Shown: in pieces, positions 1 to 64,000 of the stretch | How positions within the stretch are numbered: position 1 is the stretch's first letter | Layout of the letters: each line of letters opens with the position of its first letter | From: Escherichia coli | GTDB taxonomy: Bacteria; Pseudomonadota; Gammaproteobacteria; Enterobacterales; Enterobacteriaceae | Reading direction: 5' to 3' (one strand) | DNA length: 64,000 bases | Assembly (NCBI RefSeq): GCF_001677475.2 | Contig: NZ_CP015229.1 | Translations under genes and position numbers: made by a program | Notes under the pieces: model-generated | Database searches by the model: none | What the model was told of the DNA's origin: nothing | Seen by the model: the letters and a program-made list of their open reading frames with translations, nothing else

Positions 1-1257
1 TGGCAGCCGTTGACCGATTCGGGCCAGCACCTGCTGTTTAAGCCCCTCATCACGCAGTGCTTCCGTCAGTTCGGCAGCAAAGGCGTAAATGATCATCTGC
101 TGGGCATCCTGCTGATTGATCCCGCGCGAGCGCAGATAGAACATCTGTTCATCATCAATACGCCCCACCGTCGCGCCGTGGCTGCATTTCACATCATCTG
201 CATAGATTTCCAGCTGCGGTTTCGTATCCACTTCCGCCAGTTTGCCCATCAGCAGATTATTGTTGGTCATCTGACCATCCGTTTTGATGGCGTGCTGCGC
301 GACGTTGATCAAACCGTTAAATACCGCGCGGCCTTTGTCGCTGACGATAGTTTTGTGCAACTGTCGGCTGTTACAAAAACCTTTATTGTGTTCCAGCCAG
401 GTACGGGTATCACACACCTCGTTTTTCACCGGCATCGCCAGGCTATTGATCCGCAACATGCTGTTTTCGCCATTGAGTTGCGTACTGGTGTTGTGTCGTA
501 ACACTGCGCCACCCAGCAGGAAACTGTGGCTAAATGCGGTGGCATCGTCAGCCAGCAACAAATCGTTATGGGCAAAGTGGTGACTGAGCGGGTTTTCAAA
601 CGCCAGCTTGATATGCTGCAAGTGGGCGTTCGCTGCGACGTTGATAGTGAACCGTGCCCCGGTAAAATGACGAGCATCATTAAGGCTGATAAAATGTTCA
701 ATCACCGTTGCTTCGGCACCTTCCGCCAGATCCAGATGATGTCGGTAATGGGCAGTGTTCACCTCTTCACCTGCCACGCCCTGGGTGATATGCATTAACA
801 GCAATGGCTTTGCCGGTCGTTGACCGCGCTTCACGGCGATATGCGTCACGCTTTGTGCCAGGCTTTCCGTCAAATGCAGAAACACTTCCGCCTGAATAGC
901 GTCGGGTAACCCCTGACGGTCATCATTAATGCTCACTTCATATCCGCTGCCTTCAGTTGCATCGCTCAGCGCAGGCATGTAACGTCCATCGACAAACACC
1001 AGCCGTACGGCGTCTAACGTTAACGCTAAGGCATCACGCTGCTGTGGGGATATCTCCCCCGCAATGCTGACAAACTGGCTATTGGCCAGCCCTTCCAGCG
1101 GCGTATATTTCCAGTTTTCATGTTTACGTGTCGGCAGTCCGGTACGCAGCAATTGTTGTAAATGCTGTTGTGCTTGCGGTGAGCGTTTTGTCCCTTCAGC
1201 TTCAAACAAGTGATGCCACTGTTGCAGCGCGTTACTGCTGTTCGGTAAGCCAGCCAT
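1..1257 (-). CDS. sufD: Fe-S cluster assembly protein SufD (gene 3' end lies left of the window)
   Basis: Minus-strand frame open from window start to ATG at 1255-1257; no in-window stop so absent from ORF track; N-terminus reads MAGLPNSSNALQQWHHLFE; overlaps sufC end as in the suf operon. Confidence 0.85.
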   Translation of the reverse strand, partial: MAGLPNSSNALQQWHHLFEAEGTKRSPQAQQHLQQLLRTGLPTRKHENWKYTPLEGLANSQFVSIAGEISPQQRDALALTLDAVRLVFVDGRYMPALSDATEGSGYEVSINDDRQGLPDAIQAEVFLHLTESLAQSVTHIAVKRGQRPAKPLLLMHITQGVAGEEVNTAHYRHHLDLAEGAEATVIEHFISLNDARHFTGARFTINVAANAHLQHIKLAFENPLSHHFAHNDLLLADDATAFSHSFLLGGAVLRHNTSTQLNGENSMLRINSLAMPVKNEVCDTRTWLEHNKGFCNSRQLHKTIVSDKGRAVFNGLINVAQHAIKTDGQMTNNNLLMGKLAEVDTKPQLEIYADDVKCSHGATVGRIDDEQMFYLRSRGINQQDAQQMIIYAFAAELTEALRDEGLKQQVLARIGQRLP

Positions 1258-1978
1258 AACCCTGCTCCTCCAGTTGTTTGACCAACGTGAAATCGCCGGA
1301 TTTCACAATTCGTCCCTGATACAGCACGTGGACGTAATCAGGCTTGATGTAGTCGAGAATGCGTTGGTAGTGCGTAACAATGATGAATGAACGCTTGCCG
1401 TCACGCAGCGAGTTCACGCCATCGGCAACCACTTTTAATGCGTCAATATCCAGCCCGGAGTCCGACTCATCAAGAATGCATAACTCCGGTTCCAGCACCG
1501 CCATTTGCAAAATATCGTTGCGCTTTTTCTCGCCGCCAGAAAAACCAACGTTTACCGAACGGGTTAATAAATCCTCCGGCATCTTCAGGAGAGCGATTTT
1601 CTCTTCCATCAAATCCTGAAAATCAAAGCGGTCGAGCGTTTCCTGCCCGCGATAGCTGCGCACCGCATTAAGTGCCGTTTGCAGGAAAAACTGGTTACTG
1701 ACGCCGGGAATTTCCACCGGATACTGGAAGGCCATAAAGATACCTTCACCTGCACGATCTTCCGGCGACAGCGCAAGCAAATCTTTGCCTTTGAACTCAA
1801 CCGTGCCGCCCGTCACTTCATAATCTTCTCGCCCGGCAAGCGTTGCCGATAAGGTACTTTTGCCCGAACCGTTTGGCCCCATAATGGCGTGAACTTCGCC
1901 GGGACGAACGTCGAGGCTTAATCCACGCAGGATAGCTTTATCTTCCACGCTGACGTGTAAATCTTTAATACTTAACAT
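1232..1978 (-). CDS. sufC: Fe-S cluster assembly ATPase SufC
   Basis: 248-aa ORF; Walker A GPNGSGKST and ABC signature FSGGEKKR; position between sufB and sufD. Confidence 0.95.
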   Translation of the reverse strand: MLSIKDLHVSVEDKAILRGLSLDVRPGEVHAIMGPNGSGKSTLSATLAGREDYEVTGGTVEFKGKDLLALSPEDRAGEGIFMAFQYPVEIPGVSNQFFLQTALNAVRSYRGQETLDRFDFQDLMEEKIALLKMPEDLLTRSVNVGFSGGEKKRNDILQMAVLEPELCILDESDSGLDIDALKVVADGVNSLRDGKRSFIIVTHYQRILDYIKPDYVHVLYQGRIVKSGDFTLVKQLEEQGYGWLTEQQ

Positions 1979-1987
1979 GTTTATTCC

Positions 1988-3475
1988 TTATCCGACGCTG
2001 TGTTCAAGACTGATGGCGAGGAGTTTTTGTGCTTCAACGGCAAATTCCAGCGGCAGTTCTGAGAACACGTCTTTGCAGAAACCGTTAACAATCATCGAGA
2101 TGGCATCTTCTTCGCTGATCCCGCGTTGCAGGCAGTAAAACAGTTGATCTTCACCAATACGTGATGTTGTTGCCTCGTGCTCCAGTTGTGCGCTGTTATT
2201 GCGACATTCGACATACGGGAAGGTATGCGCCCCACAATTAGCGCCAATCAGCATTGAGTCGCACTGAGTGAAATTGCGCGCATTGGTTGCCGTCGGCATG
2301 ATTTTCACTAAGCCGCGATAACTGTTCTGACTATGTCCGGCAGAGATCCCTTTCGAGATAATGGTCGATTTGGTGTTTTTACCAATGTGGATCATCTTGG
2401 TGCCGGTATCCGCCTGCTGATGACCGCTGGTCAGTGCCACCGAGTAGAACTCACCGATAGAGTTATCGCCGCGCAGAATGCAGCTTGGGTATTTCCAGGT
2501 AATCGCTGAACCGGTTTCTGATTGCGTCCATGACATCTTGCTGTTTTCGCCTTCGCACAACGCACGCTTGGTGACGAAGTTGAGAATACCACCGGTGTTG
2601 TTATCGCCAGGGAACCAGTTTTGTACCGTGGAATATTTCACCTCGGCGTTTTTATGGATGATGACTTCCACCACCGCCGCGTGTAACTGATAGCTGTCAC
2701 GCACCGGAGCGGAACAGCCTTCGATGTAGCTGACGTAGCTGTCTTCGTCGGCCACCAGAATGGTGCGCTCAAACTGCCCGGTTTTTTCTGCGTTAATGCG
2801 AAAATAGGTGGAAAGTTCCATCGGGCAGCGCACGCCTTTAGGCACATAAATAAACGTACCGTCAGAGGCTACCGCCGCATTAAGCGCGGCAAAGAAGTTG
2901 TCATTCCCCGGCACCACGGTGCCGAGATATTTACGCACCAGTTCCGGGTGATCGTGGATCGCCTCACCAAAGGAACAGAAAATAATTCCCTGCTCCGCCA
3001 GTTTTTCGCGATAAGTAGTGGCAACCGAAACAGAGTCGAAAATGGCATCCACCGCCACCTCTTTGCCTTCCCGCACGGGAACGCCCAACTGCTCAAACGC
3101 CGCCTCCACCTCTTTACTTAAAAAGGCGTTCGCGCCAGTTTGCTGCACCGCGCCAGGTTCAGACGCGCAAGTGTCGTCACAATTACCGCACGATGGTGCC
3201 GAATAGTAGCTGTAATCCTGATAATTCAGCTTGTCGTAGTGCGCTTTCAGCCAGTGCGGCTCTTCCATCTCCAGCCATGCGCGATAGGCATTGAGACGAA
3301 ACTCCAGCATCCACTCCGGCTCATTACGCTTCGCCGAAATTGCGCGCACCACCTCTTCGTTTATCCCCTTTGCCAGCTCATCGGTGGCTAACTGGGTGAA
3401 GAATCCTTCTTTATAATTCAGCGGGCCGCCGGTCCAGGTTTTGACATCGTCAGTTGCTTCAGTATTACGAGACAT
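1988..3475 (-). CDS. sufB: Fe-S cluster scaffold protein SufB
   Basis: ORF 1988..3514; start set at internal Met ([14 protein letters not shown]) which matches the SufB N-terminus as I recall it; synteny. Confidence 0.9.
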
Positions 3476-3483
3476 AGTACCGC

Positions 3484-3852
3484 CTATACCCCAAAGCTTT
3501 CGCCACAGCCACATTCATTCTGGGCTTTAGGGTTGTGAAATTTGAATATCTGATTAAGTCCTTCACGAACGAAATCGACTTCCGTGCCATCAATAAACGG
3601 CATCGCTTGCAGCGGGACAAACAGCTTCGCGCCGTCGTGTTCAAACAGCAGATCGTCTTTGTCCGGCTCGCTAACACTGTCGAGCACATAGCCAAAGCCC
3701 GCGCAGCCTGTTTGCTTCACGCCTAAGCGCACGCCGACCATACCTGGCTGCTTTGCCACCAGCTCGCGGATGTGTATCGCCGCTGCGGGTGTCAGCGTTA
3801 AGCCTTGCCAGGCGAAATCCTGTGGATTAAAGGTTCCTGAATGCATGTCCAT
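3484..3852 (-). CDS. sufA: Fe-S cluster A-type carrier SufA
   Basis: 122-aa ORF with C-terminal CGCGESF motif typical of A-type carriers; first gene of suf operon. Confidence 0.9.
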
Positions 3853-4060
3853 CGATTTACCTCACTTCATCGCTTTCAGCGTATAACAGCATGTTAGTGA
3901 TAATGATTATCAGTTCAACCCAGCAAACGCAGGGGCTTTACCGTAAAACATGCTTTTTTCCTGCTTTTAATAAGCATAGACCCTGATGTGTGGGTTAACA
4001 GGCACGCTAAGAATTAGGTATCTCATTGTTAGATAATGATTATTATCTAAGGAGCATTAA
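3853..4060. promoter_or_regulatory. suf operon promoter/regulatory region with Fur-box-like motifs
   Basis: GATAATGATTATC at 3899..3911 and GATAATGATTATTATC at 4032..4047 resemble the Fur box consensus; the suf promoter is known to be Fur/IscR/OxyR regulated. Confidence 0.6.
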
Positions 4061-4400
4061 GGCTGTGATGAAAAAGAAAAAGTTGTATTGAAAATGACTA
4101 TTTAAGAGATAGGTAAAAAAGTGCAGCGTTCAGAAATAAGAAAACCCTTAAGTCTGTGCGACACAGGCTTAAGGGTTTCTACCCCATCCGGCGCTTATCT
4201 CCGGCACTCTCAGTGGCTTAGCTCTTGAAGGGGCGATAAGAATAATCTCATAAAGCTAACCCGCCGTTTTAACACAAACTGCGATTAGTATTATTTTTGA
4301 ACAATATCAGGCGGGTAGATAAGCAGTATTAAGAAGGCCATCGAACCTGGACGGAGATTAATCCAGGTCGATATGGCGAACTTGCGGCATTAAGTCAGGA

Positions 4401-4589
4401 TCAATGCACGCCCAGACGCCAGGCAAAGTAGATTTCTTCTTTTAATTCAGCAGAAGAGAGAGTAAGCAGGTCAGCAAATTCAAGTTCTAGTTGTTTCAGA
4501 CGTTTGAGATATTGGGCAGGTGAAAGATTGCTCTGGTCACGGCGTAAAAATTCAATGGCCAGCTGGGTGGGATCAAGTTGAGTAGACAT
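4401..4589 (-). CDS. ydiH: small conserved protein YdiH
   Basis: ORF 4401..4670; start set at internal Met (MSTQLDPTQLAIEF) giving 62 aa; synteny between suf and menI. Confidence 0.75.
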   Translation of the reverse strand: MSTQLDPTQLAIEFLRRDQSNLSPAQYLKRLKQLELEFADLLTLSSAELKEEIYFAWRLGVH

Positions 4590-4688
4590 AGCATCCTCGC
4601 TTTTAGACAAGACCTGCACAGTATACCACCGTTTACTGTGCAGATAATGACCAAAAGCAATATGCGTCACACTTTTCTGGTGACAACG

Positions 4689-5099
4689 TCACAAAATGGC
4701 GGTCGTTAATCGTGACGAACAGCACAAACGCCCTTTCTCATCGAAGATTTCAATCTGCCAGACCTGGTGACGCGAACCGAGATGCAACGGTTTGCATACG
4801 CCGCGCACCCGCCCTTCTCGTGCCGAGCGGACGTGGTTAGCATTGATTTCCAGACCAACTACCTTTTGCTCACCTTCGGTACATAAATAACCGGCAACGG
4901 AACCGATACTTTCGGCCAGTACCACGGATGCCCCTCCATGCAGCAACCCGAAAGGCTGCTTTGTCCGCGAGTCTACTGGCATTGTCGCTTCAAGGGTGTC
5001 ATCACCAATATGTTCAAAGCGAATATCCAGTAACCCCACCATGTTTCCTTCACCCATGGCATTCAGTGCTTCCAGGGTGATTTTTCGTTTCCATATCAT
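4689..5099 (-). CDS. menI: 1,4-dihydroxy-2-naphthoyl-CoA hydrolase (hotdog-fold thioesterase)
   Basis: 136-aa ORF; hotdog thioesterase-like; synteny (ydiI position). Confidence 0.85.
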   Translation of the reverse strand: MIWKRKITLEALNAMGEGNMVGLLDIRFEHIGDDTLEATMPVDSRTKQPFGLLHGGASVVLAESIGSVAGYLCTEGEQKVVGLEINANHVRSAREGRVRGVCKPLHLGSRHQVWQIEIFDEKGRLCCSSRLTTAIL

Positions 5100-8000
5100 T
5101 TAATAATCTCAAGTAAAGCCTGCACAGGATGGCGTACCCCCGTGCCTTCAACCCGTTTGACCTGACTACGGCAGGAATATCCGGTCGCCAGACAGCGGTT
5201 ACGCGGCAGTCGCTGCATCGCCTGATGCCAGGATAACTCATAGATCCCGAGCGAATTTTTATGGTTTTTCGCTTCATGTCCGTAAGTCCCTGCCATGCCG
5301 CAGCAACCCACGCTGACATTTTCCAGTTTCGCGCCAAAACGGGCAAATATCGCGGCCCATTGTGCTGGCGCGCCCGGCAAAGCGGTAACTTCGGTACAGT
5401 GACCAAAGAAATACCATGATTCACCGCTGACTGTAGCCACTGGCTGTGAGTCAAGTGCGCTTGCCAGCCATTCATTCGCCAGTAAGACGTTAAACTCGCC
5501 ACGTTCCTCGCCCAGCGCCAGTTTATATTCATCGCGATAACAAAGTACCAGCGCCGGATCGACGCCCACCATTGGCATCCCCAGCTTCGCCACACGGTTG
5601 AGGAAATCCGCCGTCTTTTTCGCCGTCTTCGCAAAACGATTAAGAAAGCCTTTAATATGCTGGGCTTTGCCATTTGGCGAAAATGGCAGTAACACAGGCT
5701 GGAAACCTAATTTTTCGACCAGACGGACAAAATCCGCCACCACTTGCGCATCGTAATAGCTGGTAAAGGGGTCCTGCACCACCAACACCGTGCGCGCTTT
5801 CTGCTCTGCATTGAGAGCTTCAAGCTGTTCCAGCGTCATGTTTGCCGAGCGATGCCCCACCATTTGTTGTTGTAGCGAGGGGACCGACAGCAGCGGCAAA
5901 TCAACCATGCCGATATGTTTTTCCGAGAGTTTGCGCACCAGCGGCTGGTTAATGAAGAAGTTAAAGGTTTTCGGCGCGCGTGCCATCAGCGGTGCGTAGC
6001 TCTCGACCGTAGCGACGAGGTGGTCGCGCAGCGGGCGTAAATAACGGGTGTGATAGAGCTGCAGGAAACGAGAGCGAAACTCCGGCACATCAATTTTGAT
6101 GGGGCACTGGGTCGAACAAGCTTTACAGGCCAGACAGCCCGACATCGCCTCTTTGACTTCGTGTGAGAAATCATATTCGCCTTTATTCGCATGCCAGCTA
6201 TTGCGCGTGCGGGCAATTAACGTCCGCAAGCTGACGCCGGATTCAGGCAGTTCTTGTTCCAGTTTGAGTGGGTCAACGCCGCGATCCGCCAACAAACGCA
6301 GCCATTCACGCACCAGCGTTGCGCGCCCTTTAGGTGAATGAATCCGGTTCTGGGTGATCTTCATCGACGGACACATCGGACTACGGGCATCAAAGTTGAA
6401 GCATAAACCGTTGCCGTTACACTCCATCGCACCACGCCACTGCTGGCGTACCGCAATGGGGATCTGCCGGTCGAATGTACCGCGCTTCACCGCGTCCACT
6501 TTCATCATCGTTGCATCGAGACCTTCTGGCGGGCAAATCTTCCCTGGGTTGAGTCGGTTATGCGGGTCAAATGCCGCTTTCACTTTACGCAGTTCTGCAA
6601 AAAGTTCCTCACCGAAAAACGCCGGGCTGTATTCGGCGCGAAAACCTTTGCCGTGTTCGCCCCACAACAAACCACCGTATTTCGCAGTCAGCGCCACCAC
6701 GTCATCAGAGATTTGCTTCATCAAAATCTCTTGTTGCGGATCGCACATATCCAGCGCTGGACGTACGTGCAAGACACCTGCATCGACGTGACCGAACATA
6801 CCGTAGCTTAAGCCGTGGCTGTCGAGCAGCGCGCGAAATTCAGCAATATAATCCGCCAGGTGTTCCGGCGGTACGCAGGTATCCTCAGCAAACGGAATTG
6901 GCTTAGCGGCACCTTTGGCATTGCCAAGCAGACCAACGGCTTTTTTGCGCATCGCATAGATACGTTCAACACCCGCCAGCTCGCGGCACACCTGCCAGCC
7001 GATCACTCCTGCCTGTTGGCTGGCAATCAGCTCATCCAACCGCACACAGAGTGCATTAACTCGCTCGTCAATCAGTGCCTCATCATCACCAGCAAATTCC
7101 ACAATGTTCAGCCCGAGCATCTCTTTGTCAGGCACATCGGTAATCAACTCGCTGACGGAATGCCAGACAATATCTTCCCGCGCCAGATTCAGCACTTTTG
7201 AGTCCACCGTCTCTACCGAAAGCGCCCGCGCCTCAACCATAAACGGCGCGTTACGCAGCGCGGAGTCAAATGAGTCATATTTAACGTTCACCAGACGGCG
7301 CACTTTAGGCAAGCGCGTAATATCCAGCCGCGCTTCGGTAATAAAGGCCAGCGTTCCTTCTGAACCCGTCAGAATGCGCGTCAGGTCGAACTCGGTCATC
7401 TCATCGTTAAAGACATGACGCAGATCGTAACCGGTAAGAAAGCGGTTAAGTTTGGGAAATTTGTCGATGATTAACTGCCGTTGCTGACGGCAGCGTTGAT
7501 AAACCGTTTTATAGATACGCCCGATAGCTGTATTGGTTTTGCCCAGCGTTTCCGCCAGCTCGACGGGTAAAGGTTGCGTATCGAGAATATCCCCCCCCAA
7601 CAACACCGCCCGCACGCCGAGCACGTGATCTGACGTTTTACCATAGACCAGCGATCCCTGACCGGAAGCATCGGTATTGATCATCCCGCCGAGCGTTGCC
7701 CGGTTGCTGGTCGAAAGTTCTGGTGCAAAAAAGTAGCCGAACGGTTTCAGGTACTGGTTAAGCTGATCTTTAATAACCCCCGCTTCAACGCGCACCCAGC
7801 CCTCTTCAGGGTTAATTTCGATGATGCGGTTCATATGACGGGACATATCAACAATAATCCCCTGGTTGAGCGCCTGACCGTTAGTGCCGGTGCCGCCACC
7901 GCGCGGGGTGAAGATCAACGATGAATAGCGTTCCTGCGCAGCCAGACGGGCGATTAATGCCACATCTGCGGTCGAACGCGGAAATACCACTGCGTCGGGG

Positions 8001-8152
8001 AGAAGTTGGTAAATACTGTTGTCGGTCGACATTGTCAGACGATCGGCATAACTTGTCGCCGTATCGCCGGTAAAACCCTGTTGCTCCAGCTCTTGCAAAT
8101 AATTAAGCACCAGTTGAACGACGCCGGGTGCCTGGGAAATCTGTGGAATCAT
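5096..8152 (-). CDS. ydiJ: FAD-linked oxidoreductase with C-terminal Fe-S/CCG domains (YdiJ)
   Basis: 1018-aa ORF; N-terminal FAD-binding region, Cys clusters (CLACKACSTQCP); synteny. Confidence 0.9.
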   Translation of the reverse strand: MIPQISQAPGVVQLVLNYLQELEQQGFTGDTATSYADRLTMSTDNSIYQLLPDAVVFPRSTADVALIARLAAQERYSSLIFTPRGGGTGTNGQALNQGIIVDMSRHMNRIIEINPEEGWVRVEAGVIKDQLNQYLKPFGYFFAPELSTSNRATLGGMINTDASGQGSLVYGKTSDHVLGVRAVLLGGDILDTQPLPVELAETLGKTNTAIGRIYKTVYQRCRQQRQLIIDKFPKLNRFLTGYDLRHVFNDEMTEFDLTRILTGSEGTLAFITEARLDITRLPKVRRLVNVKYDSFDSALRNAPFMVEARALSVETVDSKVLNLAREDIVWHSVSELITDVPDKEMLGLNIVEFAGDDEALIDERVNALCVRLDELIASQQAGVIGWQVCRELAGVERIYAMRKKAVGLLGNAKGAAKPIPFAEDTCVPPEHLADYIAEFRALLDSHGLSYGMFGHVDAGVLHVRPALDMCDPQQEILMKQISDDVVALTAKYGGLLWGEHGKGFRAEYSPAFFGEELFAELRKVKAAFDPHNRLNPGKICPPEGLDATMMKVDAVKRGTFDRQIPIAVRQQWRGAMECNGNGLCFNFDARSPMCPSMKITQNRIHSPKGRATLVREWLRLLADRGVDPLKLEQELPESGVSLRTLIARTRNSWHANKGEYDFSHEVKEAMSGCLACKACSTQCPIKIDVPEFRSRFLQLYHTRYLRPLRDHLVATVESYAPLMARAPKTFNFFINQPLVRKLSEKHIGMVDLPLLSVPSLQQQMVGHRSANMTLEQLEALNAEQKARTVLVVQDPFTSYYDAQVVADFVRLVEKLGFQPVLLPFSPNGKAQHIKGFLNRFAKTAKKTADFLNRVAKLGMPMVGVDPALVLCYRDEYKLALGEERGEFNVLLANEWLASALDSQPVATVSGESWYFFGHCTEVTALPGAPAQWAAIFARFGAKLENVSVGCCGMAGTYGHEAKNHKNSLGIYELSWHQAMQRLPRNRCLATGYSCRSQVKRVEGTGVRHPVQALLEIIK

Positions 8153-8540
8153 TATATTGACCCTTTCCTGCGGTCTGTGATGTAGGTCGATACACTATTC
8201 TTTCAGGCTGCTGCAATAGCGCACTGAAAGGTGATGTTTGTTTACTCTATGGATTTCGTGTTGCAGGAAGGCGGCAAGCGAGTGAACTCCAGGAGCTTAC
8301 AATAGTAAGTGACTGGGGTGAACGAACGTAGCCGCAGCACATGCAACTTGAAATACGACGAGTAAATCGTTTGCGTGTTGCCTGAGTTGTTGTACCACAT
8401 TTTTTTCTAACACGCCCATCAGAATTAAGGGCAGAATCGGCCTGTTAAAAACCGCTGAAATTGCTCATCATTATGCAGGTGAGTTTCGCGTGTTCACGTC
8501 GCGTCGACGATTTGACGTACAAAAAAGGTGAAAAGTAGTT

Positions 8541-9653
8541 ATGGTAAATGTTCGTCAGCCCAGGGATGTCGCACAAATTCTGCTTTCGGTGCTGTTTTTA
8601 GCCATCATGATTGTGGCATGTCTGTGGATTGTTCAACCCTTTATTCTCGGCTTTGCATGGGCCGGTACGGTGGTTATCGCCACCTGGCCGGTATTGTTAC
8701 GTTTGCAAAAGATCATGTTTGGCCGCCGCTCTCTCGCCGTTCTGGTGATGACGCTGTTATTAGTGATGGTGTTTATCATCCCTATTGCTTTGCTGGTTAA
8801 CAGTATCGTCGACGGCAGCGGCCCGCTAATTAAAGCCATTTCCAGCGGCGACATGACGTTACCCGATCTGTCGTGGCTTAATACCATTCCGGTGATTGGC
8901 GCGAAGCTGTATGCAGGCTGGCACAACTTGCTGGATATGGGGGGTACGGCGATCATGGCGAAAGTCCGCCCTTATATTGGCACCACCACCACCTGGTTCG
9001 TTGGGCAGGCGGCGCATATCGGGCGCTTTATGGTGCATTGTGCGCTGATGCTTCTCTTCAGTGCCCTGCTGTACTGGCGCGGTGAACAGGTGGCACAAGG
9101 CATTCGCCATTTTGCAACCCGTCTGGCAGGCGTTCGCGGAGATGCCGCCGTGCTGCTGGCGGCACAGGCTATCCGCGCGGTGGCGCTGGGTGTGGTGGTG
9201 ACGGCGTTAGTACAGGCAGTGCTTGGCGGTATCGGCCTCGCCGTATCCGGCGTACCTTATGCAACTTTGCTAACGGTGTTAATGATCCTCTCCTGCCTTG
9301 TCCAGCTTGGCCCGTTGCCGGTACTGATTCCGGCGATTATCTGGCTCTACTGGACCGGCGATACCACCTGGGGAACGGTATTGTTAGTGTGGAGCGGTGT
9401 GGTTGGCACGCTGGATAACGTCATCCGCCCAATGTTAATTCGCATGGGTGCCGATTTACCGCTGATCCTGATCCTCTCTGGCGTTATTGGTGGTTTGATT
9501 GCTTTCGGGATGATCGGTCTGTTTATTGGTCCGGTTCTGTTAGCCGTTTCCTGGCGTCTGTTTGCCGCGTGGGTGGAAGAAGTCCCGCCGCCGACGGACC
9601 AACCGGAAGAAATTCTCGAAGAACTTGGCGAAATCGAGAAACCGAATAAGTAA
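8541..9653 (+). CDS. ydiK: AI-2E family inner-membrane transporter YdiK
   Basis: 370-aa highly hydrophobic multi-TM ORF; synteny. Confidence 0.9.
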   Translation: MVNVRQPRDVAQILLSVLFLAIMIVACLWIVQPFILGFAWAGTVVIATWPVLLRLQKIMFGRRSLAVLVMTLLLVMVFIIPIALLVNSIVDGSGPLIKAISSGDMTLPDLSWLNTIPVIGAKLYAGWHNLLDMGGTAIMAKVRPYIGTTTTWFVGQAAHIGRFMVHCALMLLFSALLYWRGEQVAQGIRHFATRLAGVRGDAAVLLAAQAIRAVALGVVVTALVQAVLGGIGLAVSGVPYATLLTVLMILSCLVQLGPLPVLIPAIIWLYWTGDTTWGTVLLVWSGVVGTLDNVIRPMLIRMGADLPLILILSGVIGGLIAFGMIGLFIGPVLLAVSWRLFAAWVEEVPPPTDQPEEILEELGEIEKPNK

Positions 9654-9660
9654 TTTCTCA

Positions 9661-9681
9661 TCAGGCGGCTCTGCCGCCTGA
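9661..9681 (+). terminator. putative intrinsic terminator downstream of ydiK
   Basis: 9-bp stem TCAGGCGGC/GCCGCCTGA with 3-nt loop immediately after the ydiK stop; weak T tract. Confidence 0.45.
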
Positions 9682-9838
9682 TTGTTAACCACCGCTAATT
9701 GATATTTGCTTGCTCTTCCCCATATTTTCCTGCTTACCGCCATTCAGCTGGTAGTACCTGTCGCAAATTCTTTACAGTTTTTAAACTAATGAGACGAATC
9801 TGATCGACGCAAAAAGTCCGTATGCCTACTATTAGCTC

Positions 9839-9944
9839 ACGGTTATAAATCAACATATTGATTTATAAGCATGGAAATCCCCTGAGTGAAACAACGAATT
9901 GCTGTGTGTAGTCTTTGCCCATCTCCCACGATGGGCTTTTTTTT
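9839..9944 (+). ncRNA. rprA: RprA small regulatory RNA (RpoS translational activator)
   Basis: Sequence ACGGTTATAAATCAACATATTGATTTATAAGCATGGAAATCCCCTGAGTGAAACAACGAATTGCTGTGTGTAGTCTTTGCCCATCTCCCACGATGGGCTTTTTTTT matches RprA as I recall it, including terminal hairpin plus U tract; located between ydiK and ydiL as in K-12. Confidence 0.85.
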
Positions 9945-10081
9945 AACATTTTTCCGCTTCGCTACCTCGCCCCTCACTCTTTCCAATAATGTTGCACAAG
10001 ATACTGTGACTCTCTTCAAGCCGTCAGCAGGCTGATAATGTTATTTATATTTTATTGTTTATTTCATGCAGCCATTACACG

Positions 10082-10438
10082 ATGAACGCTTATGAACTCC
10101 AGGCACTTCGCCATATTTTTGCCATGACTATTGATGAATGCGCGACCTGGATTGCCCAGACCGGTGACAGTGAAAGCTGGCGTCAATGGGAAAATGGCAA
10201 GTGCGCCATTCCTGATCGTGTAGCCGAGCAACTGTTGGCTATGCGTCAGCAAAGAAAAAAACATCTTCATGCCATCATAGAGAAAATAAATAACCGCATC
10301 GGCAACAACACCATGCGTTTTTTCCCCAACTTAACCGCGTTTCAACGTGTCTACCCGGATGGCAATTTTATTGACTGGAAAATCTATCAATCGGTAGCCG
10401 CTGAATTATATGCACACGATATGGAGCGGCTTTGTTAA
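10082..10438 (+). CDS. ydiL: uncharacterised protein YdiL
   Basis: ORF 10055..10438; start set at internal Met (MNAYELQALRH); synteny. Confidence 0.75.
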   Translation: MNAYELQALRHIFAMTIDECATWIAQTGDSESWRQWENGKCAIPDRVAEQLLAMRQQRKKHLHAIIEKINNRIGNNTMRFFPNLTAFQRVYPDGNFIDWKIYQSVAAELYAHDMERLC

Positions 10439-10537
10439 TTTTTCCACAGAAAGGAATTGTCGTTGTTACAACAATAATGAATGGATACTGACACAACATC
10501 GCTACACTTTTTAAAGCACCTTTGCTAAGTAGAACCT

Positions 10538-11752
10538 ATGGAAAATCCCTATTACCCTACCGCACTTGGGTTGTATTTTAATTACCTGGTGCATGGTATG
10601 GGCGTCATTTTGATGAGCCTGAATATGGCCTCGCTGGAGACACTTTGGCAGACTAATGCCGCGGGTGTCTCGATAGTTATCTCATCGCTGGGCATTGGTC
10701 GATTAAGTGTCTTGCTTTTTGCAGGATTATTATCCGATCGCTTTGGTCGCCGCCCTTTTATCATGCTCGGGATGTGCTGCTATATGGCCTTCTTTTTTGG
10801 CATCCTGCAGACCAACAACATCATTATCGCTTATGTTTTTGGCTTTCTGGCGGGAATGGCAAACAGTTTTCTCGATGCAGGCACTTATCCCAGTTTGATG
10901 GAAGCTTTTCCACGCTCACCTGGGACAGCCAATATTTTAATTAAAGCATTTGTTTCCAGCGGACAATTTTTATTACCGCTAATCATTAGCCTGTTAGTGT
11001 GGGCTGAACTGTGGTTCGGTTGGTCCTTTATGATTGCTGCAGGCATTATGTTTATTAACGCTCTGTTTTTATACCGTTGTACGTTCCCACCCCATCCGGG
11101 TCGTCGCTTACCTGTCATAAAGAAAACCATCAGCTCTACGGAACATCGCTGTTCAATTATCGATTTAGCCAGTTATACCTTATATGGCTATATCTCAATG
11201 GCAACGTTTTATCTGGTTAGCCAGTGGCTGGCACAGTACGGACAATTTGTTGCAGGCATGTCATACACTATGTCGATCAAACTACTCAGTATCTACACCG
11301 TGGGTTCGCTGCTTTGTGTATTTATTACCGCTCCACTCATTCGTAATACCGTTCGCCCAACAACATTACTGATGCTGTACACCTTTATCTCATTTATTGC
11401 TCTGTTTACCGTCTGCCTGCATCCCACATTTTATGTGGTGATAATATTTGCTTTTGTCATTGGTTTTACCTCTGCTGGAGGTGTTGTGCAAATTGGCCTG
11501 ACGTTAATGGCTGAACGTTTCCCTTACGCTAAAGGTAAAGCTACAGGGATCTATTACAGTGCGGGCAGTATTGCGACCTTTACTATTCCGTTGATTACGG
11601 CTCATCTGTCCCAAAGAAGTATTGCCGATATTATGTGGTTCGATACCGCCATCGCTGCCATCGGCTTTTTACTGGCACTGTTTATCGGCTTACGCAGCCG
11701 CAAAGAAACGCAGCGTAACTCGCTAAAGGAAAATGTCGCTCCGGGTGGGTAA
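10538..11752 (+). CDS. ydiM: MFS transporter YdiM
   Basis: 404-aa 12-TM-like ORF; paralogous to next gene; synteny. Confidence 0.85.
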   Translation: MENPYYPTALGLYFNYLVHGMGVILMSLNMASLETLWQTNAAGVSIVISSLGIGRLSVLLFAGLLSDRFGRRPFIMLGMCCYMAFFFGILQTNNIIIAYVFGFLAGMANSFLDAGTYPSLMEAFPRSPGTANILIKAFVSSGQFLLPLIISLLVWAELWFGWSFMIAAGIMFINALFLYRCTFPPHPGRRLPVIKKTISSTEHRCSIIDLASYTLYGYISMATFYLVSQWLAQYGQFVAGMSYTMSIKLLSIYTVGSLLCVFITAPLIRNTVRPTTLLMLYTFISFIALFTVCLHPTFYVVIIFAFVIGFTSAGGVVQIGLTLMAERFPYAKGKATGIYYSAGSIATFTIPLITAHLSQRSIADIMWFDTAIAAIGFLLALFIGLRSRKETQRNSLKENVAPGG

Positions 11753-11978
11753 TGCAATATTCTTTTCAGGTCATGCAAAATCTTACGGATAAATAACTCT
11801 TTCTGCGCTAACTAAGGAAAATCGCGATCAAAAACAAACTATGACATGCAATATTCCTGGAAACATAAACTTTATGCCATGTACCCAGGGAAAATCATCT
11901 TCAGTATAGTAATTATGTAAACCGTCGGAGAACAATACGTACGGTAACGAAATTATCTTTCAGCAAGGAGCTGTGAAA

Positions 11979-13244
11979 ATGTCTCAACATAAGGCTTTCA
12001 GCACGCCATTTATCCTGGCTGTTCTTTGTATTTACTTCAGCTACTTCCTGCACGGCATTAGTGTTATTACGCTTGCCCAAAATATGTCATCTCTGGCGGA
12101 AAAGTTTTCCACTGACAACGCGGGCATTGCCTACTTAATTTCCGGTATCGGTTTGGGGCGATTGATCAGTATTTTATTCTTCGGTGTGATCTCCGATAAG
12201 TTTGGTCGTCGGGCGGTGATATTAATGGCAGTAATAATGTATCTGCTATTCTTCTTTGGTATTCCCGCTTGCCCGAATTTAACTCTCGCCTACGGTCTGG
12301 CAGTGTGCGTAGGTATCGCTAACTCAGCGCTGGATACGGGTGGCTACCCCGCGCTCATGGAATGCTTTCCGAAAGCCTCTGGTTCGGCGGTCATACTGGT
12401 TAAAGCGATGGTGTCATTCGGGCAAATGTTCTACCCAATGCTGGTGAGCTATATGTTGCTCAATAACATCTGGTACGGCTATGGGCTGATTATTCCGGGT
12501 ATTCTGTTTGTACTGATCACGCTGATGCTGTTGAAAAGCAAATTCCCCAGCCAGTTGGTGGACGCCAGCGTAGCTAATGAATTACCGCAAATGAACAGCA
12601 AACCATTAGTCTGGCTGGAAGGTGTTTCATCGGTACTGTTCGGTGTAGCCGCATTCTCGACCTTTTATGTGATTGTGGTGTGGATGCCCAAATATGCGAT
12701 GGCTTTTGCTGGTATGTCAGAAGCTGAAGCATTAAAAACCATCTCTTATTACAGTATGGGCTCGTTGGTCTGTGTCTTTATTTTTGCCGCACTACTGAAA
12801 AAAATGGTCCGGCCCATCTGGGCTAATGTATTTAACTCTGCACTGGCAACAATAACAGCAGCCATTATCTACCTGTACCCTTCTCCACTGGTGTGTAATG
12901 CCGGAGCCTTTGTTATCGGTTTCTCAGCAGCTGGCGGCATTTTACAGCTCGGCGTTTCGGTCATGTCAGAGTTTTTCCCCAAAAGCAAAGCCAAAGTCAC
13001 CAGTATTTATATGATGATGGGTGGACTGGCTAACTTTGTTATTCCGCTGATTACCGGTTATCTGTCGAACATCGGTCTGCAATATATCATTGCTCTCGAT
13101 TTTACTTTCGCGCTGCTGGCCCTGATTACCGCAATTATTGTCTTTATCCGCTATTACCGCGTTTTCATTATTCCTGAAAATGATGTGCGGTTTGGCGAGC
13201 GTAAATTTAGCACCCGGTTAAACACAATTAAGCATAGAGGTTAA
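11979..13244 (+). CDS. ydiN: MFS transporter YdiN
   Basis: ORF 11973..13244; hydrophobic multi-TM; upstream of ydiB-aroD; start at MSQHKAF. Confidence 0.85.
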
Positions 13245-13255
13245 AGGAGTTAATT

Positions 13256-14122
13256 ATGGATGTTACCGCAAAATACGAATTGATTGGGCTGATGGCCTAT
13301 CCTATCCGCCACAGTTTATCGCCTGAAATGCAGAATAAAGCCTTAGAAAAAGCGGGATTGCCATTTACCTATATGGCCTTCGAAGTGGATAACGATAGCT
13401 TTCCCGGAGCAATTGAAGGATTAAAAGCCTTAAAAATGCGCGGAACTGGTGTATCAATGCCAAACAAACAACTGGCGTGTGAATATGTTGATGAATTAAC
13501 GCCAGCTGCCAAACTGGTGGGTGCCATCAACACCATCGTTAATGATGATGGCTACCTGCGTGGTTATAACACCGACGGCACAGGCCATATTCGCGCCATT
13601 AAAGAGAGCGGTTTTGATATCAGAGGCAAAACGATGGTGCTGCTAGGTGCCGGTGGCGCCTCAACGGCGATTGGCGCGCAGGGGGCAATTGAAGGTTTAA
13701 AAGAAATTAAACTCTTTAACCGTCGGGATGAGTTCTTCGATAAAGCCCTCGCCTTCGCGCAGCGGGTTAACGAAAACACCGATTGCGTCGTCACGGTTAC
13801 CGATCTCGCCGATCAGCAAGCCTTTGCTGAAGCCCTGGCTTCCGCCGACATTTTAACCAATGGCACAAAAGTGGGTATGAAACCCCTTGAGAATGAATCA
13901 TTGGTTTATGATATCAGTCTGTTACATCCGGGACTGCTGGTCACTGAATGCGTGTATAACCCGCATATGACGAAGTTATTGCAGCAGGCGCAACAAGCTG
14001 GTTGCAAAACGATTGATGGATACGGCATGTTGTTGTGGCAAGGGGCTGAACAGTTCACGTTATGGACTGGCAAAGATTTCCCTCTGGAATATGTTAAACA
14101 GGTCATGGGGTTCGGTGCCTGA
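13256..14122 (+). CDS. ydiB: quinate/shikimate dehydrogenase
   Basis: 288-aa ORF; Rossmann glycine-rich motif LLGAGGAS; adjacent to aroD. Confidence 0.9.
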
Positions 14123-14152
14123 CAGGCTGACCGCGTGCAGAAAGGGTAAAAA

Positions 14153-14911
14153 ATGAAAACCGTAACTGTAAAAGATCTCGTCATTGGTGCGGGCGCACCT
14201 AAAATCATCGTCTCGCTGATGGCGAAAGATATCGCCCGCGTGAAATCCGAAGCTCTCGCCTATCGTGAAGTGGACTTTGATATTCTGGAATGGCGTGTGG
14301 ACCACTTTGCCGACCTCTCCAATGTGGAGTCTGTCATGGCGGCGGCAAAAATTCTACGTGAAACCATGCCAGAAAAACCGCTGCTGTTTACCTTCCGCAG
14401 TGCCAAAGAAGGCGGCGAGCAGGCGATTTCCACCGAGGCTTATATTGCTCTCAATCGTGCAGCCATCGACAGCGGCCTGGTTGATATGATCGATCTGGAG
14501 TTATTTACCGGCGATGATCAGGTTAAAGAAACCGTCGCCTACGCCCACGCGCATGATGTGAAAGTTGTCATGTCCAACCATGACTTCCATAAAACGCCGG
14601 AAGCCGAAGAAATCATTGCCCGTCTGCGCAAAATGCAGTCCTTCGACGCCGATATTCCTAAGATTGCGCTGATGCCGCAAAGTACCAGCGATGTGCTGAC
14701 GTTGCTTGCCGCGACCCTGGAGATGCAGGAGCAGTATGCCGATCGTCCAATCATCACGATGTCAATGGCAAAAACTGGCGTAATTTCTCGTCTGGCTGGT
14801 GAAGTATTTGGCTCGGCGGCAACTTTTGGTGCGGTAAAAAAAGCCTCTGCGCCAGGGCAAATCTCGGTAAATGATTTGCGCACAGTATTAACTATTTTAC
14901 ATCAGGCATAA
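14153..14911 (+). CDS. aroD: 3-dehydroquinate dehydratase type I
   Basis: 252-aa ORF; synteny with ydiB; size and sequence consistent with AroD. Confidence 0.9.
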
Positions 14912-15056
14912 GCAATAATATTTCGGCGGGAATATCCTCCCCCGCCGAACTAAAAAAAATATATTCAACCGTATTTAATAAAAATATTTCGTGAGTCTCT
15001 GTGCGCTAATTATCCATCTGGCGTAGGGAAAATCACACCTGAATCAGGAATTAACA

Positions 15057-16652
15057 ATGAAACCTGTAAAACCACCTCGTATTAATGGACGAGTGCCGGT
15101 CCTGTCGGCACAGGAAGCGGTGAATTATATTCCCGACGAAGCAACACTTTGTGTGTTAGGCGCTGGCGGCGGTATTCTGGAAGCCACCACGTTAATTACT
15201 GCTCTTGCTGATAAATATAAACAGACTCAAACGCCACGTAATTTATCGATTATTAGTCCAACAGGGCTTGGCGATCGCGCCGACCGTGGTATTAGTCCTC
15301 TGGCGCAAGAAGGTCTGGTGAAATGGGCATTATGTGGTCACTGGGGACAATCGCCGCGTATTTCTGAACTCGCAGAACAAAATAAAATTATTGCTTATAA
15401 CTACCCACAAGGTGTACTTACACAAACCTTACGCGCCGCCGCAGCCCACCAGCCTGGTATTATTAGTGATATTGGCATCGGGACATTTGTCGATCCACGC
15501 CAGCAAGGCGGCAAACTGAATGAAGTCACTAAAGAAGAGCTGATTAAACTGGTCGAGTTTGATAACAAAGAATATCTCTATTACAAAGCGATTGCGCCAG
15601 ATATCGCCTTCATTCGCGCTACCACCTGCGACAGTGAAGGCTACGCCACTTTTGAAGATGAGGTGATGTATCTCGACGCATTGGTTATTGCCCAGGCGGT
15701 GCACAATAACGGCGGTATTGTGATGATGCAGGTGCAGAAAATGGTTAAGAAAGCCACGCTGCATCCTAAATCTGTCCGTATTCCGGGTTATCTGGTGGAT
15801 ATTGTGGTGGTCGATCCGGATCAAAGCCAACTGTATGGCGGTGCGCCGGTTAACCGCTTTATTTCTGGTGACTTCACCCTTGATGACAGCACCAAACTTA
15901 GCCTGCCCCTAAACCAACGTAAATTAGTTGCGCGGCGTGCATTATTCGAAATGCGTAAAGGCGCGGTGGGGAATGTCGGCGTCGGTATTGCTGACGGCAT
16001 TGGCCTGGTCGCCCGGGAAGAAGGTTGTGCTGATGACTTTATTCTGACGGTAGAAACAGGTCCGATTGGCGGAATTACTTCACAGGGTATCGCCTTTGGC
16101 GCGAACGTGAATACCCGCGCCATTCTGGATATGACGTCCCAGTTTGATTTTTATCACGGTGGTGGTCTGGATGTTTGTTATTTGAGTTTTGCTGAAGTCG
16201 ACCAACACGGTAACGTCGGCGTGCATAAATTCAATGGAAAAATCATGGGTACCGGTGGATTTATTGATATCAGTGCCACCTCGAAGAAAATTATTTTCTG
16301 CGGCACGTTAACTGCGGGCAGTTTAAAAACAGAAATTGCCGATGGCAAATTGCATATCGTCCAGGAAGGACGGGTAAATAAATTTATTCGGGAACTACCG
16401 GAAATTACTTTTAGCGGAAAAATCGCTCTCGAGCGAGGGCTAGATGTTCGTTATATCACTGAGCGCGCAGTATTCACGCTGAAAGAAGACGGACTGCATT
16501 TAATCGAAATCGCTCCAGGCGTCGATTTACAAAAAGATATTCTCGACAAAATGGATTTCACCCCAGTGATTTCGCCAGAACTCAAACTGATGGACGAAAG
16601 ATTATTTATCGATGCGGCGATGGGTTTTGTCCTGCCTGAAGCGGCTCATTAA
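15057..16652 (+). CDS. ydiF: acyl-CoA:acetate CoA-transferase (fused alpha/beta)
   Basis: 531-aa ORF; CoA-transferase family features; synteny. Confidence 0.85.
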   Translation: MKPVKPPRINGRVPVLSAQEAVNYIPDEATLCVLGAGGGILEATTLITALADKYKQTQTPRNLSIISPTGLGDRADRGISPLAQEGLVKWALCGHWGQSPRISELAEQNKIIAYNYPQGVLTQTLRAAAAHQPGIISDIGIGTFVDPRQQGGKLNEVTKEELIKLVEFDNKEYLYYKAIAPDIAFIRATTCDSEGYATFEDEVMYLDALVIAQAVHNNGGIVMMQVQKMVKKATLHPKSVRIPGYLVDIVVVDPDQSQLYGGAPVNRFISGDFTLDDSTKLSLPLNQRKLVARRALFEMRKGAVGNVGVGIADGIGLVAREEGCADDFILTVETGPIGGITSQGIAFGANVNTRAILDMTSQFDFYHGGGLDVCYLSFAEVDQHGNVGVHKFNGKIMGTGGFIDISATSKKIIFCGTLTAGSLKTEIADGKLHIVQEGRVNKFIRELPEITFSGKIALERGLDVRYITERAVFTLKEDGLHLIEIAPGVDLQKDILDKMDFTPVISPELKLMDERLFIDAAMGFVLPEAAH

Positions 16653-16665
16653 CAGGAGTATAATG

Positions 16666-17817
16666 ATGGATTTTTCTTTAACTGAAGAACAAGAACTGCT
16701 GCTGGCCAGTATTCGCGAACTGATTACGACTAACTTTCCGGAAGAGTATTTCCGCACCTGCGATCAAAACGGGACATATCCGCGTGAGTTTATGCGGGCA
16801 CTGGCGGATAACGGTATTTCCATGCTTGGCGTGCCGGAAGAGTTCGGCGGCATCCCTGCGGATTACGTCACCCAGATGCTGGCGCTGATGGAAGTGTCAA
16901 AATGCGGTGCTCCGGCATTTTTGATTACCAATGGTCAATGTATTCACAGTATGCGCCGTTTCGGTTCTGCAGAGCAGCTACGTAAAACGGCAGAAAGCAC
17001 CCTGGAAACCGGCGACCCCGCCTATGCCCTGGCGTTGACGGAACCAGGTGCTGGCTCAGATAACAACAGCGCCACCACCACTTACACGCGTAAAAACGGC
17101 AAGGTTTACATCAACGGACAGAAAACCTTTATTACCGGTGCGAAAGAGTACCCGTATATGCTGGTGCTGGCGCGCGATCCTGAACCGAAAGATCCGAAAA
17201 AGGCCTTCACCCTGTGGTGGGTCGACTCCAGTAAGCCCGGCATTAAGATTAACCCGCTGCATAAAATCGGCTGGCATATGCTCAGCACCTGCGAAGTCTA
17301 TCTCGACAACGTAGAGGTTGAAGAGAGCGACATGGTGGGCGAAGAAGGAATGGGTTTCCTCAATGTGATGTACAACTTTGAGATGGAGCGCCTGATCAAC
17401 GCCGCGCGCAGCACCGGCTTTGCCGAATGCGCATTCGAAGATGCCGCCCGCTATGCCAACCAGCGTATCGCTTTTGGTAAACCTATTGGGCATAACCAGA
17501 TGATCCAGGAAAAACTGGCGCTGATGGCGATTAAGATCGACAACATGCGCAACATGGTGCTGAAAGTGGCATGGCAAGCCGATCAGCATCAGTCACTGCG
17601 CACCAGCGCGGCGCTGGCAAAACTGTACTGCGCACGTACCGCAATGGAAGTTATTGATGATGCGATTCAAATCATGGGCGGTCTGGGCTATACCGATGAG
17701 GCGCGCGTCTCTCGCTTCTGGCGTGATGTCCGTTGTGAACGTATCGGCGGCGGTACAGACGAAATCATGATTTACGTAGCGGGTCGGCAGATCCTGAAAG
17801 ATTATCAGAACAAATAA
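16666..17817 (+). CDS. ydiO: acyl-CoA dehydrogenase family protein
   Basis: ORF 16612..17817; start set at MDFSLTEEQ; acyl-CoA dehydrogenase-like C-terminus; synteny. Confidence 0.85.
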   Translation: MDFSLTEEQELLLASIRELITTNFPEEYFRTCDQNGTYPREFMRALADNGISMLGVPEEFGGIPADYVTQMLALMEVSKCGAPAFLITNGQCIHSMRRFGSAEQLRKTAESTLETGDPAYALALTEPGAGSDNNSATTTYTRKNGKVYINGQKTFITGAKEYPYMLVLARDPEPKDPKKAFTLWWVDSSKPGIKINPLHKIGWHMLSTCEVYLDNVEVEESDMVGEEGMGFLNVMYNFEMERLINAARSTGFAECAFEDAARYANQRIAFGKPIGHNQMIQEKLALMAIKIDNMRNMVLKVAWQADQHQSLRTSAALAKLYCARTAMEVIDDAIQIMGGLGYTDEARVSRFWRDVRCERIGGGTDEIMIYVAGRQILKDYQNK

Positions 17818-17859
17818 TCTGCAGGCGGCGCAGCTTCTTAACAAACTGCGCCGCCAGAT

Positions 17860-18771
17860 TTATCCGGCAAGACTTACCGGTTGAGGAAATTCAGATAAGA
17901 TTTCTTGTTCCGCAAAACAGTTTTTAAATTGCCTGCGGTAATCGCTGGGCGAACAGCCGACATGGCGCAAAAACAGTTTGGCAAAGTGATCAACATTTTC
18001 ATAACCCACACGCCAGGAGATCTCTGCCTGTGATAATTCAGTATTAGTGAGTGACCATTTCGCTTCCGTCATACGCCGTTGAATAACATAGTTAATAGGG
18101 GAAATACGATACTCTTTGGTAAATTCATGGCAAATATAACTGACGCTGGCACGAAACTTTTTCGATAACTGCTCTAAAGTGATTTTTTCGCGATAGTTAT
18201 TATTCAGATAGAAAAGAATATCTTTTATCAGAACATCTTTTTTAATATATCCCTGCTCCGAACGATAAGCATTTTTAAAGTTTTCGTAGTAAAGAATTGC
18301 TAACGTATAGGCAAAGGCGTCCCATAACGAAGATGTTTGGCTATTTTTACTTTGCGGCAAAATCACACTTAGCTCATTAAATAAGGTTTTAATGACTTCT
18401 TTTCCCTGCCCTGCGGCAATTACCGGGCAAGAATGCGGTTGCAGTAGCTGATTTTCCTCAGCCCCCTGAAACTGAAAGCCGTACAGCGCACAGGTACACG
18501 TCGTTGCTGGATCGTTAACGTCAGAGGCCACCGCATGCAGCCTGCCACGTTCTATCACCACAATGTCATCGGCGTGCGCGACATATAACGAAGAATCGAT
18601 GGTAAACCTTGCTACCCCTTTCTTGACGTAAATCAACTCGGTTTCATTGTCATGAACGTGATGTCCGGACTCCCATTTTGGATCATCGCTAAATGCAAAA
18701 CGTGAAAGCCGTGGCGTTTTACCGGCGACAAACAGCGTTTCGCTGGCGTTATCAAAACAGCGTTGATACAT
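17860..18771 (-). CDS. ydiP: AraC-family transcriptional regulator
   Basis: 303-aa ORF; C-terminal AraC-type HTH; divergent from ydiQRST. Confidence 0.85.
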   Translation of the reverse strand: MYQRCFDNASETLFVAGKTPRLSRFAFSDDPKWESGHHVHDNETELIYVKKGVARFTIDSSLYVAHADDIVVIERGRLHAVASDVNDPATTCTCALYGFQFQGAEENQLLQPHSCPVIAAGQGKEVIKTLFNELSVILPQSKNSQTSSLWDAFAYTLAILYYENFKNAYRSEQGYIKKDVLIKDILFYLNNNYREKITLEQLSKKFRASVSYICHEFTKEYRISPINYVIQRRMTEAKWSLTNTELSQAEISWRVGYENVDHFAKLFLRHVGCSPSDYRRQFKNCFAEQEILSEFPQPVSLAG

Positions 18772-19086
18772 GACAACCTCCCTATTCCATGAGCAAGCAA
18801 AAACAATATATGCCGGATAAAATACGGCGTGTATTGCGGTTATACAACCGCGTTTAGCGAGAGCTAAACAAGATTATTTACACTGAATGCAAGATTGTAC
18901 GGTCATGGAATAACAACATTGCCGCAAATTGCACTTTTGTTTTAGCGATCGCATTTTTTTTGCAAGATTGTTGGCAAGGAAAACAGCTTGCTCCGTCGAA
19001 AACCCCGCACCGCTATCGCACACTATTTTCAGGCCATATTTACCTTCCATCGGAGATGGTTCCGTATGCGACTCACAGGAGAAATC

Positions 19087-19851
19087 ATGAAAATAATAAC
19101 CTGCTTTAAGCTGGTGCCTGAAGAACAGGACATTGTTGTCACTCCAGAATATACCCTGAATTTCGACAATGCCGACGCCAAAATCAGCCAGTTCGATCTC
19201 AATGCCATTGAAGCTGCAAGCCAGCTTGCATCAGATGACGATGAGATAGCCGCGCTGACCATTGGTGGCTCATTGTTGCAGAACTCGAAAGTGCGAAAAG
19301 ACGTGCTATCCCGCGGGCCGCACAGCCTGTATTTGGTGCAGGATGCGCAACTTGAACATGCACTGCCTCTCGATACCGCAAAGGCGCTGGCGGCAGCAGT
19401 TGAAAAGATCGGCTTCGATTTACTGATCTTTGGTGAAGGTTCCGGCGACCTTTATGCCCAGCAGGTTGGCTTGCTGGTCGGAGAAATTCTGCAACTTCCG
19501 GTGATTAATGCAGTGAGTGCTATTCAGCGTCAGGGCAATACACTGGTGATTGAACGCACGCTTGAAGATGATGTTGAAGTTATTGAACTCTCTGTTCCAG
19601 CCGTGCTCTGCGTCACCTCCGATATTAACGTGCCACGCATTCCTTCGATGAAAGCCATTCTTGGCGCGGGTAAAAAACCGGTAAATCAGTGGCAGGCAAG
19701 TGATATTGGCTGGAGCCAGAGCGCACCACTTGCTGAACTGACCGGCATTCGCGTACCGCCGCAAACAGAACGTAAGCACATCATTCTCGATAACAATTCG
19801 CCGGAGGCCATTGCCGAGCTGGCGGAACATCTGAAGAAAGCCCTGAACTGA
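19087..19851 (+). CDS. ydiQ: electron-transfer flavoprotein beta-subunit-like protein
   Basis: ORF 18988..19851; start set at MKIITCFKLVPEEQD with RBS AGGAG upstream; ETF-beta-like; synteny. Confidence 0.85.
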   Translation: MKIITCFKLVPEEQDIVVTPEYTLNFDNADAKISQFDLNAIEAASQLASDDDEIAALTIGGSLLQNSKVRKDVLSRGPHSLYLVQDAQLEHALPLDTAKALAAAVEKIGFDLLIFGEGSGDLYAQQVGLLVGEILQLPVINAVSAIQRQGNTLVIERTLEDDVEVIELSVPAVLCVTSDINVPRIPSMKAILGAGKKPVNQWQASDIGWSQSAPLAELTGIRVPPQTERKHIILDNNSPEAIAELAEHLKKALN

Positions 19852-19870
19852 AGCCTACGGAGAAGAAACG

Positions 19871-20809
19871 ATGAGTCAATTAAACAGCGTCTGGGTCTTT
19901 AGCGATAATCCTGAACGTTATGCTGAACTATTTGGCGGCGCGCAGCAATGGGGCCAACAGGTGTATGCCATTGTACAAAATACCGACCAGGCGCAGGCAG
20001 TTATGCCTTATGGGCCAAAATGTATTTATGTTCTTGCGCAAAACGACGCACTGCAACGTACTGAAAATTACGCCGAAAGCATTGCTGCCCTGCTGAAAGA
20101 TAAACCCCCCGCTATGTTGCTGCTGGCCGCGACGAAACGTGGTAAAGCGCTGGCAGCACGGTTAAGTGTGCAACTGAATGCGGCGCTGGTGAACGATGCC
20201 ACGGCAGTGGATATTGTCGATGGTCACATTTGCGCCGAACACCGGATGTATGGCGGGTTAGCGTTCGCTCAGGAAAAGATCAACAGCCCGCTGGCGATCA
20301 TTACCCTTGCACCCGGTGTTCAGGAACCGTGCACCAGTGATACCTCTCATCAGTGCCCGACAGAAACGGTACCTTATGTTGCTCCGCGTCATGAAATTCT
20401 CTGTCGCGAACGCCGTGCGAAAGCCGCAAGCAGCGTGGACCTGAGCAAAGCAAAACGTGTGGTTGGCGTCGGTCGTGGTCTGGCGGCGCAGGATGACCTG
20501 AAAATGGTCCACGAACTGGCGGCGGTGCTGAATGCTGAAGTCGGCTGTTCACGTCCAATTGCCGAAGGCGAGAACTGGATGGAGCGTGAACGTTATATCG
20601 GTGTCTCCGGCGTGTTGCTGAAATCCGATCTCTACCTGACGCTGGGGATCTCCGGGCAGATCCAGCATATGGTTGGCGGCAACGGCGCAAAAGTGATTGT
20701 CGCCATCAATAAAGATAAAAATGCGCCAATCTTCAATTATGCCGACTACGGTCTGGTGGGCGATATCTACAAAGTCGTCCCTGCCCTGATTAGCCAGTTG
20801 AGCCGCTAA
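19871..20809 (+). CDS. ydiR: electron-transfer flavoprotein alpha-subunit-like protein
   Basis: 312-aa ORF; ETF-alpha-like; synteny. Confidence 0.85.
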   Translation: MSQLNSVWVFSDNPERYAELFGGAQQWGQQVYAIVQNTDQAQAVMPYGPKCIYVLAQNDALQRTENYAESIAALLKDKPPAMLLLAATKRGKALAARLSVQLNAALVNDATAVDIVDGHICAEHRMYGGLAFAQEKINSPLAIITLAPGVQEPCTSDTSHQCPTETVPYVAPRHEILCRERRAKAASSVDLSKAKRVVGVGRGLAAQDDLKMVHELAAVLNAEVGCSRPIAEGENWMERERYIGVSGVLLKSDLYLTLGISGQIQHMVGGNGAKVIVAINKDKNAPIFNYADYGLVGDIYKVVPALISQLSR

Positions 20810-20864
20810 TTCCCCTTTCAACCACATCTCCCGCTGTAAACGCAGCGGGAAGGGAGCATAACGG

Positions 20865-22154
20865 ATGTCGGATGACAAATTTGATGCCATTGTGGTCGGT
20901 GCGGGCGTTGCTGGTAGCGTTGCCGCACTGGTCATGGCGCGAGCCGGGCTGGATGTCCTGGTGATAGAACGCGGCGACAGTGCCGGATGTAAAAACATGA
21001 CCGGCGGGCGTCTTTATGCCCACACACTTGAAGCAATCATTCCAGGCTTTGCAGTATCAGCGCCGGTAGAACGCAAGGTCACACGCGAGAAAATCTCCTT
21101 CTTAACCGAAGAAAGCGCCGTTACCCTCGATTTTCACCGCGAGCAACCAGATGTTCCGCAACACGCGTCTTATACCGTATTGCGTAATCGTCTGGACCCG
21201 TGGTTGATGGAACAAGCCGAGCAGGCGGGCGCGCAGTTTATCCCGGGCGTACGCGTCGATGCGCTGGTTCGTGAAGGAAACAAGGTCACTGGCGTCCAGG
21301 CTGGGGATGATATTCTCGAAGCGAATGTGGTGATTCTGGCTGATGGCGTTAACTCGATGCTTGGCCGCTCGCTGGGAATGGTTCCCGCTTCCGATCCGCA
21401 TCATTACGCTGTTGGTGTTAAAGAGGTTATTGGCCTGACACCAGAACAGATCAACGATCGCTTTAATATTACGGGCGAGGAAGGTGCCGCCTGGCTGTTT
21501 GCCGGTTCCCCTTCTGACGGCCTGATGGGTGGCGGATTCCTCTATACCAACAACGATTCCGTATCGTTGGGGCTGGTTTGTGGATTGGGTGATATCGCCC
21601 ATGCGCAAAAAAGCGTGCCGCAAATGCTGGAAGATTTTAAACAACACCCCGCCATTCGCCCGCTGATTAGCGGCGGCAAGTTGCTTGAATATTCCGCGCA
21701 TATGGTGCCAGAAGGCGGTCTGGCAATGGTGCCGCAGCTGGTTAACGATGGCGTGATGATCGTCGGTGACGCCGCAGGCTTCTGCCTGAATTTGGGTTTT
21801 ACGGTCCGCGGCATGGATTTAGCCATTGCATCGGCTCAGGCTGCCGCCACAACGGTGATCGCCGCCAAAGAACGCGCGGATTTCTCCGCCAGCAGTCTTG
21901 CGCAATACAAACGTGAGCTGAAACAAAGCTGCGTCATGCGTGATATGCAGCATTTTCGCAAGATCCCGGCGCTGATGGAAAACCCGCGCCTGTTTAGCCA
22001 ATACCCACGAATGGTAGCCGACATCATGAACGAGATGTTCACCATTGACGGCAAACCAAACCAGCCGGTACGCAAAATGATCATGGGACATGCGAAGAAA
22101 ATTGGGCTGATCAACTTGCTGAAAGATGGCATTAAGGGAGCAACCGCGCTATGA
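20865..22154 (+). CDS. ydiS: FAD-dependent oxidoreductase (ETF-QO-like)
   Basis: 429-aa ORF; N-terminal dinucleotide-binding motif VVGAGVAGSVAA; synteny. Confidence 0.85.
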   Translation: MSDDKFDAIVVGAGVAGSVAALVMARAGLDVLVIERGDSAGCKNMTGGRLYAHTLEAIIPGFAVSAPVERKVTREKISFLTEESAVTLDFHREQPDVPQHASYTVLRNRLDPWLMEQAEQAGAQFIPGVRVDALVREGNKVTGVQAGDDILEANVVILADGVNSMLGRSLGMVPASDPHHYAVGVKEVIGLTPEQINDRFNITGEEGAAWLFAGSPSDGLMGGGFLYTNNDSVSLGLVCGLGDIAHAQKSVPQMLEDFKQHPAIRPLISGGKLLEYSAHMVPEGGLAMVPQLVNDGVMIVGDAAGFCLNLGFTVRGMDLAIASAQAAATTVIAAKERADFSASSLAQYKRELKQSCVMRDMQHFRKIPALMENPRLFSQYPRMVADIMNEMFTIDGKPNQPVRKMIMGHAKKIGLINLLKDGIKGATAL

Positions 22155-22444
22155 GCCAGAACGCTACGGTTAACGTCGACATCAAATTAGGCGTCAATAA
22201 ATTCCATGTTGATGAGGGCCACCCGCATATCATTTTGGCGGCAAATCCCGATATCAATGAATTCCGTAAATTAATGAAAGCCTGCCCGGCCGGACTTTAT
22301 AAGCAGGATGATGCCGGCAACATTCATTTTGATTCTGCCGGTTGTCTGGAGTGCGGCACCTGTCGGGTGCTGTGCGGTAACACTATTCTCGAACAGTGGC
22401 AATATCCCGCAGGCACCTTCGGTATTGATTTTCGCTACGGCTAA
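22151..22444 (+). CDS. ydiT: ferredoxin-like protein
   Basis: 97-aa ORF with Cys cluster (CLECGTCRVLC); overlaps ydiS stop. Confidence 0.8.
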   Translation: MSQNATVNVDIKLGVNKFHVDEGHPHIILAANPDINEFRKLMKACPAGLYKQDDAGNIHFDSAGCLECGTCRVLCGNTILEQWQYPAGTFGIDFRYG

Positions 22445-22500
22445 TCATGCATCCCACAGGCCCGCATCTCGGGCCTGATGTTCTGTTTCAAGAGTCCAAA

Positions 22501-24123
22501 ATGAAAGTGACATTAACGTTTAACGAACAACGTCGTGCGGCGTATCGTCAGCAAGGGCTATGGGGCGATGCTTCGCTGGCCGATTACTGGCAGCAGACCG
22601 CTCGTGCGATGCCTGACAAAATTGCCGTGGTCGATAATCATGGAGCATCGTACACCTATAGCGCGCTCGATCACGCCGCGAGCTGTCTGGCAAACTGGAT
22701 GTTAGCGAAGGGGATTGAATCAGGCGATCGCATCGCATTTCAACTGCCAGGCTGGTGTGAATTTACCGTTATCTATCTTGCCTGCCTGAAAACCGGTGCG
22801 GTTTCCGTACCGCTGTTGCCTTCCTGGCGGGAAGCAGAACTGGTATGGGTACTCAATAAGTGTCAGGCAAAAATGTTCTTTGCACCGACGTTGTTTAAAC
22901 AAACGCGTCCGGTAGATTTAATCCTGCCGCTGCAAAATCAGCTTCCACAACTACAACAAATTGTCGGCGTGGACAAACTGGCTCCCGCCACCTCTGCTCT
23001 CTCATTAAGTCAGATTATCGCCGACAATACTCCTCTGACCACGGCGATAACGGTCCACGGCGATGAATTAGCCGCGGTGCTGTTTACCTCCGGAACCGAG
23101 GGTCTGCCAAAGGGCGTGATGCTAACGCATAACAATATTCTCGCCAGTGAGCGGGCTTATTGCGCGCGGCTGAATCTGACCTGGCAGGATGTCTTTATGA
23201 TGCCTGCGCCACTTGGTCACGCAACGGGCTTTCTGCATGGCGTAACAGCACCATTTTTAATTGGTGCTCGCAGCGTGTTGTTAGATATTTTCACTCCTGA
23301 TGCGTGTCTCGCGCTGCTTGAGCAGCAGCGTTGCACCTGTATGCTCGGCGCAACGCCGTTTGTCTATGATCTTTTGAATTTACTGGAGAAACAACCCGCA
23401 GACCTTTCAGCGCTGCGCTTCTTTCTTTGCGGCGGGACCACAATCCCCAAAAAAGTGGCGCGTGAATGCCAGCAGCGCGGCATTAAATTATTAAGTGTTT
23501 ATGGTTCCACAGAAAGTTCGCCGCATGCGGTGGTGAATCTCGATGATCCTTTGTCGCGCTTTATGCACACCGATGGTTACGCTGCCGCAGGTGTAGAGAT
23601 TAAAGTGGTCGATGACGCACGCAAGACCTTACCGCCAGGTTGCGAAGGTGAAGAAGCCTCGCGTGGCCCCAATGTGTTTATGGGGTATTTTGATGAACCT
23701 GAATTAACTGCCCGTGCGCTGGATGAAGAAGGCTGGTATTACAGCGGCGATCTCTGCCGTATGGATGAGGCTGGCTATATAAAAATTACCGGACGCAAAA
23801 AAGATATTATTGTCCGCGGCGGCGAAAATATTAGCAGCCGTGAAGTGGAAGATATTTTATTGCAGCATCCTAAAATTCACGATGCCTGTGTGGTTGCAAT
23901 GCCCGATGAACGTTTAGGTGAACGATCATGCGCTTATGTCGTGCTGAAAGCACCGCATCATTCATTATCGCTGGAAGAGGTGGTGGCTTTTTTTAGCCGT
24001 AAACGGGTCGCAAAATATAAATATCCTGAACTTATCGTGGTAATCGAAAAACTACCGCGCACTGCCTCAGGTAAAATACAAAAGTTTTTGTTAAGAAAAG
24101 ATATTATGCGGCGGTTAACTTAG
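22501..24123 (+). CDS. fadK: short-chain acyl-CoA synthetase (anaerobic)
   Basis: ORF 22447..24123; AMP-binding motif FTSGTEGLPKGV; start uncertain (22447 or 22501, MKVTLTFNEQ). Confidence 0.85.
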   Translation: MKVTLTFNEQRRAAYRQQGLWGDASLADYWQQTARAMPDKIAVVDNHGASYTYSALDHAASCLANWMLAKGIESGDRIAFQLPGWCEFTVIYLACLKTGAVSVPLLPSWREAELVWVLNKCQAKMFFAPTLFKQTRPVDLILPLQNQLPQLQQIVGVDKLAPATSALSLSQIIADNTPLTTAITVHGDELAAVLFTSGTEGLPKGVMLTHNNILASERAYCARLNLTWQDVFMMPAPLGHATGFLHGVTAPFLIGARSVLLDIFTPDACLALLEQQRCTCMLGATPFVYDLLNLLEKQPADLSALRFFLCGGTTIPKKVARECQQRGIKLLSVYGSTESSPHAVVNLDDPLSRFMHTDGYAAAGVEIKVVDDARKTLPPGCEGEEASRGPNVFMGYFDEPELTARALDEEGWYYSGDLCRMDEAGYIKITGRKKDIIVRGGENISSREVEDILLQHPKIHDACVVAMPDERLGERSCAYVVLKAPHHSLSLEEVVAFFSRKRVAKYKYPELIVVIEKLPRTASGKIQKFLLRKDIMRRLT

Positions 24124-24172
24124 GATGTCTGTGAAGAGATTGAATAAGTTTCATCTTCGGGGATCACATAAA

Positions 24173-24200
24173 CCCGGCGACAAAACGCCGCCGGGTATTT
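24173..24200. terminator. bidirectional intrinsic terminator between convergent fadK and ppsA
   Basis: GC hairpin CCCGGCG...CGCCGGG flanked by T-rich tract on both strands. Confidence 0.5.
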
Positions 24201-24203
24201 ATT

Positions 24204-26582
24204 TTATTTCTTCAGTTCAGCCAGGCTTAACCAGGTTTGCACCACGGTGTCCGGATTCAGAGACAGGCTATCGATCCCCTCTTCCATCAACCATGCGGCA
24301 AAGTCTTCGTGGTCGGACGGGCCCTGACCGCAAATCCCGACATATTTGCCCTGTTTCTTCGCGGCACGGATAGCCATCGACAGCAATGCTTTCACCGCAT
24401 CGTTGCGCTCATCGAACAGTTCAGACACCACGCCGGAGTCACGGTCCAGGCCGAGCGCCAGCTGCGTCATATCGTTTGAGCCAATTGAGAAGCCGTCGAA
24501 ATATTCGAGGAACTGCTCTGCCAGCAAGGCGTTGGACGGGATTTCACACATCATGATGATTTTCAGCCCGTTCTCACCACGTTTCAGCCCCTGACGCGCC
24601 AGTTCCTCAACCACCGCTTTCGCCTGATCTACGGTACGCACGAACGGGATCATGATCTCAACGTTGGTCAGCCCCATGTCGTTGCGCACACGTTTCACTG
24701 CTTCACACTCCAGCGCGAAACAGTCGCGGAAGCTGTCGGAAACATAGCGGCCCGCGCCACGGAAGCCGAGCATCGGGTTCTCTTCATCTGGCTCGTAACG
24801 CTCACCACCGACCAGGTTGGCATATTCGTTCGATTTAAAATCAGAGAGACGGACAATGACGCGCTTCGGATAAAACGCGGCACCCAGCGTCGCGATCCCT
24901 TCAGTCAGACGACCAACGTAAAATTCACGCGGAGAATCAAAACCTTTCATCATCTCGCGGATTTCGTTTTGCAACTGCGGTTCCTGATCGTCAAACTCAA
25001 GCAGTGCGCGTGGGTGGACGCCAATCATACGGTTGATGATAAATTCCAGACGCGCAAGGCCCACGCCTTCGTTCGGCAGGCAGGCGAAGTCGAAAGCACG
25101 GTCCGGGTTACCGACGTTCATCATCACTTTCAACGGCAGATCCGGCATCGTTTCTACGCTGGAGCTTTTCACGCTAAATTCCAGCAACTCCGCATAGACG
25201 TAACCAGTATCACCTTCGGCACAAGAAACAGTGACGTTCTCACCGTCTTTCATCCGTTCTGTTGCATCACCACAGCCCACTACCGCCGGAATGCCCAGTT
25301 CACGAGCGATGATCGCCGCGTGACAGGTACGACCGCCACGGTTGGTGACGATGGCAGATGCTTTCTTCATGATCGGTTCCCAGTCCGGGTCGGTCATGTC
25401 AGTGACCAGCACGTCACCAGGTTCGATGCGGTTCATTTCGCTGATGTCATGGATGACTTTCACCGGACCCGCACCGATGCGATGACCGATAGCACGGCCT
25501 TCGGCGATAATCTTACCCTGTGAATGCAGCGTATAACGCTCCATGACCTGACCGCGTGAGCGCACGGTTTCCGGACGCGCCTGCACAATGAACAGTTTAC
25601 CGGTGTGGCCATCTTTCGCCCACTCAATATCCATCGGGCGACCGTAGTGTTTCTCAATTTGTACGGCCTGTTTTGCCAGTTCCTGCACTTCTTCGTTGGT
25701 CAGCGAGAAGATGTCACGCTGTTCCTGCGGTACGTCTTCGATTTTAACCTGCTTGCCGTGCTCCTGGGTCGGCGCGTAGACCATGCGTATTTTTTTCGAC
25801 CCCATGGTGCGGCGCACGATAGCCGGGCGATTCGCCGCCAGTGTCGGTTTATGCACGTAAAACTCATCCGGGTTAACCGCACCCTGCACGACCATTTCCC
25901 CAAGGCCCCATGCGGAAGTGATAAATACCACCTGGTCAAAGCCGGATTCGGTATCAATGGAGAACATCACGCCAGAAGATGCGAGGTCGGAGCGCACCAT
26001 CCGCTGAACACCGGCAGAGAGAGCCACGCCACGGTGATCGTAACCCTGGTGCACACGATAAGAGATGGCGCGATCGTTAAACAGAGAAGCAAATACATGC
26101 TTCACTGCCACGAGAACGGCGTCAAAACCCTGAACGTTGAGGAAGGTTTCCTGCTGACCGGCAAAGGAAGCGTCCGGCATGTCTTCTGCGGTGGCGGAGG
26201 AGCGTACCGCAAAAGAGGCGTTTTCGTCATCGGCGGAAAGCTGTGCATAGGCTTCGCGGATGGCGTTTTCCAGCTCAGGCTGGAAGGGAGTGTCGATAAT
26301 CCACTGGCGGATTTGCGCGCCCGCTTTCGCAAGCTGAGTAACATCGTCAATATCCGTTTTATCCAGCAGTTCATAAATGCGCTGGTTTACGCCGCTTTGG
26401 TCCAGAAACTGGTTAAACGCGTCGGCGGTTGTGGCGAAACCATTCGGAACGGAAACACCCATCCCAGAAAGGTTAGTAATCATTTCACCCAGGGAGGCAT
26501 TTTTGCCCCCAACCCTGTCTACATCATTCATGCCGAGTTGGTTATACCAAAGCACCAGCGGTGACGAGCCATTGTTGGACAT
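24204..26582 (-). CDS. ppsA: phosphoenolpyruvate synthase
   Basis: 792-aa ORF; PEP-utilising enzyme motifs ([17 protein letters not shown]); synteny with ppsR. Confidence 0.95.
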
Positions 26583-26913
26583 CGAACAATCCTTTTGTGA
26601 TAAATGAACGGTTTGAGAAACACATTTCTGCGCATTTATCTTTGCATATTTAACCGGATGAAAAAAACGGTGAATCGTTCAAGCAAATATATTTTTTACT
26701 TTTTAAGACTGATCCCAGCGTTGCGCAAATCTGCTCTCTTCGACAATTTCCACATAAACCATCGGTATAAACGAAACCATAAAAATGAAATGCTGTTTTC
26801 ATAAAAAATAAAATTGAAGGTTCATTTTATAATCCAGACATAACGTCCTACGCTTCTGTGCGTTTTTAATTTATGCTTTCATAGAATTATGTCTGCATCA
26901 CGGGAAGAACAAA

Positions 26914-27747
26914 ATGGATAATGCTGTTGATCGCCACGTTTTTTATATTTCTGATGGTACGGCAATAACTGCGGAGGTATTAGGACACGCAGTAATGTCA
27001 CAATTTCCCGTCACTATCAGCAGCATTACGCTGCCGTTTGTCGAAAATGAGAGCCGTGCACGGGCAGTGAAGGAGCAGATTGACGCAATTTATCACCAGA
27101 CAGGTGTGCGCCCGCTGGTCTTCTACTCCATCGTGTTGCCTGAGATTCGCGCCATCATCTTGCAAAGTGAAGGCTTTTGCCAGGATATTGTTCAGGCGCT
27201 GGTTGCCCCGCTACAACAAGAGATGAAACTGGATCCAACGCCGATTGCTCATCGTACCCATGGCCTTAACCCTAATAATCTCAATAAATATGATGCGCGC
27301 ATTGCGGCGATTGATTACACCCTCGCCCACGATGACGGCATTTCGTTGCGCAATCTGGACCAGGCTCAGGTGATCCTGCTCGGTGTTTCTCGCTGTGGTA
27401 AAACCCCCACCAGTCTGTATCTGGCAATGCAGTTTGGTATCCGCGCGGCAAACTACCCCTTTATTGCCGACGATATGGACAACCTGGTGCTACCCACGTC
27501 GCTCAAACCGCTTCAGCATAAATTGTTCGGCCTGACTATCGACCCAGAGCGGCTGGCGGCAATTCGTGAAGAGCGTCGGGAGAACAGTCGCTACGCCTCG
27601 CTTCGTCAGTGCAGGATGGAAGTCGCGGAAGTGGAAGCGTTGTACCGTAAAAATCAGATCCCGTGGATTAACAGTACCAATTATTCGGTAGAAGAGATTG
27701 CCACCAAGATCCTCGATATCATGGGTCTTAGCCGCCGAATGTACTAG
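26914..27747 (+). CDS. ppsR: PEP synthase regulatory protein (kinase/pyrophosphorylase)
   Basis: 277-aa ORF; P-loop [11 protein letters not shown]; divergent from ppsA. Confidence 0.9.
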
Positions 27748-27760
27748 AGAACTAGTGCAT
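27741..27760. promoter_or_regulatory. TrpR operator-like palindrome upstream of aroH
   Basis: GTACTAGAGAACTAGTGCAT resembles trp operator half-sites (GTACTAG..CTAGT.C); aroH is known to be TrpR-repressed. Confidence 0.6.
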
Positions 27761-27903
27761 TAGCTTGTTTTTTTGTTATCATGCTAACCACCCGGCGAGG
27801 TGTGACACACCTCGCACTTGAAATCAGCAGCGATTGGTTTATCGTGATGCGCATCACTTCCCGGCAGTCCTGCCGTAGAAGCAACAAATTTCTGAGACTT
27901 GTA

Positions 27904-28950
27904 ATGAACAGAACTGACGAACTCCGTACTGCGCGTATTGAGAGCCTGGTAACGCCCGCCGAACTCGCGCTACGGTATCCCGTAACGCCTGGCGTCGCCA
28001 CCCATGTCACCGACTCCCGCCGCAGAATTGAAAAAATACTGAATGGTGAAGATAAGCGACTGTTGGTCATTATTGGCCCCTGCTCGATCCACGATCTCAC
28101 CGCTGCAATGGAGTACGCCACCCGTCTGCAGTCGCTGCGCAACCAGTACCAGTCACGGCTGGAAATCGTAATGCGCACCTATTTTGAAAAACCACGAACT
28201 GTTGTCGGCTGGAAAGGACTAATCTCCGATCCGGATTTAAACGGTAGCTATCGGGTAAATCACGGTCTGGAGCTGGCGCGCAAATTACTTTTACAGGTAA
28301 ATGAGCTGGGCGTCCCTACCGCGACTGAGTTCCTCGATATGGTGACCGGTCAGTTTATTGCTGATTTAATCAGTTGGGGCGCGATTGGCGCACGTACTAC
28401 CGAAAGTCAGATCCACCGTGAAATGGCTTCGGCACTCTCCTGTCCGGTAGGTTTTAAAAATGGTACCGATGGCAACACGCGGATTGCCGTAGATGCTATC
28501 CGCGCAGCCCGCGCCAGCCATATGTTCCTCTCGCCAGACAAAAACGGTCAGATGACCATCTATCAGACCAGTGGCAACCCGTATGGCCATATTATTATGC
28601 GTGGCGGCAAAAAACCGAATTACCATGCCGATGATATCGCCGCAGCCTGCAATACGCTGCACGAGTTTGATTTACCTGAACATCTGGTGGTGGATTTCAG
28701 CCACGGTAACTGCCAGAAGCAGCACCGTCGCCAGTTAGAAGTTTGTGAGGATATTTGTCAGCAAATCCGCAATGGCTCTACGGCGATTGCTGGAATTATG
28801 GCGGAAAGTTTCCTGCGCGAAGGAACGCAAAAAATCGTCGGCGGTCAGCCGCTCACTTACGGTCAATCGATTACCGACCCGTGTCTGGGCTGGGAAGATA
28901 CCGAACGCCTGGTCGAAAAACTCGCCTCTGCGGTAGATACCCGCTTCTGA
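27904..28950 (+). CDS. aroH: DAHP synthase, Trp-sensitive
   Basis: ORF 27781..28950; start set at MNRTDELRTARI giving 348 aa; class I DAHP synthase; synteny. Confidence 0.9.
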   Translation: MNRTDELRTARIESLVTPAELALRYPVTPGVATHVTDSRRRIEKILNGEDKRLLVIIGPCSIHDLTAAMEYATRLQSLRNQYQSRLEIVMRTYFEKPRTVVGWKGLISDPDLNGSYRVNHGLELARKLLLQVNELGVPTATEFLDMVTGQFIADLISWGAIGARTTESQIHREMASALSCPVGFKNGTDGNTRIAVDAIRAARASHMFLSPDKNGQMTIYQTSGNPYGHIIMRGGKKPNYHADDIAAACNTLHEFDLPEHLVVDFSHGNCQKQHRRQLEVCEDICQQIRNGSTAIAGIMAESFLREGTQKIVGGQPLTYGQSITDPCLGWEDTERLVEKLASAVDTRF

Positions 28951-28954
28951 ATGC

Positions 28955-28982
28955 GTGCCCATTCCTGACGGAATGGGCACTT
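28955..28982 (+). terminator. putative terminator after aroH
   Basis: 10-bp stem GTGCCCATTC/GAATGGGCAC with 6-nt loop right after the aroH stop. Confidence 0.45.
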
Positions 28983-29081
28983 CTGCGCAACTTGTTGTCT
29001 TCTCAACACATTACTGCTTGCTCTGGCCCGCTATAATATTGATAATAAGAATCATTGTTATATCAATTATTATTAATTTTT

Positions 29082-29273
29082 ATGCGTTATACGGATAGCA
29101 GAAAACTCACGCCTGAAACGGATGCCAATCACAAGACCGCTTCCCCGCAGCCCATCCGGCGAATAACCAGCCAGACACTGTTAGGGCCGGATGGCAAACT
29201 GATTATCGATCATGACGGGCAAGAATATCTGCTCCGTAAAACTCAGGCTGGCAAGCTGCTGTTGACCAAGTAG
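29082..29273 (+). CDS. ydiE: HemP-like small protein
   Basis: ORF 29055..29273; start at [12 protein letters not shown] giving 63 aa; synteny. Confidence 0.7.
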
Positions 29274-29276
29274 CCT

Positions 29277-30752
<1,476 letters not shown>

Positions 30753-30775
30753 TTAAACACCAGCAAACAGGAGGG

Positions 30776-31489
30776 TTATCGCTGAACCAACGTCGTTATC
30801 TGATTTACAGGAACGGCAGGCCACAGGCATCCCTGGAGAGCATGGAAATCGAAGGGGGTAATCTGTGCCATTATTTCTGGCGTATCAATGCCCCCCGCGA
30901 TGATGCAATTGCAACATGGGGAAATTTGCGCCTGGATCGCACGAATAAACGGTTCGAAGGAGCGATGCGTGATTTGTTGCTGAATAAAACTTTTATCCAG
31001 CATGACGCGGGTGAAAAGACCATCAAAAACCGCTTTCATTGTGCTATTGCCTGCGCCCAAATTACCTAACACAAGGGGATACATTTGCGATAAGGACAAA
31101 AGATCGCGATTATCTTTTCCTTCATCGAGATGCGGGTAATTCTCATTAATCAACAGTTCAATAAACGGATATTTTAATAGTTCGCCCGCGTAATTATCCC
31201 TGTCTAATAATAATGTAGCCACTTGTGGCGTTAAATTAAGCCAGGCAAAGAGTTTATGTTGAATAAAAAAGTGTTGGCATGATTTTAGTAATTCCAACTG
31301 CTCTGAAAATAATTGCCAATGTTGCTCCTCGGTAAGTTGCGCTATAACCCGACTCGTCGGGATACGAACCGTACCATCTTCACTGGAGAAATGGGTAATT
31401 AACTCAACGCCGACAAGGTCTTGCTGGTTATCTCTTATCGGCAGGAAATAGCAATCAGAATGATAAAGATTCTCCAAAAAAATCTTCAT
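30776..31489 (-). CDS. ydiV: EAL-like anti-FlhD4C2 factor
   Basis: 237-aa ORF; degenerate EAL domain; synteny. Confidence 0.85.
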   Translation of the reverse strand: MKIFLENLYHSDCYFLPIRDNQQDLVGVELITHFSSEDGTVRIPTSRVIAQLTEEQHWQLFSEQLELLKSCQHFFIQHKLFAWLNLTPQVATLLLDRDNYAGELLKYPFIELLINENYPHLDEGKDNRDLLSLSQMYPLVLGNLGAGNSTMKAVFDGLFTRVMLDKSFIQQQITHRSFEPFIRAIQAQISPCCNCIIAGGIDTPEIMAQITPFDFHALQGCLWPAVPVNQITTLVQR

Positions 31490-31735
31490 GGTAACCGTCC
31501 CTCTCGAAGGATGTTTTTCAGTATCCGGCTAAAAGGGATGAGGCCATAAGACATAACAATTACAGAAGGAGTAACTTTCATTTGTTCCATGTTAACCACT
31601 TTTTCAGGGGTCCTTTTTTTAGATTATCCTGATTATAAACGAATAATCCATTTACGGAATTTTTGTCTGCAAAATACTACTGTATTCTGGAGTAAATTGA
31701 CGGCGATGTATCATCGCCGTCAATTTTTCGACATA

Positions 31736-32200
31736 CTAGATTCGTCTCGCCTGCCAGAAATTTTTCTGCCAATAGACATTATCAAGTGAGGAACGCATCA
31801 CTCCCTTGCTGGTAGAGGCGTGGATAAATTGGTTGTTGGTATCATAAATACCTACATGCAAACCATTTTGTCCGGAGCCCGTTTTGAAAAAGACCAGGTC
31901 ACCTGGCAGCAACTCGTCTTTATCAATTTGCGTGCCGATAGAGGCTTGTTGTTTGGTTTCACGGGGCAGCTGCAAATCGAAACGATCGCGCATCGTCACA
32001 ACCACAAATCCCGAACAGTCCACACCGCGCCGCGTCATGCCACCATAACGATACGGCGTGCCATGCCAGCTCTGTAGCTGGTCGTTCAAACCGGCAATAA
32101 CGGTAATCGAATCAGAAAGTCTGGCATTTGGCGGCGGTGCTTTATGGTGGCTACACCCGGCCAGAAACAGTGCTGTGATCAAAATAAGGCAGAAACGCAT
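31736..32200 (-). CDS. nlpC: NlpC/P60 family lipoprotein
   Basis: 154-aa ORF; lipobox LAGC; NlpC/P60 Cys (DCSGF) and His; synteny. Confidence 0.9.
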   Translation of the reverse strand: MRFCLILITALFLAGCSHHKAPPPNARLSDSITVIAGLNDQLQSWHGTPYRYGGMTRRGVDCSGFVVVTMRDRFDLQLPRETKQQASIGTQIDKDELLPGDLVFFKTGSGQNGLHVGIYDTNNQFIHASTSKGVMRSSLDNVYWQKNFWQARRI

Positions 32201-32277
32201 TCCGTACGGTTCCTCTGTTTTTTATTCTTGCATTAATTTAGCGTCGTAATTACCCGATTTTCAAGATACTAATGAAA

Positions 32278-33027
32278 TCAGATGGTCGAAATCAGCATTC
32301 TGTGACCTTCGATATCCAGACGGCGAAAATTCATCCCATAGGCCTGCGCCAGATTTGGCGGCGTGAGCACCTCTTCTCTGCGTCCACTGGCCAGCATTTT
32401 TCCACCTTTTAGCAACCACGCCCGATGCGCATGACGCAATGTGTGGTTGAGATCGTGACTGCTCATCACAATCGCCAGTCCTTGCTGACACAGCGCGCTC
32501 AGAATTTTGTCTAACGCACTTTGTTGCGCAACATCAAGACTGTTCATCGGCTCATCAAGAAGCAGCAATTGGCCTGCGGGATTGGCTTGTGGTGTGATTT
32601 GCAGCACCACCGCAGCAAGACGTACGCGTTGCCATTCACCGCCGGAAAGTTGATTGGTGCTACGTCCGAGTTTGTCATCAAGAGCCAGCGCCCCTGCGAC
32701 ATCATTCAGTAGTTCGGTACGCGTTTTATCGTGCTGATGCAATGTCAGGTAGTGCCAGACCGGCATTGCAAACGGCGGCGTCTGCTGTTGTGAAAGATAG
32801 GCGCGATGCAGCGCGAGTTTTGTTGCGGACCATGCTTCCAGTGGTTGCCCCGCGAACTGAATGCTTCCCTTACCGCTGGTCATTCCGGCCATTCGCGCCA
32901 GTAAGGTACTCTTACCCGCGCCATTCGGCCCCACCAGGTGCAGGATCTCCCCAGCCCGAACCTCGCCAGAAAGCGGCCCCAGGCGGGTAGATTCCGCAAC
33001 ATCCTGTAACTGCATCACAATAGACAT
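32278..33027 (-). CDS. btuD: vitamin B12 ABC transporter ATPase
   Basis: 249-aa ORF; Walker [10 protein letters not shown], signature LSGGEWQR. Confidence 0.95.
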
Positions 33028-33578
33028 TATTTTGCCAACGCCAGTTTAATGCTTTCCATCACAATGGGATCTTCCGGCGTCATATCCGGGGAAAAACGCT
33101 GGATGACCAATCCGTCCCTGCCAACTAAAAATTTCTCAAAATTCCATAAAATATCATCAGGGTACAGCGGTGCACGACCTTTGCTGACCATACGGGCATA
33201 GAATCCGCTCTCTTCCGGCGCGACTGCGGTCGGCGCTGCGGCAATCAATTTTTGATACAGCGGATGGCGTCCTTCGCCATTAACTTCAATCTTACTGAAC
33301 ATCGGAAACGTCACCCCCCATGTGGTGGTACAGTAAGTTTTAATCTCTTCATCGCTGCCCGGTTCTTGTTCCAGAAACTGGTTGCACGGGAATCCCAGCA
33401 CCACAAAACCACGATCGGCCCAGGCTTTCTGAATATTCTCCAACTGCTCATATTGCGGCGTTAAGCCACACTTTGAGGCGACATTGACAATCAACAGCAC
33501 ATTACCAGCGTACTTCTCCAGCGTGGTCACTTCACCGTCGATATCTTTCACTACGGTCGTCAGAATGGAATCTTGCAT
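33027..33578 (-). CDS. btuE: glutathione-peroxidase-like protein
   Basis: 183-aa ORF; GPx-like active site region; between btuC and btuD. Confidence 0.9.
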
Positions 33579-33640
33579 CGTTTCTCCTGGGTGTGGTCAG
33601 TAAAAATCTTAGCTTTTAATCATAGACCGTCTTTTTGCGG

Positions 33641-34621
33641 CTAACGTCCTGCTTTTAACAATAACCAGATAAACACCGGCGCACCTAACGTTGCGGTGAC
33701 CACGCCAATAGGCAGCTCTGCGGCAGCTAATGCCAGGCGCGCTACAACATCGGCCAGCAGCAATGCGCTCGCCCCTGCCAGCGCGCAGCCTGGAAGTAAT
33801 ACGCGATGATCGGTTAAACCACACAGCCGGAGAATATGTGGGATCACCAGACCAATAAAGCCGATAGCACCCGCCAGCGCCACACTGACGCCAACCATCC
33901 AGCCGGTCACTGCGACCAACACATTGCGCCAGAACCACAGGGGTAAACCCAGTTGCCGCGCCGAGATCTCGCCAAGTGCTAACATATTCATCGGCCTGGA
34001 CTGACAACAGATCCACAACAACACGGGGATCAATGCCAGCATCAGCCAGCTTTGCCGCCAGTCTACGCCGCCAAAACCGCCCATCATCCAGTACATCAGC
34101 TGACGCAAATCAACAGAGGTGGAAAAGTAGATAGCCCACGTCATTAGTGCGCTACAGATAATCCCTAATGCAACGCCAGCCAGCAATAACCGACTGGTCG
34201 AAAGATGACGACGGGCGAAACGTAAGAGTATTAAAGTGATGATAAGCGCGCCAGCAATCGCACACAGCCCCAGCGCCCAGTTGGGGAGTTGCCCTTGCCC
34301 AAGCAATACCGCGGCGATAAGCCCCACGCCTGCGCCATTAGAGACGCCAAGTAGTCCAGGTTCTGCCAGAGGATTTTCAAACAACGCCTGCATTACTGCG
34401 CCGGATATAGCCAGCGCCGCACCAACCAGCAATACAGCCAGCGTACGTGGCAGGCGAATTTGCCAGACGAACAGTTCGCCACGAGGAGTAAACCAGTCAC
34501 CTGGCGAGATCCATTGTTCACCGGCGCAAAGGCTTAAGAGAAGCGCCAGCAGCATCAAAACTGACAGGCATAATAACCAGCGAATATTTTGTCGCTGTTG
34601 TTGGCGGGCAAGTGTCAGCAT
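33641..34621 (-). CDS. btuC: vitamin B12 ABC transporter permease
   Basis: 326-aa multi-TM ORF; FecCD-type permease; synteny. Confidence 0.95.
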
Positions 34622-34682
34622 GGTATCCGTTCTGCTGAAGTGTCATGGCGTTGATTTTACGGTGACTCTTCGACAGTGAAAA

Positions 34683-34704
34683 GAAAAAAGGCCGCAGAGC
34701 GGCC
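34683..34704 (-). terminator. intrinsic terminator (minus strand) near left prophage boundary
   Basis: Hairpin GGCCGCTCTGCGGCC followed by T6 on the minus strand, about 110 bp downstream of the stop of ORF 34814..35344. Confidence 0.55.
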
Positions 34705-34813
34705 ATAAACACAAACAAAAATCAATAAGTTAGATAATTATCAAAGACTTACAGACACACAAAAACACAGCAAACCACAACAAATAACATAGATGTGGTC
34801 AATTTGTGGATCA

Positions 34814-35344
34814 TCATCCAACAAATTTAGCAACAAATACAGCAACCGCCGCCGTGAAAATGGTTGTGCATACTGGCACAATAATGCCACTCCAACGCCA
34901 CTTCGTATTATCATCAACCTTGTCAAACCGCCGATTCATCTCATCCATAATCTTGTCAAAGCGTTTATCCATCGCTTCGGTAAGCTCACCCTTCAGGCTG
35001 TTAATGTCTGATTTGAGCTGCTCTTTCAGGTTAGCTGTATCAGATTTAAGCTCACCTTTCAGATTCGCAATATCGCATTTAAGATCACCTTTCAGATTCG
35101 CAATGTCTGCTTTGAGCTCACCTTTAACCTCACCAACATCGGCTTTGGTTGAGAGGTTTGTAGTGCGTTCAGCAAGCGTCGCAAGGTCGTTTCTTGTTAG
35201 CGATAAATCACCTTCGAGCCGCTCAATTCGCCTTTCAAGTTTATCTGACATTCCGCCTCCACTATCACCGCCTCCCCCACCGAAAGAGTTGCCAATGTCC
35301 TCACGAATAAGGGTTATGCCATGCTCACTTTTAGCATATGCCAC
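34814..35344 (-). CDS. tail-anchored coiled-coil membrane protein with tandem 11-residue repeats (unknown function)
   Basis: 176-aa ORF; Gly-rich N-terminus, repeats DIANLKGDLKC/DIANLKGELKS/DTANLKEQLKS/DINSLKGELTE, single C-terminal TM helix; abuts upstream ORF. Confidence 0.6.
   Translation of the reverse strand: MAYAKSEHGITLIREDIGNSFGGGGGDSGGGMSDKLERRIERLEGDLSLTRNDLATLAERTTNLSTKADVGEVKGELKADIANLKGDLKCDIANLKGELKSDTANLKEQLKSDINSLKGELTEAMDKRFDKIMDEMNRRFDKVDDNTKWRWSGIIVPVCTTIFTAAVAVFVAKFVG
34993..35128. repeat. tandem ~33-bp direct repeats inside ORF 34814..35344
   Basis: Repeated units of the form CACCTTTCAGATTCGCAATnTCnnnTTTnAGnT visible in sequence (4 copies, degenerate). Confidence 0.7.
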
Positions 35345-35758
35345 TCAGATTCCCTCCCAAACTATATATCCTTTGTCTCTTGCCCAACAAACAACTGTGT
35401 GGGCTGTATATGTGGATGTGAAGCCGCAATAAGAACATGACACTTCATACCGAGTATTGTAGATGTTAATGGGCTCGTTCTCCTTGTGTATGGGAGTGAC
35501 ATATTCCCAATCATTTGAATCATCATAATCATCAAGTTCAGGGTCTGTGCCGTGAACAACCGTATGTGGAATAAACAAATCTAGGCGCCCACACGAGAGA
35601 CAAGAGGTTCTGGCTCCTCTATCTTTAAGGAATTGAATAAATAATTTGGGCGAAATCTGTTGCAGAACCTGCAAATGCCCACGTTCATTATCATTAAGAG
35701 ACCTGTCTGCATATGGAAAATCATCAAATTTAAGAGGCTTCATATAAGGCATCTCCAA
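35345..35758 (-). CDS. zinc-ribbon-containing protein of unknown function
   Basis: 137-aa ORF with CLSCG...CSYCG Cys pairs; overlaps int 3' end and abuts the next ORF (operon-like); alternative start 35743. Confidence 0.5.
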   Translation of the reverse strand: MEMPYMKPLKFDDFPYADRSLNDNERGHLQVLQQISPKLFIQFLKDRGARTSCLSCGRLDLFIPHTVVHGTDPELDDYDDSNDWEYVTPIHKENEPINIYNTRYEVSCSYCGFTSTYTAHTVVCWARDKGYIVWEGI

Positions 35759-36722
35759 GGGGATTAAATCTCACCGCATCCTGCAGGTAATCCGGCGCAA
35801 GATGGGCATAAATCATCGTTGTCTGAATCTTTGCGTGCCCCAGAATTTTCTGGAGCGTCAGAATATTGCCGCCGTTCATCATGAAATGACTGGCGAAGGT
35901 GTGGCGCAGCGCATGAACAGCCTGGCCGTCAGGAACATCAGGTGCGACCGTTTTGATGACATCGCGAACCAATGGATAATCCAGCGTCGGAAACACCAGT
36001 TTCCCGCCCCGTTTTTTGATCTTTTCAAACAGGCTTTCAGAAATAGGAACGGTACGGTTTTTGCTGTTCTTCGTTTTTGAAAAAGTGATTCGACAATGAA
36101 GAACACGGCGCTGCTCCAGTGCCGCTACCTCGCCCCATCGCGCCCCGGTCGACAGAAGGATTTCGACAGCCAGCCGTTCATCGGGATTTTCAGCCAGTGC
36201 ATCCAGCAACTGAACACATTCAGACTTACTCAGATATCCCATTTCGCGCTCGTTAACCTTCATTCCTTTAAGGCCTTGAACGGGGTTATCGTTAAGAAAA
36301 TGGCCGGATGAGATGAGTGCGGTAAACATCGCGCTTAACGCCCCAATCTCTCGATTTATGGTGCTGGGCTGTATCCCCTGCTCTATCCTGGACACACGTA
36401 GCTCGGTGAGCATCGTTGTATTAAGTTTATGCACGCACGGGTCATCCATTGCCTCACTCAAGCGCAGCAATTTAAGGCGCGTGTTATGCCCTGACTTCAT
36501 TAGCTGGCCGTGGTATTTCCACCACAAGTCAATAAGCACCGACAGCGGACGGCGATCAATGGAGTTTCCTTTCCACTCATTGTTATGCTGTTGCGCCAGC
36601 ACCCACCGCTCATATAAAACTGCATCCGATTTCGTTTTAAATTTTTTGCGAATGCGTTTGCCTTTACGCCCCTCCGGGCGCATGTCAAGAAGATACCCTC
36701 CCGGAATTGATTTTATGCTCAT
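35730..36722 (-). CDS. tyrosine integrase, P2 Int-like
   Basis: ORF 35730..36872; start set at internal Met (MSIKSIPGGYLLDMRPEGRKGKRIRKKF) by resemblance to P2 Int N-terminus; C-terminal catalytic region TGARWGE...HALRHTFASHFMMNGG...LGH...IYAH. Confidence 0.9.
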   Translation of the reverse strand: MSIKSIPGGYLLDMRPEGRKGKRIRKKFKTKSDAVLYERWVLAQQHNNEWKGNSIDRRPLSVLIDLWWKYHGQLMKSGHNTRLKLLRLSEAMDDPCVHKLNTTMLTELRVSRIEQGIQPSTINREIGALSAMFTALISSGHFLNDNPVQGLKGMKVNEREMGYLSKSECVQLLDALAENPDERLAVEILLSTGARWGEVAALEQRRVLHCRITFSKTKNSKNRTVPISESLFEKIKKRGGKLVFPTLDYPLVRDVIKTVAPDVPDGQAVHALRHTFASHFMMNGGNILTLQKILGHAKIQTTMIYAHLAPDYLQDAVRFNPLGDALYEAS

Positions 36723-36771
36723 TCGTGAAACCCCAGCGTTACAAGACCACCATGCCCCCAGCGCTCCATGA

Positions 36772-37083
36772 TTAGCCGGGCTGTGTGCCAGTCTTGCGGG
36801 GTTTTTGAGAAGGCGATGTGCTTTTTGGCCCATCAGGGGAGAGAGACGGACTGATCTGCCCAGCAGCCTCATTTGTTTCGTTACTCATCAACCACGTGGT
36901 GTATTTTTTAAAGTTCGGATGCATTGTGATTTTCAGTAAAACCTCCGTCCCCACACCTCTAATACCAGTCTCATATTGCTTAACTGTACCAACCGCAATA
37001 CCTATTGAATCCGCGAACTTTGCCTGGCTAAGTCCCTCAGATTCTCGAATTGCTTTTAGCTTCTTTGATATCTCTATTGACAT
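36772..37083 (-). CDS. P2 C-type immunity repressor (HTH, no peptidase domain)
   Basis: ORF 36772..37155; start set at MSIEISKK (ATG 37081-37083, AGG RBS); HTH plus motif KYTTWLMSNE...GQISPSL resembling P2 C. Confidence 0.75.
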   Translation of the reverse strand: MSIEISKKLKAIRESEGLSQAKFADSIGIAVGTVKQYETGIRGVGTEVLLKITMHPNFKKYTTWLMSNETNEAAGQISPSLSPDGPKSTSPSQKPRKTGTQPG

Positions 37084-37178
37084 GGTGTGCACCTGAATAC
37101 TATATTGGTTATCAGTTGAGTACCACTTGACGCCACAAAAAGCCACAAATAGCACCAGATTGAATAGGTTATCACATC
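37084..37178. promoter_or_regulatory. divergent early promoter/operator region (repressor vs cox-like operon)
   Basis: Intergenic between divergent C-like and cox-like genes; GGTTATCA repeated at 37107..37114 and 37167..37174; TTGACG -35-like element. Confidence 0.5.
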
Positions 37179-37457
37179 ATGGCAAAAGTCCTGAACACAT
37201 ACGAACAAGCGGATTTTGAGCGTTTGGCGGCGTTCTACCCATACCGTGATGAGCATGGGTTACCTGTGCTTGAAGAAAGCCTGGAAGATTACGCGAAACG
37301 CACGAATCAAAGCATTCTTGCGGTAAGAAGGCAGGCCGACAGATCAGTAATCCCCGTCACCCAAGAAGGAAGAAACACAAAACGCAAAGTAAACCTTTTC
37401 GCAATATTCCTGAAAACCATCAGGAGCGCAGAGAAATACGTGCAGATGACAAAATAA
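37179..37457 (+). CDS. Cox/Apl-position early protein (putative excisionase/transcriptional switch)
   Basis: 92-aa ORF, first gene of rightward early operon opposite the repressor; function assigned by position only. Confidence 0.4.
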   Translation: MAKVLNTYEQADFERLAAFYPYRDEHGLPVLEESLEDYAKRTNQSILAVRRQADRSVIPVTQEGRNTKRKVNLFAIFLKTIRSAEKYVQMTK

Positions 37458-37471
37458 CGAGGTGTAATTTT

Positions 37472-37810
37472 ATGCTGAAGCAACGCCATAATTTTCGTAC
37501 CGGAACGGAACGCCACGCTAACCGTTTCGCTACCAGTGCATCACGTAGTAACTCCCGCTACAGCCTGAGCGAAACACACGCTACACCTGATGGCCATCCC
37601 GTAAAACAAATTGGTGAACACACCTGGCTGATTGAGAAAGCTGGAATCGTGGTTCACAGATGCCAACGCAACCCATTTACCGGAAACCGCATTTTTGCTC
37701 TGAGCAACGGCGACACTCAGTTTGGACAGGATTTCACATTGTACGAAGCACTTCGCACGGTTGATCGTCTGCTTCGCGGGCAAAGTTTTATTAAACAGAC
37801 TGATTTATAA
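37472..37810 (+). CDS. phage early protein, unknown function
   Basis: 112-aa ORF in early operon, same strand, short intergenic spacing. Confidence 0.5.
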   Translation: MLKQRHNFRTGTERHANRFATSASRSNSRYSLSETHATPDGHPVKQIGEHTWLIEKAGIVVHRCQRNPFTGNRIFALSNGDTQFGQDFTLYEALRTVDRLLRGQSFIKQTDL

Positions 37811-37819
37811 CAGGTGCGT

Positions 37820-38099
37820 TATGACCAAAGAGCATGCACAAGGTGTATTTATCCGTTTTATTGATTTTCGCGGTGAACTGTTATTGCGCGCATCAGCTAT
37901 TGATGGAGTTGTCCCATCAGAAAAAAATGCAGCTACTTACGTTTATCTGAACGGCACGCGCCTGACCGTAGAACTTCCGTACCAGACTGTACACGGAATC
38001 ATTAGCGAAGCTGAAAAGGCACGTCAGGTTAATGGCAATGAACCCTATATCGAAATTATTTGCATGGATTCAGAAGCTGAAATCCAGAAAGCAGATTAA
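37820..38099 (+). CDS. phage early protein, unknown function
   Basis: ORF 37722..38099 with start set at MTKEHAQGVF (ATG 37820) to avoid overlap. Confidence 0.45.
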
Positions 38100-38110
38100 A
38101 GGGTGTTGCA

Positions 38111-38353
38111 ATGGACAAAGAATATAAAACACTCATCAACAAAGCACTTGAGCGTTTTTATTTTCGCTTAAGCGCATCAGGCGTTCATGCTGAACGTGCA
38201 GCCCGTGACTCATTGACCAGGGCAATCCGGAGTCTGTATGACGTGGCTTTTTACGCTGATGATCTGGATGCACTTAACGAACTTTCCGAGCTGATCTGTG
38301 CCGCAGAATGCGGAGAACATATTGAACCGTATAAGCTGGGGAATATCGCATGA
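38111..38353 (+). CDS. phage early protein, unknown function
   Basis: 80-aa ORF; operon context. Confidence 0.45.
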   Translation: MDKEYKTLINKALERFYFRLSASGVHAERAARDSLTRAIRSLYDVAFYADDLDALNELSELICAAECGEHIEPYKLGNIA

Positions 38354-38463
38354 GTATATTTATCTCATGGCTTGTTCTGATTATTTCGGTGGCCTGCGCC
38401 ATTGGGATTATGCGAATTATTAATTCAGTGAAAAAGATCGAGCGTTTTTTCTCTGATGAATAA
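38350..38463 (+). CDS. small hydrophobic peptide (37 aa), unknown function
   Basis: ATG overlaps previous stop (ATGA); MSIFISWLVLIISVACAIGIMRIINSVKKIERFFSDE; single TM-like segment; below ORF-track length cut-off. Confidence 0.35.
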   Translation: MSIFISWLVLIISVACAIGIMRIINSVKKIERFFSDE

Positions 38464-38556
38464 CGATACAAATAAAACATCAAATTAAATAAGAAAACGT
38501 GAAAACCATCCGTATTAACGGAGGTATTCGCACACGCAAATAACGGAGATACAAAA

Positions 38557-38967
38557 ATGCACGCAAAAGAAGAAGGTATCATCAGAGCACTGAAAGAAAT
38601 TTCAAAGATGGAAAGCGAAGTAGCGAAAAAAGCCGTGGCCAATGCTCACATGGACGTCGCAACCCACACAATGATAGTCGCAAAAGTCACGGCAGAAGCT
38701 GCCAAAATCATCGAAGAACAGGGTGTGGAACTTGCGCTTCTCAAAACTAAACCAGTCACCGGACTGGATTTATCTGACACCGGACGCCTTATTTACACTA
38801 TTGGCTCGGAGTCACAGCGATACACCATTATCGCCGGATTACAGAACAAATACCTGATCACTCCTCATCCCATAAGGGAATCAGCGCTTCTGACAAATCT
38901 CCGCCTGATAGAGCGCTCTCAAGTTGCATTCATTGATGACGCCCGACACACCGTATTTAACGCATAG
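38557..38967 (+). CDS. phage early protein, unknown function
   Basis: 136-aa ORF; operon context. Confidence 0.5.
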   Translation: MHAKEEGIIRALKEISKMESEVAKKAVANAHMDVATHTMIVAKVTAEAAKIIEEQGVELALLKTKPVTGLDLSDTGRLIYTIGSESQRYTIIAGLQNKYLITPHPIRESALLTNLRLIERSQVAFIDDARHTVFNA

Positions 38968-38990
38968 GGTTACTGGACAAAGGGGGTGCA

Positions 38991-39194
38991 ATGGCAATTA
39001 AGCATTTTCCCGTCGTTCGCTTTACCTCCAGAGGGCGCGAATACGAGGTCGACGAACGCCTGATTACCACTATCGACAAACATCGTTCGGAAAAGGATGC
39101 ACACCACATCTACCTCACTGACGGTACTTACTTCTGCGCCACCAACGTGGCGCGGGTGAATCTTATCCGACAGGTACAGGAGCCACGCAGATGA
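38991..39194 (+). CDS. phage early protein, unknown function
   Basis: 67-aa ORF; stop overlaps next start. Confidence 0.45.
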   Translation: MAIKHFPVVRFTSRGREYEVDERLITTIDKHRSEKDAHHIYLTDGTYFCATNVARVNLIRQVQEPRR

Positions 39195-39457
39195 CCATTC
39201 TGGACTACATCGCTACTCATCCGGGTTGTAGCGGCGGAGAGATCGCCGCAGCACTGAATACTCCAACCACAGCCATTAATGCTGAGTTACGCCAACTTTG
39301 GCGCGGCGGCTTAGTCATCAGAACAAACCGCAGCACAGGTGGTCGCGCTCGCAAAACTGGAGGCCAGGCTTCTTACCACGTAAACCCGATGCCGTTCGGG
39401 TGCGGCAATCCACTTACCAACATGTTTAACCAGCTACTGAAGGAAGCCAGAACATGA
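39191..39457 (+). CDS. small putative DNA-binding (winged-helix-like) phage protein
   Basis: 88-aa ORF; overlapping start/stop with neighbours. Confidence 0.45.
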   Translation: MTILDYIATHPGCSGGEIAAALNTPTTAINAELRQLWRGGLVIRTNRSTGGRARKTGGQASYHVNPMPFGCGNPLTNMFNQLLKEART

Positions 39458-39753
39458 GCACCATCAACCACCAGAAGCTACGCGAACTGGCATTTTCCCT
39501 GCAACGAATGGCAACGCCTCAAAAATTACTGGCGTTTCGCGCAATGCTCTCGCCGTCTGCTGTGCTGGCACTGCTGGATGAGCAGGAGCACGCCAGAACC
39601 ACGGCTCCTGCCATTCGCCTGACACTCCATCATGAAATTGCTGATTTCTGCGCGACGCTGGAGGCACCAGGCGAACCGGAAACGCCGGAAGCAATACAGC
39701 AAGAGCTGCTGCAACGCATTGACAAGGTTTTTGATTTTTTTCTGAACCACTAA
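39454..39753 (+). CDS. phage early protein, unknown function
   Basis: 99-aa ORF; coupled to previous gene. Confidence 0.45.
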   Translation: MSTINHQKLRELAFSLQRMATPQKLLAFRAMLSPSAVLALLDEQEHARTTAPAIRLTLHHEIADFCATLEAPGEPETPEAIQQELLQRIDKVFDFFLNH

Positions 39754-40075
39754 GAAACCAGAACATGCACACACAAAAAAACCGCTTGCCATGCCGCAAT
39801 CAGTCAGGTTACATTTCCGCTGCACCTCATAAAACGGGTGCCGGGTTTCGCAGCCTGCTAACTACACAAGCGCACAACCGCGCCAGCGGTTTTTTTGTGC
39901 GTACTGTATTGCCACGTTTTTTTCGCGCCAGAATTATGGCGGGGCGTACGGGGCCGACTTCGGTCGGGCCGGGTTCTTGTGTAGCCGGTACTGCGAACCT
40001 CGTACGTCTCGCCACCCACAGTTTCGCAGCTCTGGATGGTAAGTTTTCACAACTTACTACACAAGAGGCCACACC

Positions 40076-40306
40076 ATGGCAAACCGCAAACAACAGCGCG
40101 CATACGCTGCGCGTCGTCACATCCAGACTGAAATCAACCGCAGACTTTCCCGCGCATTCCGCGTCACTAAAATCATGCACATCAATATGCTGCATGAGCG
40201 TAGCTGCGAACTTTCAAACCTCTATTCATCCGCTGTTTTCAGCTATCTGGCGGATGATCTGCGCGAGCTTCAGCAGCTCATCCAGCAGCAAAACAAACTC
40301 CATTAA
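40076..40306 (+). CDS. phage early protein, unknown function
   Basis: 76-aa ORF with AGAGG RBS; basic. Confidence 0.4.
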   Translation: MANRKQQRAYAARRHIQTEINRRLSRAFRVTKIMHINMLHERSCELSNLYSSAVFSYLADDLRELQQLIQQQNKLH

Positions 40307-40378
40307 TTCCTGTTCCGGGCCTTTCCTGCACCTTGCGGCGGGAGGCCTTCGCACATCTGTAGTAAAGAGAATTGCAGC

Positions 40379-40768
40379 ATGATTGACGCTCATGACTTCA
40401 CAAGATGGGTGCGCACACAGGACACCCGTCTGGCTCCCGTTCTTCAGGGATTATTTGATCTTTACATCCGTGGTCGTGACAACAGAGCACGCACTACAAA
40501 ACCGGAGAATGCGGACACCCTTTATTTCACAGTAGACGACTGCTACCGCGTGGACTTCACACCACACGGGCTGGCGTTGCACTGCCTGACACCACACGGC
40601 GAATCACTGCTGGCGTATTACGACTCCCCGGCCTCCGTATTTGCGGCAATGCTGGCGCATCGCACTGCTGGCGGGTGTGCCTCGCTGAGTGAATACACCG
40701 CTGAATTTAACCGCCTTTCCGCCATCTTCTCGCAGGAGTGGCAGCGCGTGACGGGATACCAGCCATGA
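40379..40768 (+). CDS. phage early protein, unknown function
   Basis: 129-aa ORF; stop overlaps gpA start (ATGA). Confidence 0.5.
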   Translation: MIDAHDFTRWVRTQDTRLAPVLQGLFDLYIRGRDNRARTTKPENADTLYFTVDDCYRVDFTPHGLALHCLTPHGESLLAYYDSPASVFAAMLAHRTAGGCASLSEYTAEFNRLSAIFSQEWQRVTGYQP

Positions 40769-43605
40769 GTGAGTTTGCATGGAGCTGGAATGAACCACGG
40801 CCAGCCATTGATCCGGCCAGATTTACGGAGCGCAGGCAGGAAACTGAAACCGACCTGCAACGCGCCATCCGTTACTACCTTGAGGCAGACAAAAGGGCAC
40901 AGGAAGAACAGGAAGCGAAGGAAGAAGCCTTTTTCGCACAATCCACCGTGGGTAAAAAACTCATGGCATCCCTTGAGGAAGCCGGACAGCGTGAAAAGCT
41001 GGCACAGAGCATCATCAGTAAGCGCCGGGCAACAGAACAAGACACGGTAGCCCGTGCCTTTGCCACACTAAAGGCACTACCTGTTTATCTGCGTGAACCA
41101 CTGAGCCGCCACCTCTCTTTCCTGCGCAAAAAACAGGAAGCCGATCGCCGGAAAGGCAAAAAGAGCTGGCAGGCGGAACGCTATGCACGCGGAACCCTGC
41201 GCAAAATATTCGAACGTCTGGACCGCACCGACAGCCGCTGGCTGACACCGGGTTATCGCGCCCTTGCCGGACGCGAACGCCTGGACGATTTGCTTTACCT
41301 GCCGCAGCTCAACAAACACCAGATACAGACGCTGGCCACCATGACAGCGGCGATGTTCAGCAGCACCTTCGAAAAACTCTGCGATGGCTTTGGCGCGACT
41401 GATGGCGAGCTGACCATGGATGTAACGCTGAAGGCGTATCAGATGCTGGCCCGCATGGCGTTACACCTGCACGCCATGCCTCCGCATTATGACGTACTGA
41501 CAACAGACAAAGACCGGAGGAACGAACCAGACACAGAACTGCTGCCGGGCGCAATCCTTCGCCTGACCTGTGCGGAATGGTGGAAACGCAAACTGTGGCT
41601 GTTACGTTGCGAGTGGCGGGAAGAACAACTCCGAGCCGCCTGTCTGGTTTCCAGAAAAACATCGCCCTATCTGAGCCAGGACGCGTTAAGCGAGTTTCGC
41701 GCACAGCGCGAGAAAACACGCGATTTCCTGAAAAGTTTCATGCTGGAAAATGAAGACGGGTTCACGATTGATCTCGAGACGGTGTATTACGCGGGAGTAA
41801 GTAACCCGGTTCACCGTAAGGCAGAAATGATGGCCACCATGAAGGGACTGGAACTTCTGGCCGAAGCCCGTGGCGACAGAGCGGTGTTTCTGACCGTCAC
41901 CTGCCCGTCAAAATACCACGCAACAACGGAGAACGGTCATCCGAACCCCAAATGGAACGGGGCCACCATGCGCGACTCCAGCGATTACCTGGTTAACACG
42001 TTTTTTGCGGCGGTCCGCAAAAAACTGAACCGCGACGGCCTGCGCTGGTATGGCATCCGCACGGTGGAGCCTCACCATGACGGCACTGTGCACTGGCATA
42101 TGATGGTCTTTGCACATCCGGACGAGATTGAAACCATCGTGTCCCACGTCTGCGATATTGCCATTCAGGAGGACCGCCACGAGCTGGGCGATGACATAAC
42201 TCCGCGTTTTAAGGCGGAGTATGTCGACGGCTCAAAAGGCACACCAACCAGCTACATCGCCACCTACATCGGAAAGAACTTGGACAGCCGCGCCGTGGAT
42301 GGCATCGACCCGAAAACGGGCAAGCCACGCGTTGACCACGAAACCGGAAAATCAATGGCCGAGAGCGTGGAGCGCGCCATCGGCTGGGCGCGCCTTCACC
42401 GGGTCCGTCAGTTCCAGTTCTTTGGCATCCCCTCCCGTCAGGTGTGGCGTGAACTGCGCCGCCTTGCCAGCCAGATGGCACGCAATCCGGAAGGCCCGCA
42501 ACGGCTGAAAGATGATGCAATGGATGCGGTACTCGCTGCCGCCGATGCCGGGTGTTTTGCCACCTACATTGAAAAACAGGGTGGCGTGCTTGTTCCACGC
42601 AAGGACTACCTGATTCGCACCGCCTACGACCTCGCAGATGAGCTGAACGATTACGGCGAACAGAGCGTACAGATTTACGGGATCTGGTCACCACTCATCG
42701 GGGAATCCTCCCGTGTGTGCACGCATCCGGATAACTGGAAGTTGGTAAGACGTAAACCAGAACCGGAAGACAACGCCCACGAAAATGGTTTTGACCTTCA
42801 GGGCGGCCCTGCCGCCCCTTGGACTCGTGGCAATAACTGTCCCCGTGTACAGGAAACGGACAATAACGGGACAGAACTGCCGGAAGAACGGCCAGCACCG
42901 TGGCCGCAGCTCCCTGACGGCGTTGAAGTGAACGAATGGATGCGCTCACTGAAACAGCACGAACGCCGGGCGCTGATGCGTTCGCTTCGTGACAAACAGG
43001 CAAAAAACAGCAGTGATGAAATGCAGAGCTGGACACAGAGCCGCAAACAGCAGCGGCCTTTGCCTGATAACCACGAATTACTCGCTAAAGAATGGCGGGA
43101 GTCTGCTGAATCTCTCGGCCTGCATATCGGTGAACAACAGATGCAGCACCTGTTACGGGGCGGCAGCCTGTACGTTGACGGCAGCATCATTGCACCGCAG
43201 GGATTTGAAATTGTACGCAAACCGGATACCCGCCCGGACAGCCGAATCACGCAGCTCTGGCAGCGCCTGAGCCGTAATCATGGCGTAAGCAGCACGGAGA
43301 TCCGCCATAACCCGGTCGCCAGCTATCTGGCACAGCTGGGGGCATCAGACCCTGAAGTCGCCGCACGCCTGGCATCCACACTTCAGCAGGACCAGAACAC
43401 CATGAAAACACCCGTTACCGTGCTTTCTGACATGCTGCGCGCCATCCGCGACGCAGAGCACGCACAGAGAATCAGTGAAACCACTGAACGCGCCCGCCGC
43501 AAAGCAGACCTGCTGCGGGGTGGCCTGACCAGTGGAAACAAAAAACAGACAGAAACGGGACTCATGAATCCCGTAAATGAGCAAAAAACGCGCAGCGATA
43601 TATGA
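40765..43605 (+). CDS. rolling-circle replication initiator, P2 gpA-like, with long C-terminal extension
   Basis: ORF 40738..43605; start set at ATG 40765 (MSEFAWSW); HWHMMVF and ATYIGKN motifs typical of gpA-family nicking proteins; 946 aa. Confidence 0.8.
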   Translation: MSEFAWSWNEPRPAIDPARFTERRQETETDLQRAIRYYLEADKRAQEEQEAKEEAFFAQSTVGKKLMASLEEAGQREKLAQSIISKRRATEQDTVARAFATLKALPVYLREPLSRHLSFLRKKQEADRRKGKKSWQAERYARGTLRKIFERLDRTDSRWLTPGYRALAGRERLDDLLYLPQLNKHQIQTLATMTAAMFSSTFEKLCDGFGATDGELTMDVTLKAYQMLARMALHLHAMPPHYDVLTTDKDRRNEPDTELLPGAILRLTCAEWWKRKLWLLRCEWREEQLRAACLVSRKTSPYLSQDALSEFRAQREKTRDFLKSFMLENEDGFTIDLETVYYAGVSNPVHRKAEMMATMKGLELLAEARGDRAVFLTVTCPSKYHATTENGHPNPKWNGATMRDSSDYLVNTFFAAVRKKLNRDGLRWYGIRTVEPHHDGTVHWHMMVFAHPDEIETIVSHVCDIAIQEDRHELGDDITPRFKAEYVDGSKGTPTSYIATYIGKNLDSRAVDGIDPKTGKPRVDHETGKSMAESVERAIGWARLHRVRQFQFFGIPSRQVWRELRRLASQMARNPEGPQRLKDDAMDAVLAAADAGCFATYIEKQGGVLVPRKDYLIRTAYDLADELNDYGEQSVQIYGIWSPLIGESSRVCTHPDNWKLVRRKPEPEDNAHENGFDLQGGPAAPWTRGNNCPRVQETDNNGTELPEERPAPWPQLPDGVEVNEWMRSLKQHERRALMRSLRDKQAKNSSDEMQSWTQSRKQQRPLPDNHELLAKEWRESAESLGLHIGEQQMQHLLRGGSLYVDGSIIAPQGFEIVRKPDTRPDSRITQLWQRLSRNHGVSSTEIRHNPVASYLAQLGASDPEVAARLASTLQQDQNTMKTPVTVLSDMLRAIRDAEHAQRISETTERARRKADLLRGGLTSGNKKQTETGLMNPVNEQKTRSDI

Positions 43606-43650
43606 AGCGCGCACAAAACAGGCAAAAACGGGATTTTAGAATCCCGTAAA
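43554..43650. promoter_or_regulatory. twin palindromic operator-like sites flanking the putative parM promoter
   Basis: AACGGGACTCATGAATCCCGTAAA at 43554..43577 and AACGGGATTTTAGAATCCCGTAAA at 43627..43650, each an inverted repeat ACGGGA-N8-TCCCGT; TATAT between them. Confidence 0.5.
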
Positions 43651-43681
43651 CGATTAATTAATCAACATAAGGAAAAGCGAC

Positions 43682-44641
43682 ATGAAAATTTGTATCGACG
43701 ACGGCTCCACCAACATCAAGCTGGCATGGACTGAGAACGGCGAACGCCGCAACGCCATCAGCCCGAACAGCTTCAAGTCGGAATGGTCTGCGCCGTTCGG
43801 TGGCACGCAGCCCGCGAACTACATGCTTGATGGCGTGCGCTATGGTTTTGATCCGGTCAGCGATCGCTTTGTCCAGACGACCGACACGCAATACCAGTAC
43901 AGCGATGTGAATGTCATTGCCATTCATCACGCGCTGGTCAAATCAGGCATCACGCCACAGGAGGTGGATGTGGTTGTCACCCTGCCACTGAGCGAGTATT
44001 TCGACACAAACGCACAGCCGGACATGGCCAACATCAACCGCAAAAAAGCGAACGTTATGCGCCCGGTGGAGTACCAGAACGGCGAAGCATTCACTATCCG
44101 TAACGTGCGGGTTATGCCTGAATCCATTCCGGCTGGCTTTAAGGCACTGGCTGACATGAGTCCGTTTGAATCCCTGCTGATTGTAGATTTGGGCGGAACC
44201 ACGCTGGATGTGGCAAAGGTTCAGGGGCAACTGGCAGGTATCAGCCAGGTGTTTTGCGATCCACACGTAGGCGTTTCTCTGATGGCCGATGCCGTACTGT
44301 CGGTGATGGCCACTAACGGTATGCGCACCAGTCACCACATCGCCAATACCATTATCGAACATCGCCATAATGAAGCCTGGCTGCGCCAGCACATCCACAA
44401 TGACGCGCATTACGCCAGCCTGATGGAGGTTATTCGTGAAAAGGAAGAAACACTGAAACAACGCGTGATCCGCGCGCTGGCGGGTTTTTCGGGTTACGGG
44501 CGGGTGATGGTTGTCGGTGGAGGGGCGGAGATTGTGGCACCCGCTATCCGCGAAGCCTGCGGAGTTCATGCGACTTTCATCGCGGACGGGGTGCCACAGT
44601 TTGCTCTGGTTAATGGGCTGTACGCAATGGACAAGGAGTAA
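43682..44641 (+). CDS. actin-like ATPase, ParM/StbA family
   Basis: 319-aa ORF; motifs DDGSTNIKL, SPNSFK, YSDVNVIAIHHAL, MPESIPAG, DLGGTTLD, VVGGGAEI align with plasmid R1 ParM as I recall it. Confidence 0.85.
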   Translation: MKICIDDGSTNIKLAWTENGERRNAISPNSFKSEWSAPFGGTQPANYMLDGVRYGFDPVSDRFVQTTDTQYQYSDVNVIAIHHALVKSGITPQEVDVVVTLPLSEYFDTNAQPDMANINRKKANVMRPVEYQNGEAFTIRNVRVMPESIPAGFKALADMSPFESLLIVDLGGTTLDVAKVQGQLAGISQVFCDPHVGVSLMADAVLSVMATNGMRTSHHIANTIIEHRHNEAWLRQHIHNDAHYASLMEVIREKEETLKQRVIRALAGFSGYGRVMVVGGGAEIVAPAIREACGVHATFIADGVPQFALVNGLYAMDKE

Positions 44642-44645
44642 ACCA

Positions 44646-44957
44646 ATGACGACACCAACCAGACGGATAAGTTTCTATCTGAAGCCTGCGGCCGTCAAGA
44701 ACGAAAGCGAAGCATGCGCCTGGCTGGACAGCCTTACACCAGAAGCCCGCAAAAGCGGCCAACGCGTGGCTTTTCTGGCCGGGCTGGCACTTCTGAAAAT
44801 GAATCCGGCAGAGGCTTACCGACTGGCTGCATGGGCTGACGATGAGGCGTTATCAGTGACACAAACCAGGACAGAATGCCCCGCGTCACAGCCAGTATCA
44901 ACCGCACAGATAACCAGTCAGATGGCCGGAAATATCCGGGCGTTATTTCCCGAATAA
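44646..44957 (+). CDS. ParR-like centromere-binding/repressor protein
   Basis: ATG 44646 with GGAG RBS, 103 aa; RRISFYLKP...AWLDSLTPEARKSGQRVAFLAGLAL resembles R1 ParR N-terminal RHH region; immediately downstream of parM-like gene. Confidence 0.7.
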   Translation: MTTPTRRISFYLKPAAVKNESEACAWLDSLTPEARKSGQRVAFLAGLALLKMNPAEAYRLAAWADDEALSVTQTRTECPASQPVSTAQITSQMAGNIRALFPE

Positions 44958-44962
44958 CACAA

Positions 44963-44990
44963 CATCAGGGCGCATCCGCCCTGATGACTT
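44963..44990 (+). terminator. putative terminator after parR-like gene
   Basis: 10-bp stem CATCAGGGCG/CGCCCTGATG with 4-nt loop, followed by short T-rich stretch. Confidence 0.4.
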
Positions 44991-45020
44991 TAATCCGGGA
45001 ACATAAACAAGGGGGACACA

Positions 45021-45356
45021 ATGCAACACATTGACAGAGAAAAAGCGCAGCGACTGATTGAGCGAATGGAAGCGCTGGCGAAAGAAGAAAATGTCAACAT
45101 CCAAAAAATAGCTGAATGTGGCCAGATAGTTCTTCGTCGTGAAAAAGACATCAAGCAACTGATGTCTGGCGAAATCAGCAAAACATGGACTTCAGGCAAG
45201 AAGACGATTTATTGCAGCTTCTGCAATAAATCCCAGCACGAAGTCATAAAGGTGATTGCCGGACCGTCTGTTTACATCTGCAATGAGTGCGTGGATTTGT
45301 GCAATGAAATTATCAGAAGAGAAGTGACAGACCATGAAGAAAAAACGCATGAATGA
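45021..45356 (+). CDS. ClpX-type C4 zinc-binding-domain protein (novel N-terminal helical region fused to ClpX-like ZBD)
   Basis: 111-aa ORF, GGGGGA RBS; residues [38 protein letters not shown] closely match E. coli ClpX N-domain (about 32 of 39 residues by my recollection); no AAA+ module. Confidence 0.8.
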
Positions 45357-45943
45357 CGAATTTGACGGCTTTTAATTTTATCGGGGCACACTGTCTCCCC
45401 CCGCACGAGGAAAACACGATGAAAAAATACGAATACATGCTAATGAAAGAAGCACTGCGGGCTGGTCTGGCTCCCTGTCCTGTATCCGTAGAAGCTGTTG
45501 TTGGGAACACGATTTTCCGAACGCTGCGAAATCGCGTATCCGTGAAGATGATTCACCAACCACCCAAATCTACCAGCATGATCTATCTGCCGCTGCCCGA
45601 GGCTATCAAACTTATGCGTTCGCTGAAATTTGCGATTTGGATGCAGACACAACTCAACAAAGCGGTGCAAAACACCTTCGTTAAGAAACTGATGCCGGAG
45701 CTTGCTGCCAGATGTGCAAAATGTACCAGACCCGCACTTCAATTTGATCTGTCATTGATTCAACAAGCTACGGAGGCAGAACTGTACCGCCTGTCACCTC
45801 TCCATGATGTTCACACGGAAGCCTCAGAAATGTTCCGGCTCATGTTTCAATTTAATTTTGCCGTTCGACGCACACGCGTTCAGGTCAATCGCATGATGCA
45901 GGCGCAGGAAGAGCTGACGCAACACAAAGGAGGCAACCAGTGA
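45353..45943 (+). CDS. hypothetical protein, translationally coupled to ZBD gene
   Basis: ATG 45353 overlaps upstream stop (ATGA); alternative start ATG 45416 with GAGGAA RBS; no recognisable motif. Confidence 0.55.
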
Positions 45944-46464
45944 GCAAGATTGACTATCAGGCATTACGCGAACGCTATTCACCTGCGCCAGTACCGAAAT
46001 GCCCTATTTGCGGCGAGGAAATGTCAATTCAGCGAATATCTGGAGCACAGGTTGTTTATGCCTGCTCCGGTTATGGTGATGATGGAGATTTCAAAATTGG
46101 TCGAACTCTTGCCGACGAACATTATGAAAAATCGCGCGTAACAGTGTTGGATGTCGGGGATCCTGAAGTATTGGCGCTACTTGATTGGCTGGAAACTAAA
46201 GACAACCGAATCGCTGAACTGGAAAAAATCGCCACTGACTATGCACTTAAATTCCAGAAAGCACAGGACGCATTAAAGCATGCCGCTTTGCTGCATAGCC
46301 GGACGGCGCAACAAACAAATAATTTTGCAGTATCGCTTCCGGACATAAGCGAATATTTCATTAATGACGTATTTCAGCCCTTGCGATACGAGCGGGATGT
46401 TGAAAGAGCCATCATAAAGGCTGGCGGAAAAGCATTGTGGCAGGAGAAACACGACGACAGATAA
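45940..46464 (+). CDS. hypothetical protein with N-terminal Cys-rich (zinc-ribbon-like) segment
   Basis: GTG start overlapping upstream stop (GTGA) with AGGAGG RBS; CPICGEE...YACSG; 174 aa. Confidence 0.55.
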   Translation: MSKIDYQALRERYSPAPVPKCPICGEEMSIQRISGAQVVYACSGYGDDGDFKIGRTLADEHYEKSRVTVLDVGDPEVLALLDWLETKDNRIAELEKIATDYALKFQKAQDALKHAALLHSRTAQQTNNFAVSLPDISEYFINDVFQPLRYERDVERAIIKAGGKALWQEKHDDR

Positions 46465-46516
46465 AAATAACACCTGATCTCCCTCAAACCAGGGCGATAA
46501 TCGCGCATCGCCCTGC

Positions 46517-46543
46517 TGCACAATAGTGCACAAATTTGCACAA
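46517..46543. repeat. three TGCACAA direct repeats at exact 10-bp phasing
   Basis: TGCACAA at 46517, 46527 and 46537; helical-turn periodicity suggests protein binding on one DNA face. Confidence 0.6.
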
Positions 46544-46614
46544 TTTTTTTGAACGACTTTTTGCCCTTCCGGCCCGCGTGGCGGCTGGATCCGTCAAGGA
46601 TCCGTGCGTGCACA

Positions 46615-46630
46615 AAAAAACGCGTTTTTT
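46615..46630. other. perfect palindrome AAAAAACGCGTTTTTT inside phage non-coding block
   Basis: Seen directly; preceded by GGATCCGT direct repeats at 46587 and 46598 and followed by G-rich segment. Confidence 0.6.
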
Positions 46631-46914
46631 CTGCGCGCAGGTGACGGGGGAACAGCCCGCGTTTCAGGGGGTAAATAGCGTTCCCTTAACGATGTCGCAG
46701 CGACACGACAGAATGGCCGTATCGCTCACGCTGAGCGTGAAAAATACGTGAGGGATTCTGATTTGATGGGGTGAAAGGTAAGGCCGTCAAAATCGCACTG
46801 AGGCGGCGAGAACATGCAGTCAGCGCGGTGGGATTGTGTAGAGTCTGGCCGTCGATGATAGCGATAAGTCGGAAGATGTCGTGAAATTATCTGATTGATA
46901 CGGGAGCTGGAGAG

Positions 46915-46941
46915 CCGGGGCATAAATTTTTTATGCCCCGG
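46915..46941. other. perfect 12-bp-stem hairpin CCGGGGCATAAA-ttt-TTTATGCCCCGG
   Basis: Seen directly; no flanking U tract on either strand so not a classical intrinsic terminator. Confidence 0.6.
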
Positions 46942-47041
46942 CGAAGCAGCAGACAAGCGAAGCGCGTCAGTGATGCGGCACCTTGCCGACCACACTTCAT
47001 AAGTGCAAAATACGAGCAAAGAAATCAATGGAGGCTGTTTT

Positions 47042-47566
47042 ATGGTCATTAATTACAAGCAGTTACGAGAAAAACGAGAGCAGGTAAAGGAAAGTTTTCG
47101 CCGCAATGAAGATCTGACCCCGCTTGTACACCTTGCCCAGGGAATTGTTGATGCTTATGAAATCTCTCTGGAGCTGCCATCACAGACATGGACGGATAGC
47201 GACGGTAATCGCCAGCATTACGTTTCATGCGGACTGGAAACAACTGAAGGGTTTCGCAGAATGCCTTTATCTCAGATTCCTGCCGCTACCCCCAAAGCAA
47301 GGGGCGGCAATGATGAGCGAAAACTGATTTTCAGCATTGAGACAGTGGTTGACGACACACCTGGCGAAGTCGCGTTCGTGCATACTCCTCTTTCGATCGC
47401 AATGTATAACGATGAAATACAGGTTCGCGTTAATAATAATATCGTGCCACTTAAAGAAGGTAATTCACCATACACCACCGTTTGTGAAGCCATTCAATAT
47501 TACGTTCTCTCTGAAATTGATAATCTCAAGCCTGACGGCACCCAGAAAATGGTTCAACTCTGGTAA
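47042..47566 (+). CDS. hypothetical protein (orphan gene between non-coding block and portal gene)
   Basis: ATG 47042 with GGAGG RBS (ORF track 47003..47566); followed by strong terminator. Confidence 0.55.
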   Translation: MVINYKQLREKREQVKESFRRNEDLTPLVHLAQGIVDAYEISLELPSQTWTDSDGNRQHYVSCGLETTEGFRRMPLSQIPAATPKARGGNDERKLIFSIETVVDDTPGEVAFVHTPLSIAMYNDEIQVRVNNNIVPLKEGNSPYTTVCEAIQYYVLSEIDNLKPDGTQKMVQLW

Positions 47567-47572
47567 AAAGGA

Positions 47573-47597
47573 CAGCCCCATCACGGGGCTGTTTTTT
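47573..47597. terminator. bidirectional intrinsic terminator between convergent orfZ and portal gene
   Basis: Stem CAGCCCC/GGGGCTG followed by T6 on plus strand and T-rich tract on minus strand; portal stop codon lies in the loop. Confidence 0.7.
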
Positions 47598-48627
47598 CAT
47601 CAAGAAGAGCATAAGAATTAAAACGGATCACCTCTTCGCCAAGCCAGTCATTGATATGCTTCATAGCCTCCATGACGGGCATCAGCTCGTTAATTGCGTA
47701 AACCCGCGCGGCCTTCTCCACATCACCAAACGCACTTTTTTCACCCGGCATCGCCCCCATCAGTTGCGGCGGAACGCGGTGCGCAGCCAGCACATCATCA
47801 CGGGATGCCGCCTTAACATTCATGAACTCATCCTTTGCGGTGATCTGCTGGAACGGCAAAATTTGCACCCCCTCTTTGCCCCCGTTGGGCGCATGAATGA
47901 GCACGTTTTTAAACGCACCACCACCACGCGCACCCTGTAGCGTTTCTTTCAGGGAGTCCATGCTTTCGCGGTTTACCTGCGCTGCACCGATGTAGATGAT
48001 GCACCCGGCGTGGGATCCGTTGTCGTAATACAGTTTTCTGAACATGTCCGCCGAATGAGACAGGCTGGCCGAGAGTAATGCGCCGAGATATTCCGGCATG
48101 CCGTAGATTTCCTGGTTAATGTCAGGATTCATCAGGTGGCACACTTTGCTTGGGCGAAACTGAAACGCGTCCTTGCCATCCTGCACATACCACCATGATT
48201 CAAGATCGCTTCCGCGTCGCATGTATTTCGCCAGGGCGTGCCGTAATTTAAGCGGTTCGCCGAGCATATTGCTTCGAAGCTCAAGGAATGCGTTACCGAA
48301 CACAAACCAGTCCAGCGCCAGCGCCGAGAAATCCTGCCGGGAAAGCAGCGGGTGCGGGATGTAGCAACCGAGTAATACATTGCGCTTAAAGTAAAGCGCA
48401 GACTGATGCCAGGACGTTTGCCGGGCAGCTCTTGCCAGACCGTACCAGTCCACCGGGGTTTCATACCACCGCCCGTTATCAGCACAGTACATATTGTCCA
48501 GCAGGTCATGCCCGGTCAGGCGATAAGGACCATCAAATGTGAATGCACTGAGCGATGATTCTTTCCTGAGCGCATCAGCGAGATCAATGCGTGAACTCAT
48601 GCGCACTTTTTTATTTTTTCTGCTCAT
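47581..48627 (-). CDS. portal protein, P2 gpQ-like
   Basis: 348-aa ORF, leftward, immediately downstream of terminase ATPase gene with ATGA overlap; size and position as P2 Q. Confidence 0.75.
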   Translation of the reverse strand: MSRKNKKVRMSSRIDLADALRKESSLSAFTFDGPYRLTGHDLLDNMYCADNGRWYETPVDWYGLARAARQTSWHQSALYFKRNVLLGCYIPHPLLSRQDFSALALDWFVFGNAFLELRSNMLGEPLKLRHALAKYMRRGSDLESWWYVQDGKDAFQFRPSKVCHLMNPDINQEIYGMPEYLGALLSASLSHSADMFRKLYYDNGSHAGCIIYIGAAQVNRESMDSLKETLQGARGGGAFKNVLIHAPNGGKEGVQILPFQQITAKDEFMNVKAASRDDVLAAHRVPPQLMGAMPGEKSAFGDVEKAARVYAINELMPVMEAMKHINDWLGEEVIRFNSYALLDEKTAP

Positions 48628-50378
48628 CAGAACTCCATAACCGTGAAACGCTCGTTTTCTCCTTCGCCGCCAATCGGTTCGTTAATGACAGCAAGCATGG
48701 TTGCCCACGCAAGGTCGCCGTGGCTGATCCCCCTCGCGCGGTCCGTTTCGTAAGTGATAAAGCCGCCCGGTGTTTTCACCTTACGCACGGCGTTAAAGGC
48801 CGCGACCAGCTCGCGTTCGGCGCGATCGTATTCCCAGCGCCCGGCACGCATTATTTGCAGCATTTTCAGTACCAGCGACCGTTTTGATGACAGCGTGAAG
48901 GTGTACGGAATAGCAGCAGGGAAAAACCGTTTCACTATCTGATAAACAGCCTCCCCGTTCCCGCCCGTCACATCAATGCCGATGTGTTCCACGTTGTAGC
49001 GATACGTGAACTCTTCAATGACTCTGGCCTGTTCTTCAAACTCCAGCCCCTGAACGCGTCGCGTCTCCACCGTTCGAAAACGGCCACCAGGAACAGCCGG
49101 AGGAACCACCACGGACACAGCGCCGCTGTCGCCGTTGCCACTGCTGCCGTTTGCGTCATACCCAATCCATACCAGACGATTCCCCATCGGGCGGGGAGCA
49201 AAAGGTTTCCAGTCTTTCCAGTCGTCGTATCCGTCAACACCGCAGCCAATCAGGATATTCAGGTTAAATGCCGATTCCCCTTCGCGAACAAACTCACACA
49301 TATAGAGATTGAGGAACTCGTCTTCGGTGTTTTCATCACGGATTTCGTCAATATCGGTGTGTTTCCAGCCGTGATTAACCACATCTTCCAGCGTGACAAT
49401 TTGCCGCCACGTCCGGTCAGGGCAGATAAGCCCGTTATGCAGCGTTTTCCAGTCCACAGAAAAACGCTGGCGTTTATGCGAGGCCTTTTTCTCGTTCCAG
49501 CGGTCGCCGTTCCAGTAGGCGTATGCCTCGTGCGTTTCGGTGGATGGCGTGGAGAAGTAGGTGCGCCGCAGTCCGCTGAGGGTTGCCATAGCGCCAGCCA
49601 CCTTGCGCAGTTCAGCAAAGCGACTGACCCAGAAAAATTCATCAAAATAAAAATTGCCCGTATAGGACTGTGCCGACGCAGCAGAAGTGCCGAGAAAATG
49701 CAGCTCTGCGCCGTTGGAGAGGATGATTTTATCGCCCCCTTTCAGCTCCACATCAACTTCAGCCGCGGCCTTCTGAATAATGCTTTTAAACTGGAACGCC
49801 TGACGACGCGACGCAGACAAAAAAATCTGGTTACGCTGGTAAGGTTGCGCCACATCGTCACGCAGCGCCATCAGCAGCGCTTCCTGTGCAAAATACCAGG
49901 TTGCCCCAATCTGTCGGGATTTCAGGATCATCCTGTTACGTATCCCGGCTTCCCTGCAAAGGGTCAGGGAGTCAAACCAGCCCCGCTGATGCCACTCCAG
50001 CCTGCTGATGATTTTTTCCCGCAGTGCGGCAATCTGTTCCGGCGTGAAATGATTTTTGAGTTTTTTCGCCCGGCCTTTCTTTCCTGCGGCCATCACATCC
50101 GGCTGGCCATCATGCAGCTTTTTAAGCTGCCGGGTCAGCAGGTCTATTTCCTTAAAGTCACCGCCTGTTTTATTCTGTTTTTCAGTAAGCTGGATGAGGC
50201 GCGCATCGATGGACTGCGTGACACGCTGCACGGGTGGCGCTTCATCCCACTGGTCGCGTTTTTTCCACGCATAAATCGTGTTCGGGTTTATTCCCATCAG
50301 ACGTGATATTTCTGCGGGCGGATAACCCTGCCAGTAAAGTTGCCGCGCACGCTGGCGCACAAAAGCGTCCTGAATCAT
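48627..50378 (-). CDS. terminase large (ATPase) subunit, P2 gpP-like
   Basis: 583-aa ORF; leftward, divergent from capsid genes as in P2; KSRQIGATWYFA ATPase region. Confidence 0.85.
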   Translation of the reverse strand: MIQDAFVRQRARQLYWQGYPPAEISRLMGINPNTIYAWKKRDQWDEAPPVQRVTQSIDARLIQLTEKQNKTGGDFKEIDLLTRQLKKLHDGQPDVMAAGKKGRAKKLKNHFTPEQIAALREKIISRLEWHQRGWFDSLTLCREAGIRNRMILKSRQIGATWYFAQEALLMALRDDVAQPYQRNQIFLSASRRQAFQFKSIIQKAAAEVDVELKGGDKIILSNGAELHFLGTSAASAQSYTGNFYFDEFFWVSRFAELRKVAGAMATLSGLRRTYFSTPSTETHEAYAYWNGDRWNEKKASHKRQRFSVDWKTLHNGLICPDRTWRQIVTLEDVVNHGWKHTDIDEIRDENTEDEFLNLYMCEFVREGESAFNLNILIGCGVDGYDDWKDWKPFAPRPMGNRLVWIGYDANGSSGNGDSGAVSVVVPPAVPGGRFRTVETRRVQGLEFEEQARVIEEFTYRYNVEHIGIDVTGGNGEAVYQIVKRFFPAAIPYTFTLSSKRSLVLKMLQIMRAGRWEYDRAERELVAAFNAVRKVKTPGGFITYETDRARGISHGDLAWATMLAVINEPIGGEGENERFTVMEF

Positions 50379-50532
50379 TGCTCCCCCTGAGTAATTACAG
50401 GAAGATTACCCGCGCGCGAAACCGTTCTCCTTAACCCCCTGTTCTGGCCGTTTTCTTACAACAAAAGCCCTTTGTATCAGCCTGTTACGCTTTGCCATCA
50501 TGACTGAAGAACCAGTCAGAGGGGCAAAAACT

Positions 50533-51369
50533 ATGGCTAATGAAAAAAAGACATCCCGCAAAAAGTTTCGCGTGGCTGTCTCCGGATCAACTGTTGATGG
50601 CCGTGAAATCAGCCCGGTACATCTGCGTGAAGCCGCCGAGAACTTCAACCCGGATGTTTACGCTGCCCGCGTGAACGTTGAGCACTATCTCTCGCCATGC
50701 CCGTCAAGCGAATTTTCCGCAATGGGCGATGTCACCGCGCTGAGTACGGAAGATATTACGGAAGGCCCGCTGGCCGGACGTACTGCGCTGTATGCAGAAA
50801 TCGAACCGACCGAGCGCATGAAGCAGCTTGTCGCTGACGGCAAGAAAATCTATTCCAGTATCGAACTGCACCCGCAGTTCTCCGTTAACGGGCGCGCCTA
50901 TCTGGTCGGGCTGGCGATGACCGACACCCCGGCAAGCCTGGGCACTGAGCGCCTGAAATTCACGGCACAGCAGCGTCAGGCGGTGATGACGTTCAACAGT
51001 ATCCAGGGTGAAGCACCGCTTATCTCCGAAGCCATCGAGTCTGAAATCATCGAAATGGCAGAACAACGCCAGGAAGAAGGCAGCCAGTGGTTTAACCGCG
51101 TAATGGGGATTATTGGTCGTGGGCGCAAAGCGGATGACGCCAGTTTCTCCCGTATTCAGGAAGCGGTGGAAGGCGTCGCAACGTCACAGGCCGACATTAT
51201 CGACCGTTTTAATGTGCTGGAAACCCGCCATCAGCAGGACCGCCAGAAAATCACGTCACTGACCACAGAGCTGGCAGCACTGAAGGAAAAACTGCGCACG
51301 CAGGACGGCGATCCGCAGAACCGGTTCACCGCAACGGGCGCAGCCTCCGACCAGCTGGCTGACTTCTGA
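50533..51369 (+). CDS. capsid scaffolding protein, P2 gpO-like
   Basis: ORF 50500..51369; start set at MANEKKTSRKKFRVAVSG (GAGGGG RBS); position upstream of major capsid gene. Confidence 0.65.
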   Translation: MANEKKTSRKKFRVAVSGSTVDGREISPVHLREAAENFNPDVYAARVNVEHYLSPCPSSEFSAMGDVTALSTEDITEGPLAGRTALYAEIEPTERMKQLVADGKKIYSSIELHPQFSVNGRAYLVGLAMTDTPASLGTERLKFTAQQRQAVMTFNSIQGEAPLISEAIESEIIEMAEQRQEEGSQWFNRVMGIIGRGRKADDASFSRIQEAVEGVATSQADIIDRFNVLETRHQQDRQKITSLTTELAALKEKLRTQDGDPQNRFTATGAASDQLADF

Positions 51370-51391
51370 TAAGACAAAGGAGCAAATTTTT

Positions 51392-52444
51392 ATGAATCTG
51401 GTGATGTCAGATATTACCCGCAACAAGCTGGGTTGCTATATGGCGCAGCAGGCGTCGCTTAACAATATCCCGGTATCTGCACTGGTATCGCGATTTACCG
51501 TAGAACCCTCGGTGCAGCAGCGTTTTGAAAACGCAGTAAAGGAGAGCACTGAATTTACAAAAAAAATTAACGTGTTCGGTGTGACCGACCAGAAAGGCGA
51601 AAAAATCCTCCTGGACACCACCGGGCCGATTGCGCGCACGAATACCAGTTATGACGGCACAAAACGCCGTAACCCGAATAACGTGGTTGATCTGAAAAAC
51701 CGCAAATATCAGTGCGAACAGGTGAACTACGACACGTTTATTTCGTATCCGAAGCTTGATGCCTGGGCGGCACACCCTGATTTTCAGTCACGCGTCAGCA
51801 CACGGATTGCCCGGCAGGTGGCGCTTGACCGCATCATGATCGGTTTCAACGGCACGTCTCACGCAGATGAGTCCAACTTCAGCACCAACAATCTGCTTCA
51901 GGACGTTAACGTGGGATGGCTGGAGCACATCAGAACCGACGCCAGCGAGCGCGTAATGAATGACGTGACGCTGACCTCCCGCAACATGGACAACACTGTG
52001 GCGCACGCGGGTAAGTATGCGAACGCTGATGCACTGGTACAGGACGCGCGCTCATCCCTGCTGGATGAATGGCACAAGGAAGCTGACGACCTCGTGGTGA
52101 TTATGGGGCGCAACCTGTTTAACTCGCTGCGTCTGCCCGTACTGAACAGCATCAGCGGCCAGAATCCCAATGCGGAATTACTTGCCGGACAGCTCATCCT
52201 GTCATCGCGCGCCATTGGCGGGCTGGATGTATTCCTTGCGCCGTTCTTCCCGGATGCAACGATGCTGATCACCTCGTTCAACAACCTGTCGATTTACTGG
52301 CAGAAAGGAACAATGCGTCGCCTGATGAAAGACGAGCCGGAATACAACCGCATCGCCACCTACCAGTCCATCAATGACGCTTATGTCGTTGAAGACTATG
52401 GCAAGTGCGCGATGGTCACTGGCCTGAAGTTCGCCGACAGCTAA
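51392..52444 (+). CDS. major capsid protein, P2 gpN-like
   Basis: 350-aa ORF with GGAG RBS; motifs FTVEPSV, YQCEQVNYD, IMIGFNG, DATMLIT, VVEDYG resemble P2 N. Confidence 0.85.
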   Translation: MNLVMSDITRNKLGCYMAQQASLNNIPVSALVSRFTVEPSVQQRFENAVKESTEFTKKINVFGVTDQKGEKILLDTTGPIARTNTSYDGTKRRNPNNVVDLKNRKYQCEQVNYDTFISYPKLDAWAAHPDFQSRVSTRIARQVALDRIMIGFNGTSHADESNFSTNNLLQDVNVGWLEHIRTDASERVMNDVTLTSRNMDNTVAHAGKYANADALVQDARSSLLDEWHKEADDLVVIMGRNLFNSLRLPVLNSISGQNPNAELLAGQLILSSRAIGGLDVFLAPFFPDATMLITSFNNLSIYWQKGTMRRLMKDEPEYNRIATYQSINDAYVVEDYGKCAMVTGLKFADS

Positions 52445-52489
52445 TCAACTCACGGCGGGCATCATACCCGCCTGTAACGGAGAGAAAAA

Positions 52490-53290
52490 ATGATTACTCC
52501 TGCACAGCAACACTGGCAGAACGTGATGGCACAGCGCGCAGGCCGGGCGAATGAAGGCGTGGACCACGCCGCGCGTACCGCGCATGAAGAGGTGCTGTAT
52601 CGTCTGCGTCTGGCACAGGCCCGGCTTAAGGGCGTACAGGCCAGAAGCGCGAAAGCCGCCATCAAAAAAGAGTTGTTGCCGGATTTTTCCGGCTGGATTG
52701 AGGGAACGCTGGAGGCTGACGGCGGGCAGCAGGATGAAGTGATTGCCACGCTGATGGTGTGGGCGATTGACTGCGGCGATCTTCCGCTGGCGTTGCGTAT
52801 TGGTGCGTATGTGGTCCGTCATAACCTCATTATGCCGGATAACTTTGGCCGTACTGCTGCCACGGTACTGACCGAAGAAATCTGCAACCCGGTACTGACG
52901 CAGGCCGGGACGGATGCCGACGCGGATTTATCCGCCTTTATCGAACCACTGGATACCCTCCGGGAGATTGTCACCGACCAGGACATGCCGGACGAAGTGC
53001 GCGCCAAATTATGCAAGGCGTGCGCCTTTGCCCGTCGTGGTCTGAGTGATGCGGACAGCATGGCCCTGTCACTGAAGCTGCTGCGCGAAGCAATGCACCT
53101 GAACCCGAACGCAGGTGTGAAACGCGAGATTGCAACCCTTTCCCGCGCCCTGAAAAAAGCCGATTCCGCAGCCGCACCAGAAGACGCCAGCGCACAGCAA
53201 ACGCAGGACGAAAGCAGCAAAAGTAAAAAGACAACGCGGAAGCCTGCAACACGAAAAACCACCGCGACGCAGAAGGCGAAGCGCGGTTAA
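52490..53290 (+). CDS. terminase small subunit, P2 gpM-like
   Basis: 266-aa ORF after capsid gene; acidic/basic C-terminus; position. Confidence 0.6.
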   Translation: MITPAQQHWQNVMAQRAGRANEGVDHAARTAHEEVLYRLRLAQARLKGVQARSAKAAIKKELLPDFSGWIEGTLEADGGQQDEVIATLMVWAIDCGDLPLALRIGAYVVRHNLIMPDNFGRTAATVLTEEICNPVLTQAGTDADADLSAFIEPLDTLREIVTDQDMPDEVRAKLCKACAFARRGLSDADSMALSLKLLREAMHLNPNAGVKREIATLSRALKKADSAAAPEDASAQQTQDESSKSKKTTRKPATRKTTATQKAKRG

Positions 53291-53383
53291 CGACTGACCC
53301 CGTCAGCGGGCGGCGTGCGCGGTGTTCCGGTTTGACTCCGTGACCGTTTACACCGCGCACCCACCGCCCGATTTTTTTCAGGA

Positions 53384-53887
53384 GTGAACCCCATGAGTAT
53401 GGTTGCCAGAAATGAACCCAGACCCGCAGAGGACGACATCACCGATACCGATGATGGCGATACCCGCATTTCAGCGGGTGCATTCTGGCCGGATATTGTG
53501 CTGCGCGAGCTGCGTCTGGCGGTACGACTGCCGGGCCGCGTGACTACCTCCCGCCTGCTGCATACTGCCACCGGGGCTGTGGCACACGTTACCCGCGAGC
53601 TGGAAGCATGGCAGCAGGAACAGCAGGCAGCTGGCCATCAGACGCTGGCCGATGTTCCGGCACCCGTAATTAACGGAGAAAGCGTCAATCTCTGGCACTG
53701 GCGCAATGCTGTTTATACCGCCACGCGCGCCCTGATTCTGGAGCGTTATCGTGATGCAGACACAACGGACAAGGGCGACCGCCGGGCGGACGCACTGGAT
53801 ATACAGACATCGGATTTGTGGCGTGATGTGAGCTGGGCCATCTCTGACATTCTGTGCCGCCCACGAATCTTTGCGGAGTTGTGCTGA
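53384..53887 (+). CDS. head completion/stabilisation protein, P2 gpL-like
   Basis: 167-aa ORF; position after M. Confidence 0.55.
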   Translation: MNPMSMVARNEPRPAEDDITDTDDGDTRISAGAFWPDIVLRELRLAVRLPGRVTTSRLLHTATGAVAHVTRELEAWQQEQQAAGHQTLADVPAPVINGESVNLWHWRNAVYTATRALILERYRDADTTDKGDRRADALDIQTSDLWRDVSWAISDILCRPRIFAELC

Positions 53888-54087
53888 TGAAAGTAAAGGC
53901 ACTGGAAGGCGACACCGTGGATTCGCTCTGTTTCCGGTACTACGGCACGACGCAGGGCGTCACCGAAAAGGTGCTGGATGCCAACCCCGGACTCTGTCAG
54001 CAGGTATTTCTGGACGCCGGGCAGGAAGTGGAGATGCCGGAGCCGGAGAAGAAGAAACGAGAAATGATTCAGTTGTGGGGGGAGTAG
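53884..54087 (+). CDS. tail protein X-like (LysM-like small protein)
   Basis: 67-aa ORF; position between L and holin as P2 X. Confidence 0.55.
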   Translation: MMKVKALEGDTVDSLCFRYYGTTQGVTEKVLDANPGLCQQVFLDAGQEVEMPEPEKKKREMIQLWGE

Positions 54088-54089
54088 CA

Positions 54090-54413
54090 GTGAGCACCAT
54101 TCAAACAGGGATCACAGAGCAGGTTATTGCGTGGCTCTTTGACCACCTGCCAACGGTGTATGCAGTAGGCGCGGCGGTCAGCATTTCCGCGCTGATGAGT
54201 CTTTATGACGGACGAACACTGGTTCAGACCGTAACGGGATCGCTGGCGTGCGGCGTTCTTGCCATGGCCGTGGCCGGGTCGTTGCGCTTCTTCGGGTTTC
54301 CTGAAGATGCCGTGACGTTTATCGGCGCATCAATCGGTTTTATGGGGGCAGAGAAAGCACGCGACAAGGTTATTGCGGCCTTTAATCGCAGGGTGAAGGA
54401 GAAGGACGAATGA
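54090..54413 (+). CDS. holin
   Basis: GTG start at 54090; about 107 aa with two hydrophobic helices and charged C-terminus; precedes endolysin. Confidence 0.55.
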   Translation: MSTIQTGITEQVIAWLFDHLPTVYAVGAAVSISALMSLYDGRTLVQTVTGSLACGVLAMAVAGSLRFFGFPEDAVTFIGASIGFMGAEKARDKVIAAFNRRVKEKDE

Positions 54414-54802
54414 GCAACACATTTAAATTCAGCAGCCGGAGCGAAATGAATTTGCAGGGCGTAAATCCTGATCTGGTGAAAGTGACCCGACGGGCACTGG
54501 AAATCTCGGAAGTGGATTTTGGTATCACCGAAGGGTTGCGCAGCCGTTACCGCCAGAAGCAACTTGTGGCCACAGGTAAGAGCCAGACCATGAACAGCCG
54601 CCACCTTACGGGGCATGCCGTGGATGTTGTGGCTTATATCGGCAGCCAGGTGTCATGGGAATGGCCGCTGTACGAAAAAATCGCAGCAGCATTCAGACAG
54701 GCCAGCCGGGAACTGAATATTCCGGTGGAATGGGGCGGCGACTGGAAGACCCTGAAAGACGGACCGCATTTTCAGTTACCACACGGAGCCTATCCGGCAT
54801 GA
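54410..54802 (+). CDS. endolysin, peptidase M15 (L-alanyl-D-glutamate endopeptidase type)
   Basis: 130-aa ORF; SRHLTGHAVDV-like zinc-binding region typical of VanY/M15 peptidases; lysis-cassette position. Confidence 0.65.
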   Translation: MSNTFKFSSRSEMNLQGVNPDLVKVTRRALEISEVDFGITEGLRSRYRQKQLVATGKSQTMNSRHLTGHAVDVVAYIGSQVSWEWPLYEKIAAAFRQASRELNIPVEWGGDWKTLKDGPHFQLPHGAYPA

Positions 54803-55206
54803 AGCTCTGGCCCACGCTGGGTGTCGCTTTCCTTCTGATTGCCGCATGGGGAACATCCATGCGTCTGTCGTGGTCGCTGGGCCGGGAGAACGCCAGAAAC
54901 GAAGCGCAGGCCAGCACCCTGAAAAGTACCGCCGACACCCTGAATATCATCAGCGCCGGGGTACAGGATATGCAGCAGGTGCTGGCGCAACTCCGCGTGG
55001 AAAATCAGCAACGCAATCAGGACGGAGAGGTAAGACGTGAACAGCTACGCAACGATATTGCAAAAGATGAATGCGCCCACGCTTTGCCTGACGCTCGTTT
55101 TACTGACAGGCTGCGCAGGCACGCAGAACGCGCCACTGCCAGCGCCGTCAGTCCGGCTTATACCGCAGACGCTGACCATACCGGTAACGCCTCCCCCCTT
55201 CCCTGA
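54799..55206 (+). CDS. spanin inner-membrane subunit (LysB/Rz-like)
   Basis: ORF 54655..55206 with start at MKLWPTLGVAFLLIAAWG (N-terminal TM) overlapping endolysin stop; coiled-coil body. Confidence 0.5.
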   Translation: MKLWPTLGVAFLLIAAWGTSMRLSWSLGRENARNEAQASTLKSTADTLNIISAGVQDMQQVLAQLRVENQQRNQDGEVRREQLRNDIAKDECAHALPDARFTDRLRRHAERATASAVSPAYTADADHTGNASPLP

Positions 55207-55357
55207 TACTCCCACATGGGGAAATCTCGGTATATGGGGCGACCGCCTTCTGGATGCACTGGAAACCTGTAACGCGGATAAACGGGCCATTGAATTACTG
55301 GAACAGCGCAGGCTGCAACGACTGAACAACGAGGACAACAACCATGCTGAAAACTGA
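55067..55357 (+). CDS. spanin outer-membrane lipoprotein subunit (LysC/Rz1-like)
   Basis: ORF 55037..55357; MNAPTLCLTLVLLTGC signal with lipobox Cys; Pro-rich; overlaps LysB 3' end in another frame. Confidence 0.55.
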   Translation: MNAPTLCLTLVLLTGCAGTQNAPLPAPSVRLIPQTLTIPVTPPPFPDTPTWGNLGIWGDRLLDALETCNADKRAIELLEQRRLQRLNNEDNNHAEN

Positions 55358-55811
55358 TTCCCTGCGTGAAGCCATGACCCGTTCATGCCGATGGTGTCAG
55401 GCCAACCCGGAAAAATTCACCATTTTCGTGGAGAGCGGCAACATTGAAACGACAGGAGAAACCCCATCGTTTGTTTACCGCTATCAGATGGTGATGTTTG
55501 TCATGGATTACGCCGGGGAGCTGGACGACCTCACGCTGCCGCTGCTGGCGTGGTTATCCGAAAATCAGCCACAGTTGTTGCTCAACCCGGAGCGTAATCA
55601 GGACATCAAATTCTCCGCCGTTATCAATGACGATGACAGCGCCGATCTCCTGTTTACGCTCCCCCTGCGGGAACGCGTTCGCATCACGCGCAGCAGTCAG
55701 GGCACACCGCAGGCAGAACACCTGCCGGAGCCAAAACCACGCCTGCCATCTTCCGAAGGCGACTGGTCGCATGTATTCCGGGATGTGACGTGGGGTGAAA
55801 GCGATGGATAA
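55344..55811 (+). CDS. tail completion protein, P2 gpR-like
   Basis: 155-aa ORF; position and size as P2 R. Confidence 0.55.
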   Translation: MLKTDSLREAMTRSCRWCQANPEKFTIFVESGNIETTGETPSFVYRYQMVMFVMDYAGELDDLTLPLLAWLSENQPQLLLNPERNQDIKFSAVINDDDSADLLFTLPLRERVRITRSSQGTPQAEHLPEPKPRLPSSEGDWSHVFRDVTWGESDG

Positions 55812-56439
55812 GGCATTCACCCGCGTGGATGAAACCTTTGAGGCCATCCGCGACAGCCTGAATCAGCAGGCCATCAATAACATCGCCAGAAAGCTGGCAC
55901 AGGATTTACGCCGCGCCCAGCAGGCGCGTATCCGGTCACAGAAAGCGCCGGACGGGACCGCGTGGACACCACGCAGACGCCGCGTAACCCGGATACAGGA
56001 ACGCATTCGCTTTATCTGGAATAACGAAGCACGCACGCTGAAAAACTGGCATCACGACACGGGGAAATACGGGCGAACCATTACCGGGTGGGATGAGGAT
56101 AAAAACAATATCCGCACGTTTTACCGGGATGACATCGACCGTTTTCTGGAAATACGCACCCGGCGCATCAACCAGGACAGCACAAAGCGCGTCCCCATGT
56201 TCGTAAAACTGCGCACCGCCCGCTACCTGAAAGCCCGTGCAGATGCTTCCGGTGTGACGGTGGGTTACAGCGGCGTGGCTGCACGTATTGCACGCGTTCA
56301 TCAGTTTGGTGAGCGCGATCAGGTTGCGCCGGGCATTTTCACCGATTACCCGGTACGTGAGCTGTTGGGCATCAGTCAGGCAGATGAACGCCTGATTTAT
56401 AACACGGTGCTGGGCCGGATTGCGGAGGCTGTACGGTGA
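55795..56439 (+). CDS. virion morphogenesis/tail completion protein, gpS-like
   Basis: 214-aa ORF; position after R. Confidence 0.5.
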   Translation: MKAMDKAFTRVDETFEAIRDSLNQQAINNIARKLAQDLRRAQQARIRSQKAPDGTAWTPRRRRVTRIQERIRFIWNNEARTLKNWHHDTGKYGRTITGWDEDKNNIRTFYRDDIDRFLEIRTRRINQDSTKRVPMFVKLRTARYLKARADASGVTVGYSGVAARIARVHQFGERDQVAPGIFTDYPVRELLGISQADERLIYNTVLGRIAEAVR

Positions 56440-57017
56440 GCGCAGAACTCATGCGGCTGCTGAGCAACATCATCCGCACCGGGATCATCTCTGAAGTTGA
56501 TGAGGAATCCTGGTGCGTGCGCGTTCGCAGCGGCGAACTGGAAACAGGCTGGCTGCGCTGGAACACCACTCGCGCGGGAGCCTTCAATGTGTGGCTGCCG
56601 CCATCACCAGGCGAACAGGTGGTAATTGCCTGCATCGGCGGCAACCCGGAAACCGCCATGATAATTGGCAGCCTGTGGAGTGATGCCAGTCCGGCCCCCG
56701 GCAAAAGCCTGAAAGAAATCGTGATCAGCGCGCCGGACGGCGCGGTGTTCCGCTACGACGCGGACGCTGGCGCACTGAGCGCCAGCGGCATGAAAACGGC
56801 CACTTTACAGGCATCCGTCAGCGTGACACTGGATACGCCCGTCGTGGAATGCACAAACCTTCTGAGAACGGCGACGCTTGACGTCACAAAAGGAGGAAAG
56901 ATGAGCGGCAATATCACGCACAGCGGCGGCAACTTCACCTCAAACGGCATTACCGTGCATACGCATAAACACGGTGGCGTGAAAGGCGGCAGCGATTCGA
57001 CAGGAGGCCCGCAGTGA
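56436..57017 (+). CDS. baseplate spike/assembly protein, P2 gpV-like
   Basis: 193-aa ORF; Gly-rich C-terminus; position. Confidence 0.7.
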   Translation: MSAELMRLLSNIIRTGIISEVDEESWCVRVRSGELETGWLRWNTTRAGAFNVWLPPSPGEQVVIACIGGNPETAMIIGSLWSDASPAPGKSLKEIVISAPDGAVFRYDADAGALSASGMKTATLQASVSVTLDTPVVECTNLLRTATLDVTKGGKMSGNITHSGGNFTSNGITVHTHKHGGVKGGSDSTGGPQ

Positions 57018-57364
57018 CAACCCGCTACACAGGAATGAACCCGGACGGAACGGGAAACCTGAACGATATGGAGCACCTGAAACAGTCAGTCAGGGACATC
57101 CTGACCACCCCGCTGGCAAGCCGGGTTATGCGACGGGAATATGGCAGCCTTGTGCCTGATTTGATTGACGAACCCATGAATAACACCACGCGTCTGCAAT
57201 GCATGAGTGCTGCCGTGATTGCACTGACACGATGGGAACCCCGCATTGCCCTGGACGCCATCGACGTTGTCTGGAAGGCAGGAGGCCGCGCCGGGGTGAC
57301 GCTGTCGGGCACTGTCATGCAGACCATGCAGAATGTTGAATTAACCATCACGCTGAGGGAGTAA
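57014..57364 (+). CDS. baseplate wedge protein, P2 gpW-like (GPW/gp25 family)
   Basis: 116-aa ORF; position and size. Confidence 0.65.
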   Translation: MTTRYTGMNPDGTGNLNDMEHLKQSVRDILTTPLASRVMRREYGSLVPDLIDEPMNNTTRLQCMSAAVIALTRWEPRIALDAIDVVWKAGGRAGVTLSGTVMQTMQNVELTITLRE

Positions 57365-57367
57365 ATC

Positions 57368-58264
57368 ATGCCTGCCGTTGACCTTTCACAGTTACCGGAA
57401 CCCGCCATCATCGCGGAGCCTGACTTTGAGGCAATTCTGGCTGACACAAAGGCCATGATGATTGCGTCCTATCCCGCCGAACAGCGTGAAGCCGTCTCCG
57501 CCGCGCTGGAGCTGGAATCGGAACCCCTGAACGTTATCGCCCAGACAACAGCGTTTCGTGAAATGCTGTTACGCCAGCGGGTCAATGAGGGGGCACGCGC
57601 CTGCATGTTAAGCCACAGCGCCGGGACAGACCTGGACAACCTCGCGGGCAATATGAACACAAAGCGCCTGACCATCACTCCGGCAACGGATACCACCGAC
57701 GCGGTGATGGAGAGCGACACCTCGCTGAGACTGCGGGCGCAGCGGGCGTATGACGGCCTGAGTGTTGCAGGCCCGTCAGGCGCATACGAGTATTTTGCAC
57801 GCAGCGCCAGCGGTCTGGTGCGTGATGCGCGGGCCATCAGCCCGTCTCCGGCCTGTGTGACGGTTTCCATTCTGTCCACTGAAGGCGACGGCACAGCAAC
57901 GGAGGCGTTGCTTAATACCGTTCGCGCCGTTCTGAATGCAGAGGATACCCGCCCGGTGGCCGACCGCCTTACTGTACAGAGCGCCAGAATCGTGACATGG
58001 CGGCTGAATGCAAAACTGTACTTTTACCCCGGCCCGGAATCCGAACCTATTCTGGCCGCGGCGGAATCGTCATTCAGGAAGTGGCTGGCTGAACAGGGGC
58101 TTATCGGTCAGGACGTGGCGTTGTCCGCCATTGCTGCCGCACTGCATGTGCACGGTGTGCAACGCGTGGAGATAATCGAACCCACACAGAATATGGCCAT
58201 CAGCGACATACAGGCGGCGCGCTGTGAGTCATTCACCATCAGCGAAGGTGGACGCAATGAGTAA
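57368..58264 (+). CDS. baseplate protein, P2 gpJ-like
   Basis: 298-aa ORF; position and size. Confidence 0.7.
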   Translation: MPAVDLSQLPEPAIIAEPDFEAILADTKAMMIASYPAEQREAVSAALELESEPLNVIAQTTAFREMLLRQRVNEGARACMLSHSAGTDLDNLAGNMNTKRLTITPATDTTDAVMESDTSLRLRAQRAYDGLSVAGPSGAYEYFARSASGLVRDARAISPSPACVTVSILSTEGDGTATEALLNTVRAVLNAEDTRPVADRLTVQSARIVTWRLNAKLYFYPGPESEPILAAAESSFRKWLAEQGLIGQDVALSAIAAALHVHGVQRVEIIEPTQNMAISDIQAARCESFTISEGGRNE

Positions 58265-58865
58265 TTCGTTGTTACCACCATCAGCCAGCAATTTCATGCG
58301 TTGTGCCGAAGCCGTCGGAACACGCATTACAGACATTCCGGTAGACCTCAACACGCTGTGGTCGCCGGACACCTGCCCGGTGCATCTGCTGCCTTATCTC
58401 GCCTGGGCGTTTTCCGTTGACCGCTGGGATCGCAACTGGCCGGAAGAGACAAAGCGACAGGTGATTCGTGATGCATGGCTGATACACCGACACAAAGGGA
58501 CCATCAGCGCACTGCGAAGAGCCGTGGAGCCTCTCGGCTACCTGATTGAAGTAAAGGAGTGGTGGCAACTCAACGAGGAGCCGGGAACATTTCGCATTGT
58601 TGTCGGAGTACTTGATCAGGGCATCACCGATGAAATGTATCAGGAACTTGAGCGCCTTATTGCGGATGCAAAACCAGTAAGTCGCCATCTGACGGGGCTG
58701 GCGATCAGCCTGAGTGTGAACGGAAAGATTTTCGTTGGTACGGGATGCTATCACGGCGATGCCCTGACGGTTTATCCCTACACCCCGGAGTCCATTATTG
58801 TCGAAGGGGATTATTTCCCTGCCCCGGCCATTCATTTAATTGATAATCTGAGAGTAAACGCATGA
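58257..58865 (+). CDS. baseplate protein, P2 gpI-like
   Basis: ORF 58224..58865 with start at [11 protein letters not shown]; position. Confidence 0.6.
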
Positions 58866-60346
58866 CAGTGAAATACTACGCCATTCTGACTAATCAGGGC
58901 GCGGCACGACTGGCTAACGCGACGATGCTCGGCAGTAAGCTGAATCTGACGCAAATGGCCGTTGGTGATGCAAATGGTGTGTTACCAACACCAGACCCTG
59001 CACAAACAAAACTGATTAACCAGAAACGCATTGCACCGCTGAATCTTCTGAGTATTGACCCGAACAACCAGAACCAGATTATCGCGGAGCAAATCATCCC
59101 TGAGAACGAGGGCGGATTCTGGATCCGTGAGATTGGTCTTTATGATGATGAAGGCGTACTCATTGCGGTGGCAAACTGCCCGGAAACGTACAAACCGCAG
59201 TTGCAGGAAGGCAGTGGACGCACCCAGACTATCCGCATGATTCTGGTTGTCACGAACACCGAAGCCATCACGCTGAAAATCGACCCGTCTGTGGTTCTGG
59301 CAACCCGCAAATATGTGGATGACAAAATCTCAGAGCACGAGCAGTCACGACGTCACCCGGACGCCTCGCTGACTGTAAAAGGTTTTACTCAGTTAAGCAG
59401 CGCAATTAACAGTGAATCAGAAACACTGGCCGCAACACCGAAAGCGGTTAAGGCTGCATATGACCTGGCTAACGGGAAATATACCGCCCAGAACGCCACC
59501 ACAACACAAAAAGGGATTGTTCAGCTCAGTAGCGCCACAAACAGCACGTCTGAAACGCTGGCAGCGACACCAAAAGCTGTTAAGGCGGTAATGGATGAAA
59601 CGAGCAAGAAAGCACCATTAAACAGCCCGGCACTGACCGGAACGCCAACAACACCAACAGCGCCACAGGGGACTAATAGTACCCAGATCGCAAGCACGGC
59701 TTTCGTTATGGCCGCGATTGCCGCACTTGTAGATTCGTCACCTGATGCACTGAACACGCTGAACGAACTGGCTGCGGCGCTGGGCAATGACCCGAATTTT
59801 GCGACCACCATGACTAACGCGCTTGCGGGTAAGCAACCGAAGGATGCCACCCTGACGGCGCTGGCGGAGCTTGCTACATCAGCAGATAAACTCCCATATT
59901 TTACAGGGGCAGATCGTGCCGCGTTAACCGCGTTGACAAGTGTTGGACGTGCCATTCTTGGTAAAACCAGCACTCAGGGAGTTCTTGATTACCTTGGTTT
60001 GGGAGAAGCGGCTAAAAGGAATGTAGGGACAGGGGCGAATCAGATACCTGATATGGGTAGCTTCACGCTTTCTGTTTCAGGTACTGGATATCAAAAATTA
60101 CCATCAGGTTTTATTCTTCAGTGGGGATCAATCGGCGCACCAGGCATTGCACAGGATGTAGTAACCCATTTCCCGATTGCATTTCCAAACAGATGTCTGC
60201 GTGTTTTGGTCTCACAAGACTACACACCAGATAGCGGGGCTGTTGGTTATATTGCCTGTGCAGGTTTTAGTCCCGACCCGGTTAAATTTATATCCAGAGC
60301 CAGTACTCCTGGCCTCGGCGCTTCATTTTTAGCGTTAGGCTGTTAA
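58862..60346 (+). CDS. tail fibre protein, P2 gpH-like (constant N-part plus invertible C-terminal part)
   Basis: 494-aa ORF; internal [13 protein letters not shown] repeats typical of tail fibres; C-terminal ~115 aa lie inside invertible segment. Confidence 0.8.
59981..60006. promoter_or_regulatory. invertase crossover site (left), inside tail-fibre gene
   Basis: Reverse complement TTCTCCCAAACCAAGGTAATCAAGAA matches right site in first 14 positions; gix/hix-like architecture. Confidence 0.65.
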
Positions 60347-60367
60347 TTTAGCTATATGGAGTGAAAA

Positions 60368-60808
60368 ATGAATTACATATATTCCGCGACTACAAACTCT
60401 TTCTATCCGCTGGAGATGAAAGAGGATTACACTCAAGCTGACTCATGGCCAGATGATGCTGTTGAAGTTGATGAGCAAGTGTATATTGAGTTTTCCGGAT
60501 TACCGCCGAAAGGAAAAATCCGTATCGCTGGAGAAAATGGTTTTCCTGCATGGTCTGAAATTCCACCACCAACACATGAGGAACAAATTGCTGCAGCCGA
60601 ATTGGAGAAGCAGCAATTGATTAATCAGGCCAACGATTATATGAACAGTAAACAATGGCCTGGTAAAGCGGCTATTGGTCGTCTGAAAGGTGAGGAACTG
60701 GCGCAATATAATTTGTGGCTGGATTATCTGGACGCACTGGAACTGGTTGATACCTCCAGTGCTCCAGATATTGAATGGCCTACGCCTCCGGCAGTTCAGG
60801 CCAGATGA
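60368..60808 (+). CDS. tail fibre assembly protein (Tfa, gpG-like), currently expressed orientation
   Basis: 146-aa ORF; C-terminal motif LWLDYLDALELVDTSSAPDIEWP shared with inverted paralog. Confidence 0.7.
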   Translation: MNYIYSATTNSFYPLEMKEDYTQADSWPDDAVEVDEQVYIEFSGLPPKGKIRIAGENGFPAWSEIPPPTHEEQIAAAELEKQQLINQANDYMNSKQWPGKAAIGRLKGEELAQYNLWLDYLDALELVDTSSAPDIEWPTPPAVQAR

Positions 60809-61376
60809 CATCCGGCGCGGTGCTGGTATCTGTTGCCGTCACCGCGTCAATGTAATCCAGCACAGCGTTAAGTCTGGTTGTTTCTGCCTGCGTCAGTTTA
60901 CGTCCGGCCTGTAATTTCAGCTGAATCAGACTAATGGAAGCCATTGCTGCATCAATCAGTGACTGGCGCTGTGCTTCTGCCGTTTCTACTGCGGCACCGT
61001 GTTGTGCCTCAGTATCTGTCACCCATTTCTCACCATCCCATTTATCATATGGCGTTAACGGTGAAAGCGTGACATAACCGTTTTTGATGGCACCGATATA
61101 ATCCACTGTAACAGCAGCACCATTTTCGATTGAGTAAACAGTCTCATTGCGATGGTCTTCTTCATGGCTCCATCCCTTACCTGTAAATACTGCCACTCTT
61201 CCCGGAATGTTTTTGCCAGGGTCAATTCCAGTGGAACAGGCGGGCATACTTACGCCAGTATTAATATATTCATCAGACCAGCCCGTATACTCAGATGTTT
61301 CAGCATCATAATAAAAACAACGCATATCGCCCGGCACTGTAGCCAGTCCATTTTCATCAAAAATTGGGGTCATCAT
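60780..61376 (-). CDS. alternative tail fibre assembly protein (Tfa'), inverted orientation
   Basis: 198-aa ORF convergent with tfa; C-terminal motif LNAVLDYIDAVTATDTSTAPDVIWP. Confidence 0.65.
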   Translation of the reverse strand: MMTPIFDENGLATVPGDMRCFYYDAETSEYTGWSDEYINTGVSMPACSTGIDPGKNIPGRVAVFTGKGWSHEEDHRNETVYSIENGAAVTVDYIGAIKNGYVTLSPLTPYDKWDGEKWVTDTEAQHGAAVETAEAQRQSLIDAAMASISLIQLKLQAGRKLTQAETTRLNAVLDYIDAVTATDTSTAPDVIWPELPEA

Positions 61377-61816
61377 TTAGCCCTCACCAGAAAGTTAAAT
61401 GCAATATTTCGCGGTCTGACGGCAACAAAATTCACACCATCACCCACAGAGTTACTGGTGAAATTAAATCGTGAAAATCCTGGCTGATTTCCGGCGATAC
61501 CATCATGAAAATTAATTGCGTGGCCCGCACCATCGCCTATATTCCCGGCAAACTGAGAAAAGTTTGTAGCTGCCTGCCAGCTTAATAATTCGCGACCACC
61601 GTCTACACCTCGCCCGTCATCCCAGATACGAATGAAATCACCGCGGGCTTCAGGTAATACCAGCGAAGGAAACACTTTCGCCAGCACAGGGTAATCAGTG
61701 GCAGAAAATTTCGCCCCGTTGAACTTCAAAAACACCATACCGGACCAGCTGTCGATTACAGTATTTGGCATTGCCGCGGAGGGCCAGAAGAACGGAACGC
61801 CAATAGCTGGAGTACC
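61373..61816 (-). CDS. alternative tail-fibre C-terminal segment (promoterless; fused to H constant part after inversion)
   Basis: Open frame 61373..61870 on minus strand runs through right crossover site; encodes LGEG at the junction, matching LGLGE at the left site in H. Confidence 0.6.
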   Translation of the reverse strand, partial: GTPAIGVPFFWPSAAMPNTVIDSWSGMVFLKFNGAKFSATDYPVLAKVFPSLVLPEARGDFIRIWDDGRGVDGGRELLSWQAATNFSQFAGNIGDGAGHAINFHDGIAGNQPGFSRFNFTSNSVGDGVNFVAVRPRNIAFNFLVRAK

Positions 61817-61842
61817 TTCTCCCAAACCAACGTTTAAGAAAA
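61817..61842. promoter_or_regulatory. invertase crossover site (right)
   Basis: TTCTCCCAAACCAACGTTTAAGAAAA, imperfect palindrome resembling gix/hix; inverted repeat of site at 59981..60006. Confidence 0.65.
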
Positions 61843-61897
61843 TGCAGAGATTACGGCTAACTGGCATCATCCCCGGTTTTTATTCAGGGGATCCATC

Positions 61898-62497
61898 ATG
61901 CTTATTGGCTATGTCCGCGTATCAACAAATGACCAGAATACAGAATTGCAGCGTAACGCGCTGGAGTGCGCAGGATGTGAACTGATTTTTGAAGATAAAA
62001 TCAGCGGAACGAAATCAGCCAGACCGGGATTGAAAAAACTACTCAGAACGCTATCAGAAGGAGATACGCTGGTTGTCTGGAAGCTGGACAGACTGGGCAG
62101 AAGTATGAAACACCTGATCACGCTTATTGAGGAATTGCGGGAAAAAGGGGTTAATTTCCGTAGTCTGACGGACAGCATCGACACATCAACACCCATGGGG
62201 CGTTTCTTTTTTCACGTCATGGGGGCTTTAGCCGAAATGGAACGTGAATTAATTGTAGAGCGTACACTGGCCGGACTGGCAGCAGCACGCGCACAAGGAC
62301 GCATTGGCGGACGTCGCCCGAAGTTGACAAAAGAACAACACGAGCAAATAGCGAGGCTGATTAAAAACGGTCATGACAGGAAACAACTGGCGATCATTTA
62401 CGACATCGGCATATCGACGATTTATCGCTATCACCCTGCAGGCGATATACAGGCTGAAGAAACAACCAGGCAGACTCAGGAAAATGAAAACCGCTAA
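61898..62497 (+). CDS. serine DNA invertase, Pin/Gin/Hin/Cin family
   Basis: 199-aa ORF; N-terminal catalytic motif MLIGYVRVSTNDQ, resolvase domain, C-terminal HTH; adjacent to invertible segment. Confidence 0.9.
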   Translation: MLIGYVRVSTNDQNTELQRNALECAGCELIFEDKISGTKSARPGLKKLLRTLSEGDTLVVWKLDRLGRSMKHLITLIEELREKGVNFRSLTDSIDTSTPMGRFFFHVMGALAEMERELIVERTLAGLAAARAQGRIGGRRPKLTKEQHEQIARLIKNGHDRKQLAIIYDIGISTIYRYHPAGDIQAEETTRQTQENENR

Positions 62498-62523
62498 TCT
62501 GACCATTAGCGGTTTTGCGTTAA

Positions 62524-63018
62524 TCAAAACAGCCCTTTAACGGAGCTGGCCGCGCTGTTAAGGGATGATGTGACCTTATCTTTGAAGCCGGACAGCATAT
62601 CACTGAATGATGAGGATTGCAGGCGCTCCCGCAAATCCTCATCACAGCGTTCAAGAGTCAGTGAAAATTCTATCTTTTTCGCCTTACCGTAGCGATCAAA
62701 CTCGGAACGGGTCGTATTCGTTTCAGTCAGTACATACATGCCGTAAATTTGCCCGACACCATCAATCAGAGGCCAGGGGCGTCCTGTATATGCCTGCGTG
62801 GTCAGCAACGAAAGCGACACTTCGCCACCTGTAATTTCAGGATAAAGCACGCCGGAAAGCACAATGCGATCATCACCTGCACCGATATACTGCCAGCTTG
62901 CTGAACGGTTAACGCGTTCATTTTTCACATGCCGCCAGCTTTTGTTTTGCTGTAACTGCTGATGCGGCAGTGTGCGCAGCTCAAAAACAAACATGCCGTA
63001 GATCATCATCATGACCAT
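62524..63018 (-). CDS. tail protein, P2 gpU-like
   Basis: 164-aa ORF; motifs GMFVFELRTLPHQQ, GVLYPEITGG, WPLIDGVGQIYGMYV resemble gpU as I recall it. Confidence 0.55.
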   Translation of the reverse strand: MVMMMIYGMFVFELRTLPHQQLQQNKSWRHVKNERVNRSASWQYIGAGDDRIVLSGVLYPEITGGEVSLSLLTTQAYTGRPWPLIDGVGQIYGMYVLTETNTTRSEFDRYGKAKKIEFSLTLERCDEDLRERLQSSSFSDMLSGFKDKVTSSLNSAASSVKGLF

Positions 63019-63024
63019 GACTCC

Positions 63025-64000
63025 TCAATCTTTATCGTAAAAACTGCCACGTCCGGCACGGGCGCGCCGTTCCATCTCTGCCCTGACCATTTCACCGACC
63101 AGTTTCGCCAGTTCGCGGGGATTCTGCGTAACAACGTTATGCAGATGAACATGAATTTCACCGCCAAATCCGGAGACAGCAGGCTCCCGATTACGGGAAG
63201 CTGCAGGAACTGATGCCACTGGCGATCGTATGGCCTCCGCCACCGGGCGGGAGCTGGCCGCAACAACAGGGACCAGCGCCGGAGGCAGCGGAGCCGGGAC
63301 TACGGGTGTGATATTAATTGCGGGGGCAGGCTTACTGACCTGCGCAATCTTCCGCTCCTGCCACTCCCCACGAACAGCCAGTGCGCGGGGCAGGTTCTTA
63401 AAGACAATATCGCCGGGGCCAATGCGTTTTTTCGTCTCATCAACCAGCTTACCTGTGTTATCAGCAATTTTGCTGAGTCTGCGTAGCGTCCCGGTATTGC
63501 TGTCTGTGAGCGGTTTGTTGTCTTTGGGTTTATCACCTCCGGTGCCATTGCCATTTTCCACAGGCTTCGGCGGATTGATTTTCGCAAGGTCCCCCTGAAG
63601 CAAGGCAACCTTGTCCTGAAGAATGGCCGCACGCTGTGCGTCTTCGATTTTCTTGCGCGCCTTTTCCGCTTCATCCGGAAGGACGCCAAGTTTTTCAAGT
63701 ATCCACGCCAGCGTATCCAGTAGCATTTTTGCAGGTGTCAGAACAAGCTGTAACGCACCGCCAAGAACGTTACCGAATATCTCGCCAGCACTGGTACATT
63801 TATCCAGCGTTTCCTTGCTGGACTCCATCGGTGACAGCAGCGATTTAAACCAGTTAAACACCTGGCTGATCCCGCTTCCGATTGCGTCAAAAACAGGACC
63901 AAACCGTTCAAAGGTTTCGCGCAACGGGGTCAGCCTTTCCATAATCCCGCTGAACACCCCGGCATAAAACGCCTTGATGGGTTCCCAGTATTTCCAGATG
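63025..64000 (-). CDS. tail tape-measure protein, C-terminal part (gene start beyond window)
   Basis: Minus-strand frame open to window end; low-complexity Ala/Pro-rich and coiled-coil regions; immediately upstream of gpU-like gene. Confidence 0.55.
   Translation of the reverse strand, partial: IWKYWEPIKAFYAGVFSGIMERLTPLRETFERFGPVFDAIGSGISQVFNWFKSLLSPMESSKETLDKCTSAGEIFGNVLGGALQLVLTPAKMLLDTLAWILEKLGVLPDEAEKARKKIEDAQRAAILQDKVALLQGDLAKINPPKPVENGNGTGGDKPKDNKPLTDSNTGTLRRLSKIADNTGKLVDETKKRIGPGDIVFKNLPRALAVRGEWQERKIAQVSKPAPAINITPVVPAPLPPALVPVVAASSRPVAEAIRSPVASVPAASRNREPAVSGFGGEIHVHLHNVVTQNPRELAKLVGEMVRAEMERRARAGRGSFYDKD

Follow-up and report, generated by a model that had tools for sequence, protein, structure and literature searches.

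Results

The 322-bp gap at 39754-40075 is very probably a compact RNA regulatory cassette of the IsrK-C4 antisense-RNA immunity type, carried by a P2-like (Xuanwuvirus/P88-type) prophage within its early operon. The kind of switch is already known from prophage immunity, and it is seen here in a P2-like prophage. Within the window (the whole stretch of 64,000 nucleotides that was analyzed) the gap is bounded exactly by the stop codon of the ORF at 39454-39753 and the ATG of the ORF at 40076-40306, and it is the largest intergenic space of the + strand early operon; it is not free of open reading frames, as it is crossed by a 205-aa ORF (39765-40382) to which some phage records assign a protein. 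The features for which the original prediction had singled out the gap (a hairpin followed by a T7 run, a UUCG hairpin, and three copies of TACACAAG) are all present where they had been placed. Their pattern is far from chance: TACACAAG is found 4 times in the 64-kb window compared to 1.4 expected, and three of these copies fall inside 322 bp, where ~0.007 would be expected by simple arithmetic. The folding of 39822-40090 is strong (z = -3.6), a hairpin in the tail downstream (40317-40348) is not significantly more stable than its shuffles (z = -1.65), and a scan of the whole 64-kb window for tRNA and tmRNA found none. The coordinates of the cassette are collected in Table 1.

Table 1. Features of the candidate immunity cassette in window coordinates
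Feature	Position	Strand	Remarks
Left edge of mobile cassette	39772-39785	+	P88-like phage homology restarts here even where the upstream gene differs
Putative sigma-70-like promoter, TTGCCA-18-TACATT	39786-39815	+	matches 9/12 consensus positions
IsrK-family sRNA (P4 seqA equivalent)	39822-39896	+	Rfam RF01394, 66.5 bits vs gathering score 50, full-length
IsrK hairpin 1	39822-39841	+	
IsrK hairpin 2	39842-39857	+	
Box a1, TTCGCAG	39847-39853	+	loop of IsrK hairpin 2; complementary to a'
Box b1, CTACACAAG	39862-39870	+	single-stranded, between IsrK hairpin 2 and terminator; complementary to b'; contains first TACACAAG
IsrK intrinsic terminator	39876-39896	+	terminator scan
Variable spacer and C4 5' leader	39897-39931	+	second T7 run 39917-39923; weak promoter-like site, not conserved
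C4-family antisense RNA (P4 CI RNA equivalent)	39932-40019	+	Rfam RF01695, 83.2 bits vs gathering score 45
C4 UUCG hairpin	39954-39967	+	
C4 hairpin 3	39968-39989	+	12-nt loop
Box b', CTTGTGTAG	39976-39984	+	C4 hairpin-3 loop; contains inverted TACACAAG
Box a', CTGCGAA	39991-39997	+	single-stranded junction of C4
Box a2, TTCGCAG	40023-40029	+	predicted downstream target of a'; pairs 7/7
Box b2, CTACACAAGA	40057-40066	+	predicted downstream target of b'; 10-bp duplex; contains third TACACAAG
Putative controlled gene, 76-aa homologue of P4 epsilon (E) anti-repressor	40076-40306	+	Pfam PF25738, 29.7 bits vs gathering score 27
Near-invariant non-coding tail	40307-40361	+	imperfect hairpin 40317-40348; may or may not be part of the switch

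Two predicted structured RNAs on one strand

A small RNA had been one of the options proposed for this interval, and the Rfam models recognize a pair of them, one IsrK-like and one C4-like, each scoring above its gathering score. The start predicted from the promoter-like site upstream falls near 39822, which is position 1 of the IsrK model. This site is unchanged among the window, P88_4B11 and P88, and its hexamers co-align with matching sites in P4, mEp460 and F039; the aligned P4 site is at what we take to be the position of PLE. The hairpin of the terminator (39876-39891) has the form AACCGC-GCCA-GCGGTT, with a T run ending at 39896. When P4 and lambdoid members are compared, 5 of the 16 pairs in the IsrK fold show compensatory changes; within the P88-like set the IsrK stems never vary, making that set uninformative about their covariation. 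The P1-type target model c4-a1b1 (Rfam RF03163) also finds a match at 39809-39861, at 20.4 bits compared to a gathering score of 46.7, and this region appears to be better described by the IsrK model. A second promoter-like site at 39909-39937 was taken as a chance match, since transcription from it would begin within the C4 stem and P88 does not conserve its -35 hexamer.

The C4 match spans model positions 1-87 of 87, and the fold comprises three helices: a 17-bp closing stem and two hairpins, one of them belonging to the GC hairpin GGCCGACTTCGGTCGGGCC with its UUCG loop (39952-39970). On 24 diverse sequences the 27 pairs of the fold are paired in 648 of 648 cells (100%), compared to 33-46% in a control in which the partner columns were slid, and compensatory double changes occur in 12 of the 27 pairs. 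A scan of viral contigs with a degenerate C4-core pattern returned 120 stretches, many of them probably chance matches, and loci anchored on the epsilon-like gene were more informative.

Complementary boxes and their co-variation

The copies of TACACAAG lie at 39863-70 (+), 39976-83 (-) and 40058-65 (+), and correspond, on the predicted folds, to the box in the C4 loop and the two sites that it would target. Another trio of boxes, absent from the original prediction, consists of TTCGCAG at 39847-53 (+) and 40023-29 (+) with the complement CTGCGAA at 39991-97. (The labels a and b follow the 5'-to-3' order in the target and may not correspond to the P1 labels.) The duplex of b2 with b' covers the AAGA of the Shine-Dalgarno sequence AAGAGG (40063-40068), which is 7 nt 5' of the ATG at 40076.

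Among 53 unique related modules the six boxes all vary in concert on a scaffold that is near-invariant; 6 a types and 13 b types occur in 19 combinations, with box pairing of 98-100% and G-U wobbles tolerated. In 36 unique modules a'/b' are paired with a2/b2 at 97.7% of positions, compared to 71% when shuffled, with 139 double-change cells compared to 40 (none of 500 shuffles was as high); with a1/b1 the pairing is 100% and the double-change cells number 143. The predicted energy of the loop-target duplex is -22.2 kcal/mol for cognate and -9.2 kcal/mol for non-cognate partners, and of 342 cross pairs all but 5 lie further than 3 kcal/mol from the cognate value. The P88 alleles differ from those of the window (a' GTGGAAA, b' CTGTAGTTG).

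The downstream gene and the C repressors

The 76-aa product of the gene that follows the cassette is annotated as 'derepression protein' in PGAP and in P88, and its ORF is intact in all 54 unique variants. By BLASTP it shows 33% identity to P4 epsilon over 51 aa (E 3e-9); its margin against PF25738 is narrow, P4 epsilon itself scoring 170 bits. The epsilon-like gene always has the RNA module directly upstream (83/83 related loci, comprising 80 IMG/VR loci together with P88_4B11, P88 and Citrobacter Shae_phiSM). A scan against NCBIfam assigned no family to the 76-aa ORF, to the 205-aa ORF or to the ORFs around them, and orf129 shows no similarity to P4 orf151.

Co-variation between the epsilon-like protein and the C repressor, which would have favored an action on the phage's own C, was sought and none was found: identical epsilon-like proteins are linked to up to five C types with mutual identity below 50%. 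The C types, which also reassort freely with box types, number ~10 among the linked loci, and all of them share a conserved C-terminal half. P4 E binds P2 C, and the sos mutation T67I, which confers resistance to P4 E, maps to the conserved C-terminal half of P2 C (PMC2995052). The free reassortment of epsilon-like and C proteins fits, without showing, a putative action of the epsilon-like protein on that conserved half. A broader proposal, possible and put forward tentatively, is that the epsilon-like protein is a generic anti-repressor of most P2-type C proteins that acts via the C-terminal half, with phage specificity residing in the RNA lock alone. The two-box code, with no fewer than 6 x 13 types that reassort freely with 10 or more repressor types, would then determine which P2-like phages and P4-like satellites, resident together or incoming, can trigger one another, and the 'helper-hijacking' immunity-epsilon cassette of P4 and the induction switch of the helper lineage itself would be the same mobile module. 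When the window was scanned with the simple LexA-box pattern CTGT-N8-ACAG, a single match was found, inside gene A and with a GC-rich spacer; this count is at chance level.

Alternative readings of the interval

The interval has also been read as the 5' half of a real gene, the 205-aa ORF being annotated as an 'Ash family' transcriptional regulator (RefSeq NC_049391 gp51; PGAP elsewhere). No interruption of this ORF is seen in 50 of 54 unique variants or in P88, its stop codon shares bases with the ATG of the gene that follows, and in lambdoid phages annotated long ORFs cross the same RNAs into a Rha domain; the short orf45 of Gifsy-1, at the equivalent place, is translated (PMC4825925). A conserved ORF found by homology had been named beforehand as evidence against the RNA reading, and formally there are such matches (PHROG 6928, 821 and 995, 'transcriptional regulator', at E~1e-15; Pfam Phage_ASH, PF10554, at 25.8 bits, just below its gathering score of 26), yet the ORF is without a coding signature. 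Variable sites outside the boxes are spread evenly over the codon positions of its frame (19/22/21), the synonymous/non-synonymous split is alike in the three frames (22/41, 22/39, 20/42), and the largest share of the variable sites within 40076-40306 (39/88) falls on the second position of the long frame, where the epsilon frame has its third. Of the 54 variants, 4 have the long ORF disrupted (through a point stop, the loss of 2 nt in the T run, or indels), compared to none for the epsilon ORF, and the six hypervariable patches co-vary as base pairs and not as codons. Moreover, the Pfam and PHROG matches are limited to aa 4-122, which is exactly the IsrK, C4 and a2/b2 stretch, and Phage_ASH gives 59.7 bits with the P4 CDS formerly annotated as 'cI gene product', a CDS that overlaps the Rfam C4 match; the product of the P4 cI gene is the CI RNA. 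Phage_ASH and several PHROGs are probably an artefact, protein families built on translations of an RNA gene. A protein gene is very unlikely on these grounds, even if some translation of the long ORF may take place, as with Gifsy-1 orf45.

If the interval were instead a purely cis-acting attenuator, its hairpins would terminate or pause transcription before gene A with no RNA acting in trans, and a canonical terminator-like hairpin with a T7 run on the + strand inside the operon, together with the strong fold of 39822-40090, is what such an element would have. That reading, which leaves unexplained the three-way complementarity of the boxes, their massive co-variation in each of two independent sets, the conservation of a promoter-like site just upstream and the full-length matches to two trans-acting RNA families, is highly improbable. 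As an attenuator of A, the element foreseen in the original prediction survives in one part, the T7 hairpin being the IsrK terminator; the genes downstream are most likely controlled in trans, through pairing of C4 where ribosomes bind the epsilon-like gene, and by analogy with P4 and P1 the effect on A would come only via polarity. Short repeats of mixed orientation in a non-coding gap of a replication-proximal operon could likewise be taken as a DNA element, with the TACACAAG and TTCGCAG repeats serving as protein sites, an accessory origin or a recombination site. Such a DNA site, also among the earlier suggestions, is extremely unlikely given that the two outer copies are in every case reverse-complementary to the one between them, that mismatches between copies are G-U-compatible (CAAACGTAG vs CTGCGTTTG) and so meaningful only for RNA duplexes, and that the boxes sit in a hairpin loop and single-stranded segments of RNA folds supported by covariation. 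No linked protein has a matching hypervariability, as C types reassort freely with the boxes. Reverse-complement co-variation with tolerance of G-U wobble is a signature of RNA-RNA pairing and not of a protein-binding DNA repeat. A further reading keeps the same RNA machinery and gives it inter-element warfare as its main job, C4 guarding the prophage against cognate superinfecting phages or P4-like satellites and the epsilon-like protein derepressing other resident P2-type prophages. Identical epsilon-like proteins do occur with many unrelated C types that all keep the C-terminal half, the extreme diversification of the boxes is as expected from pressure to escape cross-immunity, and an anti-satellite role has been proposed for the IsrK-C4 modules of lambdoid prophages (PMC3632133); in addition, the cassette is accessory, because a natural P2-like prophage, that of E2348/69, lacks it. 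However, the a'/b' boxes of the window do not match those of P4, the cassette precedes the replication gene of the phage itself, an arrangement shared with P4, and the LexA-box scan, with its sole match in gene A, revealed no competing SOS-type induction route. Warfare as the main job is rather unlikely, and it differs from control of the phage's own lysogeny in emphasis and not in mechanism.

Proposed mechanism

For the preferred reading, an IsrK-C4 immunity cassette, the most likely mechanism is that of P1 immI, P4 immunity and Gifsy-1 IsrK. In a lysogen the early promoter would be shut by the C repressor and the internal promoter would stay on. Most transcripts from it would end at the T7 terminator to give the IsrK-like sRNA, and those that read through would be processed to mature C4 (by RNase P in P1 and P4). 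C4 would pair with a2/b2 on the same transcript or on that of an incoming cognate phage, blocking ribosome binding at the epsilon-like gene; the block of translation would lead to premature (Rho-dependent) termination, such that epsilon-like, orf129 and replication gene A would all remain silent. The a1/b1 boxes in the IsrK-like RNA may compete for C4, as an anti-antisense decoy or as a cis helper, and thereby set a threshold. Once C4 loses out to competitors, or upon entry of a phage whose boxes do not match, synthesis of the epsilon-like protein would follow; in what is the weakest inferred step, this protein would inactivate the P2-type C repressor and derepress the prophage.

The scheme takes over from other systems that the promoter is active, that RNase P processes the transcript, that termination depends on Rho, and in which direction IsrK acts; the last of these differs by system, IsrK being an activator in Gifsy-1 (PMC4825925) and part of the repression system in P4. 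The diversity of the boxes would give immunity specificities at the RNA level that reassort independently of the protein repressor.

Distribution and significance

The interval is present in 1139 of 5426 complete E. coli genomes (~21%), at 1,714 places, and current records leave it unannotated or call it 'transcriptional regulator', 'Ash family protein' or 'hypothetical protein'. A function is thus proposed for a non-coding interval that is found in about one in five complete E. coli genomes. The analysis suggests that P88-type P2-like prophages have a bipartite immunity in the style of P1, in which a protein C repressor is combined with an RNA lock on an anti-repressor. In a lineage with no LexA-box pattern outside gene A (by the simple scan), the RNA lock offers a testable route of induction. 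The boxes also offer a clear example of three RNA sites that diversify as they co-evolve, and their 19 natural combinations form a ready set of orthogonal antisense/target pairs.

Comparison with known systems

IsrK and C4 correspond to seqA and CI of P4, and the pair has been termed the 'IsrK-C4 immunity system' (PMC3632133). The order of the P4 immunity region, which has been defined by experiment, is PLE - seqA - CI RNA/seqB - seqC ... epsilon - orf151 - alpha. P4 (NC_001609) has the same two Rfam families as the window in the same order on one strand (isrK 8615-8692, C4 8420-8507), a promoter-like site at the equivalent relative position, upstream and downstream pairs of boxes complementary to the loop and junction of C4/CI, a downstream box that adjoins a Shine-Dalgarno sequence, and an epsilon-family gene and then a replication gene downstream. 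However, the P2-like element in the window is a complete phage that encodes a C repressor and Cox of its own, whereas P4 is a satellite in which the RNA is the sole immunity factor. The window is also more compact, with 36 nt between IsrK and C4 compared to ~108 nt in P4 and with the epsilon start 57 nt after C4 compared to ~245 nt. At the Shine-Dalgarno sequence beside the box P4 has an ORF starting ATGGCTAC (kil/icd-like), where the window has the epsilon-like ORF itself, and epsilon is 76 aa long in the window and 95 aa in P4, with only 33% identity. The box sequences of the window and P4 differ, and the two are therefore heteroimmune.

The immI region of P1 and P7 (c4 - icd - ant1/2) resembles the window in its C4 RNA with exposed a'/b' boxes, in the targets that lie upstream and at the ribosome-binding site of the first downstream gene, and in forming a second, RNA-based layer of immunity that guards an anti-repressor of the main protein repressor. 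Work by Citron and Schuster in 1990 reportedly traced the heteroimmunity of P1 and P7 to box changes alone. Unlike the situation in the window, the regulated genes of P1 begin with icd and continue with ant, whose product is unrelated to epsilon, and P1 is a plasmid prophage; the P1-type c4-a1b1 model fails its threshold in the window, where the IsrK model fits. P1 C4 blocks expression of ant in the general immI scheme (PMC8198154).

In the isrK - orf45 (STnc1160) - anrP region of Gifsy-1 in Salmonella, as is predicted for the window, an IsrK sRNA lies upstream with a leaky terminator and a promoter of its own; the read-through transcript carries the processed C4-like STnc1160 RNA and then the anti-repressor gene anrP, and IsrK is complementary to the downstream RNA (PMC4825925). 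The context there is lambdoid, unlike that of the window, and AnrP is a different kind of anti-repressor. A 45-codon ORF in the C4 region of Gifsy-1 is translationally coupled to anrP, which IsrK activates in trans. From the in-frame ATG at 39936 of the window there runs a much longer ORF, without coding signature. IsrK-C4 modules are found as well in lambdoid and Stx phages (mEp460, ST64B, F039 and others). Most of their records annotate an ORF over the RNAs, and among the matches listed only F039 has 'C4 antisense RNA'. The gene downstream in these modules encodes a Rha-domain anti-repressor, unlike in the window, but the RNA pair shares 70-80% nucleotide identity with that of the window, and the layout of promoter, boxes and Shine-Dalgarno sequence is the same.

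The prophage and its early operon

The window is E. coli-type chromosome, as judged from Rfam matches to the host sRNAs RprA and RydB, and carries a P2-like prophage whose closest sequenced relatives are Xuanwuvirus P88_4B11 (97%), PhiR44_2 and P88 (87%). The plus-strand operon that follows the minus-strand integrase and C repressor genes and reaches the GPA-family replication gene, with DUF4761, DUF4754, MarR-like and Ead/Ea22-like ORFs ahead of gene A, makes "early operon" an apt name. P88 was obtained following treatment with mitomycin C (PMC5285337); a simple CTGT-N8-ACAG search of the whole window found no LexA-box-like site outside gene A. Beyond gene A, at window positions 43682-44957, the closest phages have genes for a ParM-like segregation ATPase and a small "partition protein"; an integrated P2-like prophage does not usually carry partition genes of plasmid type.

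Features of the cassette and of the surrounding window
Feature	Position	Strand	Remarks
RydB sRNA gene	4174-4234	-	81.6 bits
RprA sRNA gene	9839-9946	+	118.5 bits
Integrase	35730-36872	-	
HTH C-type repressor	about 36772-37155	-	
"Ash" ORF, 205 aa	39765-40382		spans gap; overlaps epsilon-like gene out of frame
Promoter-like site	39786-39815		TTGCCA-18-TACATT; consensus scan
IsrK	39822-39896		full-length Rfam match, 66.5 bits (threshold 50)
Box a1	39847		TTCGCAG; loop of IsrK hairpin 2
Box b1	39863	+	direct TACACAAG copy; inside IsrK, 3' of hairpin 2
Small hairpin with T run	39876-39891		T run ends at 39896
C4 antisense RNA	39932-40019		full-length Rfam match, 83.2 bits (threshold 45)
UUCG hairpin	39952-39970		
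Box b'	39976	-	inverted TACACAAG copy; 12-nt loop of third hairpin in C4 consensus structure
Box a'	39991		CTGCGAA; single-stranded junction of C4
Box a2	40023		TTCGCAG
Box b2	40058	+	direct TACACAAG copy; 3' of C4, at Shine-Dalgarno of epsilon-like gene
Gene A, GPA-family replication protein	40738-43605	+	end of described operon run
Translations of IsrK-C4 RNA matched by Phage_ASH/PHROG families	window 39765-40382; P4 8168-8584; L123 2046-3197; L124 2052-3209; L001 5066-5683		

Two RNA genes in the gap

The original prediction described a structured gap at 39754-40075, and the gap (flanked by ORFs 39454-39753 and 40076-40306), its two hairpins, the T run and the three copies of TACACAAG were all found in place. 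With only 1.4 copies per 64 kb expected on both strands of the window, finding three within 322 bp far exceeds chance; a second trio, TTCGCAG twice and its complement CTGCGAA once, had been overlooked. An Rfam scan at curated thresholds, run on 36000-44000 and then on the whole window, identified an IsrK-family sRNA and a C4-family antisense RNA, and all six repeats are arranged as boxes within or just 3' of these RNAs (the boxes are lettered a and b as they occur 5' to 3' along the target, which may differ from the P1 lettering). The 10-bp duplex of b2 with b' (40057-40066 with 39975-39984) takes in the AAGA part of AAGAGG, the Shine-Dalgarno sequence 7 nt upstream of ATG 40076.

The promoter-like site has a predicted start near 39822, which is position 1 of the IsrK model. 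Its hexamers are unchanged in the window, P88_4B11 and P88, and co-align with TTGCCT/TATAGT in P4, TTGATT/TACACT in mEp460 and TTGACT/TATATT in F039; the P4 site is presumably the PLE promoter. The IsrK-C4 spacer holds a second T7 run (39917-39923) and a second promoter-like site, TTGCCA-17-AATTAT at 39909-39937, whose -35 hexamer is unconserved in P88 and whose predicted start lies within the C4 stem.

Co-variation of folds and boxes

A covariance analysis on homologous prophages, suggested with the original prediction, shows that the C4 fold, the IsrK fold and the box pairing all co-vary. Across 24 sequences including P4, mEp460, ST64B and F039, 100% of cells of the C4 fold are paired, with compensatory double changes in 12 of 27 pairs; 5 of 16 IsrK pairs are compensatory across distant members. 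Differences between the window and P88 are here almost confined to the six boxes, which change together (in P88, a boxes TTTCCAC / GTGGAAA / TTTCCAC and b boxes CAACTACAG / CTGTAGTTG / CAACTACAG), and one base pair of the C4 closing stem is preserved by a C-to-U change matched by G-to-A.

The comparison was extended to 83 loci, namely 80 from IMG/VR chosen as encoding the 76-aa epsilon-like protein, P88_4B11, P88 and Citrobacter Shae_phiSM. The RNA module lies directly upstream of the epsilon-like gene in 83/83, and homology to the window starts at ~39772 also where the upstream gene differs. Among 53 unique variants, 6 a-types and 13 b-types occur in 19 combinations; a' is complementary to a1 and a2 at 7/7 positions in all but one a1 comparison, which was spoiled by indel-shifted extraction, and b' pairs with b1 and b2 at 8-9 of 9 positions, G-U wobbles counted. 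In a 36-row alignment, pairing of a'/b' with a2/b2 is 97.7% and 139 cells show double changes, against 71% and 40 after shuffling; for a'/b' with a1/b1 the values are 100% and 143. Neither covariation score was reached in any of 500 shuffles, and pairing falls to 27-51% once partner columns are slid. Mean predicted duplex energies are -22.2 kcal/mol for cognate and -9.2 kcal/mol for non-cognate boxes, and of the 342 cross pairs no more than 5 approach the cognate value to within 3 kcal/mol. The original prediction also offered a DNA site; a DNA-level reading of the repeats is ruled out, since G-U pairs are tolerated and the boxes co-vary strictly as reverse complements.

In IMGVR_UViG_2582580934_000004 (L191) hairpin 3 of C4 carries a 17-nt insertion that places two b'-type loops, CTTTGCTCT and CTTGTGTAG, in tandem within one C4 gene; only the second is matched by b1 and b2. 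The locus could be a recombinant between two classes of specificity, or else a C4 with dual specificity or an artefact of assembly.

The overlapping "Ash" ORF

A protein-coding reading of the gap is offered by the 205-aa ORF, which is labelled "transcriptional regulator" in RefSeq NC_049391, reaches 25.8 bits on Pfam Phage_ASH (PF10554; threshold 26) and matches PHROGs 6928, 821 and 995 ("transcriptional regulator/repressor") at E~1e-15. These matches do not extend beyond aa 4-122, the stretch occupied by the RNA module. With the boxes set aside, variable sites are spread 19/22/21 over its codon positions, and the synonymous/non-synonymous split is equal in all three frames; within 40076-40306 the excess of variation falls at codon position 3 of the epsilon frame, which is position 2 of the long frame. 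Of 54 variants, 4 have a broken long ORF and none a broken epsilon ORF. Phage_ASH scores 59.7 bits on the old P4 "cI gene product" CDS, which overlaps the C4 match; the product of this gene is the CI RNA. Published work describes CI as an RNA (PMC3632133, PMC4825925). We conclude that the 205-aa ORF is a frozen accident of conserved RNA sequence; short orf45-like translation from the in-frame ATG 39936 may occur. It appears that an RNA gene underlies Phage_ASH and the three PHROGs, as well as many RefSeq/PGAP labels ("Ash family", "transcriptional regulator", N-terminally extended "antirepressor").

Proposed mechanism and reassortment of immunity determinants

The cassette comprises two RNA genes with their folds, a promoter-like site that is conserved, a terminator of the leaky type and three-way specific complementarity; the predicted b2:b' duplex occludes the Shine-Dalgarno sequence of an epsilon homologue. 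By analogy with P1 (PMC8198154), with P4 and Gifsy-1 (PMC4825925, PMC3632133) and with the wider P4 literature, transcription would be constitutive in the lysogen, termination would yield IsrK, and RNase P processing of read-through RNA would yield C4. Pairing of C4 with a2/b2 would prevent translation and lead to premature termination, keeping the epsilon-like gene, orf129 and A silent, and the a1/b1 boxes of IsrK may titrate or assist C4. As P4 E does (PMC2995052), the epsilon-like protein would act on the P2-type C repressor.

At least 10 types of linked C repressor, with 22-69% identity between types, occur in P88-like prophages, and all retain a conserved C-terminal GQ(I/V)xPxL motif together with the KY..W region ahead of it; in P2 C, the half that holds these elements is where the E-resistant sos mutation (T67I) lies (PMC2995052). 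Identical epsilon-like proteins are paired with up to five C types, a single RNA specificity with up to six, and a single C type with seven RNA specificities. Since C types, RNA specificities and epsilon-like alleles mix, RNA and protein immunity determinants reassort. The mixing of C types with box types and with epsilon-like alleles is free across loci L209-L285 and the window repressor (36772-37155).

Distribution and comparison with P4

Of 5426 complete E. coli genomes, 1139 carry the module at a query coverage of at least 80%. C4-like sequence occurs in 92 phage records and is annotated as C4 in one among the records listed. The otherwise syntenic P2-like prophage of E2348/69 (NZ_CP059840.2 2289645-2294762) lacks the cassette except its last ~118 nt, with IsrK, C4 and the greater part of the epsilon-like gene cleanly deleted; the cassette is therefore accessory. 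What is left is the cassette end with the 40307-40361 tail, labelled by PGAP as an "ash family protein" pseudogene. In the window this tail (55 nt past the epsilon-like stop) is near-invariant in 54 variants, with singleton changes only, next to an ORF with 88 of 231 sites variable. It contains an imperfect 14-bp hairpin without a U tract (40317-40348), whose stability is not significantly above that of shuffled sequence (z = -1.65).

The product of ORF 40076-40306, named "derepression protein" in the P88 annotation and by PGAP, scores 29.7 bits on Pfam Derepression (threshold 27) and aligns with P4 epsilon (33% identity over 51 aa, E 3e-9). P4 has an isrK match (8615-8692), a C4 match (8420-8507) and epsilon (7888-8175), followed by orf151 and alpha; the window cassette is therefore related to P4's immunity-epsilon region, in a compact form inside a helper-type phage. 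In P4, mEp460 and F039 the Shine-Dalgarno-adjacent box precedes an ORF beginning ATGGCTAC, whereas in the window this position is taken by the epsilon-like ORF. The element is real, functional-looking and very common, yet well described in kind; what is new relative to the known systems is the P2-like host phage, the epsilon-type target placed directly at the box/Shine-Dalgarno site, and the wide natural repertoire of specificities seen among the variants.

Follow-up and report, generated by a model that had tools for sequence, protein, structure and literature searches.

The gpA-like gene of the window, the 64,000-nucleotide stretch of Escherichia coli DNA (contig NZ_CP015229.1) analysed here, probably encodes an intact and functional rolling-circle replication initiator of a P88-like (Xuanwuvirus) prophage, for which a length of 946 residues is the inherited norm of the lineage; the protein would carry the variable tail that its family has beyond the replication origin, and its last ~36 residues would arise by read-through into a parMR cassette. 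We interpret the tail as an elaboration of the family's variable post-origin region and not as an acquisition, because it lacks homologues outside gpA proteins and its core module aligns with the C-terminus of P2 A.

The open reading frame (40765-43605, + strand; 946 aa plus stop) is identified as a gpA-type rolling-circle replication initiator by Pfam and PHROG profiles and by its match to PhiR44_2. The Phage_GPA profile (PF05840) scores 432.1 bits against a cut-off of 31.4, with profile positions 1-321 of 321 aligned to residues 185-509, and this segment together with the motif alignment defines the catalytic domain (41317-42291, + strand). A second profile, phrog_91 ('nicking at origin of replication'), aligns over the full length (residues 2-946; E = 8e-275). 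The HUH-type motif HWH (residues 443-445; 42091-42099) aligns with the HWH of P2 A, and the two-tyrosine motif YIATY (42253-42267) places Y497 and Y501 within YIATYIGKN with YxxxY spacing; the corresponding P2 A segments are EPHHDGTPHWHMM and GYIAKYISKN. The role of the two tyrosines in P2 A was addressed by Odegrip and Haggard-Ljungquist (2001), as relayed in PMC3986222. The 946-aa protein thus has the family profile, the HUH and YxxxY motifs and an origin, recognised by its sequence, inside the gene; at the sequence level it is a P2-family (Phage_GPA/HUH) rolling-circle initiator, with nicking, covalent attachment and cis action as its predicted properties.

There are two in-frame starts for this reading frame, a GTG at 40738 and an ATG at 40765, both leading to the end at 43605 (+ strand). 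Taking the ATG as the start gives the 946 residues reported in the earlier note; it overlaps the stop codon of a 129-aa ORF upstream (ATGA), and the same start is used in the annotation of PhiR44_2, whose replication protein (XSB42701) is also 946 aa long and is 96.8% identical to this gpA. The replication protein of P88 (AIZ95124), a mitomycin-inducible and plaque-forming phage (PMC5285337) of proven viability like PhiR44_2, has 940 aa and 90% identity, and the two prophages share a gene order of small early genes, gpA, parM, a parR-like gene, a ClpX-zinc-finger ORF and portal. Judged by gpA identity and by the synteny around gpA, the prophage is a Xuanwuvirus (P88-like Peduoviridae). Clustering at 90% identity puts the 946-aa form in a group of 16,881 sequences, and among 5,426 complete E. 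coli genomes 1,290 (roughly a quarter) have the tail DNA. The earlier note held that its case would fail if other well-studied P2-family A proteins were equally long; P2 and 186 A are shorter, whereas P88 and the prophages of that quarter of complete E. coli genomes have gpA proteins of this length, so the 946-aa gpA is the ordinary protein of a prophage genus common in E. coli, already on record as a 'replication endonuclease', and carries little weight as a discovery.

P2 A, given previously as about 760 aa, measures 761 aa (L002:1366-3651), and the excess in the 946-aa protein is therefore 185 residues; 186 A has 694 aa. Counted from the conserved NNC motif encoded by the origin, 254 residues follow in the 946-aa gpA and 135 in P2 A, and 689 and 623 residues respectively precede it. 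Of the 185 residues in excess, about 119-120 (roughly 65%) thus lie past the motif, as expected from the description of the excess as mostly C-terminal, with the remainder accounted for in the alignment by an N-terminal insert (about residues 17-85) and small loops. The excess has three parts: about 65 residues inserted before the origin, chiefly the N-terminal insert; about 84 residues by which the family's variable region after the origin is lengthened (aa 693-909); and about 36 residues (aa 910-946) read through into the cargo hotspot at its left edge. The N-terminal variable region (aa 1-120; 40765-41124, + strand), which includes an insert of ~50 aa with no counterpart in the aligned P2 and 186 proteins, exists as at least two alleles among close relatives, and identity to one of these (L012) is 20-67% within 40765-41124 and 88-100% from 41125 on. 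The tail had also been called Arg/Gln-rich, which is true only mildly: Arg and Gln make up 10.2% and 8.3% of residues 693-946, compared with 7.9% and 3.2% of the core.

The putative origin (nick) core, GCCCCTTGGACTCGTGGCAATAACTGTCCC, is located at 42814-42843 (+ strand) and encodes APWTRGNNCP. Its position is based on the annotation of the 186 record, in which the rep_origin maps to about 42822, and on a match to the P2 origin sequence CTCGGAGTCCTGTCAATAAC (15 of 20 bases, at 42818-42837). By analogy with P2 and 186, gpA would nick an origin that its own gene contains (about 42814-42843), and the cut would be made by the HUH motif and the Tyr497/Tyr501 centre. The 30-nt core is identical in seven loci among which gpA identity is as low as 43% (43-59%), and in one lineage the exchanged block reaches back to this core. 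It is possible, though in our view unlikely, that the core inside gpA is a junction for recombination, brought about by its 30 invariant bases or by gpA-catalysed strand transfer, and that the post-origin part of the gene is swapped between distant P2-like lineages along with the cargo (here parMRC). If this is true, the cargo hotspot in effect begins at the nick site within the replication gene, and the long tail is a co-transferred module that may have a cargo-linked function of its own; an invariant origin core acting as a mosaic junction is a modest lead for researchers in P2-type replication.

The post-origin C-terminal region (aa 694-909; 42844-43491, + strand) is set apart by protein-level constraint, by AF2 models and by its retention in Hafnia, where a gpA homologue retains the tail at 47% identity. 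Over about residues 693-909 pN/pS is 0.12-0.20 in 11 sequences, including loci with unrelated cargo, which indicates purifying selection. The AF2 models, built on shallow alignments of 15-18 sequences, place a basic helix at aa 722-746 and, after a linker predicted to be disordered, an alpha-alpha-beta3 module at aa 770-820; helices follow at aa 826-876, and then a 40-residue helix (aa 883-922). In alignments the alpha/beta module is common to the gpA C-termini of P2, Klebsiella and Salmonella, the part of the extra helices at aa 826-872 is also present in type II gpA and in P0023, and the 40-residue helix is confined to this gpA lineage. Post-origin length varies from 76 to 254 aa across the family, with the 946-aa lineage the longest seen, and all 25 members examined have at least 76 codons past the origin. 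Everything beyond the origin would thus form a modular region of variable length, composed here of the basic helix, the alpha/beta module shared with P2 and additional helices, the latter probably kept by purifying selection. The most likely role of these extra helices is accessory and non-catalytic, assisting initiation or termination through protein or DNA contacts. Such constrained and uncharacterised C-terminal modules of gpA offer a modest lead for work on P2-type replication.

The last segment of the reading frame (aa 910-946; 43492-43602, + strand) is distinguished from the preceding region by a homology boundary, by pN/pS, by pLDDT and by length variants, all consistent with a cargo-derived ORF end. 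Homology of the DNA with relatives that have other cargo stops at about 43490-43511, and the DNA alignment sets the boundary at about 43490-43500. No protein-level constraint on aa 910-946 was detected by pN/pS in seven sequences; the value of 1.63 rests on 12 variable sites, and the scarcity of synonymous changes could stem from constraint on the DNA (the parC-like site) and not from neutrality of the peptide. The segment is predicted to be disordered, with AF2 confidence low from about residue 932 (block mean pLDDT of 47 for aa 932-941; pLDDT below 50 at aa 932-936 and 938-946). The length of gpA follows the cargo, with 916 aa next to AAA+S8, 910 aa next to reverse-strand cargo, and 946, 925 or 963 aa next to ParMR, where the 925- and 963-aa forms are frameshift variants; lengths that range from 910 to 963 aa in near-identical phages are therefore not to be taken as the gain or loss of a domain. 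In type II loci, the last 21 residues of gpA recur in kind at the end of a 155-aa ORF that is unrelated. The reading frame would run on into the left edge of the gpA-gpQ hotspot and stop at the first stop codon; here that edge would be formed by the parC-like repeats of a ParM/ParR cassette, and the ~36 residues at the end would be no designed part of the protein. The annotated length of gpA in P2-like prophages is thus partly dictated by the downstream cargo cassette, and a pipeline that uses gene boundaries as the limits of the gpA-gpQ hotspot overlooks that the variable DNA starts inside gpA.

The cargo cassette begins with parM (43682-44641, + strand), which encodes a 319-aa ParM/StbA actin-like segregation ATPase (Pfam StbA_N, 1.8e-82; ParM_N, 1.2e-67) and is annotated in RefSeq as 'plasmid segregation protein ParM'; it is followed by a gene for a 104-aa ParR/StbB-like adaptor (44643-44957, + strand; Pfam Plasmid_stab_B, 1.8e-24). 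An actin-like ParM ATPase and a small ParR-like adaptor are the gene complement of a type II (ParMRC) system. Upstream of parM there are two 42-nt direct repeats 73 nt apart, such matches being found in 0 of 100 shuffles, and each contains a palindrome. The first repeat (43539-43580) has the palindrome ACGGGACTCATGAATCCCGT at 43555-43574 and is a candidate parC-like site; this palindrome is, as noted earlier, within the gpA ORF, and it lies 31 nt ahead of the stop. The second (43612-43653), with ACGGGATTTTAGAATCCCGT at 43628-43647, is intergenic and 35 nt upstream of parM. These give two conserved 25-nt palindromic sites that differ in number and architecture from R1 parC. The DNA of the first repeat is conserved in Hafnia, where it is read in another frame and the gpA stop is in the palindrome loop. 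A promoter scan found no sigma-70 consensus promoter in 42500-45200, and the palindromes look terminator-like on the minus strand only; we therefore claim no promoter or terminator role for them.

The extension had been proposed to be a fused accessory domain, that is, a former downstream gene or an acquired domain with its own activity. It is indeed long and ordered, with aa 707-909 under purifying selection, and relatives with a shorter gpA have small overlapping ORFs right after it (155 aa in L012, 143 and 100 aa in L018, and orf91 in P2), so that a route to fusion is conceivable. However, these downstream ORFs have no similarity to the tail except in the cassette-derived last 21 residues, and gpA of P2, Klebsiella and Salmonella has a C-terminus that aligns with the central module. 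Whether the query was the whole protein or its C-terminal 234 aa, searches of Pfam, NCBIfam and PDB sequences matched nothing other than Phage_GPA; the matches to Death and RBM39 were weak and below threshold. An exhaustive HMMER scan with aa 803-946 against 1.84 billion representatives returned its own clade and a few gpA C-termini, with no relative outside gpA proteins; two repetitive proteins of ~2,900-3,000 aa and a repetitive 673-aa protein (P0021) also appeared and were judged spurious. The tail and a profile of the module, used in word-indexed searches, retrieved mostly gpA fragments. Some profile matches annotated as Phage_Cox had suggested a winged helix, but they consist of a Cox N-terminus joined to a P2 A C-terminus and are deletion chimeras of defective P2 prophages, and this lead was therefore dropped. 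In structural comparisons no known fold matches the tail, and the alpha-alpha-beta3 module (aa 770-820) has no significant match to a winged-helix or other known DNA-binding fold. The proposal of a fused foreign domain is thus very unlikely and is not retained.

Functional coupling of the tail to the ParMR island, whereby reading through the first parC-like site or contact of the tail with ParR or ParM would link replication initiation with partition or island expression, is somewhat less improbable than such a fusion, and still quite unlikely. The first parC-like palindrome is inside the gpA ORF, parM follows the type I tail in 1,290 of the 1,372 complete E. coli genomes bearing the tail (94%), Hafnia retains both tail and parMR, and in the chimera L010 the post-origin tail and parMR are contiguous, consistent with transfer as one block. 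Linkage and clonality can account for this co-occurrence, however, and the tail up to residue 909 is kept beside unrelated cargo, in loci that were pooled in the 11-sequence selection test. Moreover, the residues overlapping the site have no detectable protein-level constraint, in Hafnia, L010 and L013 they differ in reading frame or length, and the same site region terminates an unrelated ORF in type II loci. The earlier idea of coupling to the downstream island stands in a physical sense, in that the last ~21-36 codons change with the cargo, and does not extend to the bulk of the tail (aa 693-909). P2 A is described as cis-acting with its origin inside the gene (PMC3986222), and the minimum of 76 post-origin codons throughout the family would fit a tail that serves as a tether or timer, holding the catalytic domain near its own origin during translation of 254 codons, with tail length tuning the cis-preference; but selection acts on the amino-acid sequence and not on length alone, and folded modules are predicted, which makes this a highly improbable account. 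It is scarcely credible that the long ORF is an artefact, whether through a wrongly called start or as a pseudogene created by frameshift or read-through. The variety of end lengths (910, 916, 925, 946 and 963 aa) might suggest it, but over a thousand genomes carry this ORF, as do phages that can be induced and form plaques, its start and the stop upstream share bases just as annotated in PhiR44_2, and purifying selection extends through residue 909; this reading is effectively refuted for aa 1-909, with aa 910-946 incidental.

As an inherited initiator with a variable post-origin tail, the 946-aa gpA closely resembles those of P88 and PhiR44_2, with the same tail, twin repeats and downstream ParM and ParR-like genes; it differs from P88 in having another allele of the N-terminal ~120 aa, and the differences are allelic only. 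With P2 and 186 A it shares the Phage_GPA domain, the HUH and YxxxY motifs, an origin-like sequence at the equivalent position of the gene and the basic helix after the origin. The alpha/beta C-terminal module is present in P2 A and missing from 186 A, and the extra helices (aa 826-922) distinguish it from both. Its start overlaps an upstream ORF stop as in 186, where translation of A appears to need orf84 to be translated to its end. It is only 31% identical to P2 A, which it exceeds by about 65 residues ahead of the origin and by about 119 beyond it; its ORF end enters the parMR cassette, whereas in P2 orf91 and the old/tin region come next after gpA. The cassette resembles parMRC (stbAB) of R1/NR1 in having ParM followed by a small Plasmid_stab_B protein, with repeated palindromes where parC would be. 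R1 parC comprises ten 11-bp iterons; here there are just two 25-nt candidate sites, 73 nt apart, and the locus is in an integrating prophage. The gpA-gpQ interval of P2-like phages is a hotspot for cargo and defence genes (Rousset et al. 2022, PMC9122126), and the prophage conforms to this in having variable DNA directly after gpA, with differing cassettes in close relatives. It departs from that description in that the left boundary is inside the annotated gpA ORF, about 36 codons ahead of the stop, and in that its cargo serves partition and is none of the recognised defence systems.

The window gpA is encoded on the plus strand from either a GTG at 40738 or an ATG at 40765 to position 43605, and the ATG overlaps the stop codon of an upstream 129-aa ORF (ATGA). 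The replication protein of Escherichia phage PhiR44_2 (96.8% identical) is annotated with the same start as the 40765 ATG and has the same ATGA overlap; from this start the window product is 946 aa long. The earlier note had put gpA at about 185 aa longer than P2 A, and this excess is correct since P2 A is 761 aa in the fetched record; 186 A is 694 aa. The protein has a Pfam match to Phage_GPA (432 bits, aa 185-509), and PHROG 91 ('nicking at origin of replication') and PHROG 6857 cover it end to end, C-terminus included. BLASTP aligns it with P2 A at 31% identity across aa 91-743, and its HUH-type motif (HWH at aa 443-445) and its pair of tyrosines (the two-tyrosine motif, Y497 and Y501) both align with their P2 A counterparts. 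By sequence it is an intact initiator of the P2 family that has the catalytic motifs, and an origin-like core lies within the gene that encodes it; from what is known of P2 and 186, we infer that it would nick at this core and drive rolling-circle replication in cis.

The origins of P2 and 186 lie inside gene A (PMC3986222), and the 186 record has a rep_origin annotated there. The P2 origin sequence CTCGGAGTCCTGTCAATAAC is located at 3221-3240 of the P2 locus (L002), and its 186 counterpart at 5573-5592 of the 186 locus (L004); the window counterpart, CCTTGGACTCGTGGCAATAAC, falls within 42814-42843 and encodes APWTRGNNCP. The extra residues were located by counting from the NNC motif of this peptide, with 689 residues before it and 254 after it in the window gpA, 623 and 135 in P2 A, and 614 and 77 in 186 A; relative to P2 A, approximately 65 extra residues therefore precede the origin and approximately 119 follow it. 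The pre-origin excess consists mainly of an insert at about aa 17-85, also present in the gpA of a Klebsiella Dagavirus phage, plus small loops. Codons 1 to ~120 (40765-41124) fall into two or more alleles (MSEFAWSW... and MTAEYIRDW...) that are unrelated to each other, in genes that are otherwise nearly identical, and the N-terminus of gpA is therefore mosaic too.

The 30-nt core GCCCCTTGGACTCGTGGCAATAACTGTCCC (42814-42843) is identical in the window, the Klebsiella Dagavirus phage, Hafnia, and loci of all tail types (the window, L003, L007, L010, L011, L012 and L018), despite gpA identities to the window of only 43% in the Klebsiella phage and 59% in Hafnia, and the sequence flanking it diverges on both sides. 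The gpA gene at locus L010 is a chimera with its junction at the core. On the left side L010 is Klebsiella-type, and 60-nt windows there are 28-75% identical to the window; on the right side, identity to the window is 92-100% across a P88-type tail and on into parMR. An exchange with its junction in the origin core therefore gave rise to at least one lineage, and we regard this junction as a minor lead. Other junctions are a switch between tail types I and II at ~42985 and the N-terminal alleles before 41125.

Within the family, the post-origin region of gpA (aa ~693-946; the tail) behaves as a variable cassette, ranging from 76 to 254 aa among 25 members, with recognisable types on nearly identical cores: type I (229-254 aa, as in this window), type II (181-189 aa, as in the protein P0064 and its relatives), type III (138-142 aa, the prophage CP-933T type) and type IV (76 aa, as in Salmonella). 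Shared elements include a basic helix with the pattern W-[LM]-R-S-L..E-R-R and a module, found in P2 A as well, in which a beta hairpin comes after the pattern LG-x-x-L....LL-R-G-G. Types I and II, together with the protein P0023, also have the segment R-I-T-x-x-W-x-R....H-G-V...I-R-x-N-P, and only type I and the Hafnia relative have an extra long helix (LSDMLRAIRDAEHAQ...). The Hafnia homologue, 59% identical overall, keeps the whole tail, long helix included. When 11 type I sequences were compared in the style of Nei-Gojobori, the pN/pS values were 0.12 for aa 707-802, 0.20 for aa 803-872, 0.19 for aa 873-909, and 1.63 for aa 910-946 (7 sequences, with only 12 variable nucleotides). An AF2 model of aa 682-946 (mean pLDDT 72) predicts helices at aa 722-746 followed by a disordered linker, a compact alpha-alpha-beta3 module at aa 770-820 (pLDDT 80-94) that was reproduced in a second model of aa 762-870, helices at aa 826-876, and a 40-residue helix at aa 883-922, beyond which there is no regular secondary structure; pLDDT falls below 50 from about aa 932.

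Apparent matches of the tail to Cox domains were rejected as deletion chimeras. Three small proteins from E. coli contigs (P0169, P0170 and P0180) join the P2 Cox N-terminus to the P2 A C-terminus and are presumably left over from deletions in defective P2 prophages; such chimeras can mislead domain searches.

The extreme C-terminus of gpA differs among close relatives that have the same tail and other cargo between gpA and gpQ. The protein is 916 aa beside an AAA ATPase and S8 peptidase (L007), 910 aa where the cargo is on the reverse strand (L008 and L009), and 946 aa beside ParM/ParR in this window, with ParM/ParR frameshift variants of 925 aa (L010) and 963 aa (L013, NZ_AP027818.1); in the last of these the frameshift is near the gpA end and the annotated ORF crosses the intergenic region to the second palindrome. 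Backbone homology ends at ~43490-43500 in DNA alignments, in agreement with one E. coli genome (H93) whose match ends at query position 662 (window 43511). Type II loci have a separate 155-aa ORF between gpA and parM ending ...EKQTKTGFTNPVNEQKTRRDI, the last 21 residues of the window gpA. This ORF (L012:5628-6095) is Cys-rich (CxxC...CxxC), has no Pfam match, and its final 21 codons are the parC-like repeat DNA that ends the window gpA. The first cassette repeat is read through by whichever ORF precedes the cassette; in Hafnia the repeat region is kept as DNA, but there gpA uses a different frame and its stop falls in the palindrome loop. On the sequence evidence the last ~36 residues belong to the cargo and are unconstrained. 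Between gpA and gpQ, P2-like phages have a published cargo hotspot (PMC9122126), the left boundary of which falls within the gpA ORF in the window.

The cassette at 43539-44957 is a ParM/StbA and ParR/StbB-like type II partition cassette within this hotspot of an integrating P2-like prophage. Two 25-nt palindromic sites AAACGGGAYTNNNGAATCCCGTAAA (43553-43577 and 43626-43650; 73 nt apart and found nowhere else in the window) directly precede the ParM gene (43682-44641), which is followed by a Plasmid_stab_B/ParR-like gene (44643-44957); the sites are most simply read as a putative parC-like centromere or operator belonging to this cassette. Hafnia shows the same conserved arrangement, and ~24% of complete E. 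coli genomes contain it. The parR-like gene is closely followed by a 111-aa ORF (45021-45356) that is conserved in P88 and PhiR44_2; it lacks an ATPase domain and is almost entirely a C4 zinc finger of the ClpX type (Pfam zf-C4_ClpX, 1.4e-17).

The earlier suggestion of coupling to the downstream island holds in a physical sense, the last 21-36 codons being island DNA with the first parC-like site, but in no other, and a functional coupling of the tail to ParMR is unlikely. The suggestion of a fused accessory domain was not borne out: in an exhaustive HMMER scan covering 1.84 billion representatives, aa 803-946 had no relatives outside gpA, a tail profile search returned gpA fragments only, and the tail has no similarity, apart from its last 21 residues, to small ORFs after gpA in relatives. 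A foreign domain fused onto gpA is accordingly quite improbable. Because the pN/pS values, the Hafnia tail, the AF2 models and these searches combine, we conclude that aa 693-909 are a constrained, family-internal, structurally orphan accessory region and not an imported domain. This region might mediate non-catalytic contacts in initiation or termination, and a role as a cis-tether or timer seems very doubtful; such uncharacterised C-terminal modules are a minor lead. That the long ORF is an artefact is scarcely credible.

One cluster of the 946-aa form at 90% identity contains 16,881 sequences, which carry the annotation 'replication endonuclease', and the tail DNA with the parM junction is present in 1,290 of 5,426 complete E. 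coli genomes (at least 80% coverage). The long gpA is therefore the rule in a prophage lineage that is very common and not an anomaly of the window; it is ordinary and already catalogued. The record L019 (NZ_CP148288.1), a circular 'plasmid' of 34.5 kb from an E. coli isolate, is an entire P88-like phage genome with integrase, 946-aa gpA, parMR and structural genes; it may represent a form that is excised or replicating, or else an episomal state. The window phage is a member of the P88-like group (genus Xuanwuvirus). P88 itself is mitomycin C-inducible and plaque-forming (PMC5285337), and encodes a replication protein of 940 aa followed by the same genes as those downstream of the window gpA.

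Follow-up and report, generated by a model that had tools for sequence, protein, structure and literature searches.

Why do integrating phages keep an intact plasmid-segregation machine under selection? This question is raised by a P88-like (Xuanwuvirus) prophage that is integrated in the Escherichia coli chromosome beside btuC, in a stretch of 64 kb that was analysed here as a whole (the window). The identity of its cassette is that of a textbook ParMRC system already named in databases, and its presence is no discovery: annotations of phage P88 and of more than 1300 RefSeq genomes list it as ParM or partition protein. A preliminary description of this DNA had treated the module as unexpected in a prophage, a premise that is weakened by these annotations, while the module itself stands. 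Literature searches on ParM in P2-like, P88, Xuanwuvirus and CP-933T phages and on ParMRC in prophages found no functional study of the cassette, and an O157 proteome study and a transcriptome study do not list the ParM homologue in their supplementary data. We propose that the locus is a complete type II (R1-type) ParMRC cassette that moves gpA-replicated extrachromosomal phage circles after infection or excision, a reading to which we give a probability of roughly 55%.

Results

The host genes for BtuD, BtuE and BtuC (32281-34621), whose scores exceed the curated NCBIfam cut-offs, flank the element, and a tyrosine integrase gene (35733-36722) is located at its end to the left of the cassette; the right end of the prophage lies beyond the 64-kb window. 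The prophage region is 97-98% identical to phage P88 at the nucleotide level across most of its length (97-98% in the structural genes, 98.4% in the cassette), and the P2-type genes for gpA, portal and terminase place it in the P2 family (Peduoviridae, P88-like Xuanwuvirus). Flanking host genes, integrase and near-identity to P88 bear out the earlier view of an integrated P2-family prophage. The replication endonuclease gene gpA is encoded on the plus strand at 40765..43605 (PHROG 91 'nicking at origin of replication', 2.2e-275); its start was set at Met10 of an open reading frame opening at 40738, matching relatives of 946 amino acids. Relatives of gpA are annotated as replication endonuclease, with the Pfam domain Phage_GPA. 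The partition genes indeed follow directly after the replication gene, since gpA stops at 43605 and parM begins on the same strand at 43682, and the terminator scan detected no plus-strand terminator between gpA and the cassette. The co-orientation of the cassette with the adjoining gpA was counted in favour of phage circles as the substrate.

The gene parM (43682..44641, plus strand) encodes an actin-like ATPase of 319 amino acids. The protein matches Pfam StbA_N (2.5e-82) and the ParM C-terminal domain (1.9e-67), PHROG 691 ('partition protein', 3.7e-90) and, with residues 2-316, the structure of plasmid R1 ParM (1mwk; E=9.5e-93, 47% identity). Homology is thus full-length and puts the ATPase in the ParM/StbA family and in no other actin/Hsp70 family, in agreement with the preliminary description. 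The motifs phosphate 1 (DDGST), catalytic E, phosphate 2 (DLGGTT) and adenosine (GGGA) are all intact, and the nucleotide-binding residues D6 D7 G8 S9 T10, E147, D169 G171 G172 T173 T174 and G279-G281 A282 are invariant in an alignment that took in plasmid R1, phage-plasmid D6 and four other phage lineages.

Only 5 nt past the parM stop codon begins parR (44646..44957, plus strand), encoding an adaptor of 103 amino acids. The neighbour gene had been called ParR-like, and it is ParR/StbB by Pfam Plasmid_stab_B (PF10784, 2.2e-24) and PHROG 2515 ('partition protein', 1.5e-57); in addition, a profile with the R1 and D6 sequences included matches the solved pB171 ParR 2JD3 at 2.5e-14. The N-terminus is a ribbon-helix-helix-type domain with the strand TRRISFYLKP, the linker (about residues 66-95) is hypervariable, and the C-terminal tail N-I-R-x-L-F-P-E is conserved. 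A motif (K/R)xN..LFPx is present at the C-terminus in every phage lineage and aligns with the end of R1 ParR, KKNAMKLIN.

Upstream of parM, a parC-like region (43539..43653) extends across the gpA stop codon. It contains two 42-nt direct repeats (43539-43580 and 43612-43653), 81% identical and 73 bp apart from start to start, with one palindrome inside each. The paired palindromes described earlier are two perfect dyads of 20 bp, likewise 73 bp apart, with 8-bp arms and a 4-nt spacer (ACGGGAyT-N4-ArTCCCGT), and this pattern has two matches in total in the 64 kb, even with 3 mismatches allowed. Dyad 1, ACGGGACT-CATG-AATCCCGT (43555..43574), lies at the 3' end of the gpA coding sequence and was found in 72 of 72 alignable P88-like loci, where variation is mostly confined to the centre and the outermost bases. 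Dyad 2, ACGGGATT-TTAG-AATCCCGT (43628..43647), was identified by the repeat and pattern scans; from its GGG to the parM ATG there are 52 nt. The terminator scan listed the palindromes as minus-strand terminators, which was rejected because the stems are lost in Hafnia and Plesiomonas, where GGG-N10-CCC alone survives, and because no minus-strand gene ends there.

Pairs of GGG-N10-CCC dyads are found in E. coli, Hafnia and Plesiomonas at equal distance from the ATG and with a spacing of 73, 73 and 72 bp (about 7 helical turns); the background frequency of such dyads is 0.16-0.41 per kb. Serratia and Enterobacter have a different upstream repeat, and in place of TRR(I/V)SFYL the strand of their ParR has the sequence NRKISFYL. 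Judged from these sequences, the upstream repeats and the predicted DNA-reading strand of ParR covary between lineages.

A consensus scan revealed no sigma-70 promoter upstream of parM, and a relaxed scan yielded weak 8-of-12 candidates only; E. coli and Hafnia have them at comparable positions, Plesiomonas does not. Dyad 2 overlaps the -35 of the sole weak candidate of the relaxed scan. An AT-rich motif, ATTAATTAATCAA, is followed by the ribosome-binding site AAGGA (43653..43677, plus strand) and might possibly serve as promoter -10; the comparison of upstream regions shows that Hafnia and Plesiomonas retain TTAATCAA. The two phased 20-bp palindromes differ from parC of R1, which has ten iterons in two blocks of five 11-bp direct repeats. 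Since the phage region has only two ParR-type sites, the complex formed there may mainly be an autoregulatory operator.

Directly 3' of parR, the terminator scan identified a GC-rich hairpin with a 10-bp stem (44963..44986), possibly a weak or bidirectional terminator. The segment common to all P88-like phages ends at this hairpin, matches to other phages stop at about 44950-44983, and the genes downstream of the cassette are variable cargo. A role in the adjacent operon, as had been suggested, is therefore without support. In P2, the region between gpA and the portal gene carries tin and old. A reading of the locus as a defence system at this gpA-portal hotspot was dropped, since no PADLOC model matched from gpA to portal; at E<=0.01, ParM, ParR and the four downstream ORFs had no match.

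The cassette is present in 1307 of 5426 complete E. coli genomes (about 24%), with O157:H7, O104:H4 and ST131 among the carriers; 1453 of its places in these genomes are chromosomal and 2 are on plasmids. The order gpA-parM-parR was also found in P2-like prophages of Hafnia, Plesiomonas, Serratia and Enterobacter (ParM identity 53-62%), whose ParM forms one group with that of the P88-like prophages in a neighbour-joining tree. In each lineage examined, there is an integrase or the locus is on a large chromosomal contig. The dN/dS of parM is 0.05-0.3. When IMG/VR was scanned with the ParM alignment, the best 80 viral loci were all P88-like, with no lineage beyond these among them, and represent a population sample; ParM is intact in 79 of these 80 and ParR mostly intact. 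A degraded O157:H7 prophage and a prophage with a frameshifted gpA likewise retain both genes undamaged. On the strength of these comparisons, P88-like phages and their relatives in the P2 family have carried the cassette for a long time and under selection. In some lineages ParM is commonly truncated, with clusters of 229 amino acids (649 members) and 188 amino acids (555 members) against about 5600 intact members.

Discussion

The phage cassette, with its putative centromere, shares with ParMRC (StbA/StbB) of R1/R100 the order centromere, parM, parR. The two ParM proteins are 47% identical over their full length and have Pfam domains and ATP motifs in common, and the ParR proteins belong to one Pfam family and have homologous C-terminal tails. 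Unlike the R1 locus, the phage cassette is located in an integrating tailed phage, directly after a rolling-circle replication gene, and its ParR has 103 amino acids with a hypervariable linker, compared to 116 amino acids in R1.

We suggest that the two phased dyads, located on either side of the end of gpA just upstream of parM, serve as binding sites for dimers of ParR, and that ParR probably also represses a weak promoter at the dyads. The C-terminal tail of DNA-bound ParR would capture the ends of ATP-ParM filaments, and the growing filament would push parC-bearing DNA molecules apart. Since the phage is almost always integrated, the substrate would most likely be the extrachromosomal circular phage genome, which is present once the phage has infected a cell or has excised and which is replicated by gpA, the rolling-circle initiator encoded immediately upstream. 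The cassette might thereby spread or retain phage circles in a growing or filamenting cell, and the outcome would be better replication and yield, or a higher chance that both daughters receive a copy before integration. Support of an episomal stage and positioning of replicating phage DNA, both raised in the preliminary description, are live options. The type phages P2 and 186 are not known to carry a cassette of this kind.

Partition in SXT/R391 ICEs and AlpAC may be regarded as precedents for a role on phage circles, both compared as functional analogues only. In ICE R391, srpMRC stabilises the excised, relaxase-replicated form; it reduces loss and stabilises a test plasmid, and its centromere consists of four 13-bp repeats (Carraro et al. 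2015, PMC4489591). Like the phage cassette, srpMRC is a type II partition locus in an integrated element, its centromere has few repeats and a rolling-circle enzyme copies the excised circle. However, R1 ParMR is a close relative of the phage proteins and only a distant one of SrpM and SrpR, and SXT/R391, a conjugative element and not a virus, spares the cell on excision. Excision of a P2-type phage normally commits the cell to lysis, and therefore the logic of preventing loss transfers only partly from the ICE. The AlpAC/alpS system of the integrated prophage CGP3 of Corynebacterium glutamicum also comprises an actin-like ATPase and an adaptor. Phage DNA is replicated efficiently only with AlpAC (Donovan et al. 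2015, PMC4446434), the adaptor is co-transcribed with the ATPase and binds upstream of the operon, and the alp genes are expressed early on induction (PMC4446434; PMC5539076). It differs from the phage cassette in its actinobacterial host, in the actin-like family and in having the adaptor gene first.

It might even be that a very common group of integrating E. coli phages uses an R1-type actin spindle as a functional element of its life cycle, which would organise or distribute gpA-replicated circles during lytic growth or the establishment of lysogeny and maybe allow a transient plasmid-like carrier state. We put this forward tentatively, at less than even odds.

The P1-like phage-plasmid D6 carries a phage-borne ParM (StbA) that is 47.5% identical to that of the phage cassette, together with StbB, and its GenBank note describes StbA as 'similar to phage P88 StbA protein'. 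D6 is kept as a plasmid, and has several TCTCA direct repeats upstream instead of two dyads. Its use of such a StbA would fit an alternative in which ParMRC maintains P88-like prophages facultatively as plasmids of low copy number, for instance in the absence of the attachment site or where the phage is defective. The circular PLSDB record NZ_CP148288.1 (34,461 bp), which comprises a whole P88-like genome with integrase, agrees with this, as does the Plesiomonas relative, a 32-kb contig ending 142 bp from the integrase gene. In NZ_CP148288.1 the portal gene is divided between two reading frames. This record could, however, be an excised replicative form, and the broken portal could be a sequencing error. 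The other phage-sized PLSDB record, a Shigella 'plasmid' of 26.7 kb, was discarded as an episome since it is a linear unplaced contig ridden with IS1 copies, and the remaining 5 of the 7 records span 228 kb to 1.4 Mb. Whereas phage-plasmids are extrachromosomal in lysogens, 1453 of the 1455 E. coli places are chromosomal, the copy in the window is integrated, and the integrase or large chromosomal contig in every lineage examined likewise argues against plasmid maintenance. Moreover, no plasmid-type replicon was seen, and gpA is a lytic rolling-circle initiator. We thus consider a plasmid prophage unlikely.

Slightly less probable still is an action of the cassette in the lysogen, be it on the chromosomal locus, as a 'fitness factor' or against incoming related phages or plasmids that share the centromere. 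The cassette adjoins the variable cargo region between gpA and portal, and the intact parMR in the degraded O157:H7 prophage and beside the frameshifted gpA would agree with such a function; the phiSM paper also names it as a fitness gene, without giving data (PMC6456863). On the other hand, none of the genes from gpA to portal has a match among the PADLOC defence models, the parC of the cassette was found in PLSDB solely in copies of the prophage itself, and position and content are conserved across genera, unlike those of true cargo. A functionless relic of a plasmid-borne ancestor or of recent plasmid-phage recombination, as the truncated ParM of some lineages and the presence of two upstream repeats only might suggest, is very improbable and appears largely refuted by the conservation data, namely a parM dN/dS well below 1, ParM intact in 79 of the best 80 IMG/VR loci and ParR in most, invariant ATP motifs and ParR tail, a conserved upstream dyad architecture and a gene order kept in four other genera.

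If the cassette works on phage circles that have been excised or are entering the cell, a major family of tailed phages would join the elements whose transient extrachromosomal forms are actively partitioned. E. coli would then offer a genetically easy model for the partition of phage circles, because P88 can be induced and will plate on laboratory strains. Should the actin spindle prove to be a working part of the phage life cycle, the best-studied bacterium would provide an example of a cytoskeletal function in a phage that differs in mechanism from the maintenance of plasmids; and if a transient carrier state exists, P88-like phages would be conditional phage-plasmids.

The cassette encodes ParM and ParR

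The interval contains two co-oriented, closely spaced genes on the plus strand with a repeat region ahead of them. The first gene, parM (43682-44641, +), encodes a protein of 319 amino acids that matches the Pfam domains StbA_N (2.5e-82, residues 1-157) and ParM C-terminal (1.9e-67, residues 159-316) as well as PHROG 691, 'partition protein' (3.7e-90), and whose alignment with the crystallised ParM of plasmid R1 covers the full length (PDB 1mwk, E=9.5e-93, 47% identity). The nucleotide-binding and hydrolysis residues of actin-fold ATPases, which the preliminary description had singled out for checking, are all present: DDGST at 6-10, E147 in MPESIPAG, DLGGTT at 169-174 and GGGA at 279-282. These motifs are invariant in an alignment of the protein with R1 ParM, the StbA of phage D6 and four other homologues from phages, and the ATPase active site is, judged from the sequence, intact.

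The second gene, parR (44646-44957, +), starts 5 nt past the parM stop and encodes 103 amino acids; a GC-rich hairpin (44963-44986) is located 3´ of it. The product matches Pfam Plasmid_stab_B (PF10784, the StbB/ParR family, 2.2e-24) and PHROG 2515 'partition protein' (1.5e-57), and a profile built from this ParR and its relatives hits the ribbon-helix-helix ParR of pB171, the structure of which is solved (2JD3, 2.5e-14). With these Pfam, PHROG and PDB matches, the initial recognition of a ParM homologue with an adjacent ParR-like gene proved correct, and the parts are almost certainly ParMRC components.

Among 80 near-identical P88-like IMG/VR loci, in which ParM is 98–99% identical, we counted 48 ParR variants. 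Residues 1-18, which include the N-terminal strand, hardly vary, a small number of allelic classes can be told apart at residues 19-65, the linker (residues ~66-95) is hypervariable and in part unalignable, and the final eight residues, N-I-R/Q-x-L/F-F-P-E, are conserved. The same ending, (K/R)xN..LFPx, also terminates the ParR proteins of Hafnia, Plesiomonas, Serratia and Enterobacter and aligns with the C-terminus of R1 ParR, KKNAMKLIN. In R1, this C-terminal peptide is the part of ParR that inserts into ParM (structure 4A62, which is among the PDB matches). As far as can be read from these alignments, the DNA-reading strand and the motor-binding tail are both intact. When P88-like genomes are compared, their nucleotide similarity breaks off some 55 nt inside parR, which makes the gene the left edge of a recombining cargo region between gpA, the replication endonuclease gene, and the portal gene; this position probably accounts for much of the ParR diversity.

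A phased pair of palindromes as candidate ParR site

Ahead of parM are two 42-nt direct repeats (43539-43580 and 43612-43653), each of which contains one perfect palindrome, ACGGGAyT-N4-ArTCCCGT, whose 8-bp arms are separated by 4 nt. The first dyad (43555-43574) lies within the last codons of gpA (stop at 43605), and the second (43628-43647) has its GGG 52 nt ahead of the parM ATG. Even with three mismatches permitted, the pattern matches just these two places in the 64-kb window.

Exactly two GGG-N10-CCC dyads are found upstream of parM in E. coli, Hafnia and Plesiomonas, located 125–131 nt and 52–59 nt before the ATG and spaced by 73, 73 and 72 bp, respectively, or about seven helical turns; the background in the same loci is 0.16–0.41 per kb. 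Inner dyad bases vary by genus. Since the upstream dyad of Hafnia lies in another ORF than that of E. coli, conservation of the dyads is no by-product of gpA coding. Serratia and Enterobacter are without these dyads and have one large interrupted inverted repeat instead, GGGAAC.A.ATAGAAAAAT ... ATTTTTCT.TTTC. The N-terminal strand of ParR reads NRKISFYL in these two genera instead of TRR(I/V)SFYL. In ribbon-helix-helix proteins it is this strand that reads the bases, thus protein and candidate site change together. Within E. coli, both palindromes are kept in 72 of 72 alignable loci with substitutions mostly at central bases and outermost positions; this evidence is weak by itself because the entire 140-bp region is well conserved. 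Taken from sequence comparison, the upstream repeats are a candidate ParR site, a centromere-like phased pair.

Between gpA and parM, a consensus scan detected neither a sigma-70 promoter nor a plus-strand terminator. The best candidate of a scan with relaxed rules was TTTAGA-16-ATTAAT, the -35 of which lies in the centre of the second dyad; a similarly placed candidate occurs in Hafnia and is absent in Plesiomonas. The palindromes may, as the preliminary description proposed, serve as operators at a promoter.

The host prophage and its neighbouring genes

The location in an integrated P2-family prophage, as first described, is confirmed by the flanking btu and integrase genes and by near-identity to phage P88. 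To the left of the prophage are BtuD, BtuE and BtuC, each above the NCBIfam curated cut-offs, followed by two ORFs of no known function, a tyrosine integrase (35733-36722, minus strand) and an HTH repressor. Of the two ORFs (34814-35758, minus strand, between btuC and the integrase), which may be part of the prophage, one encodes a coiled-coil protein of 176 aa whose C-terminal part contains a hydrophobic segment, the other a cysteine-rich protein of 137 aa, and neither gave an informative family match. The DNA to the right of about 37.5 kb is, as far as the window reaches, 90–98% identical to Escherichia phage P88 (Peduoviridae, Xuanwuvirus), with 98.4% identity in the cassette region. Over 35730-37490, the end of the prophage with integrase, repressor and cox, there is no nucleotide similarity to P88; this similarity begins at 37493, and by this comparison the immunity and integration module is swapped relative to the type phage.

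Several features inside the prophage deserve mention. At 39822-40019 (+) an Rfam isrK Hfq-binding RNA (66.5 bits) lies beside a C4 antisense RNA (83.2 bits), just upstream of an ORF for a 76-aa 'derepression protein' (40076-40306); the arrangement has the look of an antirepressor module under antisense control in the style of P1/P7, here in a P2-like phage. Behind parR, 45021-45356 (+) encodes a 111-aa protein with a ClpX-type zinc-binding domain in its C-terminal half (NCBIfam clpX N-terminus, 2e-13; PHROG 6797). Its P88 counterpart, gp19, is mis-annotated as 'carboxylate--amine ligase', and the protein could be a ClpX decoy or adaptor. Variable cargo at 45353-47566 (+) then separates parR from the portal gene, in the place that tin/old occupy in P2. 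No function was assigned to its three ORFs, and PADLOC returned no match for them; one has a zinc ribbon of the topoisomerase type (PHROG 368), and another belongs to PHROG 5091. Other P88-like prophages have quite different genes in this slot, including HicAB, a KAP NTPase and DUF4760.

Distribution and possible role of the cassette

The 1.4-kb cassette is present in 1307 of 5426 complete E. coli genomes, among them O157:H7, O104:H4 and ST131 strains, and 1453 of its 1455 places are chromosomal (two are on plasmids); most copies are 95–99% identical. Since the element is nearly always integrated and an integrated copy segregates with the chromosome, the likely substrate is the free circular phage genome. 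P2-type phages replicate by a gpA-driven rolling-circle mechanism that yields monomeric circles. We therefore favour, with a probability of roughly 0.55, that the cassette acts after infection or induction, on phage circles that are outside the chromosome. The phased centromere-like pair of sites, the adaptor ParR and the ATPase ParM would form the machine, and its substrate would be circles copied by the gpA encoded immediately upstream on the same strand. The benefit might be in lytic replication or yield, or both daughter cells might inherit a copy ahead of integration.

Two systems studied experimentally show this logic at work in integrating elements. The type II locus srpMRC of SXT/R391 ICEs has four 13-bp repeats, is expressed only on activation of the element, lowers loss of the excised, relaxase-replicated form and stabilised a test plasmid (PMC4489591). 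In the integrated prophage CGP3, AlpAC is switched on early; it couples the circular phage DNA to actin-like filaments, and efficient replication of the phage depends on it (PMC4446434).

Alternatively, the phage could have a facultative plasmid lifestyle. The cassette matches just seven PLSDB records. Five of these are very large (228 kb to 1.4 Mb), and a sixth is an unplaced linear contig from Shigella that is rich in IS1. The seventh, NZ_CP148288.1, comes from an E. coli isolated from a cat and is a circle of 34,461 bp with an entire P88-like genome including the integrase. This circular record speaks for plasmid carriage, but such a form is seldom seen, and from the PLSDB and genome counts stable carriage is at most rare. 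In the circle the portal gene is split between two frames, which may be a genuine defect or an artefact of sequencing, and no tape-measure gene appears in its gene table. The record represents either a defective phage maintained as an episome or an excised form whose sequence contains errors. For a function on the side of the lysogen, in fitness, interference or defence, no positive evidence emerged, and the lack of a PADLOC match and of this centromere on any foreign plasmid in PLSDB argues against it.

Conservation and relatives

That the cassette is a functionless relic of a plasmid-borne ancestor, as the preliminary description considered, is contradicted by its conservation: parM dN/dS is ~0.05–0.3 (pairwise Nei-Gojobori, seven copies, with small counts of 3–30 synonymous versus 0–7 non-synonymous differences per pair), ParM is intact in 79 of the 80 P88-like IMG/VR loci, and the cassette is retained across genera. 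Some lineages do show decay: ParM is truncated in one protein cluster at 229 aa (649 members) and in another at 188 aa (555 members), whereas the two main clusters with intact ParM have ~5600 members. Both genes are still intact in a prophage copy with a frameshifted gpA (L005) and in the heavily degraded P2-like prophage of E. coli O157:H7 DEC4E (L006), in which IS3 replaces the portal-to-capsid genes and the second dyad has arm mutations.

Outside E. coli, the nearest ParM proteins are those of Hafnia and Plesiomonas (62% identity), Serratia (58%) and Enterobacter ludwigii (53–54%). Traced to their contigs, all are encoded in P2-like prophages after a Phage_GPA replication gene (with one extra ORF in between in Hafnia and two in Enterobacter), and each parM is followed by a PF10784 ParR gene, variable genes and a portal/terminase pair. 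The five phage ParMs group together, with weak support (neighbour-joining, no bootstrap), apart from R1, D6 and other enterobacterial homologues. The pattern as a whole fits one old acquisition, after which a branch of the P2 family kept the cassette by vertical descent. Other R1-type ParM-ParR pairs are found on plasmid-like contigs of ~56–60 kb from E. coli and Yersinia (L096 and L097), adjoining a small recombinase and a PLD-family nuclease, and on the Dickeya chromosome CM001975.1 (L098) beside TraG_N/TraU genes, where the element is probably an ICE.

The cassette is already catalogued: the RefSeq record of P88 labels its genes 'plasmid segregation protein ParM' and 'partition protein', and the GenBank record of phage-plasmid D6 calls StbA 'similar to phage P88 StbA protein'. 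As an object, this close relative of R1 ParMRC in a known phage thus has no novelty; functional work on it was not found in the searchable literature. The role that it has in an integrating phage family, one carried by about one in four complete E. coli genomes, is what calls for explanation; the question is moderately interesting and easily testable and has analogues in an ICE and an actinobacterial prophage. With the Dickeya pair on a likely ICE, partition in integrating elements may be a broader theme.

Follow-up and report, generated by a model that had tools for sequence, protein, structure and literature searches.

ParMRC is the textbook minimal DNA-segregation machine, and it has been studied almost only on plasmids. 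In the characterised type II loci, the centromere parC lies directly 5' of parM (PMC5016525, PMC9426499), and direct-iteron arrays are the target of most characterised ParR proteins (PMC9426499). The parC of the plasmid R1/IncFII parMRC locus (parA/stb) is of this kind: a recognisable promoter is flanked by two blocks, each of five 11-bp A-rich/CCC direct iterons, 10 in all (L009 sequence; PMC5016525). The par1 locus of pB171 has a minimal centromere, stated to consist of just two 10-bp repeats upstream of parM to which ParR binds (PMC9426499). ParMR systems also occur outside plasmids. The chromosomal cParCMR system of Clostridium botulinum, a Firmicute, has a palindromic-repeat centromere for which ParR binding was seen by gel shift; no phage context is reported, and the palindromes number three and, according to the figure legend, are located after cParR (PMC12270681). 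For an integrating phage, the best functional precedent is AlpAC/alpS of the Corynebacterium prophage CGP3, in which the prophage encodes a DNA-binding adaptor together with an actin-like protein that forms filaments, the adaptor sites are found in the region upstream of that same operon, and AlpAC is expressed early after induction and is required for efficient phage DNA replication (PMC4446434, PMC5539076).

Here we analyse a parMR cassette in a P88-like (P2-family) prophage of Escherichia coli, contained in a 64-kb stretch of DNA that we refer to as the window. Overall, comparative sequence analysis makes it probable that, in P88-like temperate phages of the P2 family, two inverted-repeat boxes upstream of parM serve a type II ParMRC cassette as its parC and probably as its operator too. 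The locus resembles R1/IncFII in the order of its parts (cis site, parM, parR), in the families of its two proteins, and in a cis site that lies upstream of parM in two blocks. Unlike R1, it has two dyad-core units at a fixed 73-bp spacing and no recognisable promoter, one of the units sits within the upstream gene, and an integrating phage takes the place of the low-copy plasmid as replicon. The pB171 repeats are direct and adjacent, the boxes here palindromic and 73 bp apart. With C. botulinum the locus shares palindromic repeats and a ParMR system outside plasmids. AlpC and AlpA do not belong to the R1-type ParM and ParR, the adaptor gene comes first in CGP3, and alpS consists of about 24 short TTAAnnG repeats as against two dyads here.

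A parMR cassette in a P88-like prophage

Upstream of the cassette, on the + strand, lies gene A (40783..43605), which encodes a P2-type replication endonuclease of 940 aa (Pfam Phage_GPA, 1.5e-129; P88 annotation). It is followed on the same strand by parM (43682..44641), encoding an actin-like segregation ATPase of 319 aa (Pfam StbA_N, 1.8e-82; ParM C-terminal domain, 1.2e-67) that matches R1 ParM (PDB 1mwk) with E = 9.5e-93 over residues 2-316 and is 46-52% identical to plasmid ParMs, those of R1/IncFII included. The adjoining parR-like gene (44646..44957, + strand) encodes a predicted ribbon-helix-helix centromere-binding adaptor of 103 aa (PF10784, 1.7e-24), assigned to the same family as the IncFII R1-type ParR (5.1e-30). 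Its N-terminal strand (RRISFYLKP), both helices and its C-terminal tail (NIRALFPE) align with plasmid ParRs. A PDB search with the single ParR sequence returned no match; a family profile was required, and the PF10784-family profile detected pB171 ParR (2JD3) with E = 5.6e-14. Foldseek with the ParR model gave 2jd3_A as its best match (probability 0.93, but E 0.2), and 2JD3 was the only solved structure that either the profile or the model retrieved. In the AlphaFold2 monomer, both helices have pLDDT >90 and the N-terminal strand is not formed.

Just 3' of parR, a GC-rich hairpin with a 10-bp stem (44963..44986) is likely to be a terminator and the right end of the cassette: homology with several phages stops at 44957-44983, although the hairpin is not kept in every relative. 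Apart from the box region it is the only non-coding DNA of the cassette. Thus, the locus combines an actin-like ATPase, an adjoining downstream ParR and a repeated cis site next to the operon, as type II (ParMRC) systems do. Iteron arrays of the R1 type, which were seen 5' of plasmid parM in L007-L010 and L095-L100, were not found here. A P2-like prophage with ParMR is present in 1303 of the 5426 complete E. coli genomes, nearly always integrated in the chromosome; a tblastn search of plasmids with ParR returned nothing beyond P88-like prophage copies, of which several lay in mislabelled fragments of chromosomes, and plasmid ParRs were located via ParM only.

Twin boxes upstream of parM

Read directly from the sequence, box 1 is AACGGGACTCATGAATCCCGTAAA (43554-43577) and box 2 is AACGGGATTTTAGAATCCCGTAAA (43627-43650), with a start-to-start distance of 73 bp, or about 7.0 helical turns. 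The pattern ACGGGA-N8-TCCCGT occurs twice in the 64-kb window (43555-43574 and 43628-43647), and with up to one mismatch it still has 2 matches against 0.12 expected; at least two matches arose in none of 100 shuffles. The earlier note's description of near-identical inverted repeats 73 bp apart is therefore confirmed. It had called them 24-bp palindromic sites, and while the dyads are present, the true dyad measures 20 bp. We found no further box copy elsewhere in the window, the immunity region included, and no extra box or half-site copies above chance. Box 2 has 8-bp arms (ACGGGATT/AATCCCGT); in box 1, six pairs are perfect and there is one C.A mismatch. There are just two cores, both with dyad symmetry, and the 14 bp between their half-site centres is not the usual distance for neighbouring ribbon-helix-helix dimers; these features run against a centromere.

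Upstream of parM, at 128 and 55 bp from its ATG, two 42-nt direct repeats enclose one box each; they are 81% identical, A-rich left flank included. Repeat unit 1 (43539-43580), within the 3' end of gene A, holds the dyad ACGGGACTCATGAATCCCGT (43555-43574) between its A-rich left and TAAATGA right flanks; repeat unit 2 (43612-43653) is intergenic and holds the dyad ACGGGATTTTAGAATCCCGT (43628-43647), 34 bp 5' of the parM start codon. Between the units, a spacer (43581..43611) of conserved length and variable sequence carries a short GC-rich inverted repeat, GCGC(A)GC...GCGCGC with an AT-rich centre, evident in both sequence and fold. Since the gene A stop codon (43603-43605) falls in this spacer, box 1 corresponds to codons 10 to 17 before the stop: it does lie inside the 3' end of gene A, as had been proposed, but not in the final codons. 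Beyond unit 2, the conserved parM leader TTAATTAATCAACATAAGGAAAAGCGAC (43654..43681, + strand) contains the ribosome-binding site AAGGA and is almost invariant among 74 relatives. Its TATTAAYCA...GGA element is present again in other lineages, and in L136 it is duplicated ahead of an inserted gene.

The boxes travel with parMR

Comparison across phages shows where the boxes belong. In L037, another ORF stands upstream of the boxes and homology restarts exactly at the A-rich left flank of box 1; in L132, L136 and L137, a 167-aa ORF that is not gpA precedes them. P2-like phages with related A genes and no parMR share only 42521-42870 of the window and lack the boxes. Only parM and parR are in constant linkage with the boxes, which are, judged by these gene contexts, part of the parMR cassette and not of gene A. 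The last ~21 codons of gene A are themselves cassette sequence, and the identical C-terminal tail is joined to the other ORF in L037. In Hafnia, gene A stops at the centre of box 1, and in L131 the box encodes unrelated residues; on both counts, this sequence evidence indicates that conservation of box 1 acts on the DNA and not on the encoded protein.

An origin of replication or A-protein site was also considered and ruled out. The ori-like conserved segment (42521-42870) lies elsewhere, with the boxes ~700 bp downstream of it, and the phages without parMR have no boxes.

The same linkage bears on the unlikely alternative that the boxes are operators for another regulator, for instance a host factor or a phage protein such as C, Cox, Ogr or gpA, which would control the entry of early transcription into parMR while the true centromere lies elsewhere. 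With half-site centres 14 bp apart, a dyad of 20 bp suits helix-turn-helix dimers at least as well as ribbon-helix-helix proteins. The dyad of P2 late promoters is TGT-N12-ACA, which the boxes do not have. Nor need a centromere be upstream: in C. botulinum, the cparC is located after cParR (PMC12270681). Yet no related box exists elsewhere in the window, immunity region included, constant linkage is shown by parM and parR only, and the remaining non-coding DNA of the cassette in which another centromere might lie is the terminator hairpin, which is not always kept.

Conservation within and across lineages

Four diverged phage lineages, with ParR identity down to 40%, carry two GGGA-N8-WCCC boxes 72-73 bp apart. 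The spacing is 73 bp in the P88-like group (Hafnia included), L132, L137 and L136, and 72 bp in L131, whose ParM and ParR share only 62% and about 40% identity, respectively, with the window proteins. In the cross-lineage alignment, the invariant columns are concentrated on the boxes, and the spacer has diverged yet remains gapless. Among 74 distinct P88-like relatives, the GGGA/CCC core is invariant; diversity is 0.033 in the core and 0.132 in the box centres, compared with 0.105 in the mid-spacer (near neutral) and 0.115 at gene A third positions. Box cores in the P88 lineage thus vary about threefold less than neutral sites, while the box centres are free. A dimer-binding site usually looks like this, with conserved arms and a centre that is free to vary, which counts in favour of the parC-like reading. 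The core of the boxes and their spacing are under purifying selection.

That the boxes are a functionless leftover of a local duplication, or a chance pair of palindromes, is extremely unlikely on these data. The 42-nt units of the P88 lineage do resemble a duplication at 81% identity, but core and spacing are kept where spacer and flanks have diverged beyond recognition, diversity in the core is reduced, and by chance 0.12 would be expected per window and, in the relatives, 0.3 per locus.

The pattern of substitutions also argues against boxes that act as hairpins in the + strand mRNA, as a signal for RNA processing or stability located between A and parM, or in the displaced single-stranded DNA of rolling-circle replication, as a lagging-strand priming signal. 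We regard such a role as very unlikely. The + strand folds of the two boxes reach -9 and -11.4 kcal/mol, a transcript across both could form a long nested structure (z = -5.6), and on this strand two frequent variants of box 2 form G.U pairs. However, box 1 variation disrupts + strand pairs (a C.A mismatch in 18 sequences), and no base pair is changed on both sides in 59 distinct sequences, a set of low divergence. In L131, the stems are down to 3-4 bp with 10-nt loops and the sequence core is kept. An Rfam scan of 43000-45200 returned nothing relevant, its two sub-threshold matches both lying outside the boxes, and it is parMR that the boxes accompany, neither gene A nor the ori.

ParR shows a matching constancy. 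All 53 ParR variants keep the TRRISFYLKP strand, the QRxAFLAGLAL helix and the NIxxLFPE tail, even though some alleles are only 52% identical, and this constant strand, helix and tail agree with the constant box core. The ParR alleles provide no specificity switch to set against changes in the boxes: the DNA-binding strand is common to all 53 variants, and box variants are shuffled among alleles. The nearest sister lineage, of Serratia type (L094, L133, L134), has a near-identical ParR strand (RKISFYLKP) but a different upstream architecture, a single long inverted repeat, so the rules of recognition are not simple; alignment of the Serratia-type and P88-type upstream regions gave no convincing homology. 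IMG/VR scans with the L131 and L132 ParMs added almost no further relatives.

Transcription into parM

The earlier note placed a parM promoter between the boxes, for which our data give no support. A sigma-70 scan of the interval gave no match of 9/12 or better. The best relaxed + strand matches score 8/12: AAAACA-N16-TAGAAT, whose -10 T is peculiar to this window, and TCAACA-N16-GAAAAT, with a -10 element overlapping the start codon of parM. Neither the strict nor the relaxed scan yields a convincing promoter or one at a conserved position, and the spacer diverges between lineages. At the same time, no + strand terminator was found between A and parM, so read-through is possible, and transcription of parM by read-through from gene A is an equally possible route. 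The boxes may then, as the earlier note alternatively suggested, be an operator acting on that read-through. Because no consensus promoter was found, the case that the boxes act as an operator of parMR is weak.

Transcription in the opposite direction suggests a further function, in which the boxes are tandem Rho-independent terminators of leftward, minus-strand transcription that either protect gene A with its internal ori against antisense transcription or define the end of a small antisense RNA. Both do score on the minus strand as an 8-bp hairpin followed by a T-rich tail (-10 to -11 kcal/mol, z about -2 to -3), and box 2 is overlapped by TTAATT-N17-TAAAAT, which weakly resembles a leftward promoter. 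This function is nonetheless distinctly unlikely. The + strand has no U-run, and the minus-strand pattern is confined to the P88 lineage: L131, L132 and L137 lack the T-run (the A-rich left flank of the + strand) and the long stems, and retain the GGGA-N8-WCCC core and the spacing. Box 2 changes in one third of P88-like sequences would be C.A mismatches on the minus strand, and none is compensated. Two better minus-strand terminators already stand on the way from the nearest leftward operon to the boxes, one behind the portal gene (47592-47572) and one behind parR (44986-44963), and termination gives the fixed 73-bp spacing no role.

A candidate centromere and its possible mechanism

The earlier note's suggestion of a parC-like centromere/operator is supported by the computational tests: ParM and ParR homologues are encoded downstream, the boxes are associated with parMR, and core and 72-73-bp spacing recur in four lineages. 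ParR binding, cooperativity, ParM capture, autoregulation and biological role are what we infer from this; for binding, the support is indirect and comes from co-inheritance, conservation and the invariant DNA-binding strand of ParR. In the proposed mechanism, ribbon-helix-helix dimers of ParR, encoded 1 kb downstream, would occupy each GGGA-N8-WCCC box. As 73 bp is close to 7.0 turns, both boxes would lie on the same face of the DNA, where bound ParR could cooperate; it may do so across the boxes to form one small nucleoprotein complex with the spacer looped out. The C-terminal tail of ParR (NIxxLFPE) would then capture the growing ends of ParM filaments, which would move or separate circular phage genomes. 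The ParR-box complex would probably also throttle transcription entering parM, whether from a weak internal promoter or from early-operon read-through via gene A.

What such a machine might do for an integrating phage is a matter for more tentative proposals. One possibility, which we consider doubtful, is that the cassette positions DNA during the lytic or establishment phase and does not serve plasmid maintenance. It would be promoterless, silent in the lysogen and switched on only by early-operon read-through via gene A, and ParR on the boxes would meter that read-through and tether monomeric phage circles to ParM filaments. The precedent for such tethering is AlpAC of CGP3.

Significance

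Our literature search found no paper describing the P88 parMR or its cis site. On the reading preferred here, a partition system of a well-known kind, type II, has an unusual cis-site layout and is borne by a phage. The candidate centromere consists of no more than two dyad boxes with a fixed spacing of 73 bp, which is unusually small and simple, and if ParR binds them it would be a compact and experimentally convenient parC, one that extends the known modes of ParR recognition from direct iterons to spaced palindromes. For annotation, the last ~21 codons of gene A are cassette-derived and constrained as DNA, not protein. The locus also offers a direct handle on the question of why an integrating phage that replicates by rolling circle needs actin-like segregation. 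If the cassette does position phage DNA, a candidate centromere would be present at 1-3 copies in about one quarter of E. coli chromosomes, and partition-type interference could arise between co-resident or superinfecting P88-like phages.

The parMR genes and the twin boxes

Across the region, identity to Escherichia phage P88 and to other genomes of Xuanwuvirus (P2-like Peduoviridae) runs at 95-99%, and gene A, upstream of the sites, encodes a P2-type replication endonuclease (Pfam Phage_GPA, 1.5e-129). Downstream, 43682-44641 (+) encodes an R1-family ParM with both Pfam ParM domains, which matches PDB 1mwk (E = 9.5e-93) and is 46-52% identical to ParMs from IncF, IncL/M and IncK plasmids. 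The 103-aa product of 44646-44957 (+) belongs to Pfam PF10784 (1.7e-24), also the family of ParR from an IncFII R1-type plasmid, and aligns with plasmid ParRs in an N-terminal strand (RRISFYLKP), two helices and a C-terminal tail (NIRALFPE). The PF10784-type ParR family profile matches pB171 ParR (2JD3; E = 5.6e-14), and 2JD3 is the top Foldseek hit for the AF2 model of the 103-aa protein. With these features, both proteins belong to the R1/pB171 ParMR family. A GC-rich hairpin follows parR at 44963-44986. Just beyond, the sole domain of a 111-aa ORF (45021-45356) is a C4 zinc finger of the ClpX type (Pfam zf-C4_ClpX, 1.4e-17). The P88 annotation calls this ORF a 'carboxylate--amine ligase', and its product might serve as an adaptor or decoy for host ClpX.

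Our reading of 43200-44100 places AACGGGACTCATGAATCCCGTAAA at 43554-43577 and AACGGGATTTTAGAATCCCGTAAA at 43627-43650, confirming the twin palindromic sites 73 bp apart (start to start) described in the earlier note, and refines each to a 20-bp dyad (43555-43574 and 43628-43647) inside a longer direct repeat. The repeat finder extends the boxes to 42-nt units (43539-43580 versus 43612-43653) that are 81% identical and share the A-rich left flank CAAAAAACAGrCAaAAACGGGA. With up to one mismatch, ACGGGA-N8-TCCCGT occurs in the 64-kb window only at the two boxes, against a chance expectation of 0.12, and two hits were found in 0 of 100 shuffles. The gene A TGA is at 43603-43605, so the stop codon falls within the spacer and box 1 ends up 10-17 codons before it: the site is inside the 3' end of gene A, as had been claimed, but does not reach the very last codons. 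Centred on this stop, midway between the boxes, is a small inverted repeat rich in GC (GCGC(A)GC-N10-GCGCGC, 43589-43613) that varies among relatives.

Conservation of the boxes

The strongest evidence is the conservation of the boxes across lineages. Representative searches with ParR yielded intermediate relatives whose contigs are all P2-like phages. In locus L131 (ParM 62%, ParR ~40% and gpA 61% against the window) the boxes are GGGACAACAAAAACCC at 1908 and GGGACAACACTAACCC at 1980, 72 bp apart; the distance is 73 bp in L132 (161 and 234), L137 (1414 and 1487) and L136 (1072 and 1145), and is kept at 73 bp in the Hafnia locus of the P88 lineage (L005). L136 has an extra 93-aa gene (1200-1481) between boxes and parM, leaving the boxes still at the operon 5' end; its TATTAAYCA...GGA leader is duplicated before both this gene and parM, as in a moron-style insertion. 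For the relaxed motif, the chance expectation is ~0.3 per locus. In a six-way upstream alignment across lineages, virtually no gaps interrupt the interval from box to box, the spacer sequence has diverged, and invariant columns concentrate on GGGA...CCC in both boxes. The fixed spacing, ~7.0 helical turns, puts the boxes on the same DNA face, as would be expected if proteins bind cooperatively or the DNA loops.

Within the P88 lineage, 74 distinct sequences from phage records, IMG/VR and genomes show GGGA and CCC to be invariant or nearly so, and the eight central positions to vary freely. Nucleotide diversity is 0.033 in the box core (GGGA/CCC), 0.04 in the flanks and 0.064 in the full arms, compared with 0.132 in the box centres, 0.105 in mid-spacer, and 0.115 and 0.065 at third codon positions of gene A and parM, respectively.

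In the P88 lineage the minus strand of both boxes looks terminator-like, and they could be read as minus-strand terminators. The T-run and long stems are, however, missing in L131, L132 and L137, common box 2 variants would produce C.A mismatches on that strand, two stronger minus-strand terminators already separate the portal operon from the boxes, and the conserved spacing would be left unexplained. RNA or ssDNA hairpins fare no better: among 59 distinct sequences there are 0 compensatory changes, variation in box 1 favours one strand and that in box 2 the opposite strand, the L131 stems are down to 3-4 bp, and there is no Rfam match.

ParR has two main alleles only 52% identical, yet TRRISFYLKP, QRxAFLAGLAL and NIxxLFPE are kept in 53/53 variants, which would fit a constant DNA target; those 53 variants include no specificity switch with which ParR-box covariation could be tested. 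The parR gene itself (44646-44957; loci L011-L090) is a recombination mosaic. Its two allele classes diverge past roughly codon 18, residues ~60-95 form a hypervariable linker, and the N-terminal strand, helix 2 and last 8 residues are invariant.

Linkage to parMR and expression

The boxes belong to a parMR cassette rather than to gene A. In L037, gene A stops earlier and is followed by an unrelated zinc-ribbon ORF; homology to the window restarts exactly at the box 1 A-rich flank, and the ORF gains a C-terminal tail identical to that of window gpA (L037 2340-2440). An unrelated 167-aa ORF lies upstream of the boxes in L132, L136 and L137. The gene A TGA falls in the box 1 centre in Hafnia L005, and box 1 of L131 encodes residues differing from the window's. 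These upstream swaps, together with the end of homology right after parR in several phages, delimit a cassette from ~43540 to 44985, and the boxes are most of its non-coding DNA. The boxes might instead be operators for another regulator, but a related box is found nowhere else in the window and parM and parR are their sole constant partners. The last ~21 gene A codons (ending in KKQTETGLMNPVNEQKTRSDI and the stop; 43541-43605), supplied by the cassette and shortened by an earlier stop in Hafnia, are probably a dispensable extension.

In P2-like phages without parMR the boxes are absent, and DNA similarity is limited to 42521-42870. No other part of the gene A 3' half keeps 66-72% DNA identity with many such phages, including Fels-2, RE2010 and Klebsiella and Yersinia phages, and this segment within gene A is probably the conserved ori/nick region of P2 type. 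We rejected the boxes as ori, the conserved ori-like segment being ~700 bp upstream of them.

The further claim that the boxes bracket the parM promoter is unproven, since a sigma-70 scan gave no match reaching 9/12, the spacer sequence differs from lineage to lineage, and no plus-strand terminator was found between A and parM. The best relaxed plus-strand matches reach 8/12: AAAACA-N16-TAGAAT, with a -10 T seen only in the window, and TCAACA-N16-GAAAAT, with a -10 that shares bases with the parM start codon. Expression of parMR by early-operon read-through is at least as likely as from its own promoter, and fits with the element's near-exclusive location on chromosomes: of 5426 complete E. 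coli genomes, 1303 carry it, and the places where it is found number 1440 on chromosomes versus 2 on plasmids. In some of these genomes the box region is present in as many as three copies, indicating poly-lysogeny by P88-like phages with one common candidate centromere. One circular E. coli 'plasmid' (L130; NZ_CP148288.1, 34,461 bp) is a complete P88-like phage genome with int, C, cox, A, parMR and structural genes, and may represent an episomal or excised phage form.

Relation to known partition systems

In characterised type II partition loci the centromere parC lies upstream of parM (PMC5016525, PMC9426499), and with an R1-family ParM and a PF10784 ParR downstream, the boxes occupy that position. 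At the same time, R1-type parC is an iteron array, unlike the window site, and plasmid relatives have 10-11-bp direct iterons flanking clear promoters. In economy the window site comes nearer to pB171, for which two 10-bp repeats are enough (PMC9426499); in symmetry it comes nearer to C. botulinum cParC, a palindromic site bound by its ParR in gel shifts (PMC12270681). The best functional precedent is AlpAC/alpS of CGP3 (PMC4446434), where an integrated phage carries an actin-like module whose own upstream region holds the adaptor sites. Our literature search found no paper describing P88 parMR or its cis site.

Sister P2-like prophages (Serratia and others; L094, L133 and L134) have the order gene A, dam methylase, parM, parR. 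Their ParR strand (RKISFYLKP) is nearly identical to the window's, but their candidate parC is one long inverted repeat, GGGAACGAAATAGAAAAA and, ~20-30 bp on, TTTTTCTATTTCGTTCCC, together with a GCCGTTTAAACGGC palindrome (L094 2340-2500; L133 230-330; L134 1375-1460), so the binding register is not deducible.

The twin boxes are real and under selection. Their linkage to parMR and their conserved core and spacing support the parC-like centromere/operator first proposed; the bracketed promoter is not supported. We consider it most probable that the boxes are the ParR-binding centromere/operator of a phage-borne ParMRC cassette; the ParMRC type itself is already known, and what is new would be an architectural variant of parC.
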